The notes beneath the pieces were generated by a model. The model saw nothing but the letters and a program-made list of their open reading frames with translations. It did no database searches and was not told the DNA's origin. From positions 13,151 through 77,150 of the forward strand of contig CAYIDJ010000001.1 of the NCBI GenBank assembly GCA_964362215.1: a stretch of DNA of 64,000 bases. The letters run 5' to 3'. This stretch comes from an uncultured Candidatus Saccharibacteria bacterium. GTDB taxonomy: Bacteria; Patescibacteriota; Minisyncoccia; UBA6257; XYB1-36-10. Positions 1 through 64,000 of this stretch are shown here, in pieces. Numbering within the stretch: the first letter of the stretch is position 1; the number at the start of each line of letters is the position of its first letter. A program made the translations under genes and the position numbers.

Positions 1-44
1 GCTACTTCCTCATCCGGCAAATTTTGGGCTTCTGATAAACTCAT
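1..44 (-). CDS. N-terminal fragment of an unidentified gene that continues beyond the window start (MSLSEAQNLPDEEV...)
   Basis: The reverse complement of 1-44 begins with ATG and stays open to the window edge. No homology is assignable. Confidence 0.25.
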   Translation of the reverse strand, partial: MSLSEAQNLPDEEV

Positions 45-215
45 TTAATAATACCTGGCCTACAGCTCTAATGTTACTGAATATTCACATAAAAACCACC
101 TCCAGTCAACCCAGTTAGAAAACACCTGACCACACTCCTATCTCCTAACGTTCTTTATTCTTTGTCTTCTAACAGGGTCAATACCCTTCTCTATTGCCAT
201 TCCCGTTCCTCTCCT

Positions 216-244
216 GTCATTCCTGCGGAGGCAGGAATCCAGTC
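216..244. repeat. Family-3 short hairpin repeat (GTCATTCC-stem-GNRA-like loop-stem-GGAATCCAGTY), copy 1 of 5
   Basis: gtcattcctgcggaggcaggaatccagtc. The same architecture recurs at 16596, 24616, 42824 and 63775, with compensatory changes in the stem. Confidence 0.7.
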
Positions 245-353
245 CTCTCCGTCATTCTGAATCCGCCTTTAGTGGATGAAGAATCTCGCCACCCCCTTGC
301 CCCCATTCCCTATATAACTTAAACTTCAAATAGACCCTTTCAGGAGGTGTGCT

Positions 354-563
354 ATGAAGAAAATCCGCCTATCAGAATTTATCGGAGCCGAAATCAAAGT
401 TGCCCTTGGGCCTGTCAACCGCTAGTACACCGGTGAAGAAGTAAATCACGACCCCACCCCCGACGAAGCTATGGAACACTTCGTAACGTCCGGCGGCGCC
501 GAGAGATTTACCACCGAGCACCGGCAAGAATTCACCGAAGAAATTTCCGACGTCACTCAATGA
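354..563 (+). other. Small ORF with a strong Shine-Dalgarno site, interrupted by an in-frame TAG at 423-425 (24 codons, then 45 codons to TGA)
   Basis: caggaggtgtgctATG: AGGAGG lies 7 nt upstream of ATG 354. The frame continues past TAG to TGA at 561-563, followed by a hairpin plus T-run terminator. Confidence 0.3.
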
Positions 564-573
564 CGTCGGCATA

Positions 574-612
574 AGAAGCGGCCCCCAACCGCTTCTTTTC
601 TTGTATTTTAAA
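574..612 (+). terminator. Rho-independent terminator (aagaagcgg-cccccaa-ccgcttctt followed by a T-run)
   Basis: A perfect 9-bp stem followed by ttcttgtatttt. Confidence 0.6.
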
Positions 613-810
613 AAAGTCCGACCAAAGGAGAAATCTCAATACTGTATTCTTATTATTAGAATAAAAGTTATCGTAAGATAACTACCTCACTATCCAACCT
701 CTCCCCTAAATGGAGTGAGGTCTAATCAAAGGAAACTTATTAACATACTCGAGCGCATAAAGGCGTGGTACAAATTAATATCTTAGTTATATGGCAAATA
801 ACACTGTTTA

Positions 811-918
811 GAAGCCAAGCTTTCTGTTTGCTGGACCGCGCGGAGCTCGACTGGAGCGAGTCAGAGGAATTTTTTAGCCAAAAAATATCCGTGTCCAGCC
901 AACAGGAAGGTTGGCTTC
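811..918. repeat. Family-1 structured repeat, copy 1 of 8, nested inside a degenerate Family-2-like element spanning ~730-960
   Basis: gaagccaagctttctgtttgctggACCGCGCGGAGCTCGACTGGAGCGAGTCAGAGGAATTTTTTAGCCAAAAAATATCCGTGTCcagccaacaggaaggttggcttc. The flanks (catactcgagcgc ... ggtagcgagagtatg) match the Family-2 ends. Confidence 0.75.
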
Positions 919-995
919 TTCTCGCCGCAAATAAACGTTGGTAGCGAGAGTATGTTGGCGAGGTGCCATTAAGGCCTCACTATACTTAATACTTC

Positions 996-1553
996 TCATT
1001 CATACCTCGGCCCCTCCTCCCCGACCCCCGCCCGCTTGTTCGCCGCTCGCGCCAGCGCGTAAAGAAGCGACGACAGCCGGTTCAAATATTTTCCCGTCTG
1101 CTCCCCAATTTTTATTTCCCCCGCCTCCGCCGCCGCTCTCACTCTCCTTTCCGCCCGCCTCGCCATTGTCCGCGCCACGTCCAGCATCGCCGAAAGCTCC
1201 GTTCCCCCCGCCACTAAAAATGTTTTAATCGGCGGCAATTCTTTTTCAATCCCGTCCGTAATCTCCTCCTCCCATCGCACCTTCTCCTCACTGATCGCCT
1301 TCTCCGCTCCCGCCACCTCCGCCTGCGCGATAAACAAATCCTCCTGCGCCTGTTGCAATATGTCGCGGAATCTCATCTGCCCGCCCGCCGCCGCAAACAT
1401 CTTCTCTTCCGCTTTAACCTTCACCAACCCCAAAAACGAGTTTATCTCATCCAGCGCCCCTAGCGCCTCCGCCACCGCCGACGCCTTAGACACCCTTCCC
1501 TCGCACCCAAACATTTTTGTCGTCCCGTCGTCCCCTTTTCGCGTATAAAGCAT
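996..1553 (-). CDS. ATP:cob(I)alamin adenosyltransferase, PduO type
   Basis: N-terminal MLYTRKGDDGTT motif and a helical-bundle length (185 aa) typical of PduO-type adenosyltransferases. Confidence 0.8.
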   Translation of the reverse strand: MLYTRKGDDGTTKMFGCEGRVSKASAVAEALGALDEINSFLGLVKVKAEEKMFAAAGGQMRFRDILQQAQEDLFIAQAEVAGAEKAISEEKVRWEEEITDGIEKELPPIKTFLVAGGTELSAMLDVARTMARRAERRVRAAAEAGEIKIGEQTGKYLNRLSSLLYALARAANKRAGVGEEGPRYE

Positions 1554-1593
1554 AAATTAAATAATACCCCTACTCCAAAATGTCCCCACCCGA

Positions 1594-1854
1594 TTATTCT
1601 TTATAAACCTCATGGTCTCCCACCGCCAATAAAACCGCCTCGCTTTTAGATACATAATCAAAAACAATCCTCGTCTTATAATTCACCGAAAAACTGTGTC
1701 GTCCCGCTAATCTCCCCTTAAGTTTGTGTACTTTAAGTTGTTTGTGGTTTCTCGCCTTTTTAAGCTGCTCAATCTTTTCCACCACCTCTTCCTGAAGCTC
1801 AGCTTCCAACAACTTAAACTGCCTTACAAAAGCCGGCTTAAAATAAACCTCCAT
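1594..1854 (-). CDS. Type II toxin, RelE/ParE (YoeB-like) family
   Basis: 86 aa. C-terminal GRLAGRHSFSVNYKTRIVFDY...LLAVGDHEVY matches the RelE/StbE fold signature, and a small antitoxin gene lies immediately upstream. Confidence 0.7.
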   Translation of the reverse strand: MEVYFKPAFVRQFKLLEAELQEEVVEKIEQLKKARNHKQLKVHKLKGRLAGRHSFSVNYKTRIVFDYVSKSEAVLLAVGDHEVYKE

Positions 1855-1859
1855 ATTAA

Positions 1860-2066
1860 TTAAAGTTTTTTAGCCAGCTTTCTTAAATCCCCCTTCAGGG
1901 TCGGCTCCTGCTCTGCCCTCAAAACTGCCTGCACCGCTTCTTCCTCCGCTAACAAAACCAACGCCTTCCTCACCACGTCCGCCTTATTTGCTCCATATCC
2001 TTTTTTCACCAGCATCTCTACTAATTCTTCCAGCTTAGGAGACACCGGCACCGATAACGTGCTCAT
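1860..2066 (-). CDS. Putative antitoxin partner of the RelE-like toxin
   Basis: 68-aa ORF ending 6 nt before the toxin start. It is small and helical (VRKALVLLAEEEAVQAVL). Confidence 0.5.
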   Translation of the reverse strand: MSTLSVPVSPKLEELVEMLVKKGYGANKADVVRKALVLLAEEEAVQAVLRAEQEPTLKGDLRKLAKKL

Positions 2067-2253
2067 AATAATTATGTTAAATTATAATACGATATTATCA
2101 TACCTCATCTGCTCTCCAGAATCAATAGTTTTACCCCCATTTTCCCCCCTTGACAAACACCCACCACCTGATATATATCTATTGTAGAACACTTGAAAGG
2201 AGGTGATTCTATTGAAGGTCGTAACCACCTATCCGAACGCGGCTTTTTACTTT

Positions 2254-2288
2254 CCCCAACAAAAATCCCCGCCAAACCAGCGCGGGGA
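2254..2288 (-). terminator. Rho-independent terminator T1 (tccccgcg-ctggtttgg-cgggga plus T-run, read on the minus strand)
   Basis: GC stem followed by TTTTTGTTGG on the minus strand, 27 nt downstream of the 2315..2707 gene. Near-identical copies lie at 2726 and 3265. Confidence 0.65.
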
Positions 2289-2314
2289 AATTTAATCCTT
2301 CTCTTCACTTAAAA

Positions 2315-2707
2315 CTAAACCTCTCCTTTCTCAAGTTTAAGTGCCTCACCCTTAAGTTTTTCACTTAACTCATCTTCTCCTTCCTGCCACGCTTGCTCGG
2401 CTGCATCTCTAAAAGCGTCTATTGCCGCCTCTCGTAATCCCGCATCACGATAAATTTCTGCCACCTCAACATTAAGCTCTAAAACGTCTTTGCTGTTCTT
2501 AACCTCTCCTTCCCGCCTATCTAAATATCTATGCAACAAAGATAAATCTTCTGGATTTTTTAGCAGGAATTCAACTACGTCTTTTTTGGATATTTCCCTC
2601 TCTTCTTTAGAAATTTCTTTTTCTTTAGAAGCCCCCTCCTCACCAGTATTTAAAGACGAATCCAGACTAGGTGGTTTTTCAAACATATTACATTTATTAT
2701 ATACCAC
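2315..2707 (-). CDS. Hypothetical acidic protein (130 aa)
   Basis: Open frame with coding-like composition. No recognisable motif. Flanked by copies of the same terminator. Confidence 0.45.
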   Translation of the reverse strand: MVYNKCNMFEKPPSLDSSLNTGEEGASKEKEISKEEREISKKDVVEFLLKNPEDLSLLHRYLDRREGEVKNSKDVLELNVEVAEIYRDAGLREAAIDAFRDAAEQAWQEGEDELSEKLKGEALKLEKGEV

Positions 2708-2725
2708 TTCCTCTAAATAATCAAT

Positions 2726-2757
2726 CCAACAAAAATCCCCGCCGAACTTCGCGGGGA
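2726..2757 (-). terminator. Rho-independent terminator T2 (same sequence family as T1 and T3)
   Basis: ccaacaaaaatccccgccgaacttcgcgggga, downstream of hicA on the minus strand. Confidence 0.6.
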
Positions 2758-2769
2758 AATAAAACTTGT

Positions 2770-2991
2770 TTATTTTAACAACTCTAAAAATTCCTCCACC
2801 GAAATACTCGCGTCTCTGATAATTTTTCTTATCAGCCCTCTGCTTATCGTTTTATAATTCGGTACCGTTACCGGCCTCCGACTCTCGTGATGTAAACGAA
2901 AATGGCTACCTCGTTGCCTCACCACTCGATAGCCAATTTTCTCCAACGACTTTACTAATTTTATTCCGGAAACAGCCGGCCAACTAGACAT
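2770..2991 (-). CDS. hicA: HicA-family toxin (mRNA interferase)
   Basis: ...GIKLVKSLEKIGYRVVRQRGSHFRLHH... is the canonical HicA (YcfA) core. Start chosen at the internal Met. The gene overlaps the upstream hicB by a few nucleotides. Confidence 0.75.
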   Translation of the reverse strand: MSSWPAVSGIKLVKSLEKIGYRVVRQRGSHFRLHHESRRPVTVPNYKTISRGLIRKIIRDASISVEEFLELLK

Positions 2992-2992
2992 A

Positions 2993-3214
2993 CTAAATGG
3001 AAACCGTATACAAGCCAACTTCTGAAGGATTGTATGACTTCAATATCTCCTTATTCTCTTTTTCTTCCAAACAAATACCTATTACCTCTTTAATGCCTGC
3101 TAACGCCTCGTCCAAACTCTTGCCTTGTGTATAACAACCCTTAAAAAGCGGGCACTCCACGACATAAGCGCCATCCTTATCTTTTTCCACTAAAATAGGA
3201 AATTTATTTTTCAT
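2993..3214 (-). CDS. hicB: HicB-family antitoxin
   Basis: MKNKFPILVEKDKDGAYVVECPLFKGCYTQGKSLDEALAGIKEVI matches the HicB/UPF0150 N-domain. The longer ORF start at 3319 would read through terminator T3, so the start is trimmed to 3214. Confidence 0.7.
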   Translation of the reverse strand: MKNKFPILVEKDKDGAYVVECPLFKGCYTQGKSLDEALAGIKEVIGICLEEKENKEILKSYNPSEVGLYTVSI

Positions 3215-3264
3215 CCCCATAAATATACCCGTTTCTCCCATAAAAATCAAGGGAATATATAAAA

Positions 3265-3302
3265 TCCCCCAACAAAAATCCCCGCCAAACCAGGTACGGG
3301 GA
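3265..3302 (-). terminator. Rho-independent terminator T3 (third copy of the same terminator sequence)
   Basis: cccccaacaaaaatccccgccaaaccaggtacgggga. It lies between the RHH gene and hicBA. Confidence 0.55.
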
Positions 3303-3455
3303 TTAAACCGTTTTTTCAATACCTCACCACTACCACATTAAACGACCACACTGCACCCGAGTTCGAAACAACGCCGCCTGCCGATTCAATCTTCGCTGCC
3401 TCTCCATAAACTCATCCAGCCACTCCAACCTCTCCCGCCTCCTATTTTGTATTTT

Positions 3456-3677
3456 TTATCTCCAGGCATTGCTGTGGGATACGCGCCGCTTATCAGACCT
3501 CAACCTGTCCGAAGCAATTTTTTCCCACCCCGCGTCTTCTTCAATCTCTATCGCCAAGCGCAACAACTCAGCCGCTTTTGTCGCCTCCGGCATGCTATCC
3601 CGCTTAGCTAAATTCTTTATTGCCTTTTCCATCGGCTCCGACACACTCACGTTTATCCTTTTTTTATCCGTAGACAT
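3456..3677 (-). CDS. Ribbon-helix-helix (CopG/RelB-like) antitoxin-type DNA-binding protein, with no adjacent toxin
   Basis: 73 aa. KRINVSVSEPMEKAIKNLAKRD is the typical RHH beta-strand/helix N-terminus. Confidence 0.5.
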   Translation of the reverse strand: MSTDKKRINVSVSEPMEKAIKNLAKRDSMPEATKAAELLRLAIEIEEDAGWEKIASDRLRSDKRRVSHSNAWR

Positions 3678-3776
3678 AAATAAAGTGTATCACCTCTGTC
3701 AAATCAACCTAGTTTTGAAATTTGAAAATTGTTTAGAAATTAGAGTTTAGGATTTAGAATTTGAAGCGAAGCGCCG

Positions 3777-3850
3777 TGGGTGCCTAGAGGGAATCGAACC
3801 CTCGCGACCAGCTCCACAAGCTGGAGTTCTACCATTAAACTATAGGCACC
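3777..3850 (-). tRNA. tRNA-His (anticodon GTG), with the extra 5' G(-1)
   Basis: GGTGCCTATAGTTTAATGGTAGAACTCCAGCTTGTGGAGCTGGTCGCGAGGGTTCGATTCCCTCTAGGCACCCA. Anticodon loop TTGTGGA. G-1 pairs with C73. Confidence 0.9.
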
Positions 3851-3985
3851 ATCTATCAAACCAATTATACTCTACCCCCTGCCTCACCTAGCCGTCAACT
3901 AAAATAAAATTGACAACAACCCATAAACAATAAATAATAAAATTAGAACATTTAAAATATACTTATAGAAATGAGGTGACTATTA

Positions 3986-4183
3986 ATGAAACAACCAAAG
4001 GAAAAAAAGAAAATCAGTATCACTCAAAAACAGTTAAAGCGCCTTAATAGAGAGCTACCGAATGGTATTCATGTTGTTTTCGGCACACTGCCTGTTACCG
4101 ATGAAGATGTAGAAATGGCTATCAAGTGCGGCAGCGAGAGCCTGGAATATGCAAAGAAAAAATATCCTGAAAAGTTCAAATAG
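3986..4183 (+). CDS. Small hypothetical protein (65 aa)
   Basis: Shine-Dalgarno-like gaaatgaggtga lies upstream of the ATG. Lys-rich. No homology recognised. Confidence 0.35.
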   Translation: MKQPKEKKKISITQKQLKRLNRELPNGIHVVFGTLPVTDEDVEMAIKCGSESLEYAKKKYPEKFK

Positions 4184-4699
4184 GATAAAAAAACCAACCA
4201 GTAAAGTAAGGAGAAGTTAAAATGTCAAAACCAAAAAACACGGAAAACAACGAGGTTAGCACCCAATCAACTCCAACTCCAAAAAAAACATCCTCGTGAT
4301 TACTCCCCCACACCACAGGAAAAAAAGCTTCTTCATAATTTATCCGAATAGGAAAAAAGGGGAGAAGAATCACTCGAAGAATGCATCGTCGGACTTCCCG
4401 TACGAAAACCATGGGAATAATACCGCTCAAAACTTATCACCCGGACGCCCCCAGCGTCCGTTTTTATTTTTACCAATACTCTTAACTTAAATATTTGACA
4501 ACCAATTAATTTACTGCTTAACTAAGCACAGTATAAAACTACGGAAAAGGAGTAATAAAATGGTAATCAAAGGAAAGAGACCGAGAAAGGCTGACCTCTT
4601 ACCAAAAAAAACCATCTTCGTCATCGTCCCAAAAAAACTGCCGGAAGATGACCAAAATAAAAAACTAGAAAGAAAAGTAATCCCCTTCCCCGGAAAAAA

Positions 4700-5569
4700 T
4701 TAATTCCGGGGATTTGTTTTTATTTTTTCTTCCTCTATTGTCTTCTCTACCGTCTCCCACACCTTATTATCCAAACGCGGACGTTTGGCTTGGCTCATCT
4801 CAATACCATCAAGTACCTTTTTGAAATAATCTTTCACCTCTCCATACACCCTCTTCACTTTCGCGTTATGAGAAACGTCCTTAAAGTATTCCGACTGTGA
4901 AACTATCATTTCTAACATCTGCCTCTTCAAATCGCCTATTTCCAAAATCTCTTCCTGTTTATTATCCCTTAACTTCCTTACTAACTCCGTAGTTATTGAC
5001 TTAAACGCCTCCACGTCCATCCCTAAAACTATCTTCGGTAAATCTCTTATTTCTCGCTTGTATTCCTCCGCGTACGATTCAAAATATTTAACCTTGCTTA
5101 ATCTTTCCTCTAAAGCATCCTCCTTAGTGCTCAAAACTTTTTTCTTCGCCGACTCCTCGCTTACTGTCACATCCACCGCCATCCTCCTCCACTCATTTTC
5201 CCCAACTGGAAATTCTATCACCAAATCCGCCCCGCCCCTCACGTCATCAAAATCACTCGTCAAATAGGTATATGTTTCTTCTCCCAACCAATTTGACTTT
5301 TCAATCTGGTCAAACATCATCCATTCCACCACGCTGGCTATCTGGTGTTTTTCTTTATCTCCGTATCTGCTCTTACTAAGCCTTAATGACTCCTTATCTC
5401 CCTTTATTACCAGTTCTCCATAAACATCATCAAAGTCTTCCATCCGTAGCTTTCCGTCTCTCACTATTTTTTCAAAATAATCATAAAGCCACTGTTCATC
5501 GCCACTTAACTCCCGCTCTGATTGAGTATATTTATTAAAAAGGGCTTCTCTTGGATTTGGTATCACCAT
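4700..5569 (-). CDS. Hypothetical protein (289 aa), acidic and helical
   Basis: Long ORF with coding-like composition, followed by a bidirectional hairpin terminator (ccccggaaaaaattaattccgggg) at ~4684-4735. Confidence 0.5.
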   Translation of the reverse strand: MVIPNPREALFNKYTQSERELSGDEQWLYDYFEKIVRDGKLRMEDFDDVYGELVIKGDKESLRLSKSRYGDKEKHQIASVVEWMMFDQIEKSNWLGEETYTYLTSDFDDVRGGADLVIEFPVGENEWRRMAVDVTVSEESAKKKVLSTKEDALEERLSKVKYFESYAEEYKREIRDLPKIVLGMDVEAFKSITTELVRKLRDNKQEEILEIGDLKRQMLEMIVSQSEYFKDVSHNAKVKRVYGEVKDYFKKVLDGIEMSQAKRPRLDNKVWETVEKTIEEEKIKTNPRN

Positions 5570-5733
5570 AGTATGTAAAAACTCGCCTTAGTTTGAAATT
5601 TATTTATAATTTGTTTCTTGCCTGCCCCGTGGTGGAGCTTTACGGGGCCTGCCCCGAGCGAAGTCGAGAGGCCTGCCCCGTGTCCGCCTTCGGCGGATCT
5701 ACGGGAGTTATTGGAGTTTATCGCTCCGCGATT

Positions 5734-5807
5734 GGTGCCGCGGGAGGGAATTGAACCCCCGACGCCAGCCTCTTCAGGGCTGCGCTCTACCACTGAGCTA
5801 CCGCGGC
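5734..5807 (-). tRNA. tRNA-Phe (anticodon GAA), CCA encoded
   Basis: GCCGCGGTAGCTCAGTGGTAGAGCGCAGCCCTGAAGAGGCTGGCGTCGGGGGTTCAATTCCCTCCCGCGGCACCA. Confidence 0.9.
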
Positions 5808-5963
5808 CTCATCTTATTTTAAAAACAAAAAAATACTCTCACCGGGCGCCCCTTCATATCACTGCTCGAACCCTGTCCGCCCACTGGCGGAACTGAGCTA
5901 CCGCGGCTTTTAAATTATCAACTGGTCTTCAGTTTATATAAAACCCCTTACTCTTTCAATATA

Positions 5964-6035
5964 AACCTTGTCGGGCCGCCGGGAATCGAACCCGGTCTAC
6001 ATGCTCCCAAAGCATACGTACTACCGGTATACTAC
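5964..6035 (-). tRNA. tRNA-Pro (anticodon TGG)
   Basis: CGGGCCGTAGTATACCGGTAGTACGTATGCTTTGGGAGCATGTAGACCGGGTTCGATTCCCGGCGGCCCGA. Anticodon loop TTTGGGA. Confidence 0.85.
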
Positions 6036-6112
6036 GGCCCGTACCTACTCCATCACCCTACCAGAAAAACAATTGCTTAACAAGTAAAAAAATGTCATAG
6101 TATATTAATTCT

Positions 6113-6184
6113 GTCCCCGTAGTTCAATGGATAGAACAAAGGACTTCTAATCCTTAGATCGAGGTTCGAATCCTCGCGGGGACA
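6113..6184 (+). tRNA. tRNA-Arg (anticodon TCT)
   Basis: GTCCCCGTAGTTCAATGGATAGAACAAAGGACTTCTAATCCTTAGATCGAGGTTCGAATCCTCGCGGGGACA. Confidence 0.9.
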
Positions 6185-6250
6185 CACTATTTCTAAATAA
6201 GATCCGCCTGCCTTTAGGCAGGCTACATTCACATCCAACTTCTTCCCTCA

Positions 6251-6446
6251 AGATGCGGATGTTGATTAATTAGTGTCTTAATAAATATGCCTTAAGCGCG
6301 CATCCGAGCCCGAGCGGGCATGGTTCCGCCGAAGAGGCGGAGAGCGAGGGCGAGGCGTAGTGAAAACTCTCGCTGGGAGTTTGAACGGTAGCGAAAGGCA
6401 TATTTATTAAGACACGCCTACCTCGCATATTCCATTCATCCGCATC
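6251..6446. repeat. Family-2 structured element, copy 1 (conserved core AAGCGCGCATCCGAGCCCGAGCGGGCA...GAGCGAGGGCGAGGCGTAG...ACGGTAGCGA inside covarying outer stems)
   Basis: Outer stem gtgtcttaataaatatgcct/aggcatatttattaagacac (6273-6415), plus a further outer pair agatgcggatg/catccgcatct. Homologous copies lie at 57997 and 58914. Confidence 0.75.
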
Positions 6447-6449
6447 TCC

Positions 6450-7061
6450 CTACTGCGCCGTCATGCTCTTCAACTTCTCAATCGCGTCTTGATACTGTTT
6501 ATTAAGGTCGTTTATCGCCGTCACCTCGTCGTTTATCTTTCCTATCACCGACCCTATTCTGTCCGGCGCCACCACCCCGCCGTCAAACTTGTTTTGTAAA
6601 ATTGACAGCAGTTCGTTCAAAAACCTTCCGTAGTTAAGAAGGCGGATAATAAGCGTCGTCTCATGGTTAATTGCCTTCAACGCCGTGTCCGTCGCCGCCC
6701 GCGGTGTTACCTCCGACAACACCTCCGCCATTTTCCGCAACTCCAGTGACAAATCATATGCCTTCTGTTGCAGCTCTCCCGTTCGCCGTATTTCCTCCCG
6801 CACCAACTCTATCGCCTCTCTCTGTCTCCCTTCCCGATCAAAATCATTTATTCGTCCTAAATTTCGCCCCGACTCCGCTGATAAATCCACTATCTGGCTG
6901 GCAATAATCGCTCCCGAACGATTTGCCTCTAAAAACTGGTCCGGCACGTGCGAATCCGTGGCTAAAACCAAAAACCACAGCAAATATACTGCCACCATTA
7001 CCACGGCAAAAACTGACCAAAAAACAGTTCTTTTTGAAATTCGGCTCAATGCGAATGCCAT
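6450..7061 (-). CDS. Hypothetical membrane-anchored protein (203 aa, N-terminal transmembrane helix, coiled-coil)
   Basis: N-terminal hydrophobic segment WSVFAVVMVAVYLLWFLVLA. No recognisable domain. Confidence 0.45.
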   Translation of the reverse strand: MAFALSRISKRTVFWSVFAVVMVAVYLLWFLVLATDSHVPDQFLEANRSGAIIASQIVDLSAESGRNLGRINDFDREGRQREAIELVREEIRRTGELQQKAYDLSLELRKMAEVLSEVTPRAATDTALKAINHETTLIIRLLNYGRFLNELLSILQNKFDGGVVAPDRIGSVIGKINDEVTAINDLNKQYQDAIEKLKSMTAQ

Positions 7062-7158
7062 AATTCCTTCTCTTTGAGATTAGCGCGACGCCGACAAATA
7101 ATCAATCTCCCCCCTACTTCCTACTTTACAGATTTTCAACTTTTAACTTTAAACTAAA

Positions 7159-7232
7159 CTGGAGCGGGTAGGGGGAATCGAACCCCCGGCAACAGGTTGG
7201 AAACCTGTGGTATTGCCACTATACGATACCCG
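7159..7232 (-). tRNA. tRNA-Gly (anticodon TCC), CCA encoded
   Basis: GCGGGTATCGTATAGTGGCAATACCACAGGTTTCCAACCTGTTGCCGGGGGTTCGATTCCCCCTACCCGCTCCA. Confidence 0.9.
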
Positions 7233-7462
7233 CGTATTTAAATTTCTACACTACTCTCGCAACGCTCGCTATCCAATAAACGTATCATACCGGTCAAAAC
7301 CGCATTTTAGCAAGCCCCTATCCTAAAAACAAACTATCCCCAACCCTTATTGGCGTAACTATTGGCCGCCATCTGATAAACAAGGTATAATGAAAACGTA
7401 ACCTTGGAAGTATTAAACGTAACCTCATAACTGCTAAATCTAATTTTCCGAAACCCCATCCA

Positions 7463-7491
7463 TTGACCTAAAGAAAATAATGTTTTAATAT
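7463..7491 (+). promoter_or_regulatory. Sigma-70-type promoter candidate, TTGACC-N17-TAATAT, upstream of the ECF sigma operon
   Basis: -35 TTGACC (7463-7468), 17-nt spacer, -10 TAATAT (7486-7491), ~85 nt upstream of the ATG at 7574. Confidence 0.45.
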
Positions 7492-7573
7492 AGTAATTAT
7501 TTAATAAGCCGCGTCAAGTTGCCGCCAACAGCCAAAAGTCCCTTTTTTACAGCATAAATCGGTAACTAAATAC

Positions 7574-8152
7574 ATGTTTACTTCGTTGTCTATGTTAGCT
7601 GGCGATGAAAATATAATAGTCAAAAAAGCTAGAGCTGGTCACGCTGAAAGTTTCGGCCAGCTTTATGATGAACATCACGAACGCATCTACCGCTTTATCT
7701 ACCTCAAAGTCCGCGGTAAGGAAGAAGCTGAAGACCTCACTCATCAAGTGTTCTTAAGCGCCTGGCAGAATATCAAACAGTATGCCCTTAAAAATCTTCC
7801 TTTCTCCAGCTGGCTTTACCGCATCGCCCGCAACAAAGTTATTGACTACTATCGATTGCGTAAACAAACCGTCAACATCGAAGCCGTCAAAAACGTAATT
7901 CCCGCTGAAACCGACATTCTCGCCAGCGCTGACACCGATATGGAAACCCGGGCAATTCATTCCGCTATCTCCGGCTTAACTCCGGAACAGCAAGATGTTG
8001 TCATTATGCGCTTTGTGGAAGATATGCCCATCAAAGAAGTCGCCCGCTCTATCGGTAAAACTGTCGGCGCCGTCAAACTCATTCAGTTCCGCGCCATCAG
8101 CAAACTAAAAAACATTACCAATAACCATGGAGAAAATAATAGAGAATCTTAA
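7574..8152 (+). CDS. RNA polymerase sigma factor, ECF (sigma-70 group 4) family
   Basis: Region-2 motifs (YRFIYLKVRGKEEAEDLTHQVFLSAW, SSWLYRIARNKVIDYYR) and a region-4 HTH (PIKEVARSIGKTVGAVKLIQFRAISKL). Confidence 0.85.
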   Translation: MFTSLSMLAGDENIIVKKARAGHAESFGQLYDEHHERIYRFIYLKVRGKEEAEDLTHQVFLSAWQNIKQYALKNLPFSSWLYRIARNKVIDYYRLRKQTVNIEAVKNVIPAETDILASADTDMETRAIHSAISGLTPEQQDVVIMRFVEDMPIKEVARSIGKTVGAVKLIQFRAISKLKNITNNHGENNRES

Positions 8153-8603
8153 AAAACTTCGCTCCATTAAACCGGAATCCGGTTTTTCCCGCCGCTCCCG
8201 TCTTTTGTTACTCCAAGAAACTCCCCGCCCCGCCCTAAACGCCCTTATCAACCTGCGCGAAGTATTAAAATTCAGCATCGCCTTATCTTTCACCGCCGCC
8301 CTTCTTATTATCACTCTGGGTAGTTTAACCTACATCAAGAAATCTCCTCTCCCTCTCGTCGTCGCCGGATTAGACGTCGGCGCTCTTCAAGCGGAAGCGG
8401 AAAGTTTAAACATCAACATCTCTCTCTCTGAGCTTGAGTACGACTCCTCCGCGGCCACCGCCCTGCCGGCTGACGATCAAAACCAAAACAGCGACCCCGC
8501 CTACTTTGACCAAAACATCCTCAACGGCGAAACCGCCGTCATTAAACTGGAAAATCCTGTTAACAGCAAAATTGATGATGCTCTTCGCGCGCTCTCTAAA
8601 TAA
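8127..8603 (+). CDS. Putative anti-sigma factor (single-pass membrane protein)
   Basis: Overlaps the sigma gene 3' end by 26 nt. Cytoplasmic N-terminus, one transmembrane helix (ALSFTAALLIITLGSLTYI), extracytoplasmic tail. Assignment rests on position and topology. Confidence 0.5.
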   Translation: MEKIIENLKKLRSIKPESGFSRRSRLLLLQETPRPALNALINLREVLKFSIALSFTAALLIITLGSLTYIKKSPLPLVVAGLDVGALQAEAESLNINISLSELEYDSSAATALPADDQNQNSDPAYFDQNILNGETAVIKLENPVNSKIDDALRALSK

Positions 8604-8615
8604 AAAGTTGGTTTT

Positions 8616-9497
8616 ATGATATTTCCGTCTGCTAAACAAGCGCTCTTATTTTTTATCGGCGGCCTACTCGCCGCCTTTGTTTTTCTGCCTGCCTCTTCCA
8701 CTCAAGCCGCCAACTCCTCCGATCCCTGTGATCTCAACGCCAAATTAGACGTCCTTTCCCAAGCCAAATCGGAACTTGAATTTACCGCCCGCCAAGATCT
8801 GCTCTCCGCCACCATCAACTGTTCCCTGGAGGAAAGCGATGATATTAAAAATAAAATATCCAAACTCAACTCTTTGTCCGATGCCGCCGACCGCCGCGCC
8901 GCCGCCGCCTACGACAATCTTCTGGAAAGCTTCATCGGCTACTACGCCGATCAAAAAACTGAATTTGTTTCCGCCTCCACCAGCCCGGACCAAATCAAAG
9001 ATCTCGCCCAGCAAATTCTTTCCTGGCGCGAATCCCACTACAACCAGCCCATCCGCCAAATTGCCGATTTCACTTTAGCTTTAAAACAGCAGGATGGCGT
9101 CTCTGTTGCCGCCAGCCGCCTCAAAAAAATACGCTCTTCACTGACTTCCCTCCTGTCTATTCGCAATCAGGAAATTAACCGGCTTTTAAGTGACGCCGAT
9201 AAAAACATCTCCCGTTCCCGGGAATTAAATGAACAAGCGCTCTCCGCTCTACGTTCCTCTTTCCTCGCCTCTCCCGCCGCCACCGCCTATACCGCCACTA
9301 CCACTCCCTCTGGCGCCGACTCCTTTTCCATCTCTACTACCACCCCCCTCTACTTCATTTCTATTTTGCCAAATAACACTTCCGCTCAAACTTCCACCCC
9401 CCGCGACCTCATCCGCGACTCGTATGAAAATTTAAAAACCGCCTACGAGAACTTTTTCCAGATTAATAAAGCTGTCAGAAAAATCCTCGGCTTTTGA
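8616..9497 (+). CDS. Secreted hypothetical protein (signal peptide, Ser/Thr-rich C-terminus), third gene of the ECF module
   Basis: N-terminal signal peptide LLFFIGGLLAAFVFLPASSTQA and conserved Cys pairs. The gene directly follows the anti-sigma gene. Confidence 0.5.
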   Translation: MIFPSAKQALLFFIGGLLAAFVFLPASSTQAANSSDPCDLNAKLDVLSQAKSELEFTARQDLLSATINCSLEESDDIKNKISKLNSLSDAADRRAAAAYDNLLESFIGYYADQKTEFVSASTSPDQIKDLAQQILSWRESHYNQPIRQIADFTLALKQQDGVSVAASRLKKIRSSLTSLLSIRNQEINRLLSDADKNISRSRELNEQALSALRSSFLASPAATAYTATTTPSGADSFSISTTTPLYFISILPNNTSAQTSTPRDLIRDSYENLKTAYENFFQINKAVRKILGF

Positions 9498-9519
9498 TAA
9501 AAATCCGTTCCTTTCTGTA

Positions 9520-9556
9520 TTTTTACCGCTCCGACTTAGGTCGGAGTTCTTATTTA
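9520..9556 (+). terminator. Rho-independent terminator (ctccgact-tagg-tcggag plus T-rich tail)
   Basis: Hairpin followed by ttcttatttatattt, 23 nt downstream of the 8616..9497 gene. Confidence 0.55.
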
Positions 9557-9621
9557 TATTTCTCAAACAAAAATGCCGCCCTTCACTTTGGGACAGCATT
9601 TTCGGACAGATGCCAGGCGCC

Positions 9622-9897
9622 TTACTTAACCGCGTCCTTAAGCGCCTTGCCAGCCTTAAACTTCGGCACCGTGCTCGCCGCAATCTGTATCTTTTCGCCC
9701 GTCTTCGGGTTTACCCCAGCGCGCGCCGCCCGCTTCTGGGCCCTAAAAGTGCCGAATCCGGCTATTGCCACCTCGCCGCCTGACGCCAACTCCTTAGTAA
9801 TGGAATCAAACACGGCCTCTACCGCCGCCTTAGACGCCGATCGTGTCTCCAGGCTCGCCGCCTGCATCACCGCGTCAATAAGTTCTTCCTTTTTCAT
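9622..9897 (-). CDS. hup: DNA-binding protein HU
   Basis: MKKEELIDAV...GGEVAIAGFGTFRAQKRAARAGVNPKTGEKIQI is the canonical HU/IHF fold sequence. Confidence 0.9.
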   Translation of the reverse strand: MKKEELIDAVMQAASLETRSASKAAVEAVFDSITKELASGGEVAIAGFGTFRAQKRAARAGVNPKTGEKIQIAASTVPKFKAGKALKDAVK

Positions 9898-10019
9898 AAT
9901 AATGCGTGCAAGTTTTTATTTCTTACATTTCGACCTTTCCCCATTATAAATGCTTGTGTTTAGTATAGCAAACTCGCCTCCCCCGCACAAACACTTGATT
10001 TTCCCCCACTTCAAACAAA

Positions 10020-10583
10020 TCAAACTAACTTATTAGTAACCGCTTTTACCAACTCAGGAAATTCTTTATATTCACTACCAAAATGACCATGATCATTAAA
10101 CTCGTAATACTCCGTACTTAACATCTTATTTATTAACCTCGGAGCATCTATTGAAAAGTATGGATCATCAGTAGAAGCAAACTGTATAATCCATTTCTGA
10201 TTTTTCTTTATAGCTTCCCAATTCCAGGGTTCTTCAAAATAACCACTCTGTTTCTCACGTTCGTCTCCTAAATCGCTATCGTAAGCGGAAACAAGAACAG
10301 ATCCTAATATATTATTATTCTCTGCCCACCTCATAGCCGCTACTGCCCCACTTGAATGCCCGATTAAAATAGTATTTTTATCTACTTTCAATTCCTTCAA
10401 AAAATAAAACCAATATTTCTCCCTTGCTAAAATTGAGTCGGGAAATTCTTGATTGATTGTTTTTATTCCCTTTTTTTCTAATTCCTGTTTCACATAAGGA
10501 AACCATTTATCTTCCGGTTTATCTCCTCCATTACCCGGTACAATAACTGCTTTTATATTCAATGAATTGTTAATCATACTCAA
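10020..10583 (-). CDS. Alpha/beta-fold serine hydrolase (RBBP9/YdeN-like esterase family)
   Basis: GHSSGA nucleophile elbow, VIVPGNGG N-terminus, C-terminal HGHF. The gene is markedly more AT-rich than its neighbours. Confidence 0.65.
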   Translation of the reverse strand: MSMINNSLNIKAVIVPGNGGDKPEDKWFPYVKQELEKKGIKTINQEFPDSILAREKYWFYFLKELKVDKNTILIGHSSGAVAAMRWAENNNILGSVLVSAYDSDLGDEREKQSGYFEEPWNWEAIKKNQKWIIQFASTDDPYFSIDAPRLINKMLSTEYYEFNDHGHFGSEYKEFPELVKAVTNKLV

Positions 10584-10660
10584 TTATTTCTAATTTAGTC
10601 ATTAATTCGTCATTCGAAATTCAAAATTCGTCATTCCAGATAAAAAGCCCCTTGGGCTTT

Positions 10661-12190
10661 TTATCTGGCATATTCCACCGCCCGCATCTCCCTAATCACA
10701 TTCACCTTAATTTCCCCCGGATATCTCAACTCCGACTCTATCTTCTTGGCTACATCACGCGCCAAAGACAACGCTCCAAAATCATCCACCTTCTCCGGCA
10801 CCACAAATACCCGCAACTCCCTCCCCGCCGACAGCGCGTACGCCTTGCTGACTCCCTCAAAAGAAGTGGCTATCGCCTCTAGTTCTCCTAAACGCTTGAT
10901 ATAGTTTTCAATTGACTCCCGCCGCGCTCCCGGCCTGCCTGCTGACAACGCGTCCGCCGCCGCCACCACAAACGCTTCCGGAATGGCGTACGGATACTCA
11001 TCATGATGCGACTCCATCGCCCGTATTACCTTCTCGTCAATGTTGTACTTTTTCAGTATCTTCCGTCCGATCTCCACATGCGTACCCTCCACCTCGTGGT
11101 CTATCGCCTTGCCGATGTCATGCAAAAGCGCCCCCTTCTTCGCCGTCTCCACATCCAGCCCCAGCTCCGCCGCTATCATTTTAGCGATATGCGTCATCTC
11201 TACCGAGTGTGCCAGCACGTTCTGCCCGTAACTCGTCCGGAAGTGCAACCTCCCTAAAATCTGAATAATCTCCGGCGGCAGGTCATAAACCCCCACCTCC
11301 ATTGCCGCCTCCTCTCCCAACTCCTTTATCCTCTTGTTTATCTCCTGCTTCGCTTCCTCCACTTTCTCTTCAATTTTAACCGGCTGAATCCGCCCGTCTT
11401 TGAGTAGTTTATCCAGCGCCAGCCGTGCTATCTCCCGCCGCATCGGGTCAAACGACGACAAAGTCACACTGTCCGGAGCGTCGTCCACAATCAGCTCCAC
11501 TCCCGTCAACCGCTCTATCGCTCGGATATTGCGCCCCTCGCGCCCGATAATCTTTCCCTTCAAATCTTCGTCCGGCAACGTATAAACGCTGGTGGTAATC
11601 TCCGCCACTTTAGAACGGGCGTATCTCTGTACCGCCGCTGTTATAATTTCCAAACTCTTTGTCTCTTCCTCTTCCCGCCTGTTCCTCTCGGCTTTCTGCA
11701 ACACCTGTGCCAGCACTTCTCTCTCTCGCTCCATAATCTCATTCATCAGTTTTTCCTTCGCTTCCTCTTGCGTCATTCCCGCTGTCTTCTCCAGTTCCTT
11801 CTGCGCCTCCGCGTGCATCGTTTCTATCTGCTGCTTAGCCAGCTTCAGCTTCTCTACGTCCTGGTTTATATGCGTCTCGCGCCGCGACAAATCAGCTGTT
11901 GCCGTCTCCATCTGGTCCTCCTTGCGGGCTAATCTTTCTTCCATTTTATCTATCTGGTGTTTACGCTCCCGCTCTTCTCTCTTCACCTCCTCCAATTCCT
12001 TAACCGCCCTCTCCTTAGCTGTTAGTATTATTTCCGCCGCCTGCTTCTGCGCTTCTTCCAGCTTATTCTTCGCCTTTGCTTCCGCGCCGCCCACCTGATA
12101 AGTATTCCAAACTCTGTCTGCTAAAAAAGCGGCTACCGCTCCCGCGGCCGCAATCGCTAAATAAAGATAAAAATCTCCTCCTATATTCAT
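10661..12190 (-). CDS. rny: Ribonuclease Y
   Basis: N-terminal transmembrane helix, coiled-coil, KH domain (GREGRNIRAIERLTGVELIVDD), HD domain (LLHDIGKA...HHDEYPY). Confidence 0.9.
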   Translation of the reverse strand: MNIGGDFYLYLAIAAAGAVAAFLADRVWNTYQVGGAEAKAKNKLEEAQKQAAEIILTAKERAVKELEEVKREERERKHQIDKMEERLARKEDQMETATADLSRRETHINQDVEKLKLAKQQIETMHAEAQKELEKTAGMTQEEAKEKLMNEIMEREREVLAQVLQKAERNRREEEETKSLEIITAAVQRYARSKVAEITTSVYTLPDEDLKGKIIGREGRNIRAIERLTGVELIVDDAPDSVTLSSFDPMRREIARLALDKLLKDGRIQPVKIEEKVEEAKQEINKRIKELGEEAAMEVGVYDLPPEIIQILGRLHFRTSYGQNVLAHSVEMTHIAKMIAAELGLDVETAKKGALLHDIGKAIDHEVEGTHVEIGRKILKKYNIDEKVIRAMESHHDEYPYAIPEAFVVAAADALSAGRPGARRESIENYIKRLGELEAIATSFEGVSKAYALSAGRELRVFVVPEKVDDFGALSLARDVAKKIESELRYPGEIKVNVIREMRAVEYAR

Positions 12191-12488
12191 ATTTTTCTTT
12201 CTCTTTTACTCATGTTTCGCGCCAAAACACGGCAGTTTCCTGTCAAACCTGAAAAGCTGTGAGACCGGCTAAAAACCGCCGGTTATTTCCGTTCCCCGTC
12301 AATAGTGTCTCCGCTGCCCACGTTTCTTATTCTCTTCATTTTGGTGGTGGAAAATTCGCCTTTCAAATTCATTTCAGAAAACCTGACTTGTTGATAAAAT
12401 AAAAATTAATAAACTTTTTCTTACAATATACCTTTCTCTATATGGTACAATAACAATATATCAACTATTACTTTTAATTGTCAACTAC

Positions 12489-14021
12489 ATGTCGCGTACA
12501 GTCGTCTTGGTCGTGCTGGACGGCTGGGGTGTCGGCGATCACAATCGCGGCAATCCCATCTACTCCCAGCGCCCGCAAAGTATTGAATACTGCCGCCGTC
12601 ACTTTCCTGCCGGCGCCCTTCAGGCCTCCGGCATCGCCGTCGGCCTTCCTTGGGAAGAAGCCGGTAGCAGTGAAATCAGCCACTTGGTTATCGGCGCCGG
12701 CCGCACTGTTTACCAGCCGTATCCCCGCATCTCTCTCGCCGTCCGCGACGGCAGTTTTTTCTCTAATCCTACTCTTTTGGCCGCCGCCGACCACGCCACC
12801 GCTTCCGGCGGCTCTCTCCATCTCGTCGGCCTCCTTTCTGAATCCAATTCGGACGCTTCCCGCGAACACTTGGATGCCTTAATCAAGTTTACCTCTGACC
12901 GCTCCCTCCCCTACTGGCTCCACCTTATAACCGATGGCGTGGACAGCTCGCGTTCCGCCACCGACCTTATCAGCACTCTGCCCGACCCCAGCCGCGTTAT
13001 CAGCCTTTTCGGACGCTATTACGCCATGGACGAAGACGACCATTGGGACCGTATCGGTTCCTGTTATCGTGCTCTAACCGACCCCGCCGTCCCTTCCCTG
13101 GAAATCTCCACTCTCTTCACCGCCTCCCGCGCCTCCGGCGGCGACCAGTATATCGCCCCCTCTCCGGTTAACGCCCATCATCCGGTTAAAGACGGCGACG
13201 CTCTTATTTTTTTCAACTTTCGCGAGGACGGCTTACGCGAACTCGTCTCGCCCTTCGCCGACCCTCAATTCTCCGAATTCAAAACTGTCTCTTTCTCCAA
13301 CCTCTTTGTCGCCACTTTCTCCCGTTACAGCCGCGATTTTAAAGCCACCGTTGCTTTTGAAACCGACCTCCCTCAAACTCCGCTCGGGCGCGTCCTCTCC
13401 GCCGCCGGCAAAACCCAGCTCAAAATCGGTGAAACTATAAAATATTCTTCCCTCACTTACTTCTTTAACGGCTTCCGTGAAGCTCCTTATAAAAACGAAT
13501 ATCGGGTGCTTATTCCCTCCACCAGCACCCCCCACCCCGAATCCTCTCCCGCCCTCCGCGCCGCCGACATTACTGCTCGCGCCCTTCAGTCCATCAACGA
13601 ACGCGCCTTTGATTTTATCGTCGTCAACTACGCCAACCCTGACATTATCGGCCGCACCGGCAACCTGACTGCCGCCGAAGACGCCGTCCGCGTGCTCGAC
13701 GGCGAACTTAACAAAATCATCCGCGCCTCTCTTGAATCCGGCGCCACTCTCATTATTATGGGTAGTCACGGCAATATGGAACGCATGGTAAATCCCCTGA
13801 CCGGTGAATCGGAAACTGGAAACACCGCCAATCCCGTTCCCATCTACCTTCTCGGCCGCGAATTCCAAACTGTTAAAAATGACATTCGTCTGTCCGCGGA
13901 AGAACAAACTACCTCCGGTATCATCTCTGATGTCTCGCCTATGATTCTCAAACTTTTTGACATCTCTCTCCCCTCCGACATGACCGACTCCAATCTGCTA
14001 AAATTATTACAAAATCCATAA
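12489..14021 (+). CDS. gpmI: 2,3-bisphosphoglycerate-independent phosphoglycerate mutase (iPGM)
   Basis: VVLVVLDGWGVGDHNRGNPI N-terminus, ~510 aa, alkaline-phosphatase-like core (MGSHGNMERM). Confidence 0.75.
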   Translation: MSRTVVLVVLDGWGVGDHNRGNPIYSQRPQSIEYCRRHFPAGALQASGIAVGLPWEEAGSSEISHLVIGAGRTVYQPYPRISLAVRDGSFFSNPTLLAAADHATASGGSLHLVGLLSESNSDASREHLDALIKFTSDRSLPYWLHLITDGVDSSRSATDLISTLPDPSRVISLFGRYYAMDEDDHWDRIGSCYRALTDPAVPSLEISTLFTASRASGGDQYIAPSPVNAHHPVKDGDALIFFNFREDGLRELVSPFADPQFSEFKTVSFSNLFVATFSRYSRDFKATVAFETDLPQTPLGRVLSAAGKTQLKIGETIKYSSLTYFFNGFREAPYKNEYRVLIPSTSTPHPESSPALRAADITARALQSINERAFDFIVVNYANPDIIGRTGNLTAAEDAVRVLDGELNKIIRASLESGATLIIMGSHGNMERMVNPLTGESETGNTANPVPIYLLGREFQTVKNDIRLSAEEQTTSGIISDVSPMILKLFDISLPSDMTDSNLLKLLQNP

Positions 14022-14117
14022 TTTAAACTTTAATATTTATTATCTTTCTTATAATTTGTAATTTAGAAATTAGGATTTATTTAGAGTTTAGGATTTAGAG
14101 TTTAGAGTTTAATCAAT

Positions 14118-14486
14118 ATGCGCCTTATTTTTCGCTTCATCATCACTGCCGCTAGCAACGCCATCGCCCTTCTTTTACTCTCCGTCTATCTTACCGACGT
14201 CTCCATTTCCCCCGACCCCCTTGCCATTACTATCCTCTCCGTCATACTCGCCGCCGTCAATCTAATCATCCGCCCCTTCCTCCGCCTACTTCTCTCCCCT
14301 CTTATCATCCTAACCGCCGGCGCCGCCAGTTTTGCTCTAAGCGCCGCCCTTCTCTATACTCTTGACTTTGCTTCCAACGCCCTTACAATCAGCTCTATGC
14401 GCGCGCTGCTTATCTCAACCGTTATTATCTGGCTTATTAACTTTATTCTCGCCTCTAGCGCCCGTCTGGCCTATCCCCGTTCCTAA
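14118..14486 (+). CDS. DUF360 / phage-holin-4_2-like four-helix membrane protein
   Basis: 122 aa with four hydrophobic helices. The pattern resembles the YvlD/DUF360 family. Preceded by the TTTAGAGTTTAG motif array. Confidence 0.45.
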   Translation: MRLIFRFIITAASNAIALLLLSVYLTDVSISPDPLAITILSVILAAVNLIIRPFLRLLLSPLIILTAGAASFALSAALLYTLDFASNALTISSMRALLISTVIIWLINFILASSARLAYPRS

Positions 14487-14506
14487 AACACATAATTCTC
14501 ACTATT

Positions 14507-14719
14507 ATGTTCCTCAATATCACCCAAGCCATAATTGCCATTGCCCTGATTGCTCTCATTCTTATTCAGGAGCGCTCCTCCGGCCTTTCCGGCGCCTTTG
14601 GCGGCGGTGAAGCCGGTTTTACCCGCCAGCGCCGCGGTTTGGAAAAAATAATCTTCAACTCCACTTCCGTCCTGCTGGCCGCTTTTATTATTCTCTCCGT
14701 CCTGAACTTCGTCCTCTAA
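14507..14719 (+). CDS. secG: Preprotein translocase subunit SecG
   Basis: Two transmembrane helices with a central LIQERSSGLSGAFGGG motif. Confidence 0.8.
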   Translation: MFLNITQAIIAIALIALILIQERSSGLSGAFGGGEAGFTRQRRGLEKIIFNSTSVLLAAFIILSVLNFVL

Positions 14720-14830
14720 TCCTATTTTTAATTTTTTCCGCTTTGGATTTTAAATTGTCCCGACTTTGTCGAGGATGCTCGATAAAATCGGCATCATTTT
14801 ACACTTTAATATTTAAACTTTAAACTTTTT

Positions 14831-16492
14831 TTGTTCTCTAATCTGATAAACCTCTTTCGTCATCTCTCACACCCTGAACGGCGTTCCGTCTACATTACCG
14901 CTTTCGTCGCTCTCTTAGCCGTCACCGGCCTGGTATTCATCGGTTTTAATAACATAACTCGCGCCGTTCCCGTCCCCGGCGGCACCTGGACAGAAGGCAT
15001 TATCGGCCAGCCGGTTTTTATCAACCCGGTCATCTCCGGCAGCAACGATGCCGACCGCGACCTCATTGCCCTAACCTTCTGCTCTCTCTCTGATATCGCC
15101 GAAAAAATAGAACCCACCCGCGACCTCCAGGTCTGGCAGGTACGCCTCAAGGAAAACGCTCTCTGGCACGATGGTAAGCGTCTGACCAGCGACGATGTTA
15201 TCTTCACTATCGCCCGCATCCAGGACCCGGAGTACAAATCGCCGCAGAGCGCTACCTGGCAGGGAGTTACCGCTTCTCGCATCAGCGAACGCGAACTGTC
15301 TCTTTCTCTGGTCGCTCCCCTCTCTTTCTTCCCTGATAATCTGGAAAAACTTTATCTCATTCCCAAACATATCTTCGCCGATATTCCCTTAGCAAACTGG
15401 CGCCTCTCCGACTACAATCTTCAGCCCGTCGGCTGCGGCCCCTACCAATTTGACTCGTTTAAAAAACGGCCTGACGGCTTTATTACCCAGTTGAGCCTCA
15501 AAGCTAATCCCGACTATGTTGGCAACGCGCCTTTCATCTCTAACTTTGACATCGCTTTTTATACCGACCCCGAACAAGCCATTGAGGACTTTATCTTCGC
15601 TAAAATAGACGGCCTCGGCGGGCTTTCCAAAAAACAGTTGGATCAAATCCGCCGCAGTCACAATCTCTTCGCCCTCCCCACCCCCCGCTACTACTCCGTC
15701 TTTATTAACCAAAACGCCCACCCTGCTCTCAAAGACAAAAATGTACGTCTTGCCTTGGACAGCGCCATTGACCGTAACCTTCTCATCCGCGCCACCCTTG
15801 GCGGCTATGCCGAACCGGTTACCGGTCCCGTCACGCCCAACTTTCTGGAAGAAGTGGATCTGCCCCAGCCAACTGTCTCCCTCGATCCCCTGACTGATGC
15901 CGCTGATATTCTGGAGCAATCCGGCTGGAAACTGAACGAGAGCGGCACTCGCTCCAAAAAAATTAGTAAAAACGACGTTACCCTTGAGTTTGATTTGATT
16001 GTCCCGGAAATTGAGCCTCTCCTAAGCGCCGCCGAGTTTATCAAAAAAACCTGGGGTGAGATCGGCGTCAAAATCAACACCGTTATTCTCTCTCCGGAAA
16101 CAATTAACGGTAACGTTATCCGCGGCCGTAACTTCTCCCTCCTTCTTTTCGGTAATATCATTGGCCGTAGCCCGGACCTTTTCTCTTTCTGGCACTCCTC
16201 TCAAACCGACTACCCCGGCCTTAACCTCGCCCAGTACCAAAACCGCGCCGCCGACAAACTGATCGAATCTATCCGCCGCGGTGAAGACCCAGAGGAAGAA
16301 ACCAGCGACCTCGTCTCTCTTTACACCTTAATCCAACGTGACTTGCCGGCTGTCTTCCTTTATTCTCCGCAATATCTCTATCTTACCTCCTCCGACCTCA
16401 AGGGCTTCTCCGAAGATCTCATTGTCACCCCCGCCGACCGCTTCCGTAGCGTCTCTTCTTGGTATCTCAAAACCGCCCGCCAACTGAAATAA
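14831..16492 (+). CDS. ABC transporter substrate-binding protein, family 5 (peptide/nickel type)
   Basis: 553 aa, N-terminal anchor helix, SBP_bac_5-like conserved segments (WHDGKRLTSDDVIFT, ANPDYVG, KLIESIRRGEDPEE). No permease or ATPase genes adjacent. Confidence 0.65.
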   Translation: MFSNLINLFRHLSHPERRSVYITAFVALLAVTGLVFIGFNNITRAVPVPGGTWTEGIIGQPVFINPVISGSNDADRDLIALTFCSLSDIAEKIEPTRDLQVWQVRLKENALWHDGKRLTSDDVIFTIARIQDPEYKSPQSATWQGVTASRISERELSLSLVAPLSFFPDNLEKLYLIPKHIFADIPLANWRLSDYNLQPVGCGPYQFDSFKKRPDGFITQLSLKANPDYVGNAPFISNFDIAFYTDPEQAIEDFIFAKIDGLGGLSKKQLDQIRRSHNLFALPTPRYYSVFINQNAHPALKDKNVRLALDSAIDRNLLIRATLGGYAEPVTGPVTPNFLEEVDLPQPTVSLDPLTDAADILEQSGWKLNESGTRSKKISKNDVTLEFDLIVPEIEPLLSAAEFIKKTWGEIGVKINTVILSPETINGNVIRGRNFSLLLFGNIIGRSPDLFSFWHSSQTDYPGLNLAQYQNRAADKLIESIRRGEDPEEETSDLVSLYTLIQRDLPAVFLYSPQYLYLTSSDLKGFSEDLIVTPADRFRSVSSWYLKTARQLK

Positions 16493-16595
16493 CTTCCCCT
16501 TTGTCACTTGCCCGAACAACTCCGTTGGGCGGATTCCCGCGGCCTTTAGTCCTCGCGTCAGCGGGGAGGGAATCCATCTCCTCTTCTTCCCTTCT

Positions 16596-16624
16596 GTCAT
16601 CCCAGCGAAAGCTGGGATCCAGTC
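16596..16624. repeat. Family-3 hairpin repeat, copy 2
   Basis: gtcatcccagcgaaagctgggatccagtc. Confidence 0.7.
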
Positions 16625-16726
16625 CCCCCCTCCGTCCTTCCAAGTCCACCCACATCAAACAATAAATCTCCGTCTTCCAGTTATTGTATTTAACTATCGT
16701 ATCTTGTATCTTTTTATTGTCTTTAT

Positions 16727-16812
16727 GGGGATGTGGCGAAATGGCAGACGCGCAGCGTTCAGGGCGCTGTGAGCGCAAGCTCGTGGGAGTTCAAATCTCC
16801 CCATCCCCACCA
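16727..16812 (+). tRNA. tRNA-Leu (anticodon CAG), long variable arm, CCA encoded
   Basis: GGGGATGTGGCGAAATGGCAGACGCGCAGCGTTCAGGGCGCTGTGAGCGCAAGCTCGTGGGAGTTCAAATCTCCCCATCCCCACCA. Confidence 0.9.
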
Positions 16813-18280
16813 AGAGAGATTTGAACGCCGGAGTCCCGATTTTCAGCAGAAAATTGGGACGAGGCGGTGCCCAGTCCCGATGTGATATACATCGAGGATC
16901 CGCGATTCCGTAAACGGAATCGGGACCCGAGTCCCGCTGACGAGCGCGACGAGAGGCGAGGGCAAATCTCCCCATTCCCACCAGAACATAACTCAAATAT
17001 TCTAAGTAGACAGCAGAACAGATAGGATTTTTGTACTACTACGTTTCCAAAATATCCTCTCATGATGTATATTAAACACATGGACAATGATAATACCCCA
17101 CCAGACGTAAATCCAGAAAACCTGCAATCGCCAGAGCAAGAAGTTTCTCCCGTGCCGCTATCACAAAAAAATCCTACTAAGCAGTGGTTTCTATATTCCA
17201 TTACGATAATTGGACTCATTACAGTTATCATTGTTGTAATTATATTCTTAAACGCAAGTAAAGACGGCGAAGTTAATGGGAATAGAACTCAAGATAATCA
17301 ACTCGCACAGGAAGAAAAGTTACCTGTAGAAACAAGTCTAATGAATCGCCTTATCCAATTTACTGATTCTGCTCCTAATGGTGTCTATAAATTAGTAACG
17401 AACAGCGGAGAAACAAACTTACAAGTTGATCAATTATTGACGACTGGAGGTTTTTATTTCCAAAACCGTGGAACAGGTGAATTATATAATCTCATCTCCT
17501 ACGATGATTATTCTAATCAATCAACTATTAACACCCCCCTTTTAAAACTAAAAAAGATAGAGGATGTTAACTATAATAATTTTTATGTGTACCAAAAAGA
17601 TACGAGATATGCGACAGACCTGAAAAATGTATACTATATTGAATGGACCCCTACGGGTTTTACGTCTTCTCTTAATTATAGATATTCAGTTCAATCTGAT
17701 TATAATTACACACTTCAAATTCTTAGAGGTGCTGACCTAAAAACTTTTGAACCAAATATTGTAACAACTTTTCCTATATCTCAAGGTAACGGTTTTCAAG
17801 GTTTATATTCACGAGATATAAAAACAGTTTTCTACGGCTCAGAAGCTCTCGAGGGAGTTGATGCTCCGACATTTAAGCTTTCAGAAGATGTGTCTATTAC
17901 GTCCGACAAAAATCGTGTCTATTTGTGGAATAAAATAATTCCCCTAGCCGACCCGGAAACATATATAATTATATTTGATGGAAGCGCCGACGGTCGCGGT
18001 ACGGTATATGGTAAAGACAAAAATAATGTTTTTGTAGATTACTGTTTATTGACGGGTATTGACCCAAATAGCTTCTCTATAAATTGGAATAGAGATCCAA
18101 CCGAATATGCAGATAAACAAGGAGTGTTCAATATTGATTTGCAAAAAAATAAAGAGCGTATAGTAGAATCATGCATCGTTGTCAGATAAATTGATTAAAA
18201 CAGTATATAAAACACTTAGTAAAAAACAAAATAGTTTAAATTATAACAATAAACGAAGGCAAATCTCCCCATCCCCACCA
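16813..18280 (+). mobile_element. tRNA-Leu-associated integrated islet (~1.5 kb) bounded by 21-bp direct repeats of the tRNA 3' end. No integrase is retained.
   Basis: caaatctccccatccccacca (tRNA 3' end, 16792-16812) is repeated at 18260-18280 (identical) and 16963-16983 (1 mismatch). The cargo is an AT-rich gene plus a 150-nt hairpin-rich segment. Confidence 0.65.
17062..18189 (+). CDS. DKNYY-repeat-like protein with N-terminal transmembrane anchor (islet cargo)
   Basis: Repeated DKNxVY / KNVYY motifs (DLKNVYYIEW, DKNRVYLWNK, DKNNVFVDY). Codon usage is strongly AT-rich, unlike the flanking genes. Confidence 0.55.
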   Translation: MMYIKHMDNDNTPPDVNPENLQSPEQEVSPVPLSQKNPTKQWFLYSITIIGLITVIIVVIIFLNASKDGEVNGNRTQDNQLAQEEKLPVETSLMNRLIQFTDSAPNGVYKLVTNSGETNLQVDQLLTTGGFYFQNRGTGELYNLISYDDYSNQSTINTPLLKLKKIEDVNYNNFYVYQKDTRYATDLKNVYYIEWTPTGFTSSLNYRYSVQSDYNYTLQILRGADLKTFEPNIVTTFPISQGNGFQGLYSRDIKTVFYGSEALEGVDAPTFKLSEDVSITSDKNRVYLWNKIIPLADPETYIIIFDGSADGRGTVYGKDKNNVFVDYCLLTGIDPNSFSINWNRDPTEYADKQGVFNIDLQKNKERIVESCIVVR

Positions 18281-18321
18281 ATTAGAGTTTAGTCCGCCTT
18301 AGGCGGAAGGATTTAGAGTTT

Positions 18322-19074
18322 ATGCTAATTCTATTATACGGCCCCGACTCCTATCACCGCCACCAACGCCTTGACCATATTCTCTCCATCTACCGCCAAA
18401 AACACGCAGGCCTTTCCCTACGCTATTTTGATTTCTCCTCTCCCGACCCCACCCCCCTCCTCGCTGACCTCTCCGCCTTCTGCGGCACCCTCTCTCTTTT
18501 TGAACCGATAAAATTAGGCATCATCCAAAATCCCTTCCTCCTCGAACTCTTGCGTACCGTTGAAAACATAGCTTCCGATAAATCCACTACCCTCATTCTC
18601 GTCTCCGACGACACCCCGCCTGCCCCTTTTTCTTTTCTTCTTAAACCGCCGGTTCAGTCGGAATCTTTTCCGCCTCTTTCCAACCTCGCTCTGTGCGAAT
18701 TTATAAAAAAAGAGGCCTCTTCCCGCGGCCTTTCTCTAAACCAAGAAATTATTTCTCTTCTTGCCGACGAATATGGCCCCAACCTCTGGGGTTTAGCCAA
18801 CGACCTTGACCGCCGCTCACTCTCCAGTGACTCCTCTTCTCCCGCTCGCCGCTTTAACTTCTTCTCTCTTATCCGCGCCCTCACCGAAAGCCAAATTGAG
18901 CGCCGCCTCTCCGCTTACTGTCTTCTTCTCGCCTCCCGTGAAGAACCGGCTAAAATTTTTAATCTCCTTGCTTACCAATTAGGTATTGACCGCCGCCGCG
19001 CCGCCGCCCTTGACCTGGACATCAAATCCGGCCGCCTTGAATACCCCGAAGCTATCCTCTCTCTCATCCTCTAA
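18322..19074 (+). CDS. holA: DNA polymerase III delta subunit (short form)
   Basis: MLILLYGPDSY N-terminus is typical of HolA. Length 250 aa. Preceded by the TTTAGAGTTTA motif. Confidence 0.5.
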   Translation: MLILLYGPDSYHRHQRLDHILSIYRQKHAGLSLRYFDFSSPDPTPLLADLSAFCGTLSLFEPIKLGIIQNPFLLELLRTVENIASDKSTTLILVSDDTPPAPFSFLLKPPVQSESFPPLSNLALCEFIKKEASSRGLSLNQEIISLLADEYGPNLWGLANDLDRRSLSSDSSSPARRFNFFSLIRALTESQIERRLSAYCLLLASREEPAKIFNLLAYQLGIDRRRAAALDLDIKSGRLEYPEAILSLIL

Positions 19075-19208
19075 TAAACAACTACCCTCCCAGAGGCGAA
19101 TACTATAGTCAACTAAACAAACTTAAAAGTAAAAAATCTTTTTGCTCAAAACCATAAGGCGCCTCGCCAACAAAATAAACATCGCAACCAACTAAACAGG
19201 ATGGAAAA

Positions 19209-19306
19209 GAAAAAACTTCCTTTCGAGACCGCGCGGAGCACGACGGTGCGAGTCAGAGTGATTTTTTAGCAAAAAAATACACGTGTCTCGAAAGGAAGTT
19301 TTTTCT
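19209..19306. repeat. Family-1 structured repeat, copy 2 (between convergent holA and rpsT)
   Basis: aaaaaacttcctttcgagACCGCGCGGAGCACGACGGTGCGAGTCAGAGTGATTTTTTAGCAAAAAAATACACGTGTCtcgaaaggaagtttttt. Confidence 0.8.
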
Positions 19307-19358
19307 GAAAAATACAAAAAGGTGAATATTCTACGTCCACCTATTATTCATCAAATAC

Positions 19359-19619
19359 CTAACTCAAAACTTTAAGCTGCCTCGCCAACCGCGACTTCAT
19401 CCTCGCCGCCCGCCCCTTCTTCAAAACATCTCCCTTTACCGCCTTATCCACCGCTTTATAAATCAAAGCTAACTTTCCCGCTGCCGCCCCCGCGTCTTTG
19501 GCTAACGTTTTTTTATAATCTTTCACGGCCTCCTTCACTGCCTGCTTGCGTGCTTCATTTCCCTTCTGCCGCCTTTTACTCTGCCGCAGTGCTTTCGCCG
19601 CCGATTTAATGTTTGGCAT
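19359..19619 (-). CDS. rpsT: 30S ribosomal protein S20
   Basis: MPNIKSAAKALRQSKRRQ..., 86 aa, basic and helical. Confidence 0.9.
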   Translation of the reverse strand: MPNIKSAAKALRQSKRRQKGNEARKQAVKEAVKDYKKTLAKDAGAAAGKLALIYKAVDKAVKGDVLKKGRAARMKSRLARQLKVLS

Positions 19620-19762
19620 ACTGGTACAAGATACCGGAATCCCTTCCTAAAATCAATCCCCGTTCTTCCCTCTCCGGTTTTAATATTTATAATTTTGTCC
19701 AATAATCCCAACCTCGTCTTCGTTGAGGACTCGCGACTCCTGTCGGAGAATTTTGAGTTTTA

Positions 19763-20500
19763 CTATTGTTTAGAGTTTAGTCCGCCTCCGCCAACTGGCG
19801 GATGGCGAATTGATTTTCTAAATTCCAATTGTCTCTCTATCACCCTAAAATCCCCCTCCAGCGCCTCCCTCATGCCGCGGTTATAAACCGCCACCGCCGG
19901 GTGGTAAAGCGGAACAAAAGTCACCGGACCGTACTCCATTTCCGTTTCAAATACTTTTCCGTGCGCCTGACTTATCGGCTCTATCAGCTCCCTCATCCCA
20001 TACCGCTCCATAAGATAAATCATCGCGAACCTCCCCAGCGCCGCGATTATCTCCGGTTTTATTATGGCTATCTGCCTATCCAAAAAAGGCGCGTAAAGCT
20101 CTATCTCCTGCGGTAACGGGTCGCGATTGTTTGGCGGCCTGTCTTTTAAAATATTGGTGATGTATACCTCGTTCCGCGGCAGATTTATCAGTTCCAAAAG
20201 CTCGTCCAACACCTTCCCCGCCGCCCCGCAAAACGGCCTTCCCTGTTCCGCCTCATTCTTTCCCGGCGCCTCCCCCACCAACATCACGCTGGCAAAATGA
20301 TCCCCCTCGCCCACCACTGGTTTAACTCTGGTAGCGTATAGAGGCGATTCTTTGAGGTCAATTACTCCATCCCTCACCTCCTTCAGCGCCTCATACCTCT
20401 GCCTCCGTTCCTCTTCAGTTATCTCTCCGTTTTTCCCCATACTTAATACCTTCTTTATACTTCCTAATGCCGCCATCATACTACACCTCTCAAAAAACAA
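19763..20500 (-). CDS. Uracil-DNA glycosylase, family 4
   Basis: GEAPGKNEAEQGRPFCGAAGKVLDELL (motif A) and HPA (motif B, in VPLYHPAVAV). The true start may be an internal Met. Confidence 0.8.
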   Translation of the reverse strand: MFFERCSMMAALGSIKKVLSMGKNGEITEEERRQRYEALKEVRDGVIDLKESPLYATRVKPVVGEGDHFASVMLVGEAPGKNEAEQGRPFCGAAGKVLDELLELINLPRNEVYITNILKDRPPNNRDPLPQEIELYAPFLDRQIAIIKPEIIAALGRFAMIYLMERYGMRELIEPISQAHGKVFETEMEYGPVTFVPLYHPAVAVYNRGMREALEGDFRVIERQLEFRKSIRHPPVGGGGLNSKQ

Positions 20501-20533
20501 CCAACTCTTCCCTCTTAAACATCACCTGAAAGA

Positions 20534-20676
20534 TAAAACGACTTCTCCGCAAGACCGCGCGCCCGCCCGACCAGAACAACTAGTCGTTCGGGCGGGGAGT
20601 CCGCCAACTGGCGGACGAGTCAGAGTGATTTTTCAGCGGAAAAATACACGTGTCTTGCGGAGAAGTCGTTTTTATC
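20534..20676. repeat. Family-1 structured repeat, copy 3 (variant with a 50-nt insertion replacing helix P2)
   Basis: ...caagACCGCGCG[cccgcccgaccagaacaactagtcgttcgggcggggagtccgccaactggcgga]CGAGTCAGAGTGATTTTTCAGCGGAAAAATACACGTGTCttgc... The inserted segment itself forms two hairpins. Confidence 0.75.
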
Positions 20677-20732
20677 AATACAACATCAAACGTCATTTGG
20701 TAATTCGTTATTATCCGTCTTATAATGTTCCC

Positions 20733-21116
20733 ATGAACCCGATGCTTAACTACCTCATTCTTACTCCTCTCTTCTATCTCTGGTCATTTCTCGTCCACTG
20801 GTACTTTAACGGCGGCAAAGTCGCTCTCCACCTCCTCGTCCGTTCCTTAGAATTTTTTGACTCATTTTTTGCTATTAGAGAAACTGCTTCCAATATATTT
20901 GTGCCGCTCTACCAGGACTACTCTATAGTCGGCTATATCATCAGCCTTCCCACTCGTCTTCTTCTCGTCACTATAAGTTCAATTATTTATCTCTCTCTGT
21001 CCGTTATCTGCCTTGTCCTATTTACTATTTGGGCTCTCCTCCCCATCACCGCCTTTCTCGGCAGCGTCAATCCTGAAATTATAATCTCATCTACCTCTTA
21101 CTTATTCTCCCTATGA
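20733..21116 (+). CDS. Hypothetical polytopic membrane protein (127 aa)
   Basis: Start trimmed to ATG 20733. The longer ORF from 20352 would overlap the UDG gene and the Family-1 repeat. Its 3' end overlaps the start of the Clp ATPase gene. Confidence 0.4.
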   Translation: MNPMLNYLILTPLFYLWSFLVHWYFNGGKVALHLLVRSLEFFDSFFAIRETASNIFVPLYQDYSIVGYIISLPTRLLLVTISSIIYLSLSVICLVLFTIWALLPITAFLGSVNPEIIISSTSYLFSL

Positions 21117-23623
21117 CCAAAACCAAACCCATTTTTATCCGCTATCCCCGTCTGGAAATGCCCTTGCTCGGCCGATTTTTTATCCGTATCATCTCCGCCG
21201 TCGTCTACGGCCTTCTTATTGCCGGCGCCGTCTCTGGTCTTATCTCTGACGTTCCTCGTCTCCGCTGGCTCGGTCTCCTGCTTGCCATATTCGTTATTGA
21301 CCTTTTCCTTCACCGCCATCTCGCTCCCCGCAACCTTTTAAACGAAGAATTATCCGGAAACCTCGTTGATTTTCTCACTCCCTCCGCCCGCCGTCTCCTG
21401 GAACGAGCTCTGGATAAAACCGCTATCTCCGGCGGCCCCATTATGATTCGGCTGGCGGAAGAACTGTCCGATCACCGCGACATCATTGAAATCTTCTCCC
21501 GTCTTGAAATTAACCGCTCTCAATTTGAAAGTCATATCAGCCACGCTGTTGACCGTTCTCCTTCCCGCCCCGCCCCCGCCGCCGCCCGCTCCGCTCTTTT
21601 TGCCGTCATTCCCGCCGCCGCCGTCTCCGCCCGCGCTTCCGACTCCGCCGGCATCAAACCTGGACATCTCTTCACTGGCCTTTTGGAAAGCGGTGATGAG
21701 GATATCTCTCGCCTCCGCCGTGAATTCTCCCTCTCCGCCGACTCCGCCTCCCGCGCCATCTACTGGCTTGAAGCCCGCGACCGCCTAAGCCGTCTCCGCT
21801 CTATTCCCGCCACCGTCGGCGGCTTCGCCGGCCACTCTTTCAATATACGCCCCCGCGTCATCAACCGCGCCTGGACCTCCCGCCCCACCCCCACCCTCGA
21901 CCGCTACTCTTTGGATTTAACTGCTCTTGCCCGTCGGGAAACTGTCGGCCTTCTTGTTGGCCACCGCCGCGAATATGACGAACTTGCCAATATTCTCTCT
22001 AAACCCGGGTTTCATAACGCGCTTCTCGTTGGCCGCCCCGGCGCCGGCAAAACCACCATCCTCGCTCACCTCGCTTTCCGCATCGTTAAAGACAAAGTTC
22101 CGTCTCCTCTTTTTGATAAACGCCTCGTTTCCCTCAACTTATCTTCCCTTGTCGCCGGCGCTTCCGACAATGAAGTTCAGGAACGTCTTCGCCACATCGT
22201 CTCCGAAATCGTTAAATCCGGCAATATTATTCTCGTCATTGACAACATTCACAACTTGCTCAAAACGGAAAGCGCCAGCGCCCTAAACGCCGCCGACGCC
22301 CTCGTGCCAGTTATCAGCTCTGACTCTGTCTCCGTCATCGGCACCACCACTCCCTCCGACCGCCGCCTCCTCGCTTCCCGCGGCAGCGAATTCAACGACC
22401 TCTTCTCCGAAATTAAAGTTGAAGAAATTTCCCCCACCGAAGCGGAAACTATTCTCGTCTTCTTCAGCATCGTTCTGGAAAACCGGTACCGCCGCCGGTT
22501 CCGTATCACTCTCCCCGGCGTCAGTTCAGCCGTGAACATCGCCCGCCGCTATTTAACTGACCGTCCCCTTCCCGGCTCCGCGCTTGACCTTCTTGAAGAA
22601 GCCGCCACCGACGCCATTACCAAAGATATTGACACTATCGGCGCTGACGCCGTCATCTCCATTGCCGAACATAAAATTAACATTCCTCTCCGCTCCGTCG
22701 GCGTTCCGGAAGCCGCTTATTTGCTAAAACTGGAAGCCACTATCCATCAAACGCTCGTTGACCAGGAAGAAGCGGTTTCTGCCATCTCCTCCAGTTTACG
22801 CCGCTACCGCAGCGGCTTGACCACGGCGGCCAACCCGATTGCTTCCTTCCTTTTTGTCGGTCCCACCGGCGTCGGTAAAACCGAGCTTGCTAAAATTATT
22901 GCTGAAGTTGTCTTCGGTAGTCGCCAAAATATGATTCGTCTTGATATGTCTGAATTCCAAACTCGCGAGAGTTATTACCGTCTGGTCGGCTCTCCTGACG
23001 GCTCCGTCTCCGGTTCCTTAACCGACGCCGTCTCCGCTAAACCCTACGCCCTCATCCTTTTAGACGAATTTGAAAAAGCGCACGCTGACGTTCTTAATTT
23101 ATTTCTTCAGGTCTTAGACGACGGCCGTCTGACTGACAGTTTGGGCCGCACCGTTAAATTTGAAGATACTATCATCATTGCGACCTCCAACGCCCATTCC
23201 GCCGCCGTCAAAGAACAGCTTGACCGCGGCGTCAGTATTGACACTATCGCCGTTGACCTTAAAAGCAAACTGACCGCTTATTTCCGCCCCGAACTCCTCA
23301 ACCGCTTCTCCCGTATTATTGTCTTCCGCCCCTTAAGCCAACCAGACATAACCGTCATCGCTCAGCGCAAACTGGAGCGCCTCTCGGCTGACTTAGAGGC
23401 CTCTTCCGGTATCGCCGTCTCCTTCACCCCCGCCGCCGTTGCCGAAGTTGGCCGCCTTGGCTTTGATGAATCATTCGGCGCCCGTCCCTTGGAAACCGCC
23501 ATTGACGAACACGTTCGCAATCCTCTCGCCGAAGCCATTTTGAAAAATAATTTCACCCGCGGCGATACCGTCTCTGTTGACTTGGATAACGGCCGCCTTA
23601 AAATATCTGTTGTTAAATTATGA
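21113..23623 (+). CDS. Clp/Hsp100-family AAA+ ATPase (ClpA/B/C-like, two nucleotide-binding domains) with an N-terminal membrane segment
   Basis: NBD1 Walker A LLVGRPGAGKTT, NBD2 Walker A LFVGPTGVGKTELAK, Walker B ILLDEFEKAH, sensor ATSN. Two hydrophobic helices in residues 20-65. Confidence 0.8.
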   Translation: MTKTKPIFIRYPRLEMPLLGRFFIRIISAVVYGLLIAGAVSGLISDVPRLRWLGLLLAIFVIDLFLHRHLAPRNLLNEELSGNLVDFLTPSARRLLERALDKTAISGGPIMIRLAEELSDHRDIIEIFSRLEINRSQFESHISHAVDRSPSRPAPAAARSALFAVIPAAAVSARASDSAGIKPGHLFTGLLESGDEDISRLRREFSLSADSASRAIYWLEARDRLSRLRSIPATVGGFAGHSFNIRPRVINRAWTSRPTPTLDRYSLDLTALARRETVGLLVGHRREYDELANILSKPGFHNALLVGRPGAGKTTILAHLAFRIVKDKVPSPLFDKRLVSLNLSSLVAGASDNEVQERLRHIVSEIVKSGNIILVIDNIHNLLKTESASALNAADALVPVISSDSVSVIGTTTPSDRRLLASRGSEFNDLFSEIKVEEISPTEAETILVFFSIVLENRYRRRFRITLPGVSSAVNIARRYLTDRPLPGSALDLLEEAATDAITKDIDTIGADAVISIAEHKINIPLRSVGVPEAAYLLKLEATIHQTLVDQEEAVSAISSSLRRYRSGLTTAANPIASFLFVGPTGVGKTELAKIIAEVVFGSRQNMIRLDMSEFQTRESYYRLVGSPDGSVSGSLTDAVSAKPYALILLDEFEKAHADVLNLFLQVLDDGRLTDSLGRTVKFEDTIIIATSNAHSAAVKEQLDRGVSIDTIAVDLKSKLTAYFRPELLNRFSRIIVFRPLSQPDITVIAQRKLERLSADLEASSGIAVSFTPAAVAEVGRLGFDESFGARPLETAIDEHVRNPLAEAILKNNFTRGDTVSVDLDNGRLKISVVKL

Positions 23624-24189
23624 TTGTCGCCAACGCTAAAACTCAAATCTCGGCTGGCATTATTGTCTACCGGCGCACCCCCGAGGGGCCAAGTTTTCTT
23701 CTCCTCTACCACGGACACGGCTACTGGAATTTCCCCAAAGGAAGAATTGAGGGTAATGAGCGCACTATCCAAACTGCTCTTCGTGAAGTCAGAGAAGAAA
23801 CCGGTCTTAAAAACCACGAACTTCAACTTCAAAAAAACTTCAAAACCAAAGAACATTTCTCTTTTCATACCCCCGGCGACAAAGATAAAATTTTCAAAAC
23901 TGTCACTTTTTATCTGGCTGAAACTCGCCAAGAGCGGATTACTATTCCCCTTGCTCTCCACCACCAGGGTTTTGGCTGGTTTCTCTACCCCGAGGCCTGC
24001 CGCATCTTAACCCGCCACCAAAATACCCGCCGTATTATCACTCAGGCCTTCCGCCTTATTACCGGCGTTAAATCTCCCTCCCTAAAACACCCCTCCGCTA
24101 ACCATCCTAATAAAGATAAAATTCATCACCCTCTCCATCCCCGCCGTCCCTCCCGCCACACCCATCCCACCACTCCCGCCTCTCTATAA
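23620..24189 (+). CDS. NUDIX hydrolase
   Basis: Nudix box GRIEGNERTIQTALREVREETGL, plus a low-complexity His/Pro-rich C-terminal tail. Confidence 0.8.
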   Translation: MIVANAKTQISAGIIVYRRTPEGPSFLLLYHGHGYWNFPKGRIEGNERTIQTALREVREETGLKNHELQLQKNFKTKEHFSFHTPGDKDKIFKTVTFYLAETRQERITIPLALHHQGFGWFLYPEACRILTRHQNTRRIITQAFRLITGVKSPSLKHPSANHPNKDKIHHPLHPRRPSRHTHPTTPASL

Positions 24190-24236
24190 TAAAATTTAAT
24201 ACTTTATCAAGGACTCGCGACCCCTGTCAGAGAAAA

Positions 24237-24584
24237 TTATTTCTTCGCTTCTTCTACTATCTTAGTAAACGCTCCCGGATGCTCCTCCGCCAATTCCGCC
24301 AGCATCTTCCGGTCAATCTGTATGTTTTGCTTCTTAAGCGCCGCTATCAGTTCGCTGTATTTCATCCCCCTCTCTCTCGCCGCCGCGTTTATTTTCACCT
24401 GCCATAATCGCCTCGCCGTCCGCTTCTTCTGCTTCCTCCCCTTAAAAGCGTTCGTCAAAGCATGCAGTAACGCCGTCTTCGCTAGACGTTCTTTATTCTT
24501 CCTTCCCCAACGATATCCTTTTGTCTGTTTTAGTATTGCTTTCCTCCGCTTTACTTTATTGGTCCCTCTTTTTACTCTTGGCAT
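24237..24584 (-). CDS. rplT: 50S ribosomal protein L20
   Basis: MPRVKRGTNKVKRRKAILKQTKGYRWGRKN... Confidence 0.9.
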   Translation of the reverse strand: MPRVKRGTNKVKRRKAILKQTKGYRWGRKNKERLAKTALLHALTNAFKGRKQKKRTARRLWQVKINAAARERGMKYSELIAALKKQNIQIDRKMLAELAEEHPGAFTKIVEEAKK

Positions 24585-24615
24585 AAATTGTTTCTTAGTT
24601 CGTCATTTCACTTCT

Positions 24616-24644
24616 GTCATTCCAGCGGAAGCTGGAATCCAGTT
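24616..24644. repeat. Family-3 hairpin repeat, copy 3 (rpmI-rplT intergenic)
   Basis: gtcattccagcggaagctggaatccagtt. Confidence 0.7.
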
Positions 24645-24684
24645 CCAATGTTCACTTTTGACTTTATGGACTTTTGGCTTATTT

Positions 24685-24861
24685 CTAATTTCTTACTCTC
24701 TTATTTATCGCTTTCATTGAGTAACGTAAAATATGATTCTTCCTCCGGATATGCTTAAGCGCCGCTGATTTTTTGGAACGGAAATGGCTGGAACCCATTT
24801 TGCGGCGCATCACCTTGCCTCGCCGCGTTATTCTTACCCGGCTCGTAAATGTAGAACGCAT
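24685..24861 (-). CDS. rpmI: 50S ribosomal protein L35 (58 aa, below the ORF-track size cutoff)
   Basis: Manual translation of the minus strand gives MRSTFTSRVRITRRGKVMRRKMGSSHFRSKKSAALKHIRRKNHILRYSMKAINKRVRN. It sits between infC and rplT as in the conserved operon. Confidence 0.7.
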   Translation of the reverse strand: MRSTFTSRVRITRRGKVMRRKMGSSHFRSKKSAALKHIRRKNHILRYSMKAINKRVRN

Positions 24862-24872
24862 ATTCGTGATTA

Positions 24873-25380
24873 TTATTTTTTACCCACTACCTGGACGGTA
24901 AAGCCCCTTCCCACAAACTTTATCGGCGTCATTACCGCGTACGGCACTGATATCTTCTCCACAAACGCCTGGAGCTTCCCTTTGGCAAAATCCCTATTTG
25001 CCTTCTCTCTTCCCTTTAAGAAAAGCTGAATCTCAACTTTATCACCGTCTTTTAAAAAGTCAACCACTTGCCTTAATTTTCTCTCTAAGTCATTACTGGC
25101 CGCCCGTGGCGTTATGCGCATATGCCTAAGTTCGCCTCCCTTCTGCGTCTGTTTTTGTTTGCGCGCCTGTTTGCCTTGCTGGTATCGGTACTTGTCAAAA
25201 CTTATTATCTTCGCCACCGGCGGGTCTGCTTTTGCTCCTACCTCCACCAAGTCCAACCCCGCCGCCTCCGCCTGGCGCAACGCCTCCTCTTTAGTCACCA
25301 CCCCCAGATTTTCTCCCGCTGGTCCAATAAGACGGACCTGGCTAGCCGTAATCTGATGGTTAATCCGCGCCGCCGGTATT
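24873..25380 (-). CDS. infC: Translation initiation factor IF-3 (start codon probably non-canonical, ATT at 25365 or ATA at 25380)
   Basis: RINHQITASQVRLIGPAGENLGVV...DLVEV...PPVAKIISFDKYRYQ and the C-domain. The longer ATG-initiated ORF adds a non-homologous extension. Confidence 0.8.
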
Positions 25381-25518
25381 ACCGGCGCCTGCGGCCTTCT
25401 GTAATTATTTTTTTTTCTGCGAATCAAAATAAAGTAAAAAGTATGCTTCTCGTACGTCCCCATCCTAACCCGCTCTCCACTCCAAGTCAATTATCCCGCC
25501 TCTCTCCTAAAACTCCTG

Positions 25519-25527
25519 TGGTATAAT
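25519..25527 (+). promoter_or_regulatory. Extended -10 promoter element TGGTATAAT upstream of the giant surface-protein gene
   Basis: TG-N-TATAAT at 25519-25527, 44 nt upstream of ATG 25571. Confidence 0.4.
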
Positions 25528-25570
25528 TAACTTATTCTTACAGCTTTACCTTTCTCTTCTTTTATTAAAC

Positions 25571-28500
25571 GTGGCCCCTAAATCAAAAAAAAGACTGTCG
25601 GTAAAACTACCGCCACCTGCGCCCGTCCCTCCAACAAACATCATTAACCTGCGTCCAGTTCCCCCGTCCTCTTCTAACCTTAATGCGCTGTCTTCTCCGC
25701 CTAAATGGCAAAGACGCCTGCTGGCCCAACAAGACGCCACCTCTTTCTTCTCTAAATCAAAAGAGGATAATCGTATCAATCACCTCCTTCCTTGGGCGGC
25801 CAAACTTCTCGTGCCCGACTTTATTATCGGCCACCCCAATCTGGGCGATAATCTTAAAGCCCTCTATCGGGCGCCGTTTTTTAAACCCCTCCGTCTGGCT
25901 ATAATCGGCTGGCTCATCTTCGTTCTCGCCTTCGGTTACACCGCCGTCAATTCTTTAAGGTACGGCCTTGAGGCCTTCGCCTCCACCTTCGCCGACGACA
26001 CCCAAGCCGAGTTTGACGCCGGCACTCACAGCGCCACCCAGTGGGACTCCGGCAACAGCTGGTTGGAGTTAACCACTGCCGGCCAAACCGCCGGCTCCGG
26101 CGATTTTACCTCTTCCATCAAGGATTCCGCCGTCACCGCCACCTGGAACTCCTTAGCTTGGGTTCCCAACCGCCCCACCGGCAAAGAACTGCCTAATAAC
26201 GCCAACTCTGAAACCGACTACACCACCGGCAATGCCAACATGACCGGAAATTTTGGCTTATGGCACTTAAACGAATCTTCTGGCACTCTCGCTGACAGCT
26301 CCGGCGGCGGACATACCGGCTCTTATAGCGGCTCCGGCTACTCCCAAACTGGTGCCCTTAATACTGCTTTAGGCGGCTTTAGTGGTTTTCCTCTTAATGT
26401 CGGTGATATTAATGATACTGACAACTCCGCCTATATGACTATTGAAATGTGGATCTACCCCATCACTCTTGGCACTATCAGAATATTGTCTATTAAATCT
26501 GGTTCCAGCCAAAATCAATATACAATTAGGACACAAAACACCGCCGGCGTTCAAGATGAACTCTATTTCTTTATTGCCTCTTCCCTTACCGACAGCTCTA
26601 CCTATTTCGGTACCTCTAACTTAAACTTAACCGCGGGCGCCTGGCAGCATTTAGCTTTTGTTTATGACGGTACTCTCGCCGCCGCTAACCGCGTTGCTAT
26701 CTATAGAAATGGCGTTGCCGCCTCCGGTTCCGTTAGTGGCACTATTCCCACCACCTTAACTTCCTCTACTGTATCCGCTTATTTTGGCAGTGGTGCCACC
26801 GGTGGTAATGCATCTGACTCAAATCTGGACGAAATCGCTATATATAGCCGCGCTCTCTCCGCCACCGAAGTCGCCGACCACTACAAACGCGGCGCCCTCA
26901 ACTTAAAATACCAAGTCCGCAGCTGTAATGATTCCGCCTGCTCCGGCGAAAGCTTCATCGGTCCCGACGGCACCGGCTCCGATTATTACTACTGGAAAAC
27001 AACCAACGCCACCACCACCCCCTCCTTCTCTCTCACTAACGTCTCCACTAACCGCTACTTCCAGTACAAAACCTATTTCACCACCAGCGACACTTCCTAC
27101 TCTCCGGAAGTAAAAAGTGTTACTGCTGACTACTCCAACCAAGCCCCCGCCACCCCTTCCAACTCTTCACCCTCTAACGGTGCCGCGCGCCAAGACCTTA
27201 ATGCCACCTTAACCGGCTCCGCCTACTCCGATAGCGAGAGTGACACTCAAGCCAACGCCGACTGGCAGGTGGACGACGACGCGGACTTTGCCACTCCCGT
27301 CTGGACCCGCACCGCCGGCGCCGGCGAAATCACCACCACTATCAACTCCACTAACGGCACCTTCGCCAACGAACTCTCTGGTAAAACTGAACTTGACCAC
27401 AACACTGTCTACTACTGGAAAGTCCGCTACGCCGACGGCGGCCAGTGGTCTAGCTACTCCACCGCCACCTCTTTCACCACCAACTCTATCGTCACTCCCA
27501 TTAACTCATCTCCCACCAGCACCTCTACCGTCGCTACCCTCACTCCCCTCCTTATCGTCTCCGACTTCTCCGACCCTCAAAGCGGCCACACCGGCGCCTA
27601 CGCCCAGTGGCAAATTGATAATAATATTGATTTTTCTTCTACTGCCTACGATTCGGGTACTGCCACTTACAGCGCTTCCCGCTCCATCCCTATCAACGCC
27701 CTCAATAATTCCACCCTTTATTACTGGCGTGTCCGCCACCAGGATTCATCCAGTCAGTGGTCCAGCTGGTCTACAACTACTTCTTTCTCTGTCCAAATTC
27801 CGGAATCATCCGTTACGGTTATACCAATTTTCGGCAACACCACCGTTGACCAGGGCGACACTGTTAAAATTGATATACAAGTGATTAACCTAACCACCGG
27901 CGACCCCATCAACGACGCCACCGCCACCATCTCCATCTTCAGTCCTGCCAGCGCCAAACTAGTAGACACAGCCGATATGTCGTACCTTTCCAGCTCCAAC
28001 GGCATCTACCGCTACTCCTATACCGTCCCTTCCACCAGCGGCAGCTATATCTACGAAGCCGCCTCCGGCTCCGGCAGTAAAGTCGGCTACACCGCCGCTA
28101 ACTTTGAAGTTCGCACCATTGCCGCCGACCTAACCTCTACCAAATCCACCGTCACCTCCGAAGCCACCGCTCAAGGTACCGAGCGCACCGCCCAATCCTC
28201 CGAACGCACTTCCCAAGCAACCGAACGAACATCCCAAGCCGCCGAAAGAACATCGCAGGCCACCTCTCGCACCGCCGTTACCGATATTCAAACTGACGTC
28301 AACGCTATCCAGTCTAATGTTGATATTTTGATTGGCGCCCTAATTGTCACCCAAAGCACCGTCAGCGATGCCTCTCCTTCCACTACCTCTTTTGACACCG
28401 CTCTCACTAACGCCACCAATGATTTTTATAACAACGCCGTCTTAACTTTCACTTCCGGCAATTTAGACGGTCAAAGCCGCCGCGTCTCCGACTACAACGG

Positions 28501-30862
28501 CACAACTAATGTCATAACCTTAGACCCCGCTTTAACCTCCGCCCCCGCTAATAGTGATGCTTTTACTATTGTCGCCCAAAATGTGCGCGTGGAAGAACAA
28601 CTAGCCTCCCACGAAACCTCCCAGTCCAGTTTCCGCACTTCCGTCACCTCCAGCTTAACCAGTATTGAAGGAAAAATTGACACTTTAACCACCACCCTAA
28701 ACACCGTGGACACCAACTTAAGCAGCGTCCAGTCTACCGTCAACTCACTCCGCACCTCCCAGCAAAAACTTTATCAGGTTAATCTTTCTGACGTTTCTGA
28801 AATCCAGGCCGGTAACACCTACCGCGCTAAAGTTATCGTCTTAGACTACCAATCTAACCCCGCTACTCCCTCCACCGCCCCCACCATCCTCATCCGCGAC
28901 GCCAGCCGCGTTCTGGCCCTGGCTACTACCACTATGACCGAACTCTCCACCGGCGTTTATGAATACACTTCCGCCGTTTCCTCCTCCGCCACCACCGGCC
29001 TCTGGGAGACCATCATTAATGTTGGCATCGGCGGCTCCGCCGATATCGTTCGCAATGACTACTGGCAGGTCACCGGCGCCCCGGCGCAGGTCCTCGTCAA
29101 CTCCATCAGCGACTCTTCTATTCCCTCTATTTCCGCTAACGTTACCATCACCAACGAGGGTGGTGGCGCTTACGAATATCAGTATGAATGGTGTGTCGTC
29201 TCCTCTCAAGACAACCAGTGCGGCGGCAATGATGACGTTTATTATGCCTCCGCCGCCAAACTAATTTCCGCCGGCGCCGACTTCAACCCCACCTTAACCG
29301 CCACCGTCTCTTCTGACGGCTCCTACTGGTTTAAGGTTGTCGTCTACTATGGCACCGCCGCCTCCGGCGCCTCCCGCTCCTTCACCACTTCCGCCGAAGA
29401 AAGTGCCTCTCTCCCCGCCAGTAGCGGCGCCGCCGGTATTGACGCCCCGCCCGCCGCCACCAACGCCAATATCTATCTCGCCATCAATAACGTCAAAAAC
29501 GACCTGGCGGCCAACTCCAAAAAACTGGAGCGCGCCCTGGAAGTTCTGGGCGCCATCAGTCCCTCTCTCCAAACCGTTCTTTCCGTCAACGCCGACAAAA
29601 TTGACAATCTCACCGACATCCAAAACAAAATCTCCGACTTGCGCGCCATCTCCTCCGCCACCCGCCGCCTAATTGAGCAATCTGTCGCCGAGCCGTTAGT
29701 GGAAACCTGGATGACCTTCAACTCCGTCCAGTTTAACTTCCTCATCAGCAACCCCCTTTCTGAAAACAAAACTCTGAAATTCAAATCCTATCTCCCCTCC
29801 GAAGTGAGGCCCGAACACATCATTGACCTAAGCGGACTTACTCTTGATTACGACCCCGCCGCCGGTAGCTACTTCGTCCATAGCGATATCACCCTCAGCG
29901 GCAACGAAACCATCACCAAAAAAGTGGAAATTAAAGACATCTGGACTTTCACCGACGAAGAAATTAAATCCCTCCGCGACCAGGCCGGTACTCTCTCCGC
30001 CCCTCTCTCCGGCACCCAGTACGATGCTCAAGGCGCCGTTCTCAAAAACGAAATTGAAGCTGTTTTAAATACGGTTCTTATCGGCCAGAAAGAAAACTAC
30101 CGCTCCCCCCAGGATCATATCGTTGCCTACCGTTCCAATAAAGAAAAAATTGATCTGGTTAAAAAGGACTTGGAAAAACTCAAGGATTTGGCCGTTTCCT
30201 CCGGCGCCTCCCGCGGTATTGTCGGCAGTGTCGGCGGCATCCAGACCTTTGCCACTTGGGGAATAATTCTGACCATGATTTCCGGTTTCGGAATTTTAGC
30301 AGCCGTTATCTTTTCTATGTGGCGCCATCAAACTATGCTGGCCGCCCTCGCTTTAGGCATTTCCAAAAAAGACATAGCGGTTGAATTCGGCCGCCGCCGA
30401 CAGCAACCGAAACCCACTTCTAAAATCATTCCCCGCGACCAATCCGACCCCTCCCCGCCCGACCCACCATCAGAACACCGCCTTATCGTCTCCGTTGTTG
30501 TTATTATCCTGGCCTTCCTCGCCTTCAAATTCCTGATTCCTCTACTCTCTTCCCGCTCCACTGAAATTAAAAGCGAAGATATCTCCGCTCTCCCCGCCGA
30601 CTCTTCCTCTCTTGCCTCCTCTATCTCTCCCGACACGGCTACTAACCTTCCGCCCTCTACCTATCTTCAAATCACCACTACCCCCACCGGCTGGCTCAAC
30701 GTTCGCAGTAACTCATCGCTTACCGGAGAAGTTCTAACCAAGGTCAACCCGGGAGAAAAATACGAATATATCTCCGTTCAAGACGATTGGTATGAAATTA
30801 TCTTAACTGACGGCCGTCATGGCTGGATTTCCAGCCAGTATGCCGCCAAAGTTTCCGAATAA
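25571..30862 (+). CDS. Giant cell-surface protein (1763 aa): N-terminal transmembrane anchor, LamG/concanavalin-like domain, two FN3-like domains, Ser/Thr-rich repeats and coiled-coil, two C-terminal transmembrane helices, C-terminal SH3b domain
   Basis: LamG_3 signature LDEIAIYSRALSATEVADHYKRG. Paired YYWKVRYADGGQWSSYSTATSFTT / YYWRVRHQDSSSQWSSWSTTTSFSV. Tandem ERTSQAT octapeptides. C-terminal SH3b-like segment GWLNVRSNSSLTGEVLTKVNPGEKYEYISVQDDWYEIILTDGRHGWISSQY. Confidence 0.75.
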   Translation: MAPKSKKRLSVKLPPPAPVPPTNIINLRPVPPSSSNLNALSSPPKWQRRLLAQQDATSFFSKSKEDNRINHLLPWAAKLLVPDFIIGHPNLGDNLKALYRAPFFKPLRLAIIGWLIFVLAFGYTAVNSLRYGLEAFASTFADDTQAEFDAGTHSATQWDSGNSWLELTTAGQTAGSGDFTSSIKDSAVTATWNSLAWVPNRPTGKELPNNANSETDYTTGNANMTGNFGLWHLNESSGTLADSSGGGHTGSYSGSGYSQTGALNTALGGFSGFPLNVGDINDTDNSAYMTIEMWIYPITLGTIRILSIKSGSSQNQYTIRTQNTAGVQDELYFFIASSLTDSSTYFGTSNLNLTAGAWQHLAFVYDGTLAAANRVAIYRNGVAASGSVSGTIPTTLTSSTVSAYFGSGATGGNASDSNLDEIAIYSRALSATEVADHYKRGALNLKYQVRSCNDSACSGESFIGPDGTGSDYYYWKTTNATTTPSFSLTNVSTNRYFQYKTYFTTSDTSYSPEVKSVTADYSNQAPATPSNSSPSNGAARQDLNATLTGSAYSDSESDTQANADWQVDDDADFATPVWTRTAGAGEITTTINSTNGTFANELSGKTELDHNTVYYWKVRYADGGQWSSYSTATSFTTNSIVTPINSSPTSTSTVATLTPLLIVSDFSDPQSGHTGAYAQWQIDNNIDFSSTAYDSGTATYSASRSIPINALNNSTLYYWRVRHQDSSSQWSSWSTTTSFSVQIPESSVTVIPIFGNTTVDQGDTVKIDIQVINLTTGDPINDATATISIFSPASAKLVDTADMSYLSSSNGIYRYSYTVPSTSGSYIYEAASGSGSKVGYTAANFEVRTIAADLTSTKSTVTSEATAQGTERTAQSSERTSQATERTSQAAERTSQATSRTAVTDIQTDVNAIQSNVDILIGALIVTQSTVSDASPSTTSFDTALTNATNDFYNNAVLTFTSGNLDGQSRRVSDYNGTTNVITLDPALTSAPANSDAFTIVAQNVRVEEQLASHETSQSSFRTSVTSSLTSIEGKIDTLTTTLNTVDTNLSSVQSTVNSLRTSQQKLYQVNLSDVSEIQAGNTYRAKVIVLDYQSNPATPSTAPTILIRDASRVLALATTTMTELSTGVYEYTSAVSSSATTGLWETIINVGIGGSADIVRNDYWQVTGAPAQVLVNSISDSSIPSISANVTITNEGGGAYEYQYEWCVVSSQDNQCGGNDDVYYASAAKLISAGADFNPTLTATVSSDGSYWFKVVVYYGTAASGASRSFTTSAEESASLPASSGAAGIDAPPAATNANIYLAINNVKNDLAANSKKLERALEVLGAISPSLQTVLSVNADKIDNLTDIQNKISDLRAISSATRRLIEQSVAEPLVETWMTFNSVQFNFLISNPLSENKTLKFKSYLPSEVRPEHIIDLSGLTLDYDPAAGSYFVHSDITLSGNETITKKVEIKDIWTFTDEEIKSLRDQAGTLSAPLSGTQYDAQGAVLKNEIEAVLNTVLIGQKENYRSPQDHIVAYRSNKEKIDLVKKDLEKLKDLAVSSGASRGIVGSVGGIQTFATWGIILTMISGFGILAAVIFSMWRHQTMLAALALGISKKDIAVEFGRRRQQPKPTSKIIPRDQSDPSPPDPPSEHRLIVSVVVIILAFLAFKFLIPLLSSRSTEIKSEDISALPADSSSLASSISPDTATNLPPSTYLQITTTPTGWLNVRSNSSLTGEVLTKVNPGEKYEYISVQDDWYEIILTDGRHGWISSQYAAKVSE

Positions 30863-31345
30863 ATGTCTCCTTCTTACGAAGAATTTTACCGCTCCTCCTC
30901 AATTTCCATCGGTATCTTTATCTTCCTTGCCGGACTTATCCTGCCCGCTCTCCTTATCCCCCTCGTCAATCTTACCGCCTGCCCCGTCGCCGACCCGCTC
31001 TGCTTCGGGAGTTATTCGGAAGTTATTGAAGAACTCGCTAAAGCGGCTGTGGTGCTCCTGCTGATTCTCAAACTGCCAACCGCTACCACCCGCCTCCTCG
31101 CTGGTTTGGCTTTCGGCTTCCTGTTCGGCGTCTCCGAAAGCTTTTTTTATTTAAATAATCTTTTTCAGCTTGGTAATCTCGGCTTATTCTGGCAACGGCT
31201 TCTCTGGACTGTCCCTATGCATATGATCACCGCCGCCGTCATCGTCCTCTCCGCTCTAATAAATAAAAAACTTATTATTCTCGGCTTTATCGCCGCCCTC
31301 ACTCTTCATCTGCTCTTCAATAATCTCATCACTAAGTTCTTCTAA
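30863..31345 (+). CDS. PrsW/CPBP (CAAX-protease-like) family intramembrane metalloprotease, translationally coupled to the giant protein gene
   Basis: Motifs EELAK (EExxK), FGFLFGVSESFFY, HMITAAV and HLLFNN (HxxxN) across five or six transmembrane helices. ATG sits 0 nt after the upstream stop. Confidence 0.55.
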   Translation: MSPSYEEFYRSSSISIGIFIFLAGLILPALLIPLVNLTACPVADPLCFGSYSEVIEELAKAAVVLLLILKLPTATTRLLAGLAFGFLFGVSESFFYLNNLFQLGNLGLFWQRLLWTVPMHMITAAVIVLSALINKKLIILGFIAALTLHLLFNNLITKFF

Positions 31346-31363
31346 GTCAGCGCTTCATAACTA

Positions 31364-31392
31364 AAACCCCCGAGTACTCGGGGGTTTTAGTT
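31364..31392 (+). terminator. Rho-independent terminator (aaaacccccgagtactcgggggtttt)
   Basis: 9-bp GC stem with flanking A and T runs. Bidirectional, and also sits 3' of the tmRNA. Confidence 0.8.
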
Positions 31393-31393
31393 A

Positions 31394-31777
31394 TGTGGAG
31401 ATGATGGGAATTGAACCCACGTCCGATCTGGAAATTCAGTAACTTCTACAGGCGTATACTGGCTATTTTTTGCGTCGGCAAGTTTAAGCCAGTCGTAATG
31501 CTTGCCGCCGCCATCCCTGTGCCTTTTCCTCTTTGCTTCCGGTCTGCCGAAGCGAGAGTAAGTCCGCTTTTATAACACCGCTCTCCGTCCCCGCGAACAT
31601 AGAGACAGAACGATGGTCCCGAATATATATCGGAACGGTCAGTTCAGCTTAAGCGTAAGCTAAAGCCGGCTGCCTGTTGAATACATTGGCATGTATTATT
31701 TTTGACGCGTTTACGGCCGCCGTCCCACCGGCCTGCTATTACTGATTTTCTTCAACCGTCGATGCCTTGCATCCCCT
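31394..31777 (-). ncRNA. ssrA: tmRNA (SsrA)
   Basis: 5' GGGGATGCAAGGCATCGACGG.... 3' tRNA-Ala-like end GTGGGTTCAATTCCCATCATCTCCA with a G3:U70 pair and A73. The internal frame GCC AAT GTA TTC AAC AGG CAG CCG GCT TTA GCT TAC GCT TAA gives tag ANVFNRQPALAYA. smpB is adjacent. Confidence 0.8.
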
Positions 31778-31880
31778 ACCTTATTCCCAACTTCTTACCC
31801 AAGAAGATGAAAATCTGTTTTGGAAATTATTTTCGAGGCTTATCAGAACTTAGACGCTCCAATATCTCTATCCTTATCAG

Positions 31881-32031
31881 CCATCCCCATAATGTCTTGA
31901 GGGGCGCGTCGGAGCTCGCCGCGCTTGGTCCAAACACTCAAGATAATTGAGTACTTGGGCGGCGGGCGAGACTGAGAGCGGACGGCCGCTGGAGCCGTCC
32001 GACTCGTCCCCGATGGATATTATGGGGATGG
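31881..32031. repeat. Family-4 MITE-like element (151 nt, 13-bp terminal inverted repeats ccatccccataat/attatggggatgg), copy A
   Basis: Near-identical to 39657-39807. The interior has hairpins actcaa-gataa-ttgagt and ggacggc-cgctggag-ccgtcc. Confidence 0.8.
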
Positions 32032-32083
32032 CTGTTTCAGTAAATTGCGGATCAACCGCCAAAATAACTTCCAAAACATTTAT

Positions 32084-32524
32084 TTACATTTTCAATATTC
32101 TATCAATCTTCCTGACTGCCTCCTTCTTCTTTATCTTCTCCCTCTTATCATACTTCTTTTTCTTTCTTCCCACTCCTAAGAGCACCTTTACTCTTCTTCC
32201 CTTATTATACACTTTCAAAGCCACTATTGTCAAGCCGCGTTCCTCCGATTTTCCTCTCAATCTTTCTATCTCCTGCCGGTGCAGCAGCAGCCGCCGCGTC
32301 CGGCTGGAATCAAAACCATCTGGTTCATTCCCCGGCTGGTACGGCGCGATTTCCGTTCCCACCAAATACGCCTCTACCCCGCGCACAATCGCCTGCGCTC
32401 CCGTTATCTGCATCTTCCCCGCCCGCGCCGCCTTCACCTCAAATCCGGTCAGCTCTATCCCCGCCTCTATTTCCTCTATTATTTCATAATCAAACCTTAC
32501 CCTTTTGTTCTCCGCTAATGCCAT
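32084..32524 (-). CDS. smpB: SsrA-binding protein SmpB
   Basis: MALAENKRVRFDYEIIEEIEAGIELTGFEVKAARAGKMQITGAQAIVRG... Start trimmed to Met at 32524. The longer ORF extends into non-homologous sequence. Confidence 0.85.
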   Translation of the reverse strand: MALAENKRVRFDYEIIEEIEAGIELTGFEVKAARAGKMQITGAQAIVRGVEAYLVGTEIAPYQPGNEPDGFDSSRTRRLLLHRQEIERLRGKSEERGLTIVALKVYNKGRRVKVLLGVGRKKKKYDKREKIKKKEAVRKIDRILKM

Positions 32525-32591
32525 AAACTTTAGTATAGGCCGAAAAGCGCGACTTAACAAAGCCCCTTTTTTGCCGTAAAATGAAGCCATT

Positions 32592-35500
32592 ATGGCTACC
32601 ACCGACAACCGCCCTCTTCCTGAACGAGAAAAAGAAATCCTCGCCTTCTGGGAGGATAAAAAAATTTTTACCAAATCCCTCCAACAAACTGCCAAGGGTA
32701 AACCTTTTGTTTTTTATGAAGGCCCCCCTTCCGCCAACGGCCGCCCCGGCCTCCACCACGTTCTTGCTCGCGCTTTCAAAGACATCATCTGCCGCTATCA
32801 GACCATGTGCGGCCGCTATGTCGCCCGCCGCGCCGGCTGGGACACCCACGGCCTCCCCGTGGAAGTCCAGGTGGAAAAAGAGTTGGGACTGAAAAGTAAG
32901 CGCGATATTGAAAATATCGTCCCCGGCGACCGCCGCGCCAGCATCATCACCTTCAACCAGAAATGCCAAGAATCCGTCTGGCGCTACCGCGACCTCTGGG
33001 AAAAGTTAACTTCTCGTATGGGCTATTGGTTAGATATGGAAAATCCTTATGTTACTTATGAACCGGAATATATCGAATCTCTCTGGTGGATTATATCCCA
33101 AGTTAACCGCCAAGGCCTTCTTTACCAAGGCCATAAAATTCTTCATTGGTGTCCCCGTTGCGGCACCGGCCTCTCCTCTCACGAAATCGCTCAGGGTTAC
33201 CAAACCGTCACCGACACCTCTGTTTTCGTAAAATTCAAACTCGCCCCTCATCAAAAAATCGGTAAAATAACCGTCCCCGCCAATACCTATATTCTATCCT
33301 GGACCACCACCCCTTGGACCCTCCCCGGCAACGTCGCTTTAGCGGTCAATAAAAATATAAAATACGTTCTCGTTAAAATTGGCTCCGAAAACTTTATCGC
33401 TTCGGCGGACTTTCTCTTCCAACTCAAAGAAAAAACAATTTCTGTATCCAATAAACAAATCAAAGGCCAGAATCTGATCGGCCTTAAATACGAGCCGCTC
33501 TTTAACATTCCCAAACTTAAATCCCCCGCCTCCCATCAAATTTATCACGCCGATTTTGTTACTACCTCCGAAGGCGCCGGCATCGTCCACACCGCCGTTA
33601 TGTATGGCGAAGACGACTACGAACTGGGCCAAAAATATAATCTTCCCGCCATCCACACCGTGGATGACGCCGGCCGCTTTCTTAAATTCGTCTCCGCCGG
33701 CCTCGCCGGCCTTGCCGTCAAAGATTCCGCCACCACCAAGAAAATCATCTCTTATCTGGAAAATAAAAACTTCCTCCTTAAAACCGCTCCCTACGAACAC
33801 GAATACCCTTTCTGCTGGCGCTGCGACACGCCCGTCATCTACTACGCCCGCTCTTCCTGGTTTATCAAGATGTCCGCCCTCAAAGACAAACTCATTAAAA
33901 ATAACTCGTCCATCAGCTGGGTTCCCTCTCATCTTAAAAATGGTCGCTTCGGTGAATGGTTAAGTAACGTCAAGGACTGGGCTGTTTCCCGCGAACGCTA
34001 CTGGGCCACTCCTTTACCCATCTGGCTCTGCTCCTCTTGTAATCACCTAGAAGTTATCGGCAGTTTGTCCGAATTAGATAAACTCACTGTCTCCTCCAAT
34101 AACCGCTTTTTCATTATGCGCCACGGTCAAGCTCTCTCTAACGTCAAAAACTTCTTGAGCTCTTACCCGGAAAAACGCCTCAACCCCCTCACTCCCGCCG
34201 GCGCTAAAGAAATGCTGTCCGCCGCCGCCCGCCTTAAATCAAAAAAGATTGATCTTATTGTTTCCTCCGACCTCCCTCGCGCCCACGCTACTGCCAAACT
34301 CATCGCCTCTGCTCTCGGCATTAAAAAAGTCGCTATTGACAAGCGCCTGCGCGAGCGCGACTTCGGCCAAGATAACGGCCTGCCGATTAAAAACGCTGAC
34401 TCCTCGCAACACGAACCGCTATCCAGTATCCGCGCCCGCGTAATAAAAGCGCTTTTTGACACCGACCGCCAGTATCAAAATAAAAACATTCTTTTTATCA
34501 GTCACGGTTCTCCTCTGCTTACTCTTCGCCTCGCCGCCGAAAACACTGACAATACTCTCCCCGTCAATGAACCTCTTTTGCCTACCGGCGGCTGGCAGGA
34601 GCTTAAACTGAAACGTCTTCCCCGAAACGACGATGGCGCCGTAGACCTTCACCGCCCTTATATTGATGAAGTTAAGCTCTCCTGCCCCTCCTGCCGCCAT
34701 TCCCTGACTCGCGTACCCGATCTCCTTGATGTTTGGTTTGACTCCGGCGCCATGCCTTTTGCCGCCCCCCGCTTCCCTTTCGCCGTCAAAAAACTTGCCG
34801 CCACCGACTATCCCGCCGACTATATCTCCGAAGCCGTTGACCAGACCCGCGGCTGGTTCTATACCCTTCTTGCCGTCTCTACTCTCTTAGGTTTCAAAGC
34901 TCCTTACCGCCACGTCATCTCCTTGGGACACCTCAACGATAAACACGGCCAGAAAATGTCCAAATCTCGCGGCAATATAGTTGACGCGGAAGAAATGATG
35001 GAACGCTACGGCGCCGATATTGTCCGCTGGCACTTTTACACCATTAACCAACCCGGCGACACCAAAAACTTTGACGAATCCGACCTCAAGAAAGTTACTA
35101 ATCGGGTTTTTAATATTCTTCAAAACTCTCTTGTCTTCTACCAAACATACCGCGCCTCGCCGAAACTTCATGCACAACCTAAGTATAGTCAAAGGACAAA
35201 AAACATTCTGGATCTCTGGCTCGCCGCCCGCCTCACTGCCACCAAACTGGAGATAACTTCTCGATTAGACAAATACGACGTTTATCACGCCGCCTTAAGT
35301 ATTGAAAAATTAATTGACGATCTTTCTCGCTGGTATATCCGCCGCTCCCGTTCCCGCTTTCAACAACCCACTTCTACCTCCGACCACGTTGCCGCCTCTG
35401 TCACTCTCCGCTCCGCCCTTATGGAAATATCCGCCCTTCTCGCTCCCTTCACGCCCTTCTTCGCTGAGTGGCTCTATAAAGAACTGGGTGGCTCTAAAGA

Positions 35501-36071
35501 ATCAATTCATCTAGAGTCGTGGCCAAAAACCTCCCCCAAAATAGACCCCGCTCTTCTTTCCCAAATGGAAACAGCTCGCCAACTCTCAAGTTTAGGACTA
35601 TCCGAACGCTCATCCTTAAATATCAAAGTCCGTCAGCCCCTCGCCGAAATGAAAGTGTCGCTAGACACCCTAAGCGCAGTCAAAGGGTCTCATCTGCCAA
35701 AAGAAATAGTCGCCCTCGTCGCCGATGAGGTTAATGTTAAAAAAATATCTCTCGGTAATCGCCTCGCCAAAGACAAAGAAGTTGAACTTGACGCCGTCAT
35801 CACTCCCGCTCTTCGCGAGGAAGGCAACTTGCGCGAACTAATCCGCGCCGTTCAGTCCCTCCGCGCCGCCGCCGGCTTAAAACCCGGAGAACCAGTTTCT
35901 CTTTTCTTCCAATCCTCCCCTGTCGCTTCCGCCTTTATCATTAAACACACCGCCGCCCTCACTAAGGCCTGCTCTCTTAAAACCGTTTCCGCCAACTCCG
36001 TCTCTTCTCCTAAATCAAGCCGTGCGCTCTCCTTAGACGACCTCGGCCCTATCTCTCTCGCGATAAAATAA
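32592..36071 (+). CDS. ileS: Isoleucyl-tRNA synthetase carrying an inserted histidine-phosphatase (PGAM-like) domain
   Basis: HIGH-region PSANGRPGLHHV, GWDTHGLPVE, CP1 editing domain, KMSKS (QKMSKSRGN). ~180 extra residues (aa ~500-682) contain RHGQ...SHGSPL histidine-phosphatase motifs between the conserved IGSLSEL and DLHRPY segments. Confidence 0.85.
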   Translation: MATTDNRPLPEREKEILAFWEDKKIFTKSLQQTAKGKPFVFYEGPPSANGRPGLHHVLARAFKDIICRYQTMCGRYVARRAGWDTHGLPVEVQVEKELGLKSKRDIENIVPGDRRASIITFNQKCQESVWRYRDLWEKLTSRMGYWLDMENPYVTYEPEYIESLWWIISQVNRQGLLYQGHKILHWCPRCGTGLSSHEIAQGYQTVTDTSVFVKFKLAPHQKIGKITVPANTYILSWTTTPWTLPGNVALAVNKNIKYVLVKIGSENFIASADFLFQLKEKTISVSNKQIKGQNLIGLKYEPLFNIPKLKSPASHQIYHADFVTTSEGAGIVHTAVMYGEDDYELGQKYNLPAIHTVDDAGRFLKFVSAGLAGLAVKDSATTKKIISYLENKNFLLKTAPYEHEYPFCWRCDTPVIYYARSSWFIKMSALKDKLIKNNSSISWVPSHLKNGRFGEWLSNVKDWAVSRERYWATPLPIWLCSSCNHLEVIGSLSELDKLTVSSNNRFFIMRHGQALSNVKNFLSSYPEKRLNPLTPAGAKEMLSAAARLKSKKIDLIVSSDLPRAHATAKLIASALGIKKVAIDKRLRERDFGQDNGLPIKNADSSQHEPLSSIRARVIKALFDTDRQYQNKNILFISHGSPLLTLRLAAENTDNTLPVNEPLLPTGGWQELKLKRLPRNDDGAVDLHRPYIDEVKLSCPSCRHSLTRVPDLLDVWFDSGAMPFAAPRFPFAVKKLAATDYPADYISEAVDQTRGWFYTLLAVSTLLGFKAPYRHVISLGHLNDKHGQKMSKSRGNIVDAEEMMERYGADIVRWHFYTINQPGDTKNFDESDLKKVTNRVFNILQNSLVFYQTYRASPKLHAQPKYSQRTKNILDLWLAARLTATKLEITSRLDKYDVYHAALSIEKLIDDLSRWYIRRSRSRFQQPTSTSDHVAASVTLRSALMEISALLAPFTPFFAEWLYKELGGSKESIHLESWPKTSPKIDPALLSQMETARQLSSLGLSERSSLNIKVRQPLAEMKVSLDTLSAVKGSHLPKEIVALVADEVNVKKISLGNRLAKDKEVELDAVITPALREEGNLRELIRAVQSLRAAAGLKPGEPVSLFFQSSPVASAFIIKHTAALTKACSLKTVSANSVSSPKSSRALSLDDLGPISLAIK

Positions 36072-36111
36072 AACCCGCCTTTCTATCAACTCCTAATTCC
36101 TAGTTACTAAC

Positions 36112-37917
36112 TTATATTTCAATAACTACCGGCAACAACATCGGCCGCCTCTGCGTCTTATGAAAAATAAACTGCCCGATCTGATCGCGTATAAGTCCCT
36201 TAAAATAATCCGCGTCTATCGGTTGGTTTGTCGGTATCCTAGAAATCAAACTGCGTATCCGCCGCCTTATCTCGTCCAAAATCTCACGGTTATCTTTAAG
36301 ATAAATAAATCCGCGCGAAATAATATCCGGATTTTTTATAATCCTCCCACTCCGTTTATCTAAAGTCGTAATTATGACTATCATTCCCTCCTGCGCCAGC
36401 ATCAATCGGTCTCGCAGTACCACCTCTCCCACGTCTCCTACTCCCAACCCGTCTACCATCACATAATATGCCGGTACTGTCTCTTTGGTTAATTTAATCG
36501 TCTCCTTGGTTATCTCCGCCACCTGCCCATTGTCCATTACTAAACAATTCTCCGCTTTCACTCCCACCGCCTGCGCGTTCTTGGTATTCGTCTGTCGCAT
36601 AAAATACATTCCGTGAATCGGCACGAAAAACTTTGGTGAGAATGCTTTAATCGCCAATTTCAAATCTTCCTGCGGCCCGTGTCCACCCGCGTGAATGTCC
36701 ATCATGCTGGAATCAAATATAATCGCTCCCTGCCGCGCTAAATTATCTTTCATTGTCTGAATTCCTCTCTCATTACCTGGAATTATTGACGAAGAAAACA
36801 CCACCGTATCCCCCGGTTTTATCCGTATCTGCTTATGGTCTCCGGAAACTATTCTTGCCAGTCCCGAATTCGGCTCGCCCTGATTTCCGGTTGAAAGTAT
36901 TAATATTTTATTGTCATCATACCGACTCACCTCCTCCAGCGATATTAACGCCCCTTTCGGTATCTTTATATACCCAAGATTCTGGGTAATCTGGATATTA
37001 TCCTTCATTGACCGCCCCGAAAGCGCCACCTTCCGCCCCAGCCGGTGCGCTATGTTTATCACCTGCCCCAGCCGGTCCAGTAGCGACGCGAAAGTCGTCA
37101 CAATAATCCTGCCCTTCGCCTGATTCAAAATCTTCTCCAGATTCTCCTCCGCCACCTTCTCCGGCATCGACTCCCCCGGCACGGTTGCTCTAGTGCTCTC
37201 CATAAAGAGTACCTGTATTCCCATTCTTCCTACCCGTTCCAGATCCGGCAGATTGCGCGGTTCTCCTTTCGGTCCCCGATCAATTCTAAAGTCGCCCGGA
37301 TTACAAAAGTTTCCCGCTGGCGTTCTCAACACTATGGAAATCGCGTCTGGAATTGTATGCGACCCACCGAAGAAATATGCCGAAAAGTTTTGTGATATTT
37401 TAACCTCATCTCCTATCTTCACCGGCATAAAAGTAATCTTCGGCGCGTTCGGAAACTCGTCGTACCGCTTCTTTATGAGCGCGTTGGAAAGCGCCGTAGA
37501 GTAAATCGGCGGGTTGCCGATTTTCTCCATTATGTAAGGAATAGCCCCGATATGGTCCAAATGTCCATGTGTTATCAGTAATGCCTTTATTTTTCGCTTG
37601 TTTTCCTGTAAATACTCAATATTAGGAATAATAAAGTCAATTCCCGGCGTGTCCTCTTCCGGAAACTGCAGTCCAGCGTCAATAATCACAATTTCATCGC
37701 CATACTCAAAAAACATCATATTTCGCCCTATCTCCTCCAGCCCTCCTAACGGCACAAACCTCACCGCCTCCGGATTCCGTTCCAGTGCCTTTACTTCCAC
37801 CCGCCGCGGCTCACCGCTGATATACCTCATTGACGGCCTTCCTTCTATCGGCCTTCTTCCAACTCTTCTCGCTGTCGTTTTGGTTCTAATTCCCTCCCCA
37901 ACTATTCTTCTGTTCAT
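36112..37917 (-). CDS. rnj: Ribonuclease J
   Basis: Metallo-beta-lactamase HGHLDHIGAIPY, beta-CASP domain and C-terminal domain. The N-terminal ~30 residues may be an over-extension (alternative Met at 37830). Confidence 0.85.
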   Translation of the reverse strand: MNRRIVGEGIRTKTTARRVGRRPIEGRPSMRYISGEPRRVEVKALERNPEAVRFVPLGGLEEIGRNMMFFEYGDEIVIIDAGLQFPEEDTPGIDFIIPNIEYLQENKRKIKALLITHGHLDHIGAIPYIMEKIGNPPIYSTALSNALIKKRYDEFPNAPKITFMPVKIGDEVKISQNFSAYFFGGSHTIPDAISIVLRTPAGNFCNPGDFRIDRGPKGEPRNLPDLERVGRMGIQVLFMESTRATVPGESMPEKVAEENLEKILNQAKGRIIVTTFASLLDRLGQVINIAHRLGRKVALSGRSMKDNIQITQNLGYIKIPKGALISLEEVSRYDDNKILILSTGNQGEPNSGLARIVSGDHKQIRIKPGDTVVFSSSIIPGNERGIQTMKDNLARQGAIIFDSSMMDIHAGGHGPQEDLKLAIKAFSPKFFVPIHGMYFMRQTNTKNAQAVGVKAENCLVMDNGQVAEITKETIKLTKETVPAYYVMVDGLGVGDVGEVVLRDRLMLAQEGMIVIITTLDKRSGRIIKNPDIISRGFIYLKDNREILDEIRRRIRSLISRIPTNQPIDADYFKGLIRDQIGQFIFHKTQRRPMLLPVVIEI

Positions 37918-38184
37918 AACTAAAAATACGTCTTAGGCAAACTCTGTAATTCAGCCGCCTAAAACCGCCTTAAAAATAAAAAGTGTTAATAAAAAAACCC
38001 TTAAAATGAAACTTATCTCTTTTTGTATAAAAAATCGGTTCTAAGAAACGTGCCGGGTGAAGATGACCTCTAAACCCGCTCCCGGCAAAAAACCATTACC
38101 GTAAGAAAACTAATTACCCCCATTATAACCCACCCTCAAAAATAATACAACCCACCTCCCATATTCACTTTCAAATCTCTTACT

Positions 38185-39549
38185 CTATTCCCCAAACACC
38201 TCCTTAACCGGCACCAGCTTCGGATCAGTCGGTAAAGTAAAGTAAAAAGTGCTGCCGCGGTTCAAGGTAGATTCCGCCCACACCTGTCCTCCGTGCTGTC
38301 GAATGACGTTTTTGGCGATATAAAGCCCCAGTCCCGTCCCCTCCGTCTGGAATTTCAAAACATTACTCCCTCGGAAAAACTTAGTGAAAAGGTTGCGCAC
38401 CTCCTCCGCCGGCACTCCCACGCCCGTGTCCGTAATTGACACTTGTATGAACGGTTCTCCCTTTTTCCTCTCCATCTTTACAATCACCTCGCCGTTCTTC
38501 ACGTTGTACTTAATGGCATTATCCAAAAAATTATCCACGGCGATTGCCAGCCGCTTTGCGTCAATTTTTAGGTTTATACTCTCCTCCCCCTGCGGCCGGT
38601 CGTAATAGATGTTTATTCCGTACTGCTTGGCCACCGTCATCTTCTGCGCCAATATATTCTCCAGGAAACTTATAAACTCCACTTCCTGCATCTGGTAGCC
38701 GAACTGTCCCTCCTCTATTCTAGTCACATCCAATAAATCGTTTACTGTCTTTAACGCTTTCGCCGTCGCCTCCCGCCCGTTAACGATAAACTGCCGCATC
38801 GACTCCGGCATCACCTTCTCGTCCGCTAACGTCTCAAACGTCCACGCAATGGCGTTCAGCGGCGTCCGTAACTGATGCGCCGCCACCGTTACAAATTCGC
38901 TCTTTGTCCGCGCCGACTCTATCTCTCTCGTCCGGTCCCGCACAATCTTCATAAAACCCAAGAGTTTCCCCATGCCGTCCAGTATCTTGACCGTCGTCAC
39001 CCGCACCTCCAATACCGGATCTTCAAAAGAAATATCCGTTGTTTGCGGGAAAACTCCCGCCTCCGACCGTATCACCGCCACCGGCGCCAGTGACGGGAAC
39101 ATCACCTGCGCCAGCCGCCGCCATTCCCTCTGTTGAGCGTAGGCGGGCGTAAACTCCTTGCCCTTTATCTCCTGCCCGCTTACGGAAAAAATCCTCTCCG
39201 CCGCCTGATTAAAAACCTGAATCTGAAAATTGGGGTCATAAAAAATAACGCCGTCCTGCAAACTCACGATAATGCTCTGAAAATGCTGTTTTTCCGTCTG
39301 CACGGCGAAATTCGCTTTCGCCAGCCGGAAACTGCTTATAAAAATTATCGTCGCCATTACCAAAAAAACGAACGCGTTTAACGTCACCAGTGACCGCGGA
39401 AAAATAAACATCTGGATTACGGTAAGCCCCACCGCGATCACGGCAAAAATCCAGAACATCTGCATGTCTTTCTGTTTGGAGTAAAAATTTATCTCCTCCC
39501 AGCTTCTCTTTATCCGTCCCATTACTTTTATTATACCACCCCTCCGCAT
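38185..39549 (-). CDS. Sensor histidine kinase (two transmembrane helices, PAS-like region, HisKA, HATPase_c). No response regulator in the vicinity.
   Basis: H-box VAAHQLRTPLNAIAW. N, G1 and G2 boxes (DNAIKYN, ITDTGVGVP, GTGLGLYIAKNVIRQHGG). Confidence 0.85.
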   Translation of the reverse strand: MRRGGIIKVMGRIKRSWEEINFYSKQKDMQMFWIFAVIAVGLTVIQMFIFPRSLVTLNAFVFLVMATIIFISSFRLAKANFAVQTEKQHFQSIIVSLQDGVIFYDPNFQIQVFNQAAERIFSVSGQEIKGKEFTPAYAQQREWRRLAQVMFPSLAPVAVIRSEAGVFPQTTDISFEDPVLEVRVTTVKILDGMGKLLGFMKIVRDRTREIESARTKSEFVTVAAHQLRTPLNAIAWTFETLADEKVMPESMRQFIVNGREATAKALKTVNDLLDVTRIEEGQFGYQMQEVEFISFLENILAQKMTVAKQYGINIYYDRPQGEESINLKIDAKRLAIAVDNFLDNAIKYNVKNGEVIVKMERKKGEPFIQVSITDTGVGVPAEEVRNLFTKFFRGSNVLKFQTEGTGLGLYIAKNVIRQHGGQVWAESTLNRGSTFYFTLPTDPKLVPVKEVFGE

Positions 39550-39656
39550 CTATTCCCTCCCATCAACCACCTCACCTAGAAAAATGTAGGGAAATCAAAT
39601 ATAGGCAACTCATAAATACACTTTCGCGCAGTTCTGAATCATAATTTTTTTAGCAA

Positions 39657-39807
39657 CCATCCCCATAATGTCTTGAGGGGCGCGTCGGAGCTCGCCGCGC
39701 TTGGTCCAAACACTCAAGATAATTGAGTACTTGGGCGGCGGGCGAGACTGAGAGCGGACGGCCGCTGGAGCCGTCCGACTCGTCCCCGATGGACATTACG
39801 GAGATGG
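39657..39807. repeat. Family-4 MITE-like element, copy B
   Basis: Identical to copy A except for 3 substitutions in the right terminal inverted repeat. Located between the histidine kinase gene and polA. Confidence 0.8.
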
Positions 39808-39836
39808 TTGCGTGTTTAGTAACAACACTAATATAC

Positions 39837-42320
39837 TTATAAACTCTTCATCTCTCCCCAACTTTCCCCTCTCTTCACTTCCACCCTAAGCGGCACTGCT
39901 AATTTGAACGCCTCCTCCATCTTTTTTCTTATCATCTTTACCGCCTCCGCCTCCATCTCTTTTTTAACCTCAAATAGCAAATCATCGTGTATCGTCAACA
40001 GCATCTTCACCTTCTCCCCCCACCCCCGCCCCTCCACCTCTTTATCAACCGCGATCATCGCCAGTTTTATAATATCCGCCTCCAGTCCCTGTATCGGCAT
40101 ATTCATCGCCACTCTCTCTCCCTGCGCCGCGAACCGCGGCGAGTTTGACTGTATTTCCGGAATAATTCTTCTTCTTCCCGTCATTGTTTGTGCGTACCCC
40201 AATGTTCGCGCCTCCCGCTTGATATACTCCTGCCATCGCCTCACTGCGTCAAACTCGGTAAAATATTTTTCAATCTTTTCCTTTGCCTCCGCCACCGTAA
40301 CTCCCGCCGTCTCCGCGAACGCTCTCGCTCCCATTCCGTAAATCACCCCAAAATTAAGCACCTTAGCTACCCGCCGCATCTCCGGCGTAACCGCCTTCGG
40401 CTCCACGTTAAATATCCCCGCCGCCGTCTCCGCGTGTATGTCTCTCCCTTCCCGAAAGGCCTCTATCATCTTCCCATCGTGCGCCACCGCCGCCAGTATT
40501 CGCAACTCCACTTGCGAGTAATCAAAAGACAGAAAAACATTTCCTTTATCCGGCCTAAACGCCCCTCTTAACTCCACCGCCGCCTCTCCTCCGTACGGAA
40601 TGTTCTGCAAATTCGGCTGTTCCGAAGATAATCTTCCCGTCCCCGTTCCCGTCTGCAAATACGTTGTCCTCAACCGCCCTAAACTCCGACCTCCGCTATC
40701 GGCGTCACCCTCCACCATCTCCAATATCGGCTCAATGTAAGTGGAAAGTATCTTAAACGCCTCGCGGTATTCCAATATCAGCGACACAACCGTGTGCTCT
40801 CCTTTAATCCGCGTCAAGTTTTCATAACTCGTGGATATCGCCCCGCCCATCGTCTTCCTCACCTTTTTGGTATCAATTTTCAACTCCTCAAACAGCACCT
40901 TACCCATCTGTTTCGGTGAATTAATATTAAACGCGCGCCCCGCCGCCCCGTATATCTTCTTTTCCAGTTTGCTTATCTCACTTTTTACTTTCACCCTTAA
41001 GCTTTCTAACTTGCTCGCGTCCACCTTTATTCCCCTCTCCTCCATTCTCGCCAGTACCGGCAACAACGGCATCTCTATATTCTGAAACACATTTTTTAAT
41101 CCCTGCTCTTCCAACTCCTCCATCAGCCACCCGTATGCTTCCGCTATCTCATCTTTTGTCCCTCCGTATTCTCGCTTCAAAAATCTCTTGCTAACGTACT
41201 CTGGGCTGTAATCTCGCGCGTCCGGATCCAGTAGCCAAAATCCCACTCCCAAATCACCATACGGTCCCGCCAGTCCTTTTTTAATCTCCTCCTTCAGCTC
41301 AAACCCCACCTTAACCTTTCTGCTTCTCTTATCCTCTTCGGATAAATTTTCTCCTCTCCTAACCACCATCATCTCTCCCTTTAACTTTTTTTTCGGATTT
41401 ATAATTTCAAGGTTTGCGCCGGCAAACTCCCCCAATTTTTCATTCCTCATCCGCTTTACCAAACTCCCAAACCCAAGCTTCTCAAAAAATTTACCCAACC
41501 TCTCCTTATCCGCCGCCACCTCAAGTTCGTTAAGTTTCCCGAACTCAATCGGCGCCTGCCGGTTTATTATTGCCAGTTTTTTACTCTCCATCGCCTGCCT
41601 CTCCTGTCCCACTAACTTCTTAAATCGCCGGTCTTCAACATCAAGATTCTTATAAATCTCCTCAATCGTCCCGAATTCCTGCAAAAAACCGACTGCTGTT
41701 TTCGGCCCCACTCCTCTCACTCCCTTTATATTGTCGGACGCGTCCCCCACCAACCCCTTATAATCCGGTATCGCCTCCGGCCCCACTCCAAATCTCTCCC
41801 TCACCGCCGCCTCGTCGTAAACTTTCATCTGACTCACCCCTTTTCCGAATGTTTCCACCGTCACCTCTTCCGCGTCCGAAACCAATTGCGTCTCATCTAA
41901 ATCTCCCGTCAGCACCACCACCTTTCCCGCCCTCCCCTTAAATTTTTCCACCGCTGTCCCGATTAGGTCGTCCGCCTCGTATCCCGGCAGTTCAAATGTC
42001 TTAATGTTGAAAGCCCGGAACAGTTCCCGCGCTTTTATAATCTGCGGCACTAAGTCCTCGTCTGTCTCCACTCGCGTTGCTTTATACGTCTCGTCCATCT
42101 GGTGCCGAAACGTTTCCTCCGGCCGGTCAAAACACGCCAATATATAATCCGGCTTTCTCTCCTCTAATATCTTTAGCAGTACGTTTGCTAGTCCGTAAAG
42201 CGCCCCCGCCGGCTCCCCTGCCGCGTCCGTCAGCGGCGGCAAAGCATGATACATTCGATGTATCAGCGCGTTGGCATCCACTAAAATCAGCAACCCCTTA
42301 TTTTTATTTTCTCCTTTCAT
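39837..42320 (-). CDS. polA: DNA polymerase I (5'-3' exonuclease plus polymerase domains)
   Basis: N-terminal 5' nuclease (LLILVDANALIHRMYHA), motif B RRVAKVLNFGVIYGM, motif C IHDELLFE. Confidence 0.9.
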   Translation of the reverse strand: MKGENKNKGLLILVDANALIHRMYHALPPLTDAAGEPAGALYGLANVLLKILEERKPDYILACFDRPEETFRHQMDETYKATRVETDEDLVPQIIKARELFRAFNIKTFELPGYEADDLIGTAVEKFKGRAGKVVVLTGDLDETQLVSDAEEVTVETFGKGVSQMKVYDEAAVRERFGVGPEAIPDYKGLVGDASDNIKGVRGVGPKTAVGFLQEFGTIEEIYKNLDVEDRRFKKLVGQERQAMESKKLAIINRQAPIEFGKLNELEVAADKERLGKFFEKLGFGSLVKRMRNEKLGEFAGANLEIINPKKKLKGEMMVVRRGENLSEEDKRSRKVKVGFELKEEIKKGLAGPYGDLGVGFWLLDPDARDYSPEYVSKRFLKREYGGTKDEIAEAYGWLMEELEEQGLKNVFQNIEMPLLPVLARMEERGIKVDASKLESLRVKVKSEISKLEKKIYGAAGRAFNINSPKQMGKVLFEELKIDTKKVRKTMGGAISTSYENLTRIKGEHTVVSLILEYREAFKILSTYIEPILEMVEGDADSGGRSLGRLRTTYLQTGTGTGRLSSEQPNLQNIPYGGEAAVELRGAFRPDKGNVFLSFDYSQVELRILAAVAHDGKMIEAFREGRDIHAETAAGIFNVEPKAVTPEMRRVAKVLNFGVIYGMGARAFAETAGVTVAEAKEKIEKYFTEFDAVRRWQEYIKREARTLGYAQTMTGRRRIIPEIQSNSPRFAAQGERVAMNMPIQGLEADIIKLAMIAVDKEVEGRGWGEKVKMLLTIHDDLLFEVKKEMEAEAVKMIRKKMEEAFKLAVPLRVEVKRGESWGEMKSL

Positions 42321-42781
42321 TAAATGAAACTAAACTTTATCTCCCTCCTCGCCCCTCCTAAATGCCTAAACCCTACCCTCTTTATTCCTCTCGGTAAAAT
42401 CTCTTTTATCTTCTCCGGCCACTCTATTAAAATAACATTTTCCGGATTTTTCTTTATTTCCCCAAACCCCAGCGCCGCCAGTTCTTTACCGCTCTTCAAT
42501 CTGTAGGCGTCTATATGATACGCCCGCTTCCACGGCCCGCGACACAGCTCATATTTTTTAATGATTACAAAAGTCGGGCTGGTTACTCTCCCTCGCCCGC
42601 CTAATTTTTTAATAAACCCTCTGGTAAAATTTGTCTTTCCCGCTCCCAACTCCCCCTTCAAAGCGACTATTGTCGCTTGCCTCGCTTCCGATTTCCGGCT
42701 TATCTCCTCCGTGTACTTCCTCGCTGCTTTCTCCATCTCCTCCTCCGACTGCGTTATTATAATTTTCCTTTTATTTTTCAT
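42320..42781 (-). CDS. tsaE: tRNA threonylcarbamoyladenosine biosynthesis protein TsaE
   Basis: Walker A GELGAGKT, and SPTF plus YHIDAYR motifs. Confidence 0.8.
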   Translation of the reverse strand: MKNKRKIIITQSEEEMEKAARKYTEEISRKSEARQATIVALKGELGAGKTNFTRGFIKKLGGRGRVTSPTFVIIKKYELCRGPWKRAYHIDAYRLKSGKELAALGFGEIKKNPENVILIEWPEKIKEILPRGIKRVGFRHLGGARREIKFSFI

Positions 42782-42823
42782 TATTCACAATTTGCCCATC
42801 TATATGTCATTCTCGCTCTCCAT

Positions 42824-42852
42824 GTCATTCCCGCGAAGGCGGGAATCCAGTC
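42824..42852. repeat. Family-3 hairpin repeat, copy 4
   Basis: gtcattcccgcgaaggcgggaatccagtc. Confidence 0.7.
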
Positions 42853-42907
42853 CCAAGGTTTGTAATTTTGTCCGATAATCCCGACCTTATCTTCATCGAG
42901 GAAAAAA

Positions 42908-43423
42908 TTATGGTTCGTGATTAGTTATTAGTTTATACCCATACCCCGCCATCGCCCCAAACACTAAACCCACCGCCACCGCCGTCAATATCATCGGCAT
43001 CGCCGTCCCTGCCGCTATCGCCTCGTCTCCGACTACTACCCCCGTTCCCGCTTCCACTACTTTATTCGCCGCTCCCGGCGTCGGCTCCGTAAAGCTGAAA
43101 AATTCTCCGCCTCGAGAAAAACTCTGTCCGCTCACCGCCGGACCGGAAAACACTGTCTTATCTACCACCTGCCCTTCTCTTAAAAGCGTTACCTCCTCAT
43201 CTTTATTATTAAGAGTAATCTTTGTCTCTTTATAAGGCAAAACTAAAAACTCTCCTGCCTCTATTGTCTTCCCCGTCAAATTAAACTGTTTCCCGCTCTT
43301 GTCTTTAATGCTCCATCCCGCCAACGGCTCTACCGCCTGCCCGTTGTTAAAAAGTTCTATAAACTCACCCTCCGCGTCCGCCCCTTCCGGGTCCGGCAAC
43401 CACTCATTTATAATTACCGTCAT
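42908..43423 (-). CDS. Lamin-tail-domain (LTD) protein with C-terminal transmembrane anchor
   Basis: INEWLPDPEG...EFIELFN...LAGWSIKD is the LTD signature. C-terminal hydrophobic helix. Confidence 0.65.
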   Translation of the reverse strand: MTVIINEWLPDPEGADAEGEFIELFNNGQAVEPLAGWSIKDKSGKQFNLTGKTIEAGEFLVLPYKETKITLNNKDEEVTLLREGQVVDKTVFSGPAVSGQSFSRGGEFFSFTEPTPGAANKVVEAGTGVVVGDEAIAAGTAMPMILTAVAVGLVFGAMAGYGYKLITNHEP

Positions 43424-43495
43424 TTCCTAAAATAATTTAATTTTGGTTGGTTAACCTAATCTTCCTCGCTAAAAAATTTAACATCTACACTGTAA

Positions 43496-43592
43496 GAAAA
43501 AGCTTCCTTCCGAGACCGCACGGAGCACGACGGTGCGAGTCAGAGTGATTTTTCAGCAGAAAAATACACGTGTCTCGGAAGGAAGCTTTTTC
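43496..43592. repeat. Family-1 structured repeat, copy 4 (3' of ruvB)
   Basis: gaaaaagcttccttccgagACCGCACGGAGCACGACGGTGCGAGTCAGAGTGATTTTTCAGCAGAAAAATACACGTGTCtcggaaggaagctttttc. Confidence 0.8.
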
Positions 43593-43634
43593 TGAAAGAC
43601 AAAAGACACAAGAAGACAAACTGTACATCTAATA

Positions 43635-44684
43635 TCAAAACTTACTAAACTTATTTAACAACCTCTCCTCACGATTGGGTAAACCTAAGTGTTTGTACGC
43701 CGCTTCCGTCACCACCCTTCCTGCTGGTGTCCGCTTCAAAAATCCGATTCGCATCAGATACGGCTCGTACACGTCTTCAATCACTCCCCGCTCCTCGGAC
43801 ATTGCCGCCGCTAATGTCTCAATCCCCACCGGCCCGCCGTCAAACTTCTCCGCGATTATCGTCAACAACCCCCTATCGGCCGGCTCCAGTCCCAATCCAT
43901 CTACCTCTAAAAGTTCTAATGTTTTATCCGCCGTCCCTGTCGTCACCACGCCGTTACCTTTAACTTGAGCGTAATCCCGCGCCCGTTTAAGAAGTCGGTT
44001 CGCCACTCTCGGTGTCGCTCGTGCCGCCGCCGAAATTTTCTCTACCGCTTCCGGCTCCACCTGTACTCCCAAAAGCCGCGCCGACCGCCCGATGATTTTT
44101 TTTATGTCCCCTTGGTCGTAATAATCCAGTTTGAAACTCGCCCCGAACCGGCTCCGTAGCGGTGATGACAGCAAATCCGCCCGCGTCGTCGCCGCCATCA
44201 GCGTAAACGGCGGTAAGTCCAGTGATAGCGTCCTTGCTCCCGGCCCCTTTCCCACTATCAGATGCAATTTTCGGCTCTCCATCGCCGGATACAAAAACTC
44301 CTCCACCTGCCTGTTTAGCCGATGCGCCTCGTCCACAAACAGCACCTCCCCCGGTTCCAGATTAGATAAAATTGCCGCCAAATCCCCCACCTTCTTCAAA
44401 GTCGGCCCGGAAGTCGTCCGAAGCGGCACCTTCATCTCTCTGGCCGCCAGCGCCGCCAACGTCGTCTTCCCCAGTCCCGCCTGCCCGTGAAACAAAATGT
44501 GGTCGGCCGGCTCTCCCCTTCCCGCCGCCGCCGTTATCATTATCCGCAAACTGTCCTTCACCTTCTCCTGTCCCACATACTCATCCCAATTGGTCGGCCT
44601 CAACGCCTGATCAAAACCATTATCCTCCCCTACTCCCACCACCTTCTCTTTTTCCTTTATCTCCTTTTCCATTATCCCCATCAT
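43635..44684 (-). CDS. ruvB: Holliday junction branch-migration ATPase RuvB
   Basis: Walker A GQAGLGKTT, Walker B LFVDEAHRL, and the RuvB C-terminal winged-helix region. Confidence 0.9.
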   Translation of the reverse strand: MMGIMEKEIKEKEKVVGVGEDNGFDQALRPTNWDEYVGQEKVKDSLRIMITAAAGRGEPADHILFHGQAGLGKTTLAALAAREMKVPLRTTSGPTLKKVGDLAAILSNLEPGEVLFVDEAHRLNRQVEEFLYPAMESRKLHLIVGKGPGARTLSLDLPPFTLMAATTRADLLSSPLRSRFGASFKLDYYDQGDIKKIIGRSARLLGVQVEPEAVEKISAAARATPRVANRLLKRARDYAQVKGNGVVTTGTADKTLELLEVDGLGLEPADRGLLTIIAEKFDGGPVGIETLAAAMSEERGVIEDVYEPYLMRIGFLKRTPAGRVVTEAAYKHLGLPNREERLLNKFSKF

Positions 44685-44736
44685 ACCAAAATCCTCTTAC
44701 CCCCACACCATTGACAAACACGAATAAATAATATAA

Positions 44737-44836
44737 AGAAAAAGCTTTCTTTCGAGACCGCGCGGAGCTCGACTGGAGCGAGTCAGAGGGATTTTTTAGC
44801 AAAAAAATACCCGTGTCTCGGAAGGAAGCTTTTTCT
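44737..44836. repeat. Family-1 structured repeat, copy 5 (preceded by a promoter-like TTGACAAACAC...TATAAA at 44711-44736)
   Basis: gaaaaagctttctttcgagACCGCGCGGAGCTCGACTGGAGCGAGTCAGAGGGATTTTTTAGCAAAAAAATACCCGTGTCtcggaaggaagctttttc. Confidence 0.8.
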
Positions 44837-44926
44837 GAATATAAGCGCTATCCATTGACTCATTATCAATACTATGCTATAATAAGGCAGTTTTGGACAA
44901 ATTACCCTATCTCGCCTCTCTTTGAT

Positions 44927-45078
44927 TAAAAAACTTGGATCTGTGGGCAGGAGCTAAACTACGCTTTAGGAAGGGTTGGTTCACGCTAATCCTCACCTCT
45001 GTTTAGTTCTAATTCTTCTTTTTAAGAAGTTACACACCACCCCGGCTTCGCCGGGCCGCCCACAGATCCAAGTTTTTT
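44927..45078. repeat. 152-nt element bounded by a perfect 21-bp inverted repeat (aaaaaacttggatctgtgggc / gcccacagatccaagtttttt)
   Basis: Single copy in this window. The interior holds a hairpin ccccggcttcgccgggg. No ORF. Confidence 0.6.
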
Positions 45079-45304
45079 AGTTCCTTCTCCCCAACAACCC
45101 CCCACTAGTCGAGAGATACCGACACTAAAATATAAAAATAAACTAAGAAAGACGAGTTTTTTATTTACTAAACCGCATACCTGCTAGTTTCTAACGAGAA
45201 ACCCTTTTAACTTAAACTTGCATGAGTAGTGTTTAGCTAATATATTTAAGCGCGCATAGATGTGTTGTCAGTCAATATATTAATTACACACTAAACAGCA
45301 TCGT

Positions 45305-45414
45305 GGAAGCCAAGCTTTCTGTTTGCTGGACCGCGCGGAGCTCGACTGGAGCGAGTCAGAGGGATTTTTTAGCAAAAAAATACCCGTGTCCGGCAAATAG
45401 AAAGATTGGCTTCC
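45305..45414. repeat. Family-1 structured repeat, copy 6 (outer stem identical to copy 1; part of a duplicated composite with a Family-2-like fragment at ~45250-45300)
   Basis: gaagccaagctttctgtttgctggACCGCGCGGAGCTCGACTGGAGCGAGTCAGAGGGATTTTTTAGCAAAAAAATACCCGTGTCcggcaaatagaaagattggcttcc. Confidence 0.8.
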
Positions 45415-45469
45415 TACTACCGCAAACAGAAAATATGTTGGTAAACCGCCAATCTACCATTTTAAATTT

Positions 45470-47176
45470 TCAAAATTCTATCTCTCCTGTCACTCTCTCC
45501 ACTTCCTCCAAACTCGTCACGCCCGCCAGCACCTTTAACATCCCGTCCTCTTGCATCGTCACCATTCCCTGTTTCCTCGCCATCTCCCTTATATCTAATA
45601 CCGCGTGCTTCTCGGCGATTATTCTTTCCACCTCATCCGTTATCCGGAACAACTCAAAAACCCCCACTCTTCCCTTATATCCCGTCCCGCCACACCGCTC
45701 GCACTCTTTCCTTTGTCTCGGCGTCTCGTAAATCACGCTCGGTACCTTCACACCGTCTTCCTTCCTTACCCTCTCCGGCAGTTTTTCTATAAACCTCTCC
45801 CATCTTTCCTTAAGCGACGGAGTTACCGTCTGTTTCTCTCGGCACTTCTCGCATAACTTCCGCACCAGCCGCTGGGCAATCACCAAATCCAGCGCCGCGG
45901 AAATCAGCGACGCCTCCGCTTTTAAATCCACTAGCCGCGGAATCGCTCCCGCCGCGTCATTGGTGTGCAGCGTGGAAAATACCAAATGTCCCGTCAGCGA
46001 CGCGTTCACCGCTATCCCCGCTGTCTCCTGGTCTCTTATCTCCCCCACCAGTATCACGTCCGGGTCTTGCCGCATTATTGACTTCAAGCCGCTGGCGAAC
46101 GTGTATCCCGCCTCCGCGTCCACCTGTGTCTGTTCAATCCCCTCCAGGTGGTATTCCACCGGGTCTTCAATCGTGATAATCTTCACCTCCGCCGTGGCCA
46201 CCTTTTTCAAAAACGCATAGAGAGTCGTCGTCTTTCCGCTTCCCGTCGGCCCGGTCACCAGCATCATCCCATTGGGTTTTTTAAGCTCCGCCTCCATCGT
46301 TTTTTGGTCGGAGAGCCGGAATCCCAACTGCGTCACGTTAAGCGATATCGTCTCTGGGTCAAGTAACCTCATCACAATTACCTCCCCGTACTCCGCCGGC
46401 GCCATCGCCACCCTCACCTCCACATTGTCCTGCCCTATCGCAATGGTAAACCGGCCGTCCTGCGTCTCGTCGGTGATGTTTAACTTGAGTCCCGCCAACA
46501 GCTTTATCCGCGACGCCACCTGCCTGTAAAAATCCTTCGGCAAAGGCTTGCTCTCCCCTCCCAATACTTGGTGCAACACTCCGTCCAGACGCATCCTGAC
46601 CTCAACTCTCGTCTTCGCCGGCTCAAAGTGTATATCGGACGCTCCCAGCGCCAGCGCTCCTCCGAAAACCGCCTCCAAAAACTCCGTTACCGGCACCTTA
46701 TTGAAATTAAACTCTTCCAACCGCCCCTTAAGTTTCCCCATAGTCGTCATCTCTTTCTTTAAAGTCTGCAGTTTCTCCACGTTAAGCTCCACTCGCCCGA
46801 TTATCTCCCCCGCCGCCCCCGTCACATATTTATAATAACTCCAGGCATGCCTCAATCCGGCTATTGATGTCACAAAAATATCCGGCTTGTATCCCAGTTT
46901 CTCCAACCGAGCCAGCTCTTCCGCCACTCCCGCCGCCCCCAAATCAAAAACCGCCACAATCAGGTCTTTGTTGACTAAATTTACGGCGGCCAATTTTAAC
47001 TCTTTTGCCCTCTCTTCGGGCACTAATCGCAACGCCTCTATTTCCACCGGCGTTGTCACAATATTCAAATACGGTCTCCTTTGTTTCGCCGCTCGCCGCT
47101 CCGCGTCGCGCTCCTCCGCCCGTTGATTAAAACGAATCAGTTTTTCCTGAAGCGCTGTGGAGTTATTTTGTAACAT
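45470..47176 (-). CDS. Type IV pilus / type II secretion assembly ATPase (PilB/GspE family)
   Basis: Walker A LVTGPTGSGKTTTLYA, Asp/His boxes, tetracysteine C-terminus (CEKCREK...CERCGGTG). Confidence 0.85.
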   Translation of the reverse strand: MLQNNSTALQEKLIRFNQRAEERDAERRAAKQRRPYLNIVTTPVEIEALRLVPEERAKELKLAAVNLVNKDLIVAVFDLGAAGVAEELARLEKLGYKPDIFVTSIAGLRHAWSYYKYVTGAAGEIIGRVELNVEKLQTLKKEMTTMGKLKGRLEEFNFNKVPVTEFLEAVFGGALALGASDIHFEPAKTRVEVRMRLDGVLHQVLGGESKPLPKDFYRQVASRIKLLAGLKLNITDETQDGRFTIAIGQDNVEVRVAMAPAEYGEVIVMRLLDPETISLNVTQLGFRLSDQKTMEAELKKPNGMMLVTGPTGSGKTTTLYAFLKKVATAEVKIITIEDPVEYHLEGIEQTQVDAEAGYTFASGLKSIMRQDPDVILVGEIRDQETAGIAVNASLTGHLVFSTLHTNDAAGAIPRLVDLKAEASLISAALDLVIAQRLVRKLCEKCREKQTVTPSLKERWERFIEKLPERVRKEDGVKVPSVIYETPRQRKECERCGGTGYKGRVGVFELFRITDEVERIIAEKHAVLDIREMARKQGMVTMQEDGMLKVLAGVTSLEEVERVTGEIEF

Positions 47177-47384
47177 GTTAAAAAAGAACCAATTTATTTT
47201 AACCTATTCCTTTTTTTTCCCCAAGTCAAACTTTAACTGGCTATTTTTTATTTGAAGGATTTTTCCCTCAACAACCATAACCCGAAGCCATAGCCGCGGA
47301 TTCCAATGGTCGTATTAATATCTTATAAAAAAATCCCCCATATTTAAAGAAATATAAGAGATTAAGAAAACAAGTATACAAGGG

Positions 47385-48227
47385 TTAAGCCAGTTTCAAA
47401 ATAACCACCCGATGGCGGAGATCAGCATCCCAGCCGCTGCCGTCATCAAATCGGCGGACGCCCACGAAGAGCGAACCGCCCGAACCCACGCTCACATTAG
47501 CCACAAAGAAATCGTTATTGGACTTGAACAGGAAAAAAATGGCGTAGCCGTATGTCCGAAGCCACCGGCGATGTTTTATCACAAAGCCCTTGATCTGGGC
47601 TTGTGTTAAGCGCAGTTTGCCGGCGTCGGAAGAGATAGAGCCAAATATCTGTTTGAAGGTGCCGTTTTTTGTCAGCTCATAGACGGCTGCCTTGGCTTTG
47701 GAGGTTGACTTTCCTCTTTCATCTGCTTTCCACTTACGGAAGTCCACGTCAATTCCGATGGAAGAAGTAATCTCCGCCAGAAACGCGTCCGTAAAAAGGC
47801 CGCGCAGGCGTTTAATTTCCTTTTTCCAACCCGACGTATAATCGTCGGCGACAAACTCAATGGCTCCTTGGTCCGTAACCTTGACTCCCAATCCCTTTGG
47901 AAATTTATCTGTCCTCAAAGCTCCGTCAAGTTTCCCGTTGTAGGCTTTACCGAAGAAATCGGTGATGTTTTTACATCTTCCAATTCCTTCCATTTCGCCC
48001 AATCTGTTTAAGGCGTTTTCCACACACTCCCTGATTATGGGAATGGTATCAAGCTTCCTTATCCAATCGGCCATCGGCGAATTTTTCATCGCCACCCTTT
48101 GTAGAAGGTCATCAATGACTTGCGGCGCTCCTAACTGCGCCTTAAGTATGACTATCTTACTCATGAGCTCTCCTCCTTTGTTTTTTCCTTCTGTTTTTTC
48201 CTTCGTTTTTTGCCGTAAAAGCACCAT
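47385..48227 (-). CDS. Hypothetical protein (280 aa; start uncertain, possibly Met at 48164)
   Basis: Long ORF with no recognisable motif. Confidence 0.4.
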   Translation of the reverse strand: MVLLRQKTKEKTEGKNKGGELMSKIVILKAQLGAPQVIDDLLQRVAMKNSPMADWIRKLDTIPIIRECVENALNRLGEMEGIGRCKNITDFFGKAYNGKLDGALRTDKFPKGLGVKVTDQGAIEFVADDYTSGWKKEIKRLRGLFTDAFLAEITSSIGIDVDFRKWKADERGKSTSKAKAAVYELTKNGTFKQIFGSISSDAGKLRLTQAQIKGFVIKHRRWLRTYGYAIFFLFKSNNDFFVANVSVGSGGSLFVGVRRFDDGSGWDADLRHRVVILKLA

Positions 48228-48447
48228 TTTTAGGTATCAAACAGCTGGTGCCAATTATAGTATATTTTAATCTATACGTCAACTTTTTTATTTTTAGTTT
48301 TTTACTAACCCCCACCCCCTCCCCCTTTTGCTTATACCTAAGACGATCGTCAATATATAAGCCAACCATTTACCGTCGCTATTTAGTACTTTCATCACCC
48401 CTTTCTTCTACTCCCTAAAACACCCCCCCATACCCCCTTTATTACTA

Positions 48448-48476
48448 TTGACAACCAACATAAACTATGCTATAAT
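48448..48476 (+). promoter_or_regulatory. Consensus sigma-70 promoter TTGACA-N17-TATAAT
   Basis: TTGACA 48448-48453, 17-nt spacer, TATAAT 48471-48476. It is followed by a strong Shine-Dalgarno aaaggaggt and ATG 48530. Confidence 0.7.
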
Positions 48477-48529
48477 ATAACCAGAATTAACCAAAATTGA
48501 CATCTTAAAAAGAAAGGAGGTAAGAGACC

Positions 48530-48982
48530 ATGAAATCTCTTACCACAATTCTCACAATTTCGCTTCTTTTTGTATTCATGGGTGGCTGTGTCACCGACGG
48601 CCAGTTTTCACAATACGGCCGTTCCGGTGGCATCTCCGGAGGTTTTTATGACCAAACCGGAGGCGTCGGCTACGCTCTCCAACAAGCGGTCACCCCCGGT
48701 ATGGTTCGGGGCGGAGCCATCGGCGCGCTGGCTGGCGTAGCCATGCGCAAAGATGTTGGTCGCACCGCCGCCACCGGCGCCCTGATCGGCGTCGGGCTTG
48801 AGATGTTGTCTCAAGCCGGACAACCTCCTCGCCAAGGCGGTTATTACCAGCCCGCCGGCAACAACCCTGGCGTCGAAGGTTCGTACCATCAAGGATACGG
48901 CCAGGGCCGCCAGGAGCTCCAGAGAGATCTGGAGCAAAATGCCTACAACGCCGGCCGTGCCGCCGGCTACGGCTACCGATAG
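48530..48982 (+). CDS. Lipoprotein with Gly-rich (glycine-zipper-like) domain
   Basis: Signal peptide plus lipobox LFVFMGGC. GxxxG repeats (GGAIGALAGVAM, GALIGVGLEM). Tyr/Gly/Gln-rich tail. Confidence 0.6.
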   Translation: MKSLTTILTISLLFVFMGGCVTDGQFSQYGRSGGISGGFYDQTGGVGYALQQAVTPGMVRGGAIGALAGVAMRKDVGRTAATGALIGVGLEMLSQAGQPPRQGGYYQPAGNNPGVEGSYHQGYGQGRQELQRDLEQNAYNAGRAAGYGYR

Positions 48983-48995
48983 GTAGCCCCCGCAC

Positions 48996-49040
48996 CGTCT
49001 CGCAACCCGCGCTCCTCAACGGCCCGCGGGTTTTCTTTTT
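48996..49040 (+). terminator. Rho-independent terminator (aacccgcg-N12-cgcgggtt plus T-run)
   Basis: Stem aacccgcg/cgcgggtt followed by ttctttttcc, directly after the lipoprotein stop codon. Confidence 0.65.
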
Positions 49041-49237
49041 CCTAATTTATTCCACACTTAATAACCATATGTTCATTAAGTGCGCAAAACTAAATAACTA
49101 TCCCTTAATTCTTAATTCGCTATTCGTAATTTAATATTCTAATTTATTAATTGTTTGGTTATTGTTTATTTAAAAAATTATTTGGTTATTGTTTCTTGGA
49201 ATTTGGAGCTTCCGCTATTTTATTCTAAAATAGCGGT

Positions 49238-49768
49238 ATGTCCGGCCACTCCCACGCTAAAAATGTCGCCCGCCAAAAAGAAGCCGGTGACAAAAAGAAA
49301 TCCACCGTCTTCAGTAAACTCTTAAAAGCCATTTCCGCCGCCGCCCGCGCCAGCGACCTTAACCCTGACTTCAACCCTACCCTCCGCACTGCCGTGGAAA
49401 AAGCCAGAGCCGCCAACGTCCCCAAAGACAACATTGAGCGGGCTATAAAAAAAGCCGACTCCTCCGCTCCTATGGAAGAACTCGTTATTGAAGCTCACGG
49501 TCCCGAGGGTATCGCTATTATCATTACCGCCCTAACCGACAACTCTAACCGTACTCTTCGCGAAGTCCGGCACCTATTGGAAGCCAACGGCGCCAAATGG
49601 GCTGAACCCGGCAGTGTCCGCTGGGCCTTCACTCCGGAACCCGGAAACATTTGGAAAGCCAAATTCCCTCAAACTATCAGCGACGACTCTAAGTTAAAAC
49701 TCGCCACTCTCGTCTCTCTTCTGGAAGAACATGAAGACGTCGTCTCCATCTTCCCCGCTTCCTCTTAA
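49238..49768 (+). CDS. YebC/PmpR-family DNA-binding regulatory protein (short form)
   Basis: MSGHSHAKNVARQKEAGDKKKSTVFSKL matches the YebC N-terminus (MSGHSKWANIKHRK...). Encoded upstream of ruvC, as is typical. Confidence 0.7.
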   Translation: MSGHSHAKNVARQKEAGDKKKSTVFSKLLKAISAAARASDLNPDFNPTLRTAVEKARAANVPKDNIERAIKKADSSAPMEELVIEAHGPEGIAIIITALTDNSNRTLREVRHLLEANGAKWAEPGSVRWAFTPEPGNIWKAKFPQTISDDSKLKLATLVSLLEEHEDVVSIFPASS

Positions 49769-49820
49769 CTACTTTGTAATTTTGAATTTTGATATTGTTT
49801 AGGATTTAGAGTTTATATTT

Positions 49821-50279
49821 ATGATTGTAATCGGAATAGACCCCGGCACTACCCGCTGCGGCTACGGCGTAATTAAAAAAGACGGCTCACGCCTCTCCCT
49901 GCTTGCCGCCGGTATTCTCTCTTCCACCGGCCCCGACGCCCCCTCTCGCCTCTCCTCTCTCGCCTCCCATCTCAAGGAAATTATCTCTCTCTACCACCCT
50001 GAACGAGCCGCTATTGAAACTCTCTACTTTTCTCGCAATCAAAAAACTGCTCTCTCTATCGCCGAGGCGCGCGGCGCTATTCTTTCCGTCCTCTCCGCCG
50101 CCTTCCTCCCCATCCAGGAATTTTCTCCCACTGAAGTTAAGTCCCTCCTTACCGGCTCCGGCCGCGCCAGCAAACACGACATCATAACCACCGTTGAACT
50201 TATTCTTAAAACCAAAATTAAAGGTGTTGACGATATCTGCGACGCTCTCGCTATCGCCATTCTCGCCGCCGGTATGTAG
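49821..50279 (+). CDS. ruvC: Crossover junction endodeoxyribonuclease RuvC
   Basis: MIVIGIDPGTTRCGYGVI plus catalytic acidic residues. 152 aa. Confidence 0.85.
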   Translation: MIVIGIDPGTTRCGYGVIKKDGSRLSLLAAGILSSTGPDAPSRLSSLASHLKEIISLYHPERAAIETLYFSRNQKTALSIAEARGAILSVLSAAFLPIQEFSPTEVKSLLTGSGRASKHDIITTVELILKTKIKGVDDICDALAIAILAAGM

Positions 50280-50440
50280 GACTCCTGCTCTTTTATGCTT
50301 TGTTGTTATAAACAAAAGCCTGCCAAAATTTTTGTGCGAGTAAAAACTTAGACGGGCTACCTTAAGTCTAACCTCTACCTCCCAATAGAGGTTGTAGTCA
50401 TCATTAAAAAAGAAAATCAAATATGTAAACCGAGGCGAGG

Positions 50441-50534
50441 GCGGCTTTTTCCATAAGACCGCGCGGAGTCCGACGGGACGAGTCAGAGGGATTTTTTAGC
50501 CAGAAAATACCCGTGTCTTATGGAAAAAGCCGCC
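50441..50534. repeat. Family-1 structured repeat, copy 7 (between convergent ruvC and the class A PBP)
   Basis: gcggctttttccataagACCGCGCGGAGTCCGACGGGACGAGTCAGAGGGATTTTTTAGCCAGAAAATACCCGTGTCttatggaaaaagccgcc. Confidence 0.8.
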
Positions 50535-50566
50535 CGAAGCCGCGACCTTCTTTTATCTAACACAAA

Positions 50567-52930
50567 TTACCTATACAAAATAACCTCTGCTTCTCCCTGC
50601 CCATCCTCACTCCAAGCCGTAACCGTCACCTTGTTTTGCAAACCTAGATCGCGAGCAGTGATGATCTTTTTATATTCATAACTGGTTCCAAAATCCCCTG
50701 CCTGCGTATCTCTGACCACATCATTTATCTTAAGTTCCAGTTTTTTAATCTGGCTCGGCGCTGTCACTTTGACCGCTAACGTCGTCTGTCCGGCCACAAA
50801 CGTTCCCGCCGCCGGCGCCGTTATTGCCACCACCACCGCTCCCGTTCCGGCGCTTTTATAATCGTAAAGCGCCGTTTTATTGTACGAATTAAAATCCGGC
50901 AGATTTACCCGCGCCCACTCCAAAACCGCCGCCTCCCATCTCTCAAACTGCGGGTCCCGCTCCGGACGCTGCGGCACCGGCCCCGCCGGACTGTCTTTAT
51001 CCACATAAAAAAGAATATTGTGTATCTGCTTGCCGAAAAGATAGTCCCCCTTCAAAATCGGCTTTTCCGCCGTCGTCGGCTCCGGCCGCGGAAACACCGT
51101 CGGCTCGTACTTAGTTACCTCCTGACGGAAGAAATCGCTCCATATCGGCAACGCCGCCAGTATTGAACTCCCTTGTTGCTCCATCGGCTCCCGCCGGTTA
51201 TTCCCCGCCCACACCCCCACCACCAACTCCGGCGTATACCCCACCGTCCACGCGTCCACATAATCGTTGGTGGTGCCGGTCTTTACCGCCACCTGATAAT
51301 TTGGAAAAACCGTCAGTGGCAAGCTATTCACAAAAAGCCCGGAGCGCGCTTCCGTATCCGACAGAATATCGTTGATTAGTCGCGCGTACTGCGGCTCTAT
51401 CGCCCGCGCCGTCTCATCGCGGTACGACTGTAAAATTTTACCCGTACTGTCGGTAACTTTAATAATCGCCTGTTGCTTGTGTTTCTCTCCGTCGCGGGCA
51501 AAAACCGCGTACGCGTTAACCAGTTCTGTTAACCTCACCTCCCCCCCGCCCAAAACCAGCGACAACCCGAACCGGCTCCGGTCGCCTAAAGTCGTGATGC
51601 CAAAGTCCGCCGCCGTCTTCAGCGTCTCATCAATACCCGCCAGATACAGCGTCTTCACCGCCGTCACGTTTACCGATTGCGCCAGCGACGTCCGCATGCT
51701 AATCGGTCCGCGATAACGCTTGTCAAAGTTATGCGGGCTGTAGGTATCCTCCGGACCGCCTCTTGTGTCAAACTCCGTCGGCACATCAAACAGTATTGTT
51801 TCCGGCGTATATCCTTTTTCAAAAGCCGTCGCGTACACGAACGGCTTAAACGCCGAACCCGGCTGGCGCAACCCCTGATAAGCCACATTAAAGTTGCCCT
51901 CGTTCTCTATATCAAAGTAATCATACGACCCTACTAACGCCAGAATCTGGCCCGTAGTCGCCTCCTGCGCCACTAAAGCCACATTCCTGCCTTTATACAT
52001 CTCCCAGTTCCTCTCCGCCCCCTTTTTCACCGCCTCCTCCGCCGTCTGCTGCATCTCCCAGTCCAGAGTTGTAACAACTCTAAGTCCGCCGTTTTGTAGC
52101 ATATCTTCCCCGTAAATATTATTTAACTCGTCAATCGCCATCATCACAAAATGCGGCGCCTTGATTGTTGTTGACTGTGGCGCCAAAATCATCTCTTCTG
52201 CCTGCGCTACCTCCTTTTCCTCCGCTGTGATATACCCCATCTCCTCCATCTGTTCCAAAACGTACCCCTGTCTCTCCTTGAGCCTATCTTGATGCGCCCC
52301 ATAAGGAGAGTAGTAGCTTGGCGCCTGCGGTAATGCTACCAACATCACCGCCTCCCCCAACGTCAATTCCGCCGCCGCTTTATTAAAATATGTCTGCGCC
52401 GCCGCTTCTATCCCGTAAGAATTACCCCCGTATGGAATTTGGTTTAAATAAAGGCCCAATATCTCGTCTTTTGAAAATCGTTGCTCCAGTTTCAGCGCGA
52501 TTATCAACTCCTTAATTTTCCTGGTAATCGTCCGGTCTGACGACAAAAAAACGTTTTTGGCCAGCTGTTGGGTTATGGTTGATCCGCCAACTCTTTTATT
52601 ACGGGTTATATCAATCCAAACCGAACGCGCCAGCGCCTTCCAATCAAACGCCGGGTGCTCATAAAAATTTTTATCTTCGGCCGCTATCGTCGCTTGCTTC
52701 ACTATATCCGGTATTTTATCAAACGGCACCACCGTTCTTTTCTCCTCCCCGTGAATTTCAAACAATAATACCTCTCCCGTCCGATCATAAATCTTTGTTG
52801 ACTGATTAATGCGCCGATTGGCTATCTGGTCCAAATCCGGCAGATCAACCGAAATATAAGCCACAAAAACCAGCGCTATTGAAAGCCCTATCACCGCCGC
52901 CGAAGCCATTATCACTAATGTGTTTTTCAT
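50567..52930 (-). CDS. Class A penicillin-binding protein (glycosyltransferase GT51 plus transpeptidase)
   Basis: GT51 motifs (EDKNFYEH, RVGGSTITQQLAKN), transpeptidase SAFKPF, SxN and KTG. N-terminal transmembrane anchor. Confidence 0.85.
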   Translation of the reverse strand: MKNTLVIMASAAVIGLSIALVFVAYISVDLPDLDQIANRRINQSTKIYDRTGEVLLFEIHGEEKRTVVPFDKIPDIVKQATIAAEDKNFYEHPAFDWKALARSVWIDITRNKRVGGSTITQQLAKNVFLSSDRTITRKIKELIIALKLEQRFSKDEILGLYLNQIPYGGNSYGIEAAAQTYFNKAAAELTLGEAVMLVALPQAPSYYSPYGAHQDRLKERQGYVLEQMEEMGYITAEEKEVAQAEEMILAPQSTTIKAPHFVMMAIDELNNIYGEDMLQNGGLRVVTTLDWEMQQTAEEAVKKGAERNWEMYKGRNVALVAQEATTGQILALVGSYDYFDIENEGNFNVAYQGLRQPGSAFKPFVYATAFEKGYTPETILFDVPTEFDTRGGPEDTYSPHNFDKRYRGPISMRTSLAQSVNVTAVKTLYLAGIDETLKTAADFGITTLGDRSRFGLSLVLGGGEVRLTELVNAYAVFARDGEKHKQQAIIKVTDSTGKILQSYRDETARAIEPQYARLINDILSDTEARSGLFVNSLPLTVFPNYQVAVKTGTTNDYVDAWTVGYTPELVVGVWAGNNRREPMEQQGSSILAALPIWSDFFRQEVTKYEPTVFPRPEPTTAEKPILKGDYLFGKQIHNILFYVDKDSPAGPVPQRPERDPQFERWEAAVLEWARVNLPDFNSYNKTALYDYKSAGTGAVVVAITAPAAGTFVAGQTTLAVKVTAPSQIKKLELKINDVVRDTQAGDFGTSYEYKKIITARDLGLQNKVTVTAWSEDGQGEAEVILYR

Positions 52931-53432
52931 ATCCTCATTTCTCCTTTATCGCTAATCTATCACCTAATTCAACTAATGTCTAAAAATAAAACATCTCCCA
53001 TTTTTGGTTAAAAGTGAGAGATATTTTATTTTTTTGTTAATCCCTCCGGTACAAAATTATATTCTCCCGAAGGGTCTCACGTTCTTTAAGTTGTTTTATT
53101 TACTCTTCATCTCCCACCCCTTCACTTCCTCCCAACTTATCGTCGCCCTCCTCCTCCTCTTCTTCCTCGTCTTCGCCCTCTTCTATATCCGTGTCATCGC
53201 CGTCTATCTCCTCATCCTCATCCACCAATACCGGCTCAATCTCCGTCTTAAATAAACTTGCCATAAAAATAAATAAACGCTTATAACGCGACCTTTTATT
53301 TATTTGGTGATTATATAAAACCCTCTTTATCTGTCAACCCCGTGAACAAATTAAAATTTATTTACGCTCGACCCAGAGATTGACTCTAGCTAAGGCCAGA
53401 GTCACTTTATTTCTCTCTTTTATTTTTACCGA

Positions 53433-54536
53433 TCACGACTTCACCGGCATTAGAATATAAATATAAGAATCATCACTTGAATCCTTTATTGCCGTCGGTT
53501 TGTCTTTAAAATTAACTTTCAATTTTATCTCTCCCCCTTTTACCGACCTAATACCGGATAAAAGATAGTGCCAGTTAAAAACAACTTTTCCCCCTCCTCC
53601 CGCCACCTTTGCCGGCACTAAATATTTATTTTCCCCAACCCCCTGACTCATTGATGTAATCTCTATAAAATTCTTATTCACGGCCAGAGTCACATCCGAT
53701 ATTTTACTGGATAAAACACTGACTACTTTAAGCGCCGTCACCATCTCCTCTTTTAAAGCTACCACCTCTGTATCGTAAGCGCTTGGAATTATTTGTTTAT
53801 AATCAGGAAAACTACCGTCAATTAAATGAGATACTATCATCACCCCCTCTCCCGAAAACATAATTTGATTTGAATCAATATAAATCTTAACCTCTTCTCC
53901 TTCCGGTAAAACCCTAATTAATTCGTTTACTGTTTTAAGCGGCGCAATTAAAGACCAACCCTCATCGCCCTTCAGAGAAAATTCGTCTTTATAAATAATT
54001 CTTTCCGCTAAACGAAAACTGTCTGTTCCCGCTATTCTTAATTCATTATTTTCTGCCGATATAAAAATTCCGTTTATCTCTGGCCTTAATTCGGAAAACG
54101 TCGTCGCTGACATCACTTGCGCTATTATTTCTTTTAATCTCGCCGCTGGTAAAATTAAAACTGGATCTTTATTGGTAATATTTGGAATAATCGGAAAATC
54201 ATCAACGGCTAAAGTTTGAATTTGTGCCTCATAATTATCCGTTTGAATGTTAAATTTATCTTTTTCTGTGCTTAAATTAACCACCTCACTCGTTAGATTT
54301 GAAATTATTGAGCTAAAAACACCAGCTGGTACTGTTACCGCTCCCGACTCAATAATCTTTCCCGGACATATCTGTGTCACTCCTATCTCTAAATTTGTCG
54401 CCGATAGTTTTATCTCTCCATTATCAACTTTAATTAATAAATTCTTAAGTATTGGTAAATTAGAAGATTCATTGCAAATTTTTGCCACAATTTCCACCAC
54501 TCTTTTTAAATTATTTTTTACAAATACTAATTTCAT
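53433..54536 (-). CDS. dnaN: DNA polymerase III beta sliding clamp
   Basis: MKLVFVKNNLKRVVEIVAKI..., 367 aa with three-domain clamp organisation, immediately downstream of dnaA. Confidence 0.85.
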   Translation of the reverse strand: MKLVFVKNNLKRVVEIVAKICNESSNLPILKNLLIKVDNGEIKLSATNLEIGVTQICPGKIIESGAVTVPAGVFSSIISNLTSEVVNLSTEKDKFNIQTDNYEAQIQTLAVDDFPIIPNITNKDPVLILPAARLKEIIAQVMSATTFSELRPEINGIFISAENNELRIAGTDSFRLAERIIYKDEFSLKGDEGWSLIAPLKTVNELIRVLPEGEEVKIYIDSNQIMFSGEGVMIVSHLIDGSFPDYKQIIPSAYDTEVVALKEEMVTALKVVSVLSSKISDVTLAVNKNFIEITSMSQGVGENKYLVPAKVAGGGGKVVFNWHYLLSGIRSVKGGEIKLKVNFKDKPTAIKDSSDDSYIYILMPVKS

Positions 54537-54667
54537 TCTTAAAATCTAACTCTCTTTATATTATATATATTTATTATTATAGTAATACTTTATCTTTTCC
54601 TGTTAAAAACAATAAATTATCCACTATTTAACGTATTTTAATATATAATAAGATGTTAATAATATGT
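54537..54667. other. Candidate oriC segment (AT-rich dnaA-dnaN intergenic region with a DnaA-box TTATCCACT)
   Basis: 131 bp, ~85% AT, with TTATCCACT at 54617-54625 (8/9 match to TTATCCACA). Flanked by dnaA and dnaN. Confidence 0.4.
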
Positions 54668-56029
54668 TTAACTCTTGTATATTAATTCCTTTATTAAATT
54701 AACTTTTTGGTTTAAATTACTATTTTTTAATATTTCCTTGTTTATTTTTTCACAGGCATGGATAGCGGTTGTGTGGTCTCTCTTCCCCACCTTATCCCCA
54801 ATAAAAGGATAAGACATACTTAAAACATTACGGAGTAAATACATTATTATCTGCCTTGGTTCCACTATCTCTTTTTTTCTTGATTTTCCTACTAAATCAC
54901 TTATTGGGACCTCATAAAAATCAGCTACTGCCTTAATAATCTTATTTGGATTAACATTCTTATTACTTTGATTGTTTTTACTTATTATATCTTCTACCAC
55001 TTCCTCCGTAATTTGTATATTTTTACTTTCTTTTACGAATATTATTTTATTTAATATCCCCTCTATTTCTCTTATGTTTTTGGTTAATTTATTAGCTATT
55101 AAACTCACCACCGGCTCGTCCAGGGAATGGTGGCATTCCTGCAATTTTGTCTTTATTATCGCCATTCTCATCTCATAGTCGGGATAACTGATATCAACCG
55201 TCATTCCCCCCTCAAACCGGCTTCTTAAGCGCTCCTGTAACGTTGGTAATTCACTGGGTGGACGATCGGAAGAAATTATAATCTGCTTGTTAATTGAGTG
55301 TAAAGCGTTAAAAGTGTGAAAAAATTCTTCCTCCGTCTTTTCTTTACCTCCAATAAACTGTATATCGTCTATAATTAAAGTATCCACGTTCCGGTAGCGG
55401 CTCTTTATATCCTCCATCCGCTTATTTTTTATAGCCCAAACCACGTCGCTAACGAACCTTTCTGAAGTCACATACTTGACGGAAACCACATCTTTATACA
55501 TAGCCATAATCTCATTGCCGATTGACTGTATTAAATGGGTTTTTCCCAACCCCACCCCTCCGTAAATAAACAGCGGATTGTACTTTACTCCCACATTTTT
55601 TACTACCGCCTGCGCGGCGGCAAAAGCCAGCTCATTAGCCGATCCCACCACAAAGTTTTTGAATGTATATTTAGGATTAAGATTGGTGTTCGGGTTTATT
55701 TTAAACTCCGGAAACATCATTTGCGCGGAAGGCATATAAGCCGTTTTAGCTTTATGCGACAATGTTAACGCCTTAAATATCCCCCCCGACACCACAAACT
55801 CCACTTTTCTGGCGGAAGAATCCAAATTGCGCAGTACGCTTAAAATATTTTTATTATATTTATTTTCCACCCACTCCTTTGAAAAATTATTTGGCAGTGC
55901 TATCACAAAAGTGCCGGCATCGTCCTTATCTACTAATTTACTGTTCTTAAGCCAGGTATGAAAATTAGCGTGAGTCAGCTGAACTTCCATTTCCCCTAAT
56001 ACCGATTCCCAAATTTTTTCCAACTCCAT
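54668..56029 (-). CDS. dnaA: Chromosomal replication initiator protein DnaA
   Basis: AAA+ Walker A GGVGLGKTHL, sensor motifs, and the C-terminal DNA-binding domain (DHTTAIHACEKI). Confidence 0.9.
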   Translation of the reverse strand: MELEKIWESVLGEMEVQLTHANFHTWLKNSKLVDKDDAGTFVIALPNNFSKEWVENKYNKNILSVLRNLDSSARKVEFVVSGGIFKALTLSHKAKTAYMPSAQMMFPEFKINPNTNLNPKYTFKNFVVGSANELAFAAAQAVVKNVGVKYNPLFIYGGVGLGKTHLIQSIGNEIMAMYKDVVSVKYVTSERFVSDVVWAIKNKRMEDIKSRYRNVDTLIIDDIQFIGGKEKTEEEFFHTFNALHSINKQIIISSDRPPSELPTLQERLRSRFEGGMTVDISYPDYEMRMAIIKTKLQECHHSLDEPVVSLIANKLTKNIREIEGILNKIIFVKESKNIQITEEVVEDIISKNNQSNKNVNPNKIIKAVADFYEVPISDLVGKSRKKEIVEPRQIIMYLLRNVLSMSYPFIGDKVGKRDHTTAIHACEKINKEILKNSNLNQKVNLIKELIYKS

Positions 56030-56228
56030 ATTAATTTAGAAACATTATACTCTCTTTTTTTAAAAAACACTTACCCCGTCAAATTTAGTCAGTTTATTTT
56101 ACCCTGTCCCACTCCTCTTTCCAACCTAAAAATCTGTAGGAACGCCGTTGACGCGCCGTGTCAATGACATTTCTACCTTCCTCCCACTTTTGATTTTTTT
56201 ATTTAATTCTGCTACATTTATAGCGCTT

Positions 56229-56363
56229 ATGTCCCAAACTTATCAACCTAAAAAGAAAAAACGCCGCCGCACCCACGGTTTTCTGAAACGCCGCCGCACC
56301 CCTACCGGCCGCAATGTTCTCTCCCGCCGCCGCCGCAAAGGCCGTCGCCGCCTCGCCGTTTAA
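56229..56363 (+). CDS. rpmH: 50S ribosomal protein L34
   Basis: [44 protein letters not shown]. Start trimmed from the longer ORF. Confidence 0.9.
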
Positions 56364-56417
56364 TTTAATCATTACTTTTTAGTACAAATTTGCCCGCCAG
56401 CCAATATTATTTATCTT

Positions 56418-56738
56418 ATGCTGGCCAAGAAATATAAACTGTCCTCTTCTTCCTTTCCCCGTCCCTCTCACCTCGGCCGCTCCGGACGTTATCTGTCCGT
56501 AAACCTCTCCCCTACCTCCCTCCCTTTCAGCCGTTTTGGAATTATTGTCAGCTTAAAGTATGATAAGCGTGCTGTCGCTCGCCACCGCCTCAAAAGAGAA
56601 ATCTTTGAACTTATCAGAAAAACCGGCGCTTTCCGTGTTCCCGGCCATGACATTGTTGTTGTTGTCAAAAAAGGAGTAACCTCCGTCGACCTGATTCCAA
56701 TTACTAAAGAGGCCTCCTCTCTACTCTCCAATCTCTAA
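56418..56738 (+). CDS. rnpA: Ribonuclease P protein component
   Basis: Follows rpmH. Basic, with an RNR-like motif (KRAVARHRLKR). 106 aa. Confidence 0.75.
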   Translation: MLAKKYKLSSSSFPRPSHLGRSGRYLSVNLSPTSLPFSRFGIIVSLKYDKRAVARHRLKREIFELIRKTGAFRVPGHDIVVVVKKGVTSVDLIPITKEASSLLSNL

Positions 56739-56741
56739 CTT

Positions 56742-57494
56742 ATGACTTTTTTATTTAACGAAATTCTCTATCGTCCCATCCTCAACGCTTTAGTGTTGGT
56801 TTATAACCATCTTTCCTTTGGTAGTTGGGGACTGGCGGTTATTATCATTACCGTCATCATCCGGATTATTCTCTTTCCTTTCTTCCATAAAGCCAGCCGC
56901 AGCCAGGCGATTATGCAGAAAATTCAACCCCAAATAAAAGACATTACTGATCGCCATCAAAACAACAAAGAAAAGCAAATGAGAGAGATAATGGCTCTCT
57001 ATCAAAAACATCGCGTCAACCCTTTTTCCAGCTTTGGCCTTCTCTTTATTCAACTGCCCGTGCTGATTGCTCTTTATCTTGTTTTTTTACGCGGTCTAAC
57101 TCCCGACAACCTTTCTCTTCTCTACTCCTTCGTCTCCGCGCCTCTTCATGTTGACTTCACCTTTCTATGGTTGATAAATCTAAAAGAAAGTAGTATTATA
57201 ATTGTCGTTGTCGCCGCCGCTCTCCAGTACCTTCAGGCCCGCCTTAGTCTGCCGCGCCGGCAACCCGCGGCCGCCGTTTCTTCCGCCGAACGCCTAGGGC
57301 GTCAAATGTCTTTTATCGGCCCGGTTGTTACTCTCCTCGTTTTAATCAATCTCCCCTCGGTTATCGGTATTTACTGGATAACAACTTCCGCTTTCTCTAT
57401 CTTCCAGCAGCTTATTATCAATCGCTCTCTATCCGACTCTAACTACCAAGAACATGGACCAGACGGAAACAAAAACAATCAAACCAATCCTTGA
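56742..57494 (+). CDS. yidC: Membrane protein insertase YidC (short Oxa1-like form)
   Basis: Five-transmembrane core with conserved RILLFPF...MQKIQPQIKDI...MALYQKHRVNPFSS segments. Confidence 0.85.
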   Translation: MTFLFNEILYRPILNALVLVYNHLSFGSWGLAVIIITVIIRIILFPFFHKASRSQAIMQKIQPQIKDITDRHQNNKEKQMREIMALYQKHRVNPFSSFGLLFIQLPVLIALYLVFLRGLTPDNLSLLYSFVSAPLHVDFTFLWLINLKESSIIIVVVAAALQYLQARLSLPRRQPAAAVSSAERLGRQMSFIGPVVTLLVLINLPSVIGIYWITTSAFSIFQQLIINRSLSDSNYQEHGPDGNKNNQTNP

Positions 57495-57903
57495 ACAAAT
57501 TATCGCCTTAATGAACATTGGCGACTTTAGAGTTGAATGGAACGAAGAATTGCGTCGCCTCAGCGTCTTCATTGATAATGAATATTTCATTAAAGACCAA
57601 CTGCCGCCGCTGGTTGAAAACCTCAATCATTTAGGCCAGTTGATTGCCAAAAAAATCGGCGTGAGTTTAGGTTGTGTGGACGTCAACAACTATCGTTTGG
57701 AACGCGAACGCATCATTACCGACTTAGCCCGCGCCGCCGCTCGCAAAGCCATCATGACTAAAAACGAAGTATCTCTCCCTATTATGAACTCCTACGAACG
57801 CCGCCTCATTCATATGGAGCTCGCCATGCATCCTGACATTCGCACCGAAAGCGATGGCGAAGGGCGCTCCCGCCACGTCAAAATCAAACCCATCCTTGAA
57901 TAA
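57454..57903 (+). CDS. Jag/KhpB RNA-binding protein (KH plus R3H)
   Basis: R3H motif SYERRLIHMEL. Conserved position after yidC. Confidence 0.75.
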   Translation: MDQTETKTIKPILEQIIALMNIGDFRVEWNEELRRLSVFIDNEYFIKDQLPPLVENLNHLGQLIAKKIGVSLGCVDVNNYRLERERIITDLARAAARKAIMTKNEVSLPIMNSYERRLIHMELAMHPDIRTESDGEGRSRHVKIKPILE

Positions 57904-57996
57904 AAATAAAAATCCGCCCCCTAGGCGGATTACTTTTTCATCCAACTTCCATTTCATCCAACTTCCATCTTCTAATTATAATCAGATCATATAAAT

Positions 57997-58147
57997 AGCT
58001 CGCTAATATACTCAAGCGCGCATCCGAGCCCGAGCGGGCACGGTTCCCCTCTCTTTCCTGCTCTGTAAGAGAGGGGGGAGCGAGGGCGAGGCGTAGTCCA
58101 TTCCCTCGCTGGGGGAATGGACGGTAGCGAGAGTATATTGGCAAGCT
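57997..58147. repeat. Family-2 structured element, copy 2 (between convergent jag and clpP)
   Basis: agctcgctaatatactcAAGCGCGCATCCGAGCCCGAGCGGGCAcggttcccctctc...gagaggggGGAGCGAGGGCGAGGCGTAGtccattccctcgctgggggaatggACGGTAGCGAgagtatattggcaagct. Confidence 0.8.
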
Positions 58148-58156
58148 ATTTCCTCT

Positions 58157-58747
58157 TTATTTTTTCCCGTTTGACTTCACAATCTCGTCAATAATCCCGT
58201 ACTTCTTCGCCTCTTCCGCTGACAGGTAAAAATCGCGGTCGGTGTCTTTTTCTATTTTTGAGGGTGACTGCTTGGTGTGGCGGACTAAAATGTCGTTTAT
58301 CTGCTTTTTAATCTTCAAAATTTGCTTGGCGCTTATCTCAATATCGCTCGCCTGTCCCTCAAATCCGCCCATTGGCTGGTGCAGCATTATTTGTGAATTA
58401 GGCAGGGCTATCCGCTTTCCCTTCTCCCCTGCCGCCAGTAGCACCGCCGCCATTGACGCCGCTATACCCACGCATACCGTTGACACGTTCGGCTTTACAA
58501 ACTGCATCGTATCGTAAATGGCCATTCCCGCCGTCACCGACCCGCCCGGGCTGTTGATATAGAGCTTAATGTCCTTTTTCTGGTCCTCATGCTCTAAAAA
58601 CAGCAATTGAGCGATAATGGTGTTGGCTACCGGGTCTACGATCGGCCCGCCCAAAAACACTATCCTTTCCTTCAAAAGACGTGAATATATATCAAACGCC
58701 CTCTCCCCAAACTGACTTTTCTCTATTACCGTCGGAATTAAATTCAT
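58157..58747 (-). CDS. clpP: ATP-dependent Clp protease proteolytic subunit
   Basis: Catalytic Ser in GIAASMAA, His in MLHQP, and the overall ClpP fold. Confidence 0.9.
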
Positions 58748-58913
58748 ATTCTTTATAATAAACGATTATTCCACTACCGTCAAATACATAAACCACAATT
58801 CATCTATAAATAAAAGTTACCTTGAGGTAACTACCTTAAGTCCAACTCCATCCCCCTATGGTTGGCAACTTAAAAAGCATCTCACTGATATACGATTACA
58901 ATATTAATTAGAT

Positions 58914-59118
58914 AACTCACTAATATATTCGAGCGCGCATCCGAGGTCGAGCGGGCACGGTCTGAGCGCTTAAATTTCTCAATTTGAGCGCTCGGGAGCG
59001 AGACCGAGGCGTAGTCCATTCTCTCGTCCCGATTTTTGTTCACAAAAATCGAGGATTCTCGATAGCGAAGCTATCGGAACTAGGAGAATGGACGGTAGCG
59101 AAAATACATTAGTGAGTC
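58914..59118. repeat. Family-2 structured element, copy 3 (tig-clpP intergenic), with expanded internal hairpins
   Basis: aactcactaatatattcGAGCGCGCATCCGAGGTCGAGCGGGCAcggtctgagcgc...gagcgctcGGGAGCGAGACCGAGGCGTAGtccattctctcg...ggagaatggACGGTAGCGAaaatacattagtgagt. GGTC/GACC here covaries with GCCC/GGGC in copies 1 and 2. Confidence 0.8.
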
Positions 59119-59157
59119 ATCCGCACTTACAACCTACTATACTATCAAATCATCCAC

Positions 59158-60204
59158 TTATATTTTCTCCAACCATCTAAACACCTTTTCATTCTTCACT
59201 TTCCCATAACCAAAATCATATAACTGCTGCAAATTCACTTCCCTTTTTTTACTCTCCGACACTGCTGCTAAATGACGATTCATCTCCTCTTGCGTCTCCT
59301 CCTGCGTCGGTATCACCTTTTCTTCTTTGGCTATCGCGTCCAGAACCAAATGCGCTCTTATCTCCTTTTCTGCCTGCTGTTTCAAAGCTTCACTTAATTT
59401 TTCCCCGCTCTCATAATACTTTTTAACGTACTCGTCAAAAGTTATATTCCCCTCGTTCAAACTTTGTTTCAATTCCTCCTTCATATTTTCCGCCGCTCTC
59501 TCCGTCATCATCGCCGGCACCGTCAACCGCGCTCCTCTTATCGCCTCCTCCAATATTCTGGCGCGGTTTTTATCCGCTTCCCTTACCTTTTTTTCCGCCA
59601 CCAGCCCTTCGCGAATACTGTCTTTAAGTTCTGCCACACTCTTAAAATTGCCGAAACTTTTTGCTTCCTCATCCGTCAATTCCGTTTTCTTTTCTTTATC
59701 CCCTTCCCGCTTCTTCTCTCGTGACGCCCTAAGCCACCCTATCGCTTGCTCCACCTCCTCCTCGGTGACTTTTATGTTTTTTAGCTTTTCTCCTAATTCC
59801 TGATTCGCTTGTTTAGCCGCCGCTTTATACTCGCCTAACTTTACTTCCGGAAAAGGCACTACTCTGGCCTCATATGTCAGTCCTTCGTTGTCTTCTTTTA
59901 TTGTCACCTGCGGCGGCGCAACCAGCGTCCATTCTTTTTCGCTTACTATATTCTTCAGTGTTTTTTTAATTGCCATCTCCGCCGCGGCGTTAAAAATTTT
60001 TTCTTTATTGAGGTAAGGATTCACCATCTCGGCTGGCGCCTGTCCTCGTCTGAACCCCCTTATTTCTACCTGGCTTGCTTCTGCCGCTTCCGCCGCCTCC
60101 CAATATTCCTTAAATTCTTCCCTTTGTAGTTTTATCTCTATCGCCAAACTGCCGTCTCCTTTATCTTCTATTTTTTCTTCCGCCATAACTTTTTTTACAG
60201 CCAA
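59158..60204 (-). CDS. tig: Trigger factor (short form, apparently lacking the FKBP/PPIase domain)
   Basis: N-terminal ribosome-binding region (GFRRGQAP signature), helical C-terminal arm domain. 348 aa. Conserved tig-clpP arrangement. Confidence 0.7.
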
Positions 60205-62198
60205 CTGGCTATTAACAACGCCACAATATTCATCACCTTTATCAGCGGGTTGATTGCCGGCCCAGCCGTGTCCTTATAAGGGTCGCCGACCGTGTCTCCC
60301 GTTATCGCCGCCTTATGTGTCTCCGAACCCTTGCCGCCCCCATACCCCTTTTCTATATATTTTTTAGCATTGTCCCAAGCCGCTCCGCCGGAAGTCATTG
60401 ATAGCGCCACAAAAAGTCCCGCCACTATCGCTCCGATTAAAAGGCCTCCCAGCGCCACTGGCCCTAAAATAAATCCTACCAAAAGCACCGCGGCAATCGG
60501 TATTCCGGCTGGCACTATCATCTCCCTAATCGCCGCTTTAGTAACTATATCCACCGCCTTTCCGTATTCCGGCTTGGCGGTTCGTTCCATAATTCCCGGT
60601 ATCTCTCTAAACTGCCGGCGCACTTCTTCTACTACCGCTCCTGCCGCCTTCCCTACCGATTTCATTGCCATCGAGGCGAACAAATACGGTACCGCCGCGC
60701 CCAAAAACAATCCCGCTAAGAGATATGGGTCTCGCAGGTCAAACGCCACCGCTTTTTCCGCCAGCTCTTCCGCGTATCCTCCAAACAGTACCAGCGCCGC
60801 CAACCCCGCCGAAGCAATGGCATATCCCTTGGTTATCGCTTTAGTTGTGTTTCCTACCGCGTCCAACGCGTCCGTCACCTTTCTGATTTCCTCCGGCGCC
60901 TCCGTCATCTCGGCGATGCCGCCGGCGTTGTCTGTTATCGGACCGAATGAATCAATGGACACAATCATACCCGCCACCGACAGCATCCCCACTGCCGCTA
61001 CCGCCACTCCGTAAATGCCGGCAAGATAAAAACTCAAAATCATTCCTCCGGCGATTACCGCGATCGGCAACGCTGTTGCCTCCATTCCCACCGCCAACCC
61101 CATAATGATATTTGTTCCGTGGCCCGATTGCGACGCCTTCGCTATGCTTTTAACCGGCCGATACTTAACCGATGTGTAGTAATCGGTTATTCCGACCATT
61201 AAAATCGTAACCGCCAATCCTGTTACCGCCGCGTAAAACAGGCTCGTGAATTGTTCCGCTGGCAACATCGCTTTTGAAGCGAAATAAAACAACACCGCCG
61301 ACAGCCCCAAAGACACCCACAACCCCTTATATAGCGCTCCCATAATTCTGTTGGCGTGCCATTCCTCCTCCCCGCCGCTTTTTCGGCTTATCTTCACAAA
61401 AAAAGTTCCAACAATAGAAGCTAATATCGCCAACCCTCCTAAAACCAGCGGGTAAATTGTGTATACTCCCCCTCCCATTATTGCCACTCCCAAAAGTATC
61501 GCCGCCGTAATCGTTACGGTATATGTCTCAAATAAGTCCGCCGCCATTCCGGCGCAATCGCCGACGTTATCGCCCACGTTATCCGCGATCACCGCCGGGT
61601 TTCGCGGGTCATCCTCCGGAATGCCCGCCTCCATCTTTCCCACTAAATCCGCTCCCACGTCAGCGGCTTTTGTGTATATTCCTCCTCCCAACCTGGCGAA
61701 GACCGAAATCAAACTGGCGCCGAACCCCATGCCGATTAAAACGCCCACATTATTCGTATACAAATAAAATCCTGCCGTGACGAGAAGTGCCATCGCCACG
61801 ACAATCAGTCCTGTTACCGTTCCCGCGCGGAAAGCCAATTCCATTGCCCTCTTGAGTCCGTTCTTGGCCGCCTCCGTTGTTCTGGCGTTTGACCTTACGG
61901 CCACGTTCATTCCCACATAACCAGCTAAAGTTGACGCCGCCGCTCCCGCTAAAAACCCCATTCCCTCCGCCACCCCTATAAAATAAGCCACCGCCGCCAA
62001 GAGCGCCGCCGCGACTATTGCCACCGCCTTATACTGCCTGTTTAAATACGCTCTTGACCCTTCTAAAATTGCTCTGGAAATCTCTCTCATCTTCTCATTA
62101 CCCTGTGGTTGCTTGCCTATCCACCACGCGATATACGCGCTGTAAGCGATCGCTAAAATCACCGGCCCGAATATTAAATAATAAATTATTTCACTCAT
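60195..62198 (-). CDS. hppA: Membrane-bound proton-translocating pyrophosphatase
   Basis: [38 protein letters not shown] and multiple transmembrane helices. 667 aa. Confidence 0.9.
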
Positions 62199-62405
62199 TT
62201 TTTTATTCCCTAATTTTAATTTTTAATCTGTCATTCTGAAGCCTTGCCGAAGAATCTTCTCCCTAGTTGCTAGTCTGACGCTTAGTCGGACTCCGACCCC
62301 TTTAGGCGTCAAGATCCCGTATCCACAGAAATCAAAATCTTTTATTTATTCTTCTTGTCATTCCCCTCCTCTCCCATAATTCTATATTCGTCGTTTGATA
62401 ATTCG

Positions 62406-63758
62406 TTATTCGTCATTTTTTTCCTCCGGCTTTACGGACTTTTCGTCTTCATCTTTTTGCTCTATTTCCTTTTCCTCCCCTTCCGCTACTGTTTCTGGTT
62501 CTTCTGTAGTCGGCTCCGCTGCTGTATCAGAATTTTCTTGAGCTGGAGTTTTATTTGCATTCTCTCCCTCTTCCGTTACTACCCCTCCCTCCACCTGTTC
62601 CTCCGGTTTGAGTATTGATCTTACGTCAATCTTAAATCCCGTCAATTTCGCCGCTAACCTCACGTTCTGTCCGCCGCGTCCGATGGCCAGCGACAACTGG
62701 TCTTCCGGCACGAATACTTTTACTTCCCGCCTTTCTCCCATTTCTGTTCCTGTTACCTTTGCCGGCGACAAGGAGTTGGCCACATACGCCTCCGGGTCTT
62801 CCGACCACTCAATTATGTCAATTTTCTCTTGTCCCACCTCATTATTTACCGCCATCACCCTCGTGCCTCTCTGCCCCACAAAACTTCCCACCGCGTCCAC
62901 TCCCGGGTCGTTGGAAGCCACCGCTATCTTAGTTCTACTTCCCGCCTCTCTGGCGATTCCTTTTATTTCCACTGTTCCATCCGTTATCTCCGGCACCTCG
63001 CTTTCAAATAATTTGCTGATGAATTTAGGATGGTTGCGCGAAAGCACGATACTCGGTCCCTTAATCTCGTCTTGTACGGCCGTTACTAAAAACTTCAACC
63101 TCTCCCCTACTCGGTAGTGTTCGCCCGGAATTGATTCGTGCCTAAACATCACTCCCTCTGTTCGTCCCAGATCCGCGTATACATTCCCTCTTTCAAATCG
63201 TCTCACTACTCCCGAAACCACTCTTCCCTCGCGGTCTTTAAACTCTTCCATTACCGACACCCTTTCCACCTCCCTCAATCTCTGTAGTATGTTTTGCTTG
63301 GCGGTCTGGGCGGCAATCCGTCCAAACTCCGCCTCCGGCGCCGGCAATTCAAAACTCATCTCCTCTCCCACCGCCGCCTCCGGCTTTATTTTTTTTGCTT
63401 CCTCAATCAAAATATGCCGGTCTGGATTATAGCGCGGCCTCTCGTCCCCTTCCTCTTTATCTTCTTCTTTCGGTGCCCCTTCTTTTTCTGCTCCTACTCC
63501 CGCTTCCGCTTCCGCCCGCATCTCCTCCTCACTCATTATTTTCACCGTTGTCTCATCCTCCACTGTCTTTGTTTGATAAAACTCCGTTTCGCCGGTATTC
63601 AAATCAAGACGTGCCTTTATCGCCATTCCTTTATGTCCGTACTCTCGGCGGTAAGCGGCCGCTATGGACGTCTCCACAATATCCAGCACTTTCTCGCTGT
63701 CTATTTTTTTCTCCTCCGCTATCTGGTCAATTACCTTCGCTAATTCTTTTAAATTCAT
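62406..63758 (-). CDS. nusA: Transcription termination/antitermination factor NusA
   Basis: NusA N-terminal domain, S1 and two KH domains, acidic C-terminal tail. Start trimmed to Met 63758 because the longer ORF reads through the Family-3 hairpin. Confidence 0.85.
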   Translation of the reverse strand: MNLKELAKVIDQIAEEKKIDSEKVLDIVETSIAAAYRREYGHKGMAIKARLDLNTGETEFYQTKTVEDETTVKIMSEEEMRAEAEAGVGAEKEGAPKEEDKEEGDERPRYNPDRHILIEEAKKIKPEAAVGEEMSFELPAPEAEFGRIAAQTAKQNILQRLREVERVSVMEEFKDREGRVVSGVVRRFERGNVYADLGRTEGVMFRHESIPGEHYRVGERLKFLVTAVQDEIKGPSIVLSRNHPKFISKLFESEVPEITDGTVEIKGIAREAGSRTKIAVASNDPGVDAVGSFVGQRGTRVMAVNNEVGQEKIDIIEWSEDPEAYVANSLSPAKVTGTEMGERREVKVFVPEDQLSLAIGRGGQNVRLAAKLTGFKIDVRSILKPEEQVEGGVVTEEGENANKTPAQENSDTAAEPTTEEPETVAEGEEKEIEQKDEDEKSVKPEEKNDE

Positions 63759-63774
63759 ACGTTTGTTTTTTTGT

Positions 63775-63803
63775 GTCATTCCAGCGAAAGCTGGAATCCA
63801 GCT
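63775..63803. repeat. Family-3 hairpin repeat, copy 5 (just upstream of nusA)
   Basis: gtcattccagcgaaagctggaatccagct. Confidence 0.7.
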
Positions 63804-63960
63804 CAATATCCCATCACTAATTTTCGACTTTAAACTTTCTACTTATTAAAACGGCCCGCTCTCCGCGGACCGCCAGTAACCATTCCCCGCCATTATATAC
63901 CAAGCATTTCCTCCCTGTCAACCCCGCTACATTATAAACAGGATACTCACTAAATAAAGC

Positions 63961-64000
63961 AAGCACCTTTCTTGCGAGACCGCGCGCCAGCCCGACCGAA
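63961..64000. repeat. Family-1 structured repeat, copy 8 (truncated by the window end; insertion-bearing variant like copy 3)
   Basis: aagcacctttcttgcgagACCGCGCGccagcccgaccgaa... Confidence 0.6.

Follow-up and report, generated by a model that had tools for sequence, protein, structure and literature searches.

A chimeric repeat that nests one structured family within the ends of another, from a strand-locked set of intergenic elements in a Patescibacteria chromosome

Intergenic MITE-like repeats of bacteria, such as Correia/NEMIS, ERIC, pneumococcal BOX and RUP, are roughly 100–200 nt long and form long hairpins; they occur in modular or nested variants (BOX modules, ERIC insertions) and can affect termination and mRNA stability. 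Classical MITEs carry conserved terminal inverted repeats, are bordered by target-site duplications and are found in both orientations. The REP, BIME and REPIN elements of Proteobacteria are mobilised by RAYT (TnpA-REP), an enzyme of the HUH/Y1 type (PMC3733652, PMC3116915, PMC6006769). IS200/IS605 elements have a strand orientation tied to replication, do not duplicate their target and are recognised through the folded ends of their single-stranded DNA (PMC6006769). REP/BIME/REPIN and MITE-like repeats are the closest known analogues of the elements described here, whose behaviour (spread, decay and conversion) is familiar from them.

The DNA analysed, hereafter the window, is a 64-kb segment of a bacterial chromosome that encodes RuvB, PilB, PolA, ClpB, IleRS, a class-A PBP, an H+-PPase, RNase Y, RNase J, IF3, ClpP, trigger factor, DnaA/DnaN homologues and NusA, together with six tRNAs and one tmRNA. 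The best named relatives of its RuvB belong to Candidatus Liptonbacteria, Parcubacteria and Paceibacterota, and the host is a Parcubacteria/Patescibacteria bacterium. Related DNA, some near-identical and some ~80% identical, came from 0.1-µm-filtered Hainich groundwater and from two JGI metagenomes; the loci given L numbers below (L020, L026 and so on) are related metagenome contigs that we compared with the window. Structured repeats of at least five families make up roughly 3% of the window, and about 30% to a third of its intergenic regions are occupied. All 21 repeats of five families lie on the + strand: eight belong to F1, three to F2, two are composite shells, two belong to F3, one to F4 and five are REP-like hairpins. 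The 64 kb hold 14 long-stem elements and five small hairpins, all extragenic, which in copy number and in placement after genes resemble REP sequences.

F1 consists of a closing stem of 20–26 bp and an invariant three-way-junction core, GACCGCGCGGAG-[P2]-CGAGUCAGAG-[P3]-CGUGUC, or, written from the stem, GAC-CGCGCGGAG-[P2 hairpin]-CGAGUCAGAG-[P3]-CGUGUC. P3 is a U/A-rich hairpin with one bulged A, and some copies have an additional hairpin after CGCGCG. We aligned 26 distinct F1 copies by structure, 20 of them taken from metagenome contigs and the other six from the window; over 40 pairs, 97.8% of the cells were paired, and 24 of the 40 pairs had changes on both sides. No shuffle did as well, and sliding the 3′ partners by 1–3 columns left 34–56% of the cells paired. 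The unpaired positions of F1 were 77% purine (A+G), with almost no U. F2 is 133–217 nt long and has a closing stem, whose closing motifs are RAGCGCGCAU and CGGUAGCGA, as well as a covarying long-range helix (CC/GG, GU/AC, GC/GC), a variable hairpin and a GUAG-tagged hairpin; compensatory changes were seen in 17 of 33 pairs, long-range helices included. The GTAG tag is present on the internal sub-hairpin in five of six F2 copies, and F1 has no such tag. The closing stems of both families covary and are almost completely different between copies, conservation in F2 being confined to the stem-proximal part of one subtype.

As in REP and BIME sequences, the window elements are high-copy extragenic palindromes situated mostly just past coding regions, between tandem or convergent genes, and they are mosaic, free of target duplications and probably non-autonomous and dependent on folding. 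F2 also has a GTAG directly 5′ of its internal hairpin (GCGTAG-UCCAUUCC...GGAAUGGA), with a second GTAG in GGTAGCGA. However, REP hairpins measure 20–40 nt and bear an unpaired GTAG or CGTC tag at one foot, whereas the window elements are multi-helix structures of 110–230 nt and thus depart from the REP size and tag; BIME units alternate in orientation, whereas the window copies all face one way. Furthermore, the stems here covary around invariant cores, the host is a Patescibacterium, and no transposase, HUH enzyme, recombinase, reverse transcriptase or RAYT was present among the 30 window proteins scanned. Size, intergenic long hairpins, modular and nested variants and possible effects on termination or mRNA stability recall Correia/NEMIS, ERIC, BOX and RUP, but the terminal stems vary, target duplications were not found and orientation is fixed, so that neither the terminal repeats nor the target duplications of a MITE are seen. 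Since size and tag, terminal repeats, target duplication and alternating orientation all differ, the elements are not members of the REP or MITE groups. With IS200/IS605 they share strand-specific orientation, absence of target duplication and a probable dependence on folding, but neither TnpA nor TnpB lies nearby, the folded strand is apparently opposite to the lagging-strand-template expectation, and the cores are far more elaborate than subterminal hairpins. Integron attC sites were also considered and rejected, as the GTTRRRY core is absent and the elements lie between core housekeeping genes (ruvB, polA, clpP, tig).

With a covariance model we recovered eight window copies of F1, all on the + strand, of which seven are complete and one is cut at 64000, and 25 further copies in related contigs. 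Two of the complete copies, at 810–919 and 45305–45414, are the ones enclosed in composites. The others are a class-B copy without a shell at 19203–19311, a copy at 20535–20672 in which an additional hairpin follows CGCGCG, class-B copies at 43490–43598 (37 nt from the ruvB stop codon) and 44732–44841, and a class-C copy at 50433–50541; the truncated copy occupies 63956–64000. The three F2 copies are at 6273–6415 (with a perfect 21-bp outer stem), at 57993–58151 (with the arms that most closely resemble the composite shell) and at 58911–59121 (between tig and clpP, with an extra internal insertion). A third family, F3, is itself found inside a long outer stem (31878–32034 within 31816–32078), which indicates that nesting is more general than F1 within F2.

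At gathering thresholds, an Rfam search of the whole window returned the tmRNA and the six tRNAs only, and at E<=10 it gave nothing but noise over 600–1100 (the first composite with its F1), two copies of F2, one of F3, and F4. Scanning species-representative genomes for the F1 core pattern produced 17 single matches in unrelated GC-rich taxa; none fits the F1 model, and we attribute them to chance. Human-gut matches with a span of 28 nt in the metagenome scan were discarded as an unrelated conserved sequence. F1 and F2 were not found in viral contigs, which gives no sign of a phage origin, and no relevant account turned up in the literature on Patescibacteria repeats, structured RNAs and ribozymes. 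F1, F2, F3 and similar elements are a previously undescribed set of strand-locked structured repeats. Patescibacteria genomes are tiny and streamlined, yet this one carries elaborate repeats that are absent from Rfam.

At 736–962 and at 45231–45446, an F1 hairpin is enclosed by an outer stem of 16–17 bp whose inner ends carry the F2 motif RAGCGC(GC)AT, joined by GGTAGCGA in the first of the two copies but not in the second. In composite 1, the 5′ arm of this F2-type stem, CTTATTAACATACTC (736–750), is akin to the F2 arm motif CTCGCYAATATACTC and pairs with the 3′ arm GAGTATGTTGGCGAG (948–962) in 16 pairs, three of them G-U. Between the arms follow the F2 5′ closing motif GAGCGCAT (751–758; RAGCGCGCAT in F2 itself), an AT-rich spacer of ~51 nt (759–809) conserved in L026, L046 and L031, the class-A F1 copy 1 (810–919; 107 bits under the covariance model, with covariation), a tail, and the F2 3′ closing motif GGTAGCGA (940–947), marked by the exact 14-mer GGTAGCGAGAGTAT. 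The outer stem P1 of this F1 copy has 26 bp and joins 811–836 to 893–918. Within the spacer lie GGCGTGGTAC, a degenerate vestige of the 5′ interior of F2, and AGTTATATGGCAA, which resembles a 3′ arm; a faint interior remnant together with a second arm-like segment fits an internally deleted F2.

The order of elements in composite 2 is the same except for a 13-nt gap that removes GGTAGCGA: the 5′ arm GTTTAGCTAATATATTT (45231–45247) and the motif AAGCGCGCAT (45248–45257) precede a spacer (45258–45304), the class-A F1 copy 6 (45305–45414; 111 bits), a tail and the 3′ arm AAATATGTTGGTAAAC (45431–45446). For both composites, the predicted fold pairs the outer arms around the F1 hairpin (z ~-5.1 against shuffles). 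The outer stems of composites and F2 copies pair best with their own partner arm, composite 2 excepted. Non-cognate arms do as well as its own 17 pairs (four G-U, dG -12.7 kcal/mol), and its 5′ arm has an alternative local pairing with the spacer (45227–45246 with 45274–45293) at -15.5 kcal/mol. The shell of composite 2 is eroded and weak. Open reading frames overlap the composites (765–944 and 45303–45731); a coding reading was rejected, since one-base differences in P2-loop length and compensatory stem changes point to a folded element.

The preliminary description had placed an F1 element inside a degenerate F2-like element at 730–960 and again at 45240–45470, and the sequences are as it claimed. 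It had matched the flanks to the ends of F2, and the outer stem, RAGCGC(GC)AT and, in copy 1 alone, GGTAGCGA are indeed common to both. The window contains just two instances of the 14-mer GGTAGCGAGAGTAT, one at 940 and the other inside F2 at 58123, and AAGCGCGCAT is confined to F2 copies and 45248. We locally aligned the flanks of each F1 copy to the F2 end consensus and compared the scores with those of shuffles. The flanks of the F1 copy at 811 matched F2 ends with p=0.003 (5′) and p<0.0002 (3′), those of the copy at 45306 with p<0.0002 (5′) and p=0.027 (3′), and the remaining five complete copies gave no match (p 0.07–0.99), so that F2-like flanks are seen in two of the seven complete window copies only. 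A lack of significance in these flanks, which would have told against the F2 likeness, was therefore not what we found. The chimera is real.

We also considered that the F2-like ends might not derive from F2 and might instead be general regulatory signals that flank both families by chance, for example a -10-like TAATAT box or terminator arms. The arm motif CTCGCYAATATACTC does include a -10-like TAATAT, and solitary 5′ arms lie upstream of F1 in L029, L033 and L035. However, the motif is not enriched beyond the elements in the window (eight matches with <=3 mismatches against four expected, 10 of 100 shuffles doing as well), the arms are complementary, with covariation, well past their conserved part, the likeness extends to AGCGC(GC)AT and GGTAGCGA, neither of them promoter-like, and a consistent -35 element was not found. 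Such an origin of the ends is very improbable.

The composite arrangement extends beyond the window. An F2-like 5′ or 3′ end accompanies at least 10 of the 13 F1 copies of class A (stem GAAGCC...CTGGAC), against one of the 15 other copies. Complete composites can be aligned over their whole length and form two sub-types, each present in two or more genomes: type I retains GGTAGCGA (window 730, L026, L046 and L031) and type II lacks it (window 45240, L020, L045 and L028). Their gene contexts, among housekeeping genes, are unrelated (gatB|miaA, efp|truB, ?|recG, dnaJ|?, MscS|GNAT, pduO, pilB). Sub-types shared by several genomes in unrelated contexts show that the nesting is older than the split of these genomes and that the chimera was copied as a unit. 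Erosion has left a solitary 5′ arm in L029, L033 and L035, and many copies lack 3′ arms and GGTAGCGA. Judging by these alignments, the composite is an older dispersed sub-family of single origin that has since eroded. The earlier view that the composite had been duplicated thus applies to the arrangement, copied as a unit, and not to a recent event in this genome, given two sub-types that each occur in other genomes. The embedding that had been ascribed to insertion into, or recombination with, F2 is confirmed, while the sequences do not give the order of events.

If F2 were a preferred target of F1, two independent insertions into two F2 copies could have yielded the same arrangement. At the yidC–clpP site the window has an intact F2, against an F2 5′ arm directly followed by a class-A F1 in L035, as such insertion would predict, but conversion from an existing composite explains L035 equally well. 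Moreover, the shelled F1 copies all belong to a single stem class, their spacers and tails are homologous, and shells are essentially absent from F1 copies outside class A (1/15). We therefore regard independent insertion as very unlikely; a shell in class A that is nearly absent elsewhere fits one ancestral nesting and not a recurring target preference. For the same reason, the link of target and mobile partner suggested as a possibility for the two families is not borne out as a lasting one, the F2-like shell being tied to class A.

Composite copies also exchange sequence. L026, the closest relative, matched composite 1 at 63/64 positions in the 5′ shell and spacer, 50/57 in the 5′ half of F1 (811–867), 51/52 in the 3′ half of F1 and 34/38 in the tail and 3′ arm; the corresponding figures for the composite at 45240 were 36/64, 57/57, 43/52 and 19/38. 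This pattern of identities identifies 811–867, shared with 45306–45362, as a 57-nt gene-conversion tract. The outer F1 stems of the two copies had been called identical, which holds for the 5′ arm, whereas the 3′ arms differ at five of 26 positions; the identity arises because the conversion tract spans the 5′ arm. The composite thus shows families that recombine, nest and convert one another.

Further comparisons bear on how the elements move. The F2 copy of L020 is 98% identical to window 57990–58148 across 159 nt, with unrelated flanks, and their stems differ solely by two compensatory pair changes, so that the entire stem is part of the moving unit and its pairing is under selection. Between the L026 composite and 735–965 identity is 93%, whereas the genes common to both are ~80% identical. 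We found no F1 in ~58 kb of the more distantly related L059, L061/62 and L063–65, three relatives in which RuvB is 72–78% identical and the genes, including the adjacent F4 RNA gene, keep their order; in all three, the ruvB–F4 spacer lacks the 110-nt F1 of 44732–44841. In 24 of 28 F1 copies, the longest direct repeat across the flanks did not exceed chance and no shared motif was seen, so target-site duplications were not detected, nor was a clean empty site found between close strains.

All five element sites of a sister species (Ga0210057 contigs) that have an ortholog in the window are occupied there too, by a different element each time. Downstream of ruvB the window has a class-B F1 and the sister species an arm with a class-A F1; upstream of ruvB, a class-B F1 faces an F2. 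An arm with a class-A F1 also occupies the sister yidC–clpP site, which holds F2 in the window, and the tmRNA–ileS site, which holds a shell with F3. At the udg–clpB site, the window F1 with an extra hairpin corresponds to an F1 with another stem. Occupied sites thus persist while occupants change, which requires that elements are often replaced by recombination or else often inserted anew at favoured sites. Conserved occupancy could also mean that the elements are needed at these sites. Elements derived from IS200/IS605 have a fixed target of four or five nucleotides against their left end; in F2, the composites, L033 and L035, different cargos begin right after ...ATACTC, which lies also within the paired stem.

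The idea that cores are inserted, as a general rule, into pre-existing terminator hairpins was rejected, since stems at orthologous sites are unrelated and, as the L020 and window F2 pair indicates, the entire stem moves with the element. It had been made attractive by the ruvB-downstream site of L061, which has a plain 25-bp hairpin topped GAGAC...GTCTA.

The orientation of the elements follows the base composition of the chromosome. GC skew is about -0.30 throughout the 64 kb, regardless of gene direction, and across contigs the C-rich strand carries F1 in all 28 of 28 cases; the skew does not flip at dnaA, so that F1 orientation is known relative to the skew, which does not itself establish the direction of replication. 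Wherever a contig carries F2 or F3 together with F1, they point the same way as F1, and the orientation of F1 is independent of the direction of neighbouring genes. The elements themselves are G-rich on the + strand (+0.03 to +0.22, against -0.30 for the window). On the best-folding strand, G-U exceeded A-C by 29:9 when cells were counted, and by about 13:7 when only independent events were, the latter ratio making the G-U argument a moderate one. The best-folding strand is the C-rich one, which under the usual skew convention appears not to be the lagging-strand template used by IS200/IS605. Within the clade, the repeats could be useful as markers for strain typing and for inferring the replication strand.

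We favour, with a probability of about 0.55, a reading in which the elements are non-autonomous, structure-dependent mosaic repeats, and the chimera arose from one nesting event followed by spread, erosion and conversion. Every family comprises a closing stem of ~20 bp that drifts by compensatory change around a nearly invariant purine-rich core, and every copy is oriented alike relative to the strand asymmetry of the genome. F1, F2, F3 and the small REP-like hairpin would be clade-specific repeat families, with the region around composite 1 a member of a chimeric sub-family. We infer that a class-A F1 with a little flanking sequence was placed in an F2 of the 57992/58909 type, that the central F2 domain was lost, and that the closing stem and the motifs RAGCGC(GC)AU and GGUAGCGA were retained. 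Comparison shows that the chimera was later copied whole into many intergenic positions of several related genomes and split into two sub-types, that erosion is under way, including at 45231–45446, and that gene conversion passes sequence between copies. As selfish or nearly neutral elements, the repeats may be mobilised in trans through a single-stranded, fold-dependent intermediate, for which an HUH/Y1-type enzyme or single-stranded DNA annealing are candidate routes. Against this reading count the lack of any mobilising enzyme among the 30 window proteins scanned, the position of the best-folding strand, the elaborate cores, the conserved occupancy of sites and the failure to find a clean empty site between close strains.

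The position of the elements relative to genes bears on their possible expression. Of the 12 window elements that could be assessed, nine end 6–41 nt past a stop codon that belongs to a minus-strand gene; for F1, a convergent stop lies 4–78 nt from the end of at least 16 of 28 copies, and the upstream neighbour is a minus-strand gene at at least seven of 12 window sites. No sigma-70-type consensus promoter was found upstream of F1, F2 or the composites, whereas matches of 10–12/12 were easily found for protein genes and F4. F4 is a long-stem RNA on the same strand with a conserved near-consensus promoter, and hence plus-strand small RNA genes of long-stem build do exist here. Given the promoter result and the placement, most of the other copies, if transcribed, would be read as the reverse complement within 3′ UTRs.

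Functional modular RNAs are the main rival to repeats as an explanation. F1, F2 and the composite would then be structured non-coding RNAs forming paralogous gene families, the composite being a functional two-domain RNA, and the F2 closing stem with its RAGCGCGCAU/GGUAGCGA internal loop would act as a shared scaffold (for example a protein-binding or processing platform) for different apical domains. The multi-helix cores with invariant junctions look like functional RNAs, exceeding the simple hairpins that known transposases need: several helices covary strongly, the junction strands are invariant and purine-rich, unpaired positions are 77% purine, and the elements are all G-rich although they lie on the C-rich strand. 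In addition, the shell arrangement recurs around F3, the neighbouring F4 has its promoter on the same strand, and orthologous sites stay occupied. Promoter-like sites are, however, absent upstream of F1, F2 and composite copies, and the seven or more of 12 sites that follow a minus-strand gene would yield mainly a reverse-complement transcript. The shells are visibly decaying, the families are missing from relatives at 72–78% RuvB identity, and orientation tracks strand asymmetry rather than neighbouring genes. On balance, we consider functional RNAs possible but unlikely. Should the cores nevertheless be functional RNAs, or substrates of an unknown single-stranded DNA enzyme, they would represent a new class of element in a poorly understood phylum; otherwise, they offer a clean natural example of structured selfish-repeat evolution, with compensatory stems, frozen cores and conversion.

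Twister and hammerhead ribozymes cluster with associated RNAs, and the F1 core might likewise be a small self-cleaving ribozyme that is paired in the composite with a second RNA module. Its three-way junction resembles small junction RNAs of the hammerhead type in that helices of varying sequence surround short strands (8, 8 and 2 nt) that do not vary, and in being multi-copy. However, its junction sequences are CGCGCGGA / GAGUCAGA / GU, the hammerhead core motifs CUGANGA and GAAA are missing, and Rfam gave no ribozyme match even at E<=10. Inspection of the F1 core by eye revealed no K-turn, C/D-box, hammerhead, hairpin-ribozyme or loop-E motif. A ribozyme is thus highly unlikely.

Another arrangement, which we view as doubtful, is that F1, F2 and F3 are long-stem RNA or single-stranded DNA modules with catalytic or protein-bound cores and an exchangeable closing-stem socket, the composite having been caught in mid-swap, within a mobile strand-locked system peculiar to ultra-small Patescibacteria. 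In that case modules would be swapped at fixed intergenic sites, and the system would not be an analogue of REP or MITE sequences.

If, as we favour, the elements are mobile repeats, they may be tolerated or co-opted where their long stems past stop codons act as bidirectional terminators or 3′-end hairpins. The placement of the elements after stop codons fits a terminator, and an A-run and a U-run border the F1 stems of class B; a simple terminator scanner made no call on the elements, as it was defeated by loops that greatly exceed 8 nt. At the F3 site, a 12/12 promoter on the minus strand (32233–32204) would put the F3 shell, antisense, in the tmRNA leader.

The spacer between pilB and ruvB carries a 153-nt long-stem element, F4, which together with its promoter region occupies positions 44855-45079 of the window on the forward strand. 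F4 is closed by a perfect 22-bp stem, formed by pairing of 44927-44948 with 45058-45079, and has upstream of it a promoter close to consensus (TTGACT-17-TGcTATAAT). Both promoter and stem were kept between pilB and ruvB in every relative examined, that is, in the more distant contigs L059, L061/62 and L063-65, which lack the F1 repeat. A comparison of F4 with Rfam gave no match. F4 appears to be an sRNA gene, conserved and present in single copy, that is antisense to its neighbouring genes.

Next to F4, an 8-nt direct repeat, CCATTGAC, lies on both sides of the F1 copy at 44732-44841 (44707-44714 and 44850-44857), and the F4 promoter takes its -35 box from the right-hand unit. The repeat, which is not significant after multiple testing, may be an insertion footprint of F1. 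In the ruvB-downstream spacer of L061, where the window has an F1 copy at the corresponding site, we found a plain 25-bp hairpin (about 1985-2050). The top of this hairpin (GAGAC...GTCTA) resembles the F1 stem-core junction and the F1 core is absent from it; this locus could be either an empty site or a core-deleted one. L059 contains two terminator-like hairpins of 23-29 bp, at 15891-15965 and 19343-19406. Since these combine unrelated stems with a common 18-nt loop, CAGGGCTARTCRCCA, this lineage may make general use of a build with a variable long stem plus a conserved apical module.

The window also holds two copies, 96% identical to each other, of F3, a third family of structured repeats (31816-32078 and 39653-39811); the first copy is nested within an outer stem with 36-nt arms. 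Near the nested copy, a promoter matching the consensus at 12 of 12 positions (32233-32204, reverse strand) would put this F3, in antisense orientation, into the leader of the tmRNA transcript. The pyrimidine-rich motif CTACCTTATGTCCAACTTCTCCCC and its variants (688-720, 6233-6255, 31777-31800, 50375-50410, 57935-57975 and many further loci) usually lie 3' of a small hairpin and upstream of structured repeats; one copy directly borders the tmRNA gene at its 5' end, on the opposite strand.

A small REP-like hairpin, GTCATYCCNGCGRARGCNGGRATCCAG, occurs five times, always on the forward strand (216, 16596, 24616, 42824 and 63775), and its stem covaries among copies. Because the copy at 63775 falls within the initial codons of nusA (ORF 62406-63806, reverse strand), the nusA start codon may be mis-placed, or this repeat may be translated.

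A replication origin normally flips GC skew at a divergent dnaA/yidC junction such as that of the window (dnaN, 53433-54536, and dnaA, 54668-56029, both reverse; yidC, 56742-57494, forward). Skew was about -0.30 throughout positions 1-64000, including either side of this junction, where no change was seen. L059 behaved in the same way, and the related contig L045 shows a possible skew switch at about 2-3 kb. The isoleucyl-tRNA synthetase (1159 aa; 32592-36071, forward) contains a histidine-phosphatase domain (His_Phos_1, residues 507-656) as an insertion within its catalytic domain.

Follow-up and report, generated by a model that had tools for sequence, protein, structure and literature searches.

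A terminator-like repeat in three copies among toxin-antitoxin and other small genes beside tRNA-His in a CPR genome

A 64-kb stretch of DNA (the window), part of an 80.6-kb contig from a groundwater CPR bacterium of the Parcubacteria with a Nomurabacteria/Paceibacterota-like genome, contains an islet of small minus-strand genes in which a terminator-like element, termed E, occurs three times. The copy number of E given here is that of the window, where the element is restricted to this one locus. The copies have the anatomy of intrinsic terminators, are homologous by sequence, and coincide with the points at which homology to two relatives breaks off. E is probably one intrinsic terminator sequence that has been copied locally, punctuating a turnover-prone spot between tRNA-His and a PduO-type adenosyltransferase gene and marking or mediating recombination junctions there. 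The units run in the order RHH-like ORF, hicB-hicA, acidic protein and ParD-like/RelE-like pair; each would have a TTGATT-type promoter, with E between the units. The immediate role of E would be to insulate neighbouring units against read-through, which matters for autoregulated toxin-antitoxin (TA) operons. The copies may have spread and stayed similar through local recombination accompanying the gain and loss of small modules, whether by unequal or illegitimate exchange or by gene conversion between short repeats, so that they would come to lie at module junctions. The array exists as described but is a fairly ordinary one, and it does not amount to an integron.

Sequence and Fold of the Repeat Element

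The 18-mer CCAACAAAAATCCCCGCC is present in three exact copies on the plus strand of the window (2256-2273, 2726-2743 and 3269-3286; pattern search). There are no further matches in the 64 kb with up to three mismatches allowed (chance expectation 0.27), and a repeat search recovers the same three-member family, its members 470 and 543 nt apart. Read on the minus strand, in the gene sense, the unit is (G)TTTTA-ATTTCCCCGCG-loop-GGCGGGGATTTTTGTTGG. An earlier sequence-only reading had described a 35-nt element; its three copies are real, and the unit is slightly longer at ~40-45 nt. The copies are E1 (2254-2291), E2 (2724-2765) and E3 (3265-3309), all on the minus strand. A covariance model built from four E copies and run over the whole window with filters off scores them at 65.1, 62.1 and 55.6 bits, respectively, against 17.8 bits for the next best site. 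The 18-mer, these scores and the fold with its U-tract bear out the claim that the same terminator-like element is present three times.

On the minus strand E forms a 7-bp stem with six GC pairs and a loop of 8-9 nt, followed by UUUUUGUU (U5GUUGG). Pieces of 56 nt from all three copies fold into the hairpin and then U5 at -15.8 to -16.6 kcal/mol, with modest z-scores (-0.9 to -2.3). The four copies, few and very similar, show compensatory base changes at 0 of 7 pairs (RNAalifold), and the hairpin is backed by energy rather than by covariation. No Rfam family matches E; over positions 1-8000 Rfam returns tRNAs only.

The sequence ATTTCCCCGCG is common to E1 and E2; between E1 and E3, 27 bases are identical, loop included. 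E3 is damaged in its 5′ arm, with CCCCGTAC where the others have CCCCGCG, giving a weaker, interrupted, 9-pair stem. The tails vary (GTTGGGG, GTTGGAT or GTTGT..). The 3′ arm with its tail is invariant across all copies, even in a half copy of a relative that lacks the hairpin, whereas the 5′ arm differs among them. A constraint on termination alone would not predict this pattern, and it counts against the favoured explanation.

The arrangement is reproduced at 99.96% identity in two independent assemblies (L036 and L037, replicates of Hainich groundwater well H43), so the E array is no assembly artefact. These assemblies derive from the same population as the window and add no independent evidence for E.

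Placement and Predicted Termination

All three copies present a GC-rich stem-loop with a U-rich tract directly after it on the transcribed strand, and lie downstream of a stop codon in gene orientation (E3 at ~150 nt). This is the anatomy of intrinsic (Rho-independent) terminators, and termination is predicted on the gene strand. E1 begins 24 nt past the stop of the acidic ORF and E2 ~5-10 nt past that of hicA. The claim that E follows each transcription unit holds for these two; E3 matches its gene in orientation and lies ~150 nt past the stop of the RHH-like ORF, not directly behind it. This distance, and the 230 nt by which the full E of one relative, L031, follows a gene, count against the terminator explanation.

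A census found 31 sites in the window with a hairpin and T-run. Those other than E are unlike it, and unlike each other except for the two strands of bidirectional hairpins. The sequence-only reading had raised the case of a generic terminator found after core genes as well; within the 64-kb window no further E is present and the ~30 other terminator-like hairpins differ from it, so E is not the window's generic terminator.

The stem followed by T5GTTGG also occurs in Undibacterium, Aeromonas, Devosia and others, as single unrelated terminators with different loops and flanks. Stem and tail thus arise easily elsewhere; a lone copy is therefore meaningless, and the clustering is the signal. This recurrence in many unrelated bacteria would also suit the idea that the three copies are independent terminators, alike by chance or convergence. 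That idea can hardly be credited: the convergent matches share stem and tail only, not the loop or the 5′ flank, whereas E1 and E3 share a loop, and three of ~31 terminators fall within 1 kb with none of their kind elsewhere in the window. Together with the gap between 55-65 and 17.8 bits, this effectively refutes convergence. On the sequence evidence the three copies are homologous and related by descent, not look-alikes.

No locus with multiple copies of E was found in 185,579 species genomes or in JGI metagenomes (exact-pattern scans, hairpin included). A scan of viral contigs for the 3′ half of E gave three unrelated single matches only, and the block from E3 to E1 has no match among annotated phages and plasmids (blastn, 'distant' mode). 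A CRISPR-like array was ruled out, as the 470- and 543-nt spacings contain genes.

Genes of the Islet and Its Borders

The upstream border is tRNA-His (GTG) at 3778-3849 on the minus strand (ARAGORN; Rfam tRNA, 67.7 bits), 100 nt from the start of the RHH-like ORF as the sequence-only reading had placed it. A second copy of the tRNA 3′ 23-mer is absent from the window, even at three mismatches. An integrase-mediated tRNA island was ruled out, given neither this repeat nor an integrase among the scanned ORFs. The conserved downstream flank is the PduO-type ATP:cob(I)alamin adenosyltransferase gene (996-1553, minus strand; Pfam PF01923, 1.1e-44; TIGR00636; homologs), which serves as the synteny anchor for comparing relatives. 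GC content is 0.38-0.44 in the islet against 0.60 in this gene.

The 73-aa ORF next to the tRNA (3456-3677, minus strand) had been read as a lone RHH antitoxin. Pfam, NCBIfam, PHROGs and PADLOC yield no match for it at E ≤ 0.1, and its best PDB sequence match has E = 0.49. In a single-sequence model (pLDDT 73) the N-terminus is extended and two helices come after it; Foldseek finds nothing significant in the PDB for this model. The resemblance to RHH is one of secondary structure only, in the strand-helix-helix pattern. Beyond the TAA stop the frame remains open for another 41 codons; a degraded toxin at this place was considered and dropped, as neither the 41-codon extension nor the fusion matches any family.

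The hicB-hicA pair is confirmed. The antitoxin gene hicB (73 aa; 2993-3214, minus strand) matches PF15919 (HicB_lk_antitox; 1.4e-9, 38.6 bits against a cutoff of 27) and a HicB-like PHROG (1.3e-12). The toxin gene hicA (73 aa, beginning MSSWPAVSG; 2770-2991, minus strand) matches PF07927 (HicA_toxin; 2.9e-16, 59.7 bits against a cutoff of 27); its homologs begin at the same Met and the PHROG toxin match agrees. The two families in adjacent genes, antitoxin first with one base between them, identify a HicAB type II TA system. Canonical HicB carries a C-terminal RHH/HTH DNA-binding domain, whereas the HicB here consists of the N-terminal HicB_lk domain alone, without a DNA-binding domain. The order hicB then hicA is noted as a further difference.

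The annotated hicB start at 3319 is wrong, as had been proposed: that ORF crosses E3, and the preferred start is 3214. The Pfam profile begins at residue 5 of the 3214 version, and in the alignment to the relative L032 the only positions with coding-level conservation and an in-frame ATG are those of 3214 and of an alternative ATG at 3220. The promoter-like site TTGATT-17-TATATT (3222-3250, minus strand) upstream of hicB also favours 3214 and is kept in L032 (TTGATT...TATGTT). With this site ending at 3222, the hicB mRNA would start at about 3214 and is possibly leaderless. A promoter-like TTGATT-17-TAnnnT site follows each E: TTGATT-17-TATAAT upstream of the acidic gene (2696-2724, minus strand), which abuts E2, and TTGATT-17-TATGAT upstream of the ParD-like gene (2097-2125, minus strand) complete the set.

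The 123-aa acidic protein (2315-2686, minus strand) had been counted among the accessory genes of the TA islet, a placement that its relatives contradict. Its 20 homologs are all from Parcubacteria, and their alignment confirms the start Met. The AF2 model (pLDDT 82) has five helices, and the fold search returned weak TPR-like matches only. The family comprises helical proteins of ~100 aa, found in Parcubacteria only, and its neighbourhood is conserved in other genomes: His_Phos_1, acidic gene, 122-aa gene, VTT/DedA, prfB, ftsE, ftsX and pyrG. By sequence, the ORF is assigned to a lineage-specific helical protein rather than to a TA component.

The last pair had been described as a RelE/YoeB-like toxin with its antitoxin. 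The 86-aa toxin (1594-1854, minus strand) is itself below Pfam and NCBIfam cutoffs (HigB-like, 22 bits against 27). Among its aligned relatives a HigB-like match is found in 36 of 76 and YafQ in 26; the family profile matches YoeB, HigB and RelE3 structures (1e-4 to 5e-3), and the PHROG 'RelE-like toxin' is matched at 6.8e-8. The family alignment has an invariant H81 and Y84 and a nearly invariant G79. Profile and alignment place the protein convincingly in the RelE/ParE superfamily, as a predicted mRNA interferase whose subfamily is left at HigB/YafQ/YoeB-like. The partner is less secure: the 68-aa ORF (1860-2066, minus strand) is a ParD/RHH-like candidate, its TIGR02606 match (4.1e-6) lying at 26.8 bits, below the cutoff of 46.2, and its RHH_8 match at 0.025. 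PADLOC assigned no defence system.

An antisense module on the plus strand (2150-2295) was read directly from the sequence. It has a promoter-like TTGACA hexamer (2150-2155), a perfect Shine-Dalgarno sequence GAAAGGAGGTGA (2195-2206) and a 27-codon ORF with a TTG start (2212-2295) that runs into the E1 hairpin. The Shine-Dalgarno 15-mer is unique in the window, and the module is conserved in L032 as DNA, not as a peptide. The convergence of this conserved module on E1 could mean that E is chiefly regulatory, as a protein-binding operator or as an RNA motif (an attenuator coupling the modules, or the target of an antisense transcript from ~2185). The stricter conservation of 3′ arm and tail than of the 5′ arm, and the -35 hexamer directly abutting E2, are in keeping with such a role. 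It is nevertheless very improbable: the distance from E to the next promoter is variable (0, 22 and ~130 nt), no Rfam family corresponds, the antisense module faces E1 only, and of the possible binding proteins HicB has no DNA-binding domain and the RHH-like protein is unconfirmed.

Relatives and Breakpoints at E

Comparison of the locus in relatives, which the sequence-only reading had proposed, found E at the same place in two of them, L031 and L032, with different genes between the copies and homology breakpoints that coincide with the edges of E. L032 has a PduO protein 73% identical to that of the window and carries E, the same promoter and hicB-hicA at ~80% nucleotide identity. Its homology stops with the hicA stop codon and gives way to a different terminator. 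E thus stands before this hicBA and on that side only, and the idea that E is the terminator ending each cassette fails here. The tail of E1 with its flank in the window (TGTTGGGGAAAGTAAAAAGCCGCGT) matches the last hicA codons of L032 and the start of its terminator (score 38; shuffles 13.4 +/- 2.1, maximum 21). The block comprising E2, the acidic gene and E1 is therefore an indel with both ends at E.

L031 has a PduO protein 88% identical to that of the window and no TA genes at the locus. Its full E (1137-1172) is followed by two opposite-strand genes, an 85-aa gene and VTT/DedA, and then by the hairpin-less half copy AGCGGGGATTTTTGTTGT, 47 nt upstream of the PduO gene and identical to that of L032 over 18 nt. 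A C-to-T change in the 5′ arm of the L031 element keeps a U-G pair only on the gene-sense RNA, which fits a constraint on E at the RNA level. Within the window E1 and E3 are identical over 27 nt and the positional counterpart of E3 in L032 differs, which fits recent copying or gene conversion. The proposal of cassette-like assembly or recombination at the hairpin gains some support from the breakpoints in L031 and L032; the copying mechanism itself we infer. E is carried by three independent genomes, two of them contigs of ~3 kb and L032 cut inside E; in polarity, the indel may be either an insertion or a deletion. In deeper relatives the PduO gene directly follows a class II ribonucleotide reductase and E is not present. 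Loci of more distant homologs of PduO, HicA and the acidic protein (L038-L049) are likewise free of E, so its distribution is restricted to a narrow clade.

The same breakpoints would be expected of an attC-like or att-like site, at which a recombinase encoded elsewhere captures and excises small cassettes in an integrase-less array. The E copies are direct repeats around single small modules, the content between them differs among relatives with breakpoints at their edges, and the 3′ half with the GTTG tail shows no variation, not even in the copy without a hairpin. Chromosomal integrons typically carry TA cassettes. This reading is decidedly improbable in view of the structure of E. An attC site is an imperfect palindrome of 57-141 nt with R″(RYYYAAC)-L″ ... 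L′-R′(GTTRRRY) boxes and extrahelical bases, whereas E has ~40 nt, a single 7-bp stem and no RYYYAAC partner to its GTTGG tail upstream of the hairpin. A promoter-like site accompanies every module, and the 36 window ORFs scanned with Pfam include no tyrosine or serine recombinase and no integrase. The acidic gene is vertically conserved in the lineage rather than a mobile cassette, and E flanks the hicBA of L032 on one side only. The original caution against calling the locus an integron is upheld by the short repeats, the missing R″/R′ pair, the promoter-like sites and the lack of an integrase in the scanned ORFs.

A bolder proposal, and a long shot, is that E, and above all the invariant 3′ half GGCGGGGATTTTTGTTG, acts as a recombination site where small modules are exchanged within a narrow Parcubacteria clade by a trans-encoded or host function. 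If this is true, modules in a reduced CPR genome would be exchanged by a minimal cassette system that is built on a terminator and has no integrase, and the repeated terminator would be the cause of gene turnover at the locus rather than a by-product. Such module exchange would represent a new and very simple cassette mechanism where recognisable mobile elements are few.

Dispersed Repeats and Mobile Elements

E could also be a REP- or MITE-like mobile or dispersed palindromic repeat whose terminator shape is incidental and which a trans-acting enzyme has spread; the islet would then hold a local group of copies from a family present throughout the genome. Further families of small intergenic repeats are abundant in the window (a 110-140-nt element with at least seven copies, a 34-nt palindrome with five and a ~150-nt element with three), and in L031 E adjoins unrelated genes (Fic, VTT/DedA and PduO). 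Those families are dispersed, unlike E: its three copies all fall in 1.05 kb, and the remaining 63 kb has none, also by covariance model. The flanks of the three copies lack target-site duplications and have no terminal inverted repeats beyond the hairpin, no transposase or RAYT is encoded among the scanned ORFs, and all copies are direct and in gene orientation. The half copy of L031 resembles a recombination scar more than a transposed unit. A mobile repeat is accordingly an unlikely account of E, and local copying of a terminator is preferred.

Comparison with Known Systems

Repeated terminator families include the paired DNA-uptake sequences of Neisseria and Haemophilus and the REP elements of enterobacteria, which number hundreds to thousands of copies genome-wide. 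REP copies are dispersed between genes; they often cluster with alternating orientation, and a Y1 transposase (RAYT) is associated with them. E resembles these families as a short GC-rich palindrome with a T-run, reused in gene orientation at several gene ends. It differs in its confinement to 1 kb of the 64 kb examined, and it has no uptake-like density, no RAYT gene among the scanned ORFs and no conserved GTAG head.

Like integron arrays and CALINs, the islet consists of small same-orientation genes, TA pairs included, which are split by a repeated imperfect palindrome and vary between relatives at the repeats. Unlike them, it has a repeat that is terminator-like and too short and simple for attC, without an R″/R′ pair, and no IntI or attI was found (scanned ORFs). 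Its modules have promoter-like sites of their own, and the acidic gene, one of the 'cassettes', is conserved in the lineage.

To our knowledge, a repeated terminator at module junctions has not been described for TA high-turnover spots. In Photorhabdus, TA systems lie preferentially in such spots (PMC13617665). The islet is similar to these type II TA clusters in its adjoining HicBA and RelE/ParE-family pairs, low GC, position beside a tRNA and content that differs between close relatives. The host differs, being a CPR bacterium with a reduced genome, and no mobile-element genes were found nearby.

If E is a locally copied terminator, a streamlined CPR genome would keep TA and small lineage genes as separately promoted and separately terminated units in a variable spot, and a 40-nt terminator would have been propagated together with small modules. 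The locus contributes one case to what is known of gene turnover in Patescibacteria and leaves the general picture unchanged. For annotation, the gains are the hicB and hicA starts, possible leaderless transcripts and an acidic gene that should not be labelled TA.

Host and layout of the locus

The host of the window is a CPR bacterium of the Parcubacteria. In a homologue search, the best named relatives of the PduO-type adenosyltransferase (996-1553, minus strand), encoded downstream of the islet, were Nomurabacteria and Paceibacterota MAGs. Two contigs of the same population, L036 and L037, are 99.96% identical to the window and come from Hainich groundwater well H43, represented by assemblies ERZ1292626 and ERZ1292629.

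From tRNA-His (3778-3849), the upstream border of the locus, to the adenosyltransferase gene, the minus strand carries all notable features. Listed in the direction of transcription, these are a 73-aa RHH-like ORF (3677-3456), copy E3 of the terminator-like hairpin repeat E (3309-3265), hicB (3214-2993), hicA (2991-2770), copy E2 (2765-2724), a 123-aa acidic ORF (2686-2315) and copy E1 (2291-2254). A spacer of 187 nt separates E1 from a 68-aa ORF, the ParD-like partner (2066-1860), which is followed by the 86-aa ORF of a RelE-like toxin candidate (1854-1594), whose stop lies 40 nt from the adenosyltransferase start. The GC content of the islet region is 0.38-0.44, against 0.60 in PduO, which fits an accessory, high-turnover spot. 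This agrees with the description of chromosomal toxin-antitoxin (TA) systems in Photorhabdus as occupying high-turnover spots (PMC13617665).

Beyond tRNA-His, a low-GC stretch on the plus strand (3900-4720) holds three tiny lysine-rich ORFs, every one of which has a promoter-like site and a predicted terminator to itself. A 289-aa ORF (4700-5569, minus) has no match in Pfam, PHROG or PADLOC. At 53433-56029 (minus), dnaN, confirmed by Pfam, adjoins a probable dnaA, an ORF of 453 aa, and the window therefore probably takes in the chromosomal replication-origin region.

Gene content of the islet

The islet is a mosaic: HicBA and RelE-like/ParD-like make up two TA pairs, and beside them stands at least one gene native and specific to the lineage, the acidic gene, which is unrelated to TA systems. 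The identity of hicB-hicA is secure (HicA 59.7 bits and HicB 38.6 bits, against a Pfam cutoff of 27). HicB (2993-3214, minus) consists only of the N-terminal HicB-like domain of ~73 aa and is devoid of the usual C-terminal DNA-binding domain. The hicA start, ATG 2991 (MSSWPAVSG), is fixed by alignment with L032, an independent relative. The sequence-only reading had rejected the annotated hicB start at 3319, correctly: the TTG ORF from 3319 passes through E3, and coding-level conservation with L032 sets in at ATG 3220 and ATG 3214. For the L036 and L037 contigs gene callers chose ATG 3241, a codon that reads TGG in L032. A TTGATT-17-TATATT promoter-like site upstream of hicB ends at 3222, which makes a leaderless hicB mRNA from ~3214 plausible. 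The promoter-like sites of hicB and of the acidic gene are so near the ATGs that both predicted mRNAs would be leaderless.

The proposed RelE/YoeB-like toxin and antitoxin stand in part. The 86-aa protein alone falls under every curated cutoff in Pfam and NCBIfam, and its toxin family is given by relatives, structures and PHROG. It has 425 relatives among cluster representatives; those aligned are HigB-like in 36 of 76, YafQ in 26 of 76 and ParE_like in 14 of 76. The family profile matches the YoeB, HigB and RelE3 structures, the PHROG ‘RelE-like toxin’ profile matches at 6.8e-8, and H81 and Y84 are invariant in the family alignment, with G79 nearly so. The 68-aa partner is ParD-like below threshold.

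The 73-aa protein, previously read as a lone RHH antitoxin, has no profile or fold match in Pfam, NCBIfam, PHROG, PADLOC and PDB searches, and the strand-helix-helix pattern of its structure model is the only feature fitting RHH. Its frame is open for 41 codons past the TAA, up to E3 (3303-3458, minus); this may be the remnant of a gene or the result of a nonsense mutation that arose recently. Family matches to the extension were sought and none was found.

The acidic ORF had also been counted in the TA islet and is not a TA component. All of its 20 homologs come from Parcubacteria and are ~100 aa long. The protein is modelled with confidence as a bundle of five helices, for which the only fold matches are weak and TPR-like. 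Elsewhere the homologs occur in a conserved order: His_Phos_1, acidic gene, 122-aa gene, VTT/DedA, prfB, ftsE, ftsX, pyrG. Another Parcubacteria genome carries a tandem pair of 101-aa paralogs (L038 4613-5306; L039 104-797).

The repeat E

The three-copy repeat noticed in the sequence-only reading is real, as CCAACAAAAATCCCCGCC occurs exactly three times and is matched nowhere else in the 64 kb when up to three mismatches are allowed. It is not an assembly artefact, the same arrangement being present in both of the independent assemblies from this population. E1 and E3 have 27 identical bases in common, loop included; E1 and E2 share a 5′ part, ATTTCCCCGCG, and a 3′ part, GGCGGGGATTTTTGTTGG. 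Read on the minus strand, all three form a GC-rich hairpin with UUUUUGUU after it; in E3 the stem is interrupted by a 5′-arm change. In an unfiltered run over the window, a covariance model derived from four E copies scored E1-E3 at 55-65 bits, against 17.8 bits for the next best site. A TTGATT-type promoter-like site follows every copy, at 0, 22 and ~130 nt. A census of the window found 31 sites with a hairpin and T-run; all but E differ in sequence, and E is therefore not the generic terminator of the window.

E is probably a predicted intrinsic terminator that was amplified locally, within a variable, TA-bearing region of the Parcubacteria genome. It would insulate short, separately promoted units and would be copied locally, by or along with recombination at module junctions. 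A different reading, that E is a genome-wide REP-like family, draws on the several other dispersed small repeat families of the same genome and on the examination of E being confined to 64 kb of it; unlike those families, E is restricted to 1 kb of the window, and we regard this reading as unlikely.

The 3′ arm and tail are invariant across every E copy and the 5′ arm is variable, a pattern that is not accounted for by constraint on a terminator alone. This leaves some room for E as a recombination site, a decidedly improbable reading. L031, the other independent relative with E, has a single C to T substitution in its 5′ arm; the pair survives as a U-G wobble on the gene-sense RNA and not on the opposite strand, which weakly favours an RNA-level function.

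Comparison with relatives

E occurs in just two independent relatives, L031 (sample ERZ27293400) and L032 (sample SRR22388054), with PduO proteins 88% and 73% identical to that of the window, respectively. The L032 contig begins inside an E copy (…AGCGGGGATTTTTGTTGT), after which come the same promoter and hicB-hicA at ~80% nucleotide identity. Homology to the window ends with the stop codon of hicA, L032 having a different terminator next, and restarts inside the E1 tail of the window (window TGTTGGGGAAAGTAAAAAGCCGCGT against L032 TGTTAGGGAAATAAAAAGCCGCGT: score 38; shuffles 13.4 ± 2.1). The block E2-acidic gene-E1 is thus one indel relative to L032, with E at both ends.

Past the E1 tail, the homology runs on through a conserved antisense module (2150-2295, plus) opposite the TA genes. 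This comprises a TTGACA promoter-like hexamer, a perfect Shine-Dalgarno GAAAGGAGGTGA and a 27-codon TTG ORF into the E1 hairpin. The promoter/Shine-Dalgarno DNA is conserved in L032 and the peptide is not; rather than a protein, the module may specify an antisense or small RNA.

No TA genes are present at the locus in L031. A full E (1137-1172) lies 230 nt after a Fic-domain gene and is followed by two opposite-strand genes, an 85-aa gene and VTT/DedA. Beyond these, 47 nt upstream of PduO, is a hairpin-less half copy, AGCGGGGATTTTTGTTGT, which equals the L032 copy over 18 nt. Close relatives thus have different content at this locus, one set of genes replacing another, with the replacement boundaries at E. 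In deeper relatives PduO lies directly behind class II ribonucleotide reductase. E was found neither in these nor in close relatives of HicA and of the acidic protein in other lineages, and therefore belongs to a narrow clade.

Three observations make recombination-linked copying the most economical inference: the E copies stand as direct repeats where indels begin and end, L031 retains a half copy as a scar, and E1 and E3 (27/27) are more alike than E3 and its positional L032 counterpart. The likeness of E1 and E3 suggests a recent duplication or gene conversion. The common assembly mechanism proposed earlier for the modules is partly supported by the replacement boundaries at E edges in L031 and L032, recombination being its conjectural step.

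The locus is not an integron, as had been recognised: E lacks the length and complexity of an attC site and contains no R″/R′ pair, each module has a promoter-like site, and no integrase was found among the window ORFs scanned, the others being core genes such as those for RNase Y, RuvB, DnaN, YidC, ClpP, IF3 and trigger factor. The size of E, the missing R″/R′ pair and the modules’ own promoter-like sites likewise speak against a CALIN. A tRNA-integrated island was rejected, neither a tRNA 3′ repeat nor, among the same ORFs, an integrase being found, and so was a MITE identity of E, which shows no target-site duplication or terminal inverted repeats.

E-like sequences and other repeats

The E pattern with hairpin was found at 14 loci in 185,579 species genomes and 16 in JGI metagenomes, each single-copy, in unrelated organisms (e.g. 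Undibacterium, Aeromonas, Devosia, a Saccharibacteria MAG). The loops and flanks of all these loci differ. Their number is explained by convergence, since a rough count (7-nt stem, 4^-7, times GTTGG, 4^-5, over ~10^8 terminators) predicts about ten matches. Stem plus T5GTTGG is a terminator easily arrived at, and the sequence itself is not special; what is informative is that three E copies cluster in 1 kb and have loop and flank in common.

Other repeats are dispersed in the window. An intergenic repeat of 110-140 nt, MITE-like in look with a palindromic core AGACACGTGTATTTTTTTGCTAAAAAATCACTCTGACTCG..., has at least seven copies (811-931, 19207-19317, 20593-20655, 43494-43604, 44733-44853, 45306-45426, 50456-50518) and also occurs in L031 (2811-2943). 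The 34-nt palindromic repeat TTCTGTCATTCCAGCGGAAGCTGGAATCCAGTTC has five copies with no T-run after them (212-245, 16592-16625, 24612-24645, 42820-42853, 63771-63804). A family of ~150 nt has three (6272-6403, 57992-58139, 58909-59110), two of which flank the clpP gene region. The AT-rich intergenic motif TTTAGGATTTAGAGTTTAG lies at 3718-3768, 14059-14109, 19749-19780 and 49770-49820, and at 969-1010 in L031; one copy adjoins tRNA-His, and the L031 copy stands with no tRNA present.

Follow-up and report, generated by a model that had tools for sequence, protein, structure and literature searches.

[quoted passage not shown] CIMEs, in turn, are elements that retain attL and attR but no longer have integration or transfer genes, and they accrete in tandem at the 3′ end of their target, with at least three direct repeats (Pavlovic et al. 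2004; PMC5704250). In Prochlorococcus, tycheposons integrate into tRNA genes, where tandem elements are parted by partial tRNAs, and circular and tandem junctions are found in populations (Hackl et al., bioRxiv 10.1101/2020.12.28.424599).

Here we describe a small array at a tRNA-Leu(CAG) gene in a 64-kb stretch of DNA (hereafter, the window), whose layout appears closest to that of the Dehalococcoides islands. Both are tandem, lie downstream of a tRNA or tRNA-like gene with direct repeats of about 20 bp from its 3′ end, and combine low-GC cargo with a small, streamlined genome; the short conserved left motif that does not match the RNA gene is also found here. The target is tRNA-Leu(CAG) instead of tmRNA, however, and the modules measure 0.17–2.1 kb with none or one gene, versus about 7 kb or more in Dehalococcoides. 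Neither dsiB (a CcrB-like serine recombinase) nor the rest of the six-gene integration module was found in the window, and the left motif extends here into a conserved structured unit of 100–150 nt, unlike in Dehalococcoides. As in CIMEs, attL and attR are kept and the integration and transfer genes are missing. CIMEs are nevertheless defined by a cognate ICE or IME able to mobilise them, no such partner was seen here, and the modules are far smaller and belong to a CPR bacterium. With tycheposons the locus shares a streamlined genome, cargo at a tRNA and partial tRNAs as traces of older integrations, but tycheposons need a tyrosine (or large serine) recombinase and replication genes, none of which is present here, where the cargo is a single gene. 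Integron cassettes and CALINs resemble the array in being mostly single-gene units with imperfectly palindromic sites, in which structure rather than sequence is conserved, and CALINs also in having no nearby integrase. Unlike them, the array has no IntI and no R″/R′ boxes, and it has a promoter-like motif of its own and a 21-nt copy of the tRNA 3′ end in its site. The footprint of site-specific insertion is a familiar one, which is here unusually small, has no recombinase and has kept its sites conserved.

The tRNA-Leu(CAG) gene, its repeat copies and the cargo module

The locus and its flanks comprise the following features.

14831–16492, plus strand: left flanking core gene, SBP_bac_5 substrate-binding protein (SBP; ORF list, Pfam PF00496)
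16727–16812, plus strand: tRNA-Leu(CAG) with encoded CCA (ARAGORN; cmscan match to the tRNA/tmRNA clan)
16792–16812, plus strand: repeat copy 1, from C56 in the T-loop of the tRNA to the 3′ CCA (21-mer CAAATCTCCCCATCCCCACCA, 0 mismatches)
16813–16962, plus strand: unit A, GC-rich structured arm left of copy 2 (fold, sister homology and compensatory changes)
16963–16983, plus strand: repeat copy 2, CATTCCC variant (20/21 match to CAAATCTCCCCATCCCCACCA, one C>T)
17044–17073, plus strand: putative promoter-like motif TTTCCA-18 nt-TATATT (consensus scan and sister comparison)
17062–18189, plus strand: cargo gene, DKNYY-family protein (Pfam PF13644)
18254–18280, plus strand: repeat copy 3 with the left remnant CGAAGG, an attR-type boundary (18260–18280 exact)
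18282–18310, plus strand: TTAGAGTTTAGTCCGCCTTAGGCGGA hairpin, of a dispersed intergenic hairpin family (second copy at 19770)
18322–19074, plus strand: core gene of the right flank, holA-like (weak match to the DNA polymerase III delta subunit)

The tRNA, whose acceptor stem is GGGGATG/CATCCCC, fills the attL-type position. A sequence-only reading of this DNA had reported that its last 21 nt recur exactly at 18260–18280 and with one mismatch at 16963–16983, which was confirmed by a match search over the 64 kb: CAAATCTCCCCATCCCCACCA has three sites at up to 3 mismatches (16792–16812, 16963–16983 and 18260–18280), and no chance match appeared in 100 shuffles. Identity between the copies starts between T55 and C56 of the tRNA. 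Immediately to the left, the two extra copies have in common an extension that the same reading had noticed, CGAGGG and CGAAGG before CAAAT, where the tRNA has GGAGTT. The CGAAGG of copy 3 is the remnant of a conserved left arm, AGAGGCGAGGG. Of the six non-tRNA copies known from the window and a sister genome (see below), three have this arm on their left and a fourth has the remnant. The conserved core of the site is about 30 nt long and reads AGAGGCGAGGG followed by CAAATCTCCCCAT(C/T)CCCAC; its left part is unlike the tRNA, and in its full form continues into a structured unit of 100–150 nt, represented in the window by unit A. The C>T change of copy 2 would give G4·U69 if placed in the tRNA, and the sister genome has the T variant at the end of its old tRNA-Leu. 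The likeness between copy 2 and this old tRNA end, which covers the T variant and some 13 nt to its right (9–10 matches), was considered as a sign of orthology and discarded as too short. No tandem tRNA array is present, as only the last 21 nt are repeated in the window and ARAGORN calls a single tRNA here, and extra 3′-end copies were found for none of the other tRNAs or the tmRNA in the window or the compared loci.

The ORF at 17062–18189 matches the Pfam family DKNYY (PF13644; E 3.4e-15, 57.3 bits, cut-off 25), the assignment suggested beforehand for this AT-rich gene by its repeated DKN.VY and KNVYY motifs. The conserved start is probably ATG 17080 rather than 17062: the sister orthologue starts there, and in the sister a stop codon comes after the more upstream ATG. 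The −10 box of the promoter-like motif, which reads CTTCCA...TATAGT in the sister, ends 6 nt before this ATG. The AlphaFold2 model of the protein (mean pLDDT 68.7) has a helix at residues 38–65 followed by strands, and the cargo is predicted to be anchored in the membrane by an N-terminal transmembrane helix, its ectodomain being all-beta. Its fold has no PDB match with E below 0.1, and we know of no function for the DKNYY family. All homologues found (17/17) also carry PF13644; those with 43–48% identity, from other Parcubacteria, lie in a cluster with a VirB4-like ATPase, a methyltransferase, an SBP and a T4SS pilin, and not beside a tRNA.

Regarding base composition, the GC content is 0.339 between copies 2 and 3 (16984–18259, 1276 bp) and 0.349 in the ORF (GC3 0.277), versus 0.525 and 0.521 in the flanking genes (GC3 0.62 and 0.56) and 0.51 over the 5 kb on each side. 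The GC skew is about 0 in the module versus −0.2 to −0.5 elsewhere, so that the strong C>G skew of the genome is missing. The DKNYY segment is compositionally foreign, as this comparison of module and flanks (0.339 vs 0.51), which had been proposed as a check, shows. The DNA of the module is 82.5% identical to the sister copy, similar to core genes; it is old and could be a fixed scar. For the DKNYY gene and its sister orthologue, dN/dS is 0.12/0.42. The dS of 0.42, lower than the 1.29 of the SBP gene, may point to later exchange, but dS is deflated by the extreme AT3 bias, and overall DNA identity is similar.

The absence of an integrase, also claimed beforehand, held: a Pfam scan of 30 window ORFs, each 150 aa or longer, gave no match to a tyrosine or serine recombinase domain, the remaining long ORFs being named from the precomputed annotation of an overlapping contig or overlapping tested genes. 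Between the repeats, where the DKNYY gene is the sole ORF, there is no recombinase or transfer gene.

Unit A and the longer array of a sister lineage

Unit A begins 3 nt after the tRNA with GAGATTTGAAC (16816–16826), the exact reverse complement of GTTCAAATCTC in the tRNA, continues with a conserved hairpin (16829–16867) and closes at its 3′ end with GCGCGACGAGAGGCGAGGG (16944–16962). The segment is GC-rich (0.587), unlike the DKNYY module. Its description as rich in hairpins is well founded, the RNA fold of 16813–16983 reaching −77.4 kcal/mol (z = −6.1 vs shuffles) and the minus-strand ssDNA fold z = −4.9; for the hairpin at 16786–16830, in which the post-tRNA motif can pair with the T-arm, z is −8.2. 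GC-rich hairpins are common in the intergenic DNA of this genome, with 7 occurrences of TCCGCC-N3-5-GGCGGA in the window vs 0 expected, so part of the folding strength of unit A is not specific to the site. The TTAGAGTTTAGTCCGCCTTAGGCGGA hairpin is probably not part of the element.

A homologous unit is found in the sister genome (L008, 8522–8641), directly to the left of the repeat copy with which another gene module ends. The two units are 89% identical over the 5′ 70 nt and 97% over the 3′ 38 nt, and the middle of unit A (about 16883–16940) contains additional hairpins that are not in the sister unit. The differences in the stem of the main hairpin all keep pairing (two double compensatory changes, one G·T to G–C and one bulge), and both versions fold identically. 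Each full unit has GAGATTTGAAC at its start and CAAATCTC or AAATTCTC at its end, and these ends may be compared to terminal inverted repeats like R″/R′ of attC, with a closing stem in the minimum-energy fold of the window unit only, out of this and two sister units. No further occurrence of unit A was found in the other analysed sequences, and in Rfam searches of the window region and L009 at permissive thresholds the tRNA alone was matched. Unit A is best read as the arm of a recombination site, not as a second islet. A separate decayed islet in these 150 nt is contradicted by their homology to the conserved arm left of the sister copy; the copies that the sequence-only reading called nested are arranged in tandem instead, and its two sequential integrations are more than can be demonstrated from these data.

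The sister lineage (L008, L009, L010 and L013), whose SBP has 83% amino-acid identity to that of the window, carries a longer homologous array. Its order is tRNA-Leu, a YkuD+Peptidase_S11 gene, a copy, a gene for a 235-aa protein, a copy, the DKNYY gene, a copy and the holA-like gene, that is, three single-gene modules of 1.25–2.1 kb with four repeat copies, all within 2 mismatches of the window 21-mer. The GC content of the modules is 32–41% vs 50%. One gene, the YkuD gene, is inverted and has its own 89-bp inverted repeats. The DKNYY module occupies the same distal position in both genomes, and homology between them at this module resumes about 25–40 nt to the right of a copy; the differences in module content are not all bounded exactly by repeats. 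The array is known from these two lineages only, and a metagenome scan with the junction GGCAAATCTCCCCATYCCCAC found L009 alone again.

In relatives with about 55–60% protein identity (L003 and L015–L019), a gap of about 3 nt separates the SBP gene from the holA-like gene, and in L014 an unrelated DUF5662 gene alone stands between them. The right-hand gene gives a Pfam DNA_pol3_delta_C score of 24.2 bits, under the cut-off, and has a syntenic ORF of 260–261 aa in relatives. The tRNA-Leu is missing from this locus in the examined relatives (L003 and L014–L019); since the flanking genes abut without it, the tRNA and the modules are all specific to this lineage. The tRNA-Leu without modules, the classical empty site that the sequence-only reading had proposed to look for, was found in no examined genome, the tRNA being missing too in the relatives at about 60% identity; the only close relative is occupied by its longer array, and there the same gene is accompanied by repeats. 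Neither of the two observations that would have spoken against insertion, the same gene at this locus without repeats or a tandem tRNA array, was made.

The sequence TCTCCCCAT(C/T)CCCAC is invariant in 7/7 copies of the two genomes (the window tRNA end and six others). Non-coding DNA beside the DKNYY gene is 61–66% identical, a rate at which the chance of at least 20/21 matches is about 8e-4, and the functional tRNA-Leu of the sister now carries a different 3′ end. As judged from these alignments, the repeat site is shown to be conserved beyond neutral expectation, which could partly reflect gene conversion from a recently functional tRNA.

An alternative junction is present in L008, where the left flank of copy 4 (the end of the DKNYY module) runs into the sequence on the right of copy 2, with which the 235-aa module starts, whereas L009, which is 99.9% identical, continues into the holA-like gene. 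Such a junction would be expected of a 2558-bp circle or of a tandem duplication, implying recombination between repeats, and it is the sole, indirect hint that the modules may be excised or mobilised by the recombinase of a cognate element. The last unique 119-mer ahead of the merge is exactly where the contig stops, as a de Bruijn unitig presumably would. The 30-nt identity could support rare homologous recombination, so the junction is no proof of site-specific catalysis. The end of the Logan contig L010 inside copy 4 was discarded as a second witness of the branch, because the shared repeat of 30 nt equals k−1 for a 31-mer graph and a break is expected.

Searches for a donor gave no match in GenBank phages (blastn) or plasmids (tblastn). 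IMG/VR contains no exact match to the 19-nt core, and neither viral relatives nor PHROGs matches were found for the DKNYY protein or the 235-aa protein. Four viral contigs that match the 17-mer AGATTTGAACGCCGGAG of the unit were attributed to chance, the sites in L024 and L026 lying in apparently ordinary coding sequence and 0/4 contigs having a tRNA.

Probable assembly of the array and alternative explanations

We consider it fairly probable that 16727–18280 is the short version of a lineage-specific, tandem, integrase-less and CIME-like array, and that site-specific recombination at the tRNA-Leu(CAG) 3′ end has assembled and reordered it. Each incoming circular module would recombine with the site on the tRNA side, with a putative crossover at the T55/C56 boundary in the T-loop; integration would restore the tRNA and leave one more copy of its 3′ end behind, and the product would be a tandem array in the order tRNA, module, copy, module, copy. 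The array of the window would then consist of a gene-less module (unit A, a site arm only) and one cargo module with an AT-rich, self-promoted gene for the presumed membrane-anchored DKNYY surface protein, while the recombinase would act in trans or have been lost. The repeats behave as recombination sites into the tRNA 3′ end, in line with the attL/attR-like role first assigned to them, and their recombination activity may be continuing. An empty site is predicted to join the tRNA body to the right flank of copy 3 (ATTAGAGTTTAG...), and a DKNYY circle of 1297 bp would have the junction ...AATAAACGAAGG followed by CAAATCTCCCCATTCCCACCAGAACAT.

Much of this evidence could also be accommodated by an integron-like cassette platform, with single-gene cassettes, folded sites, a recombinase encoded elsewhere and the tRNA-Leu 3′ end as attI. 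The sister array, with its three single-gene modules and sites in between, is what such a platform would produce, as are the R″/R′-like inverted repeats that end the full units. The compensatory changes that keep the hairpin indicate selection on structure rather than sequence, the gene-less unit of the window would be an empty cassette, the L008 junction fits an excised two-cassette circle, and the sites are conserved despite the replacement of the tRNA in the sister. We still regard it as unlikely, since neither an IntI-like nor any other recombinase is encoded by the ORFs scanned in the 64 kb, and the attC boxes RYYYAAC/GTTRRRY are missing, the unit ends being GAGATTTGAAC ... GGGCAAATCTC. 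Furthermore, the closing stem is not predicted for the two sister units, the right-hand site of the DKNYY module is without a full unit, the cassettes are not promoterless, given the conserved promoter-like motif before the DKNYY gene, one gene is inverted with its own 89-bp inverted repeats, and only two genomes are known, with the DKNYY module distal in both. The integron-like reading sharpens the CIME-like explanation and does not oppose it. In a broader and somewhat more doubtful form, it would mean that Parcubacteria (CPR) possess a tRNA-anchored, integron-like capture platform, in which self-promoted single-gene cassettes carry a core of about 30 nt (from mid-T-loop to CCA) and a folded arm of about 100 nt, and a recombinase encoded elsewhere inserts, excises as small circles and reorders them; the sites would have stayed under selection after the tRNA was replaced, and unit A would stand for an empty cassette, or for a bare attachment site that has yet to capture a gene.

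The position of unit A just behind the tRNA and its strong RNA fold could also point to functional RNA or regulatory elements, such as a tRNA 3′ external transcribed spacer or mimics of the tRNA 3′ end acting as processing or stability signals. Duplication or gene conversion would then have multiplied the copies, and the AT-rich gene would have arrived by another route. Compensatory changes in a hairpin are a classical signature of structured RNA, the units and copies are on the tRNA strand, 80–190 nt upstream of a plus-strand gene, and the post-tRNA motif can pair with the T-arm (z = −8.2). This explanation is nonetheless improbable, because Rfam has no match beyond the tRNA in the window region or L009, the copies have no acceptor-strand partner, so that no tRNA-like minihelix is possible, and in both genomes they mark precisely where single-gene segments of foreign composition start and end; moreover, one junction is recombinant between two copies, and in Dehalococcoides the same layout goes together with a site-specific recombinase (PMC3146451). 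Finally, the source is metagenome-assembled and of low coverage (‘cov_6’ in the ENA contig name), and short repeats could branch the assembly graph, so that AT-rich foreign reads might have been joined chimerically to a Parcubacteria contig at a short repeat during assembly or binning. Such an artefact is hardly credible, given that an independent ENA contig has the identical arrangement and that the orthologous DKNYY module of the sister lies between the same flanking genes in four data sets (ENA, two JGI samples and Logan). The same DKNYY protein is also listed on an NCBI contig of 80.6 kb.

Possible bearing on gene gain in CPR bacteria

The genomes of CPR bacteria, or Patescibacteria, are tiny, and the ways in which these organisms acquire and lose accessory genes are poorly understood. 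The organism of the window is a small groundwater bacterium of the Parcubacteria type. The locus suggests that site-specific recombination into tRNA 3′ ends, which is a classical route, operates in the CPR in a miniature form. The array cargo so far is envelope-related, comprising the predicted membrane-anchored DKNYY protein and a fusion of an L,D-transpeptidase and a carboxypeptidase, in addition to one protein without a known function. Should the sites be inactive, this is an ordinary, well-documented, decayed tandem islet. If they are active, they would constitute a simple cassette-exchange system in an uncultivated lineage, which could be tested by PCR and would provide a handle on the recombinase responsible.

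Repeats of the tRNA-Leu 3' end and the DKNYY module

The last 21 nt of the tRNA-Leu(CAG) gene, CAAATCTCCCCATCCCCACCA, are found again exactly at 18260-18280 and with a single C>T change at 16963-16983, as the sequence-only reading had claimed. No further match with up to three mismatches was found in the 64 kb, nor any in 100 shuffles. The elements are:

16727-16812, plus strand: tRNA-Leu(CAG), found by ARAGORN; its last 21 nt (16792-16812) are copy 1
16813-16962: unit A, a GC-rich structured segment
16963-16983: copy 2
18260-18280: copy 3

The two extra copies extend to the left as CGAGGG and CGAAGG, unlike GGAGTT in the tRNA, so that the identity starts between T55 and C56 of the T-loop. An independent ENA contig from Hainich groundwater has the identical sequence, which excludes an artefact of assembly.

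From copy 2 to copy 3, the intervening 1276 bp have a GC content of 0.339, compared with 0.51 for the 5-kb stretches to the left and right. The enclosed ORF has a GC3 of 0.277 and its two flanking genes have 0.62 and 0.56, which bears out the AT-rich codon usage originally noticed. The plus-strand excess of C over G, strong across the rest of the window, is missing from this module. Plus-strand GC skew lies between -0.15 and -0.5 in almost every 1-kb window regardless of gene orientation, with the DKNYY module as the sole clear exception, and does not change sign at dnaA/dnaN; around dnaN (53433-54536) and dnaA (54668-56029), GC falls to 0.29-0.39 (53001-56000) against a window average of 0.48.

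The proposed assignment of the ORF to DKNYY (PF13644) was confirmed by HMM search at 57.3 bits (cut-off 25). The AlphaFold2 model (mean pLDDT 68.7) predicts an N-terminal transmembrane helix followed by an all-β part, and has no structural relative among solved structures. Judged by dN 0.12 and dS 0.42 against the sister orthologue, purifying selection acts on the gene. Also kept in the sister genome is a promoter-like sequence, TTTCCA-18 nt-TATATT (17044-17073). Translation probably does not begin at the annotated ATG (17062 or 17065): the sister orthologue has its start codon at the counterpart of ATG 17080, and the ATG upstream of that one is followed by a stop. Because the -10-like TATATT ends 6 nt ahead of ATG 17080, a leaderless or near-leaderless mRNA is suggested, the module bringing its own expression signals. 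Homologues 43–48% identical are found in other Parcubacteria (L011 3367-16265, L021 1972-8376 and the contig of protein P0006) within a conserved cluster, ordered VirB4/TrwB-like ATPase, DKNYY, SAM methyltransferase, SBP_bac_1 and two to six T4SS_pilin genes. This context suggests an origin for the gene and a function at the cell surface, and DKNYY proteins may have a part in the apparatus of the T4SS-pilin cluster.

The locus in relatives and in a sister lineage

The window genome is of Parcubacteria type (Liptonbacteria-like). In relatives whose substrate-binding protein (SBP) is 55–60% identical, the surrounding genes keep the same order: RNase Y, iPGM, holin-like, SBP, holA-like, S20, UDG, ClpB, NUDIX, L20, IF3, SmpB. 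The gap between SBP and holA-like is about 3 nt in six of them (L003, L015-L019); in L014 the two are separated solely by an unrelated, AT-rich, minus-strand DUF5662 gene (9958-10401), with no tRNA. This junction may be a recurrent insertion point. No tRNA-Leu was found there in the four relatives scanned (L003, L014, L015 and L016), all of which conserve the neighbouring Pro/Arg/Gly tRNA cluster; the tRNA-Leu and everything attached to it are therefore an insertion specific to the window's lineage. No classical empty site, a tRNA-Leu without the islet, was present among the related genomes compared.

The closest DKNYY homologue (P0002, 77% identical) occupies the same locus in a sister lineage (SBP 83% identical), represented by contigs L008, L009, L010 and L013 from four data sets. 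Its array contains three single-gene modules and four repeat copies:

SBP gene: left flank
tRNA-Leu: right of the SBP gene
module 1: YkuD+Peptidase_S11 gene, minus strand, then a structured unit and a copy
module 2: 235-aa gene of no known family, then a structured unit and a copy
module 3: DKNYY gene, then AGAGGCGAGGG and a copy
holA-like gene: right flank

None of the four copies differs from the window 21-mer at more than 2 positions, and all three modules have 32–41% GC against about 50% in the core. The YkuD+Peptidase_S11 gene is bracketed by 89-bp inverted repeats, 97.8% identical (L009 1020-1108/2718-2806, equivalent to L008 6528-6616/8226-8314), and this segment may be invertible or separately mobile.

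The functional sister tRNA-Leu differs from that of the window in its acceptor stem and 3' end, and is nested in the decayed remains of an older tRNA-Leu. The 3' two-thirds of that older gene finish with CATTCCCACCA, the variant seen in window copy 2. In this "tRNA inside a tRNA" (L008 6312-6511, equivalent to L009 803-1003), the inner tRNA-Leu(CAG) is complete (Rfam tRNA, 48 bits; acceptor stem GCTGGGA/TCCCAGC; CCA not encoded) and sits, on a 13-bp extension of its own acceptor stem, exactly in the D-loop of the older tRNA-Leu(CAG). The latter has kept pairing in its D and anticodon stems, where it differs from the window tRNA by compensatory changes; it has lost G18G19 and carries two mismatches in the 5' acceptor strand. 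Folding the 206 nt gives nested cloverleaves (-94.4 kcal/mol, z = -5.4). The resident tRNA could have been replaced by a tRNA minigene bearing terminal inverted repeats.

The structured segment and proposed recombination at the repeats

The 150-nt stretch from copy 1 to copy 2 has a GC content of 0.587 and a far stronger fold than its shuffles (z = -6.1 for RNA, -4.9 for minus-strand DNA), in agreement with its description as rich in hairpins. Unit A is homologous to the unit ahead of sister copy 2, with 89% identity over the 5' 70 nt and 97% over the 3' 38 nt, which exceeds that of the SBP gene (77% at the DNA level) and, by far, that of the non-coding DNA beside DKNYY (61–66%). In the main hairpin stem (16829-16867), the two versions differ by two double compensatory changes, a G.T to G-C change and a bulged base, none of which disrupts pairing, and both fold alike. 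The three full units, one in the window and two in the sister array, each start with (G)AGATTTGAAC and end with a repeat copy. In unit A this start motif lies 3 nt past the tRNA-Leu, the 11-mer GAGATTTGAAC exactly matches the reverse complement of GTTCAAATCTC in the tRNA, and pairing with the 3' half of the T-arm is predicted (z = -8.2). The middle of unit A contains extra hairpins missing from the sister unit, at least one resembling short GC hairpins scattered through the genome's intergenic DNA; as these are common, part of the folding energy is non-specific. The repeats had initially been taken to suggest two sequential integrations. We read unit A as an arm of the recombination site and not as another, decayed islet.

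Several short GC-rich hairpin families, apparently intergenic among the positions checked, look like REP-type elements of the window genome. TCCGCC-N3-5-GGCGGA occurs 7 times against 0 expected (5683, 5876, 6325, 18293, 19787, 20600 and 57913), ATTCC.GCG.A.GC.GGAAT 5 times (219, 16599, 24619, 42827 and 63778), and CGGACGGCCGCTGGAGCCGTCCG (31979 and 39755) and the 17-mer TTAGAGTTTAGTCCGCC (18282 and 19770) twice each.

The core TCTCCCCAT(C/T)CCCAC is invariant in all seven copies of the two genomes (the window tRNA end and six others), and the sister copies no longer match the functional sister tRNA-Leu. The chance of one orthologous 21-mer staying at least 20/21 identical at the divergence of the adjacent non-coding DNA is about 8e-4; gene conversion by a tRNA functional until recently could account for part of this conservation. 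At the end of L008 (11170-11287), the sequence left of copy 4, where the DKNYY module ends, is joined to that right of copy 2, where the 235-aa module starts, which fits the product expected of recombination between these copies, a 2558-bp circle or a tandem duplication. L009, 99.9% identical and from another sample, runs on into the holA-like gene. Since L008 ends exactly at the last 119-mer unique to the junction, as a de Bruijn unitig does at a merge point, we infer that the junction is in the reads. Rare homologous recombination, which 30 nt of identity could support, could also have produced it.

As to an enzyme acting on such a site, the Pfam scan found no tyrosine or serine recombinase domain in 30 window ORFs of 150 aa or more, consistent with the initial claim that no integrase remains; the remaining long ORFs overlap tested genes or were named from the precomputed annotation of an overlapping contig. 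The window genes are housekeeping, including dnaA, dnaN, polA, ruvB, ruvC, RNase J and ClpP. No carrier of the site or cargo was found in viral contigs, phage records or plasmids. Any recombinase must therefore work in trans from elsewhere or have been lost.

Relation to known systems

The array resembles the Dehalococcoides ssrA islands (PMC3146451) in having tandem units between repeats of the RNA gene's 3' end (20 bp long in the islands), a conserved motif foreign to that gene on the left of each repeat, a mid-T-loop boundary and low-GC cargo, but has no dsiB serine recombinase module; integrase-less members of those islands have been proposed to be cis-mobilizable (PMC3146451). As in CIMEs (PMC5704250), att sites are retained and integration genes are gone, although no cognate ICE or IME was seen. 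Partial tRNAs separate elements in tycheposon islands too (bioRxiv 10.1101/2020.12.28.424599), whereas the array has no recombinase or replication module. With integrons it shares single-gene units and palindromic sites conserved in structure; it is not a member of that family, having no IntI and no R''/R' boxes, self-promoted cassettes, one inverted gene and an inconsistent closing stem. The array thus lacks the recombinase that defines the island families, yet would, by analogy, work as they do.

We consider it reasonably probable that the locus, in a CPR bacterium, is a tandem array in miniature, set at the 3' end of a tRNA gene and devoid of an integrase. Although only two lineages are known, no enzyme was found and the cargo module is old, the very small modules, the conserved structured site arm, the persistence of the sites past tRNA replacement and the recombinant junction in the sister population place it above a routine islet.
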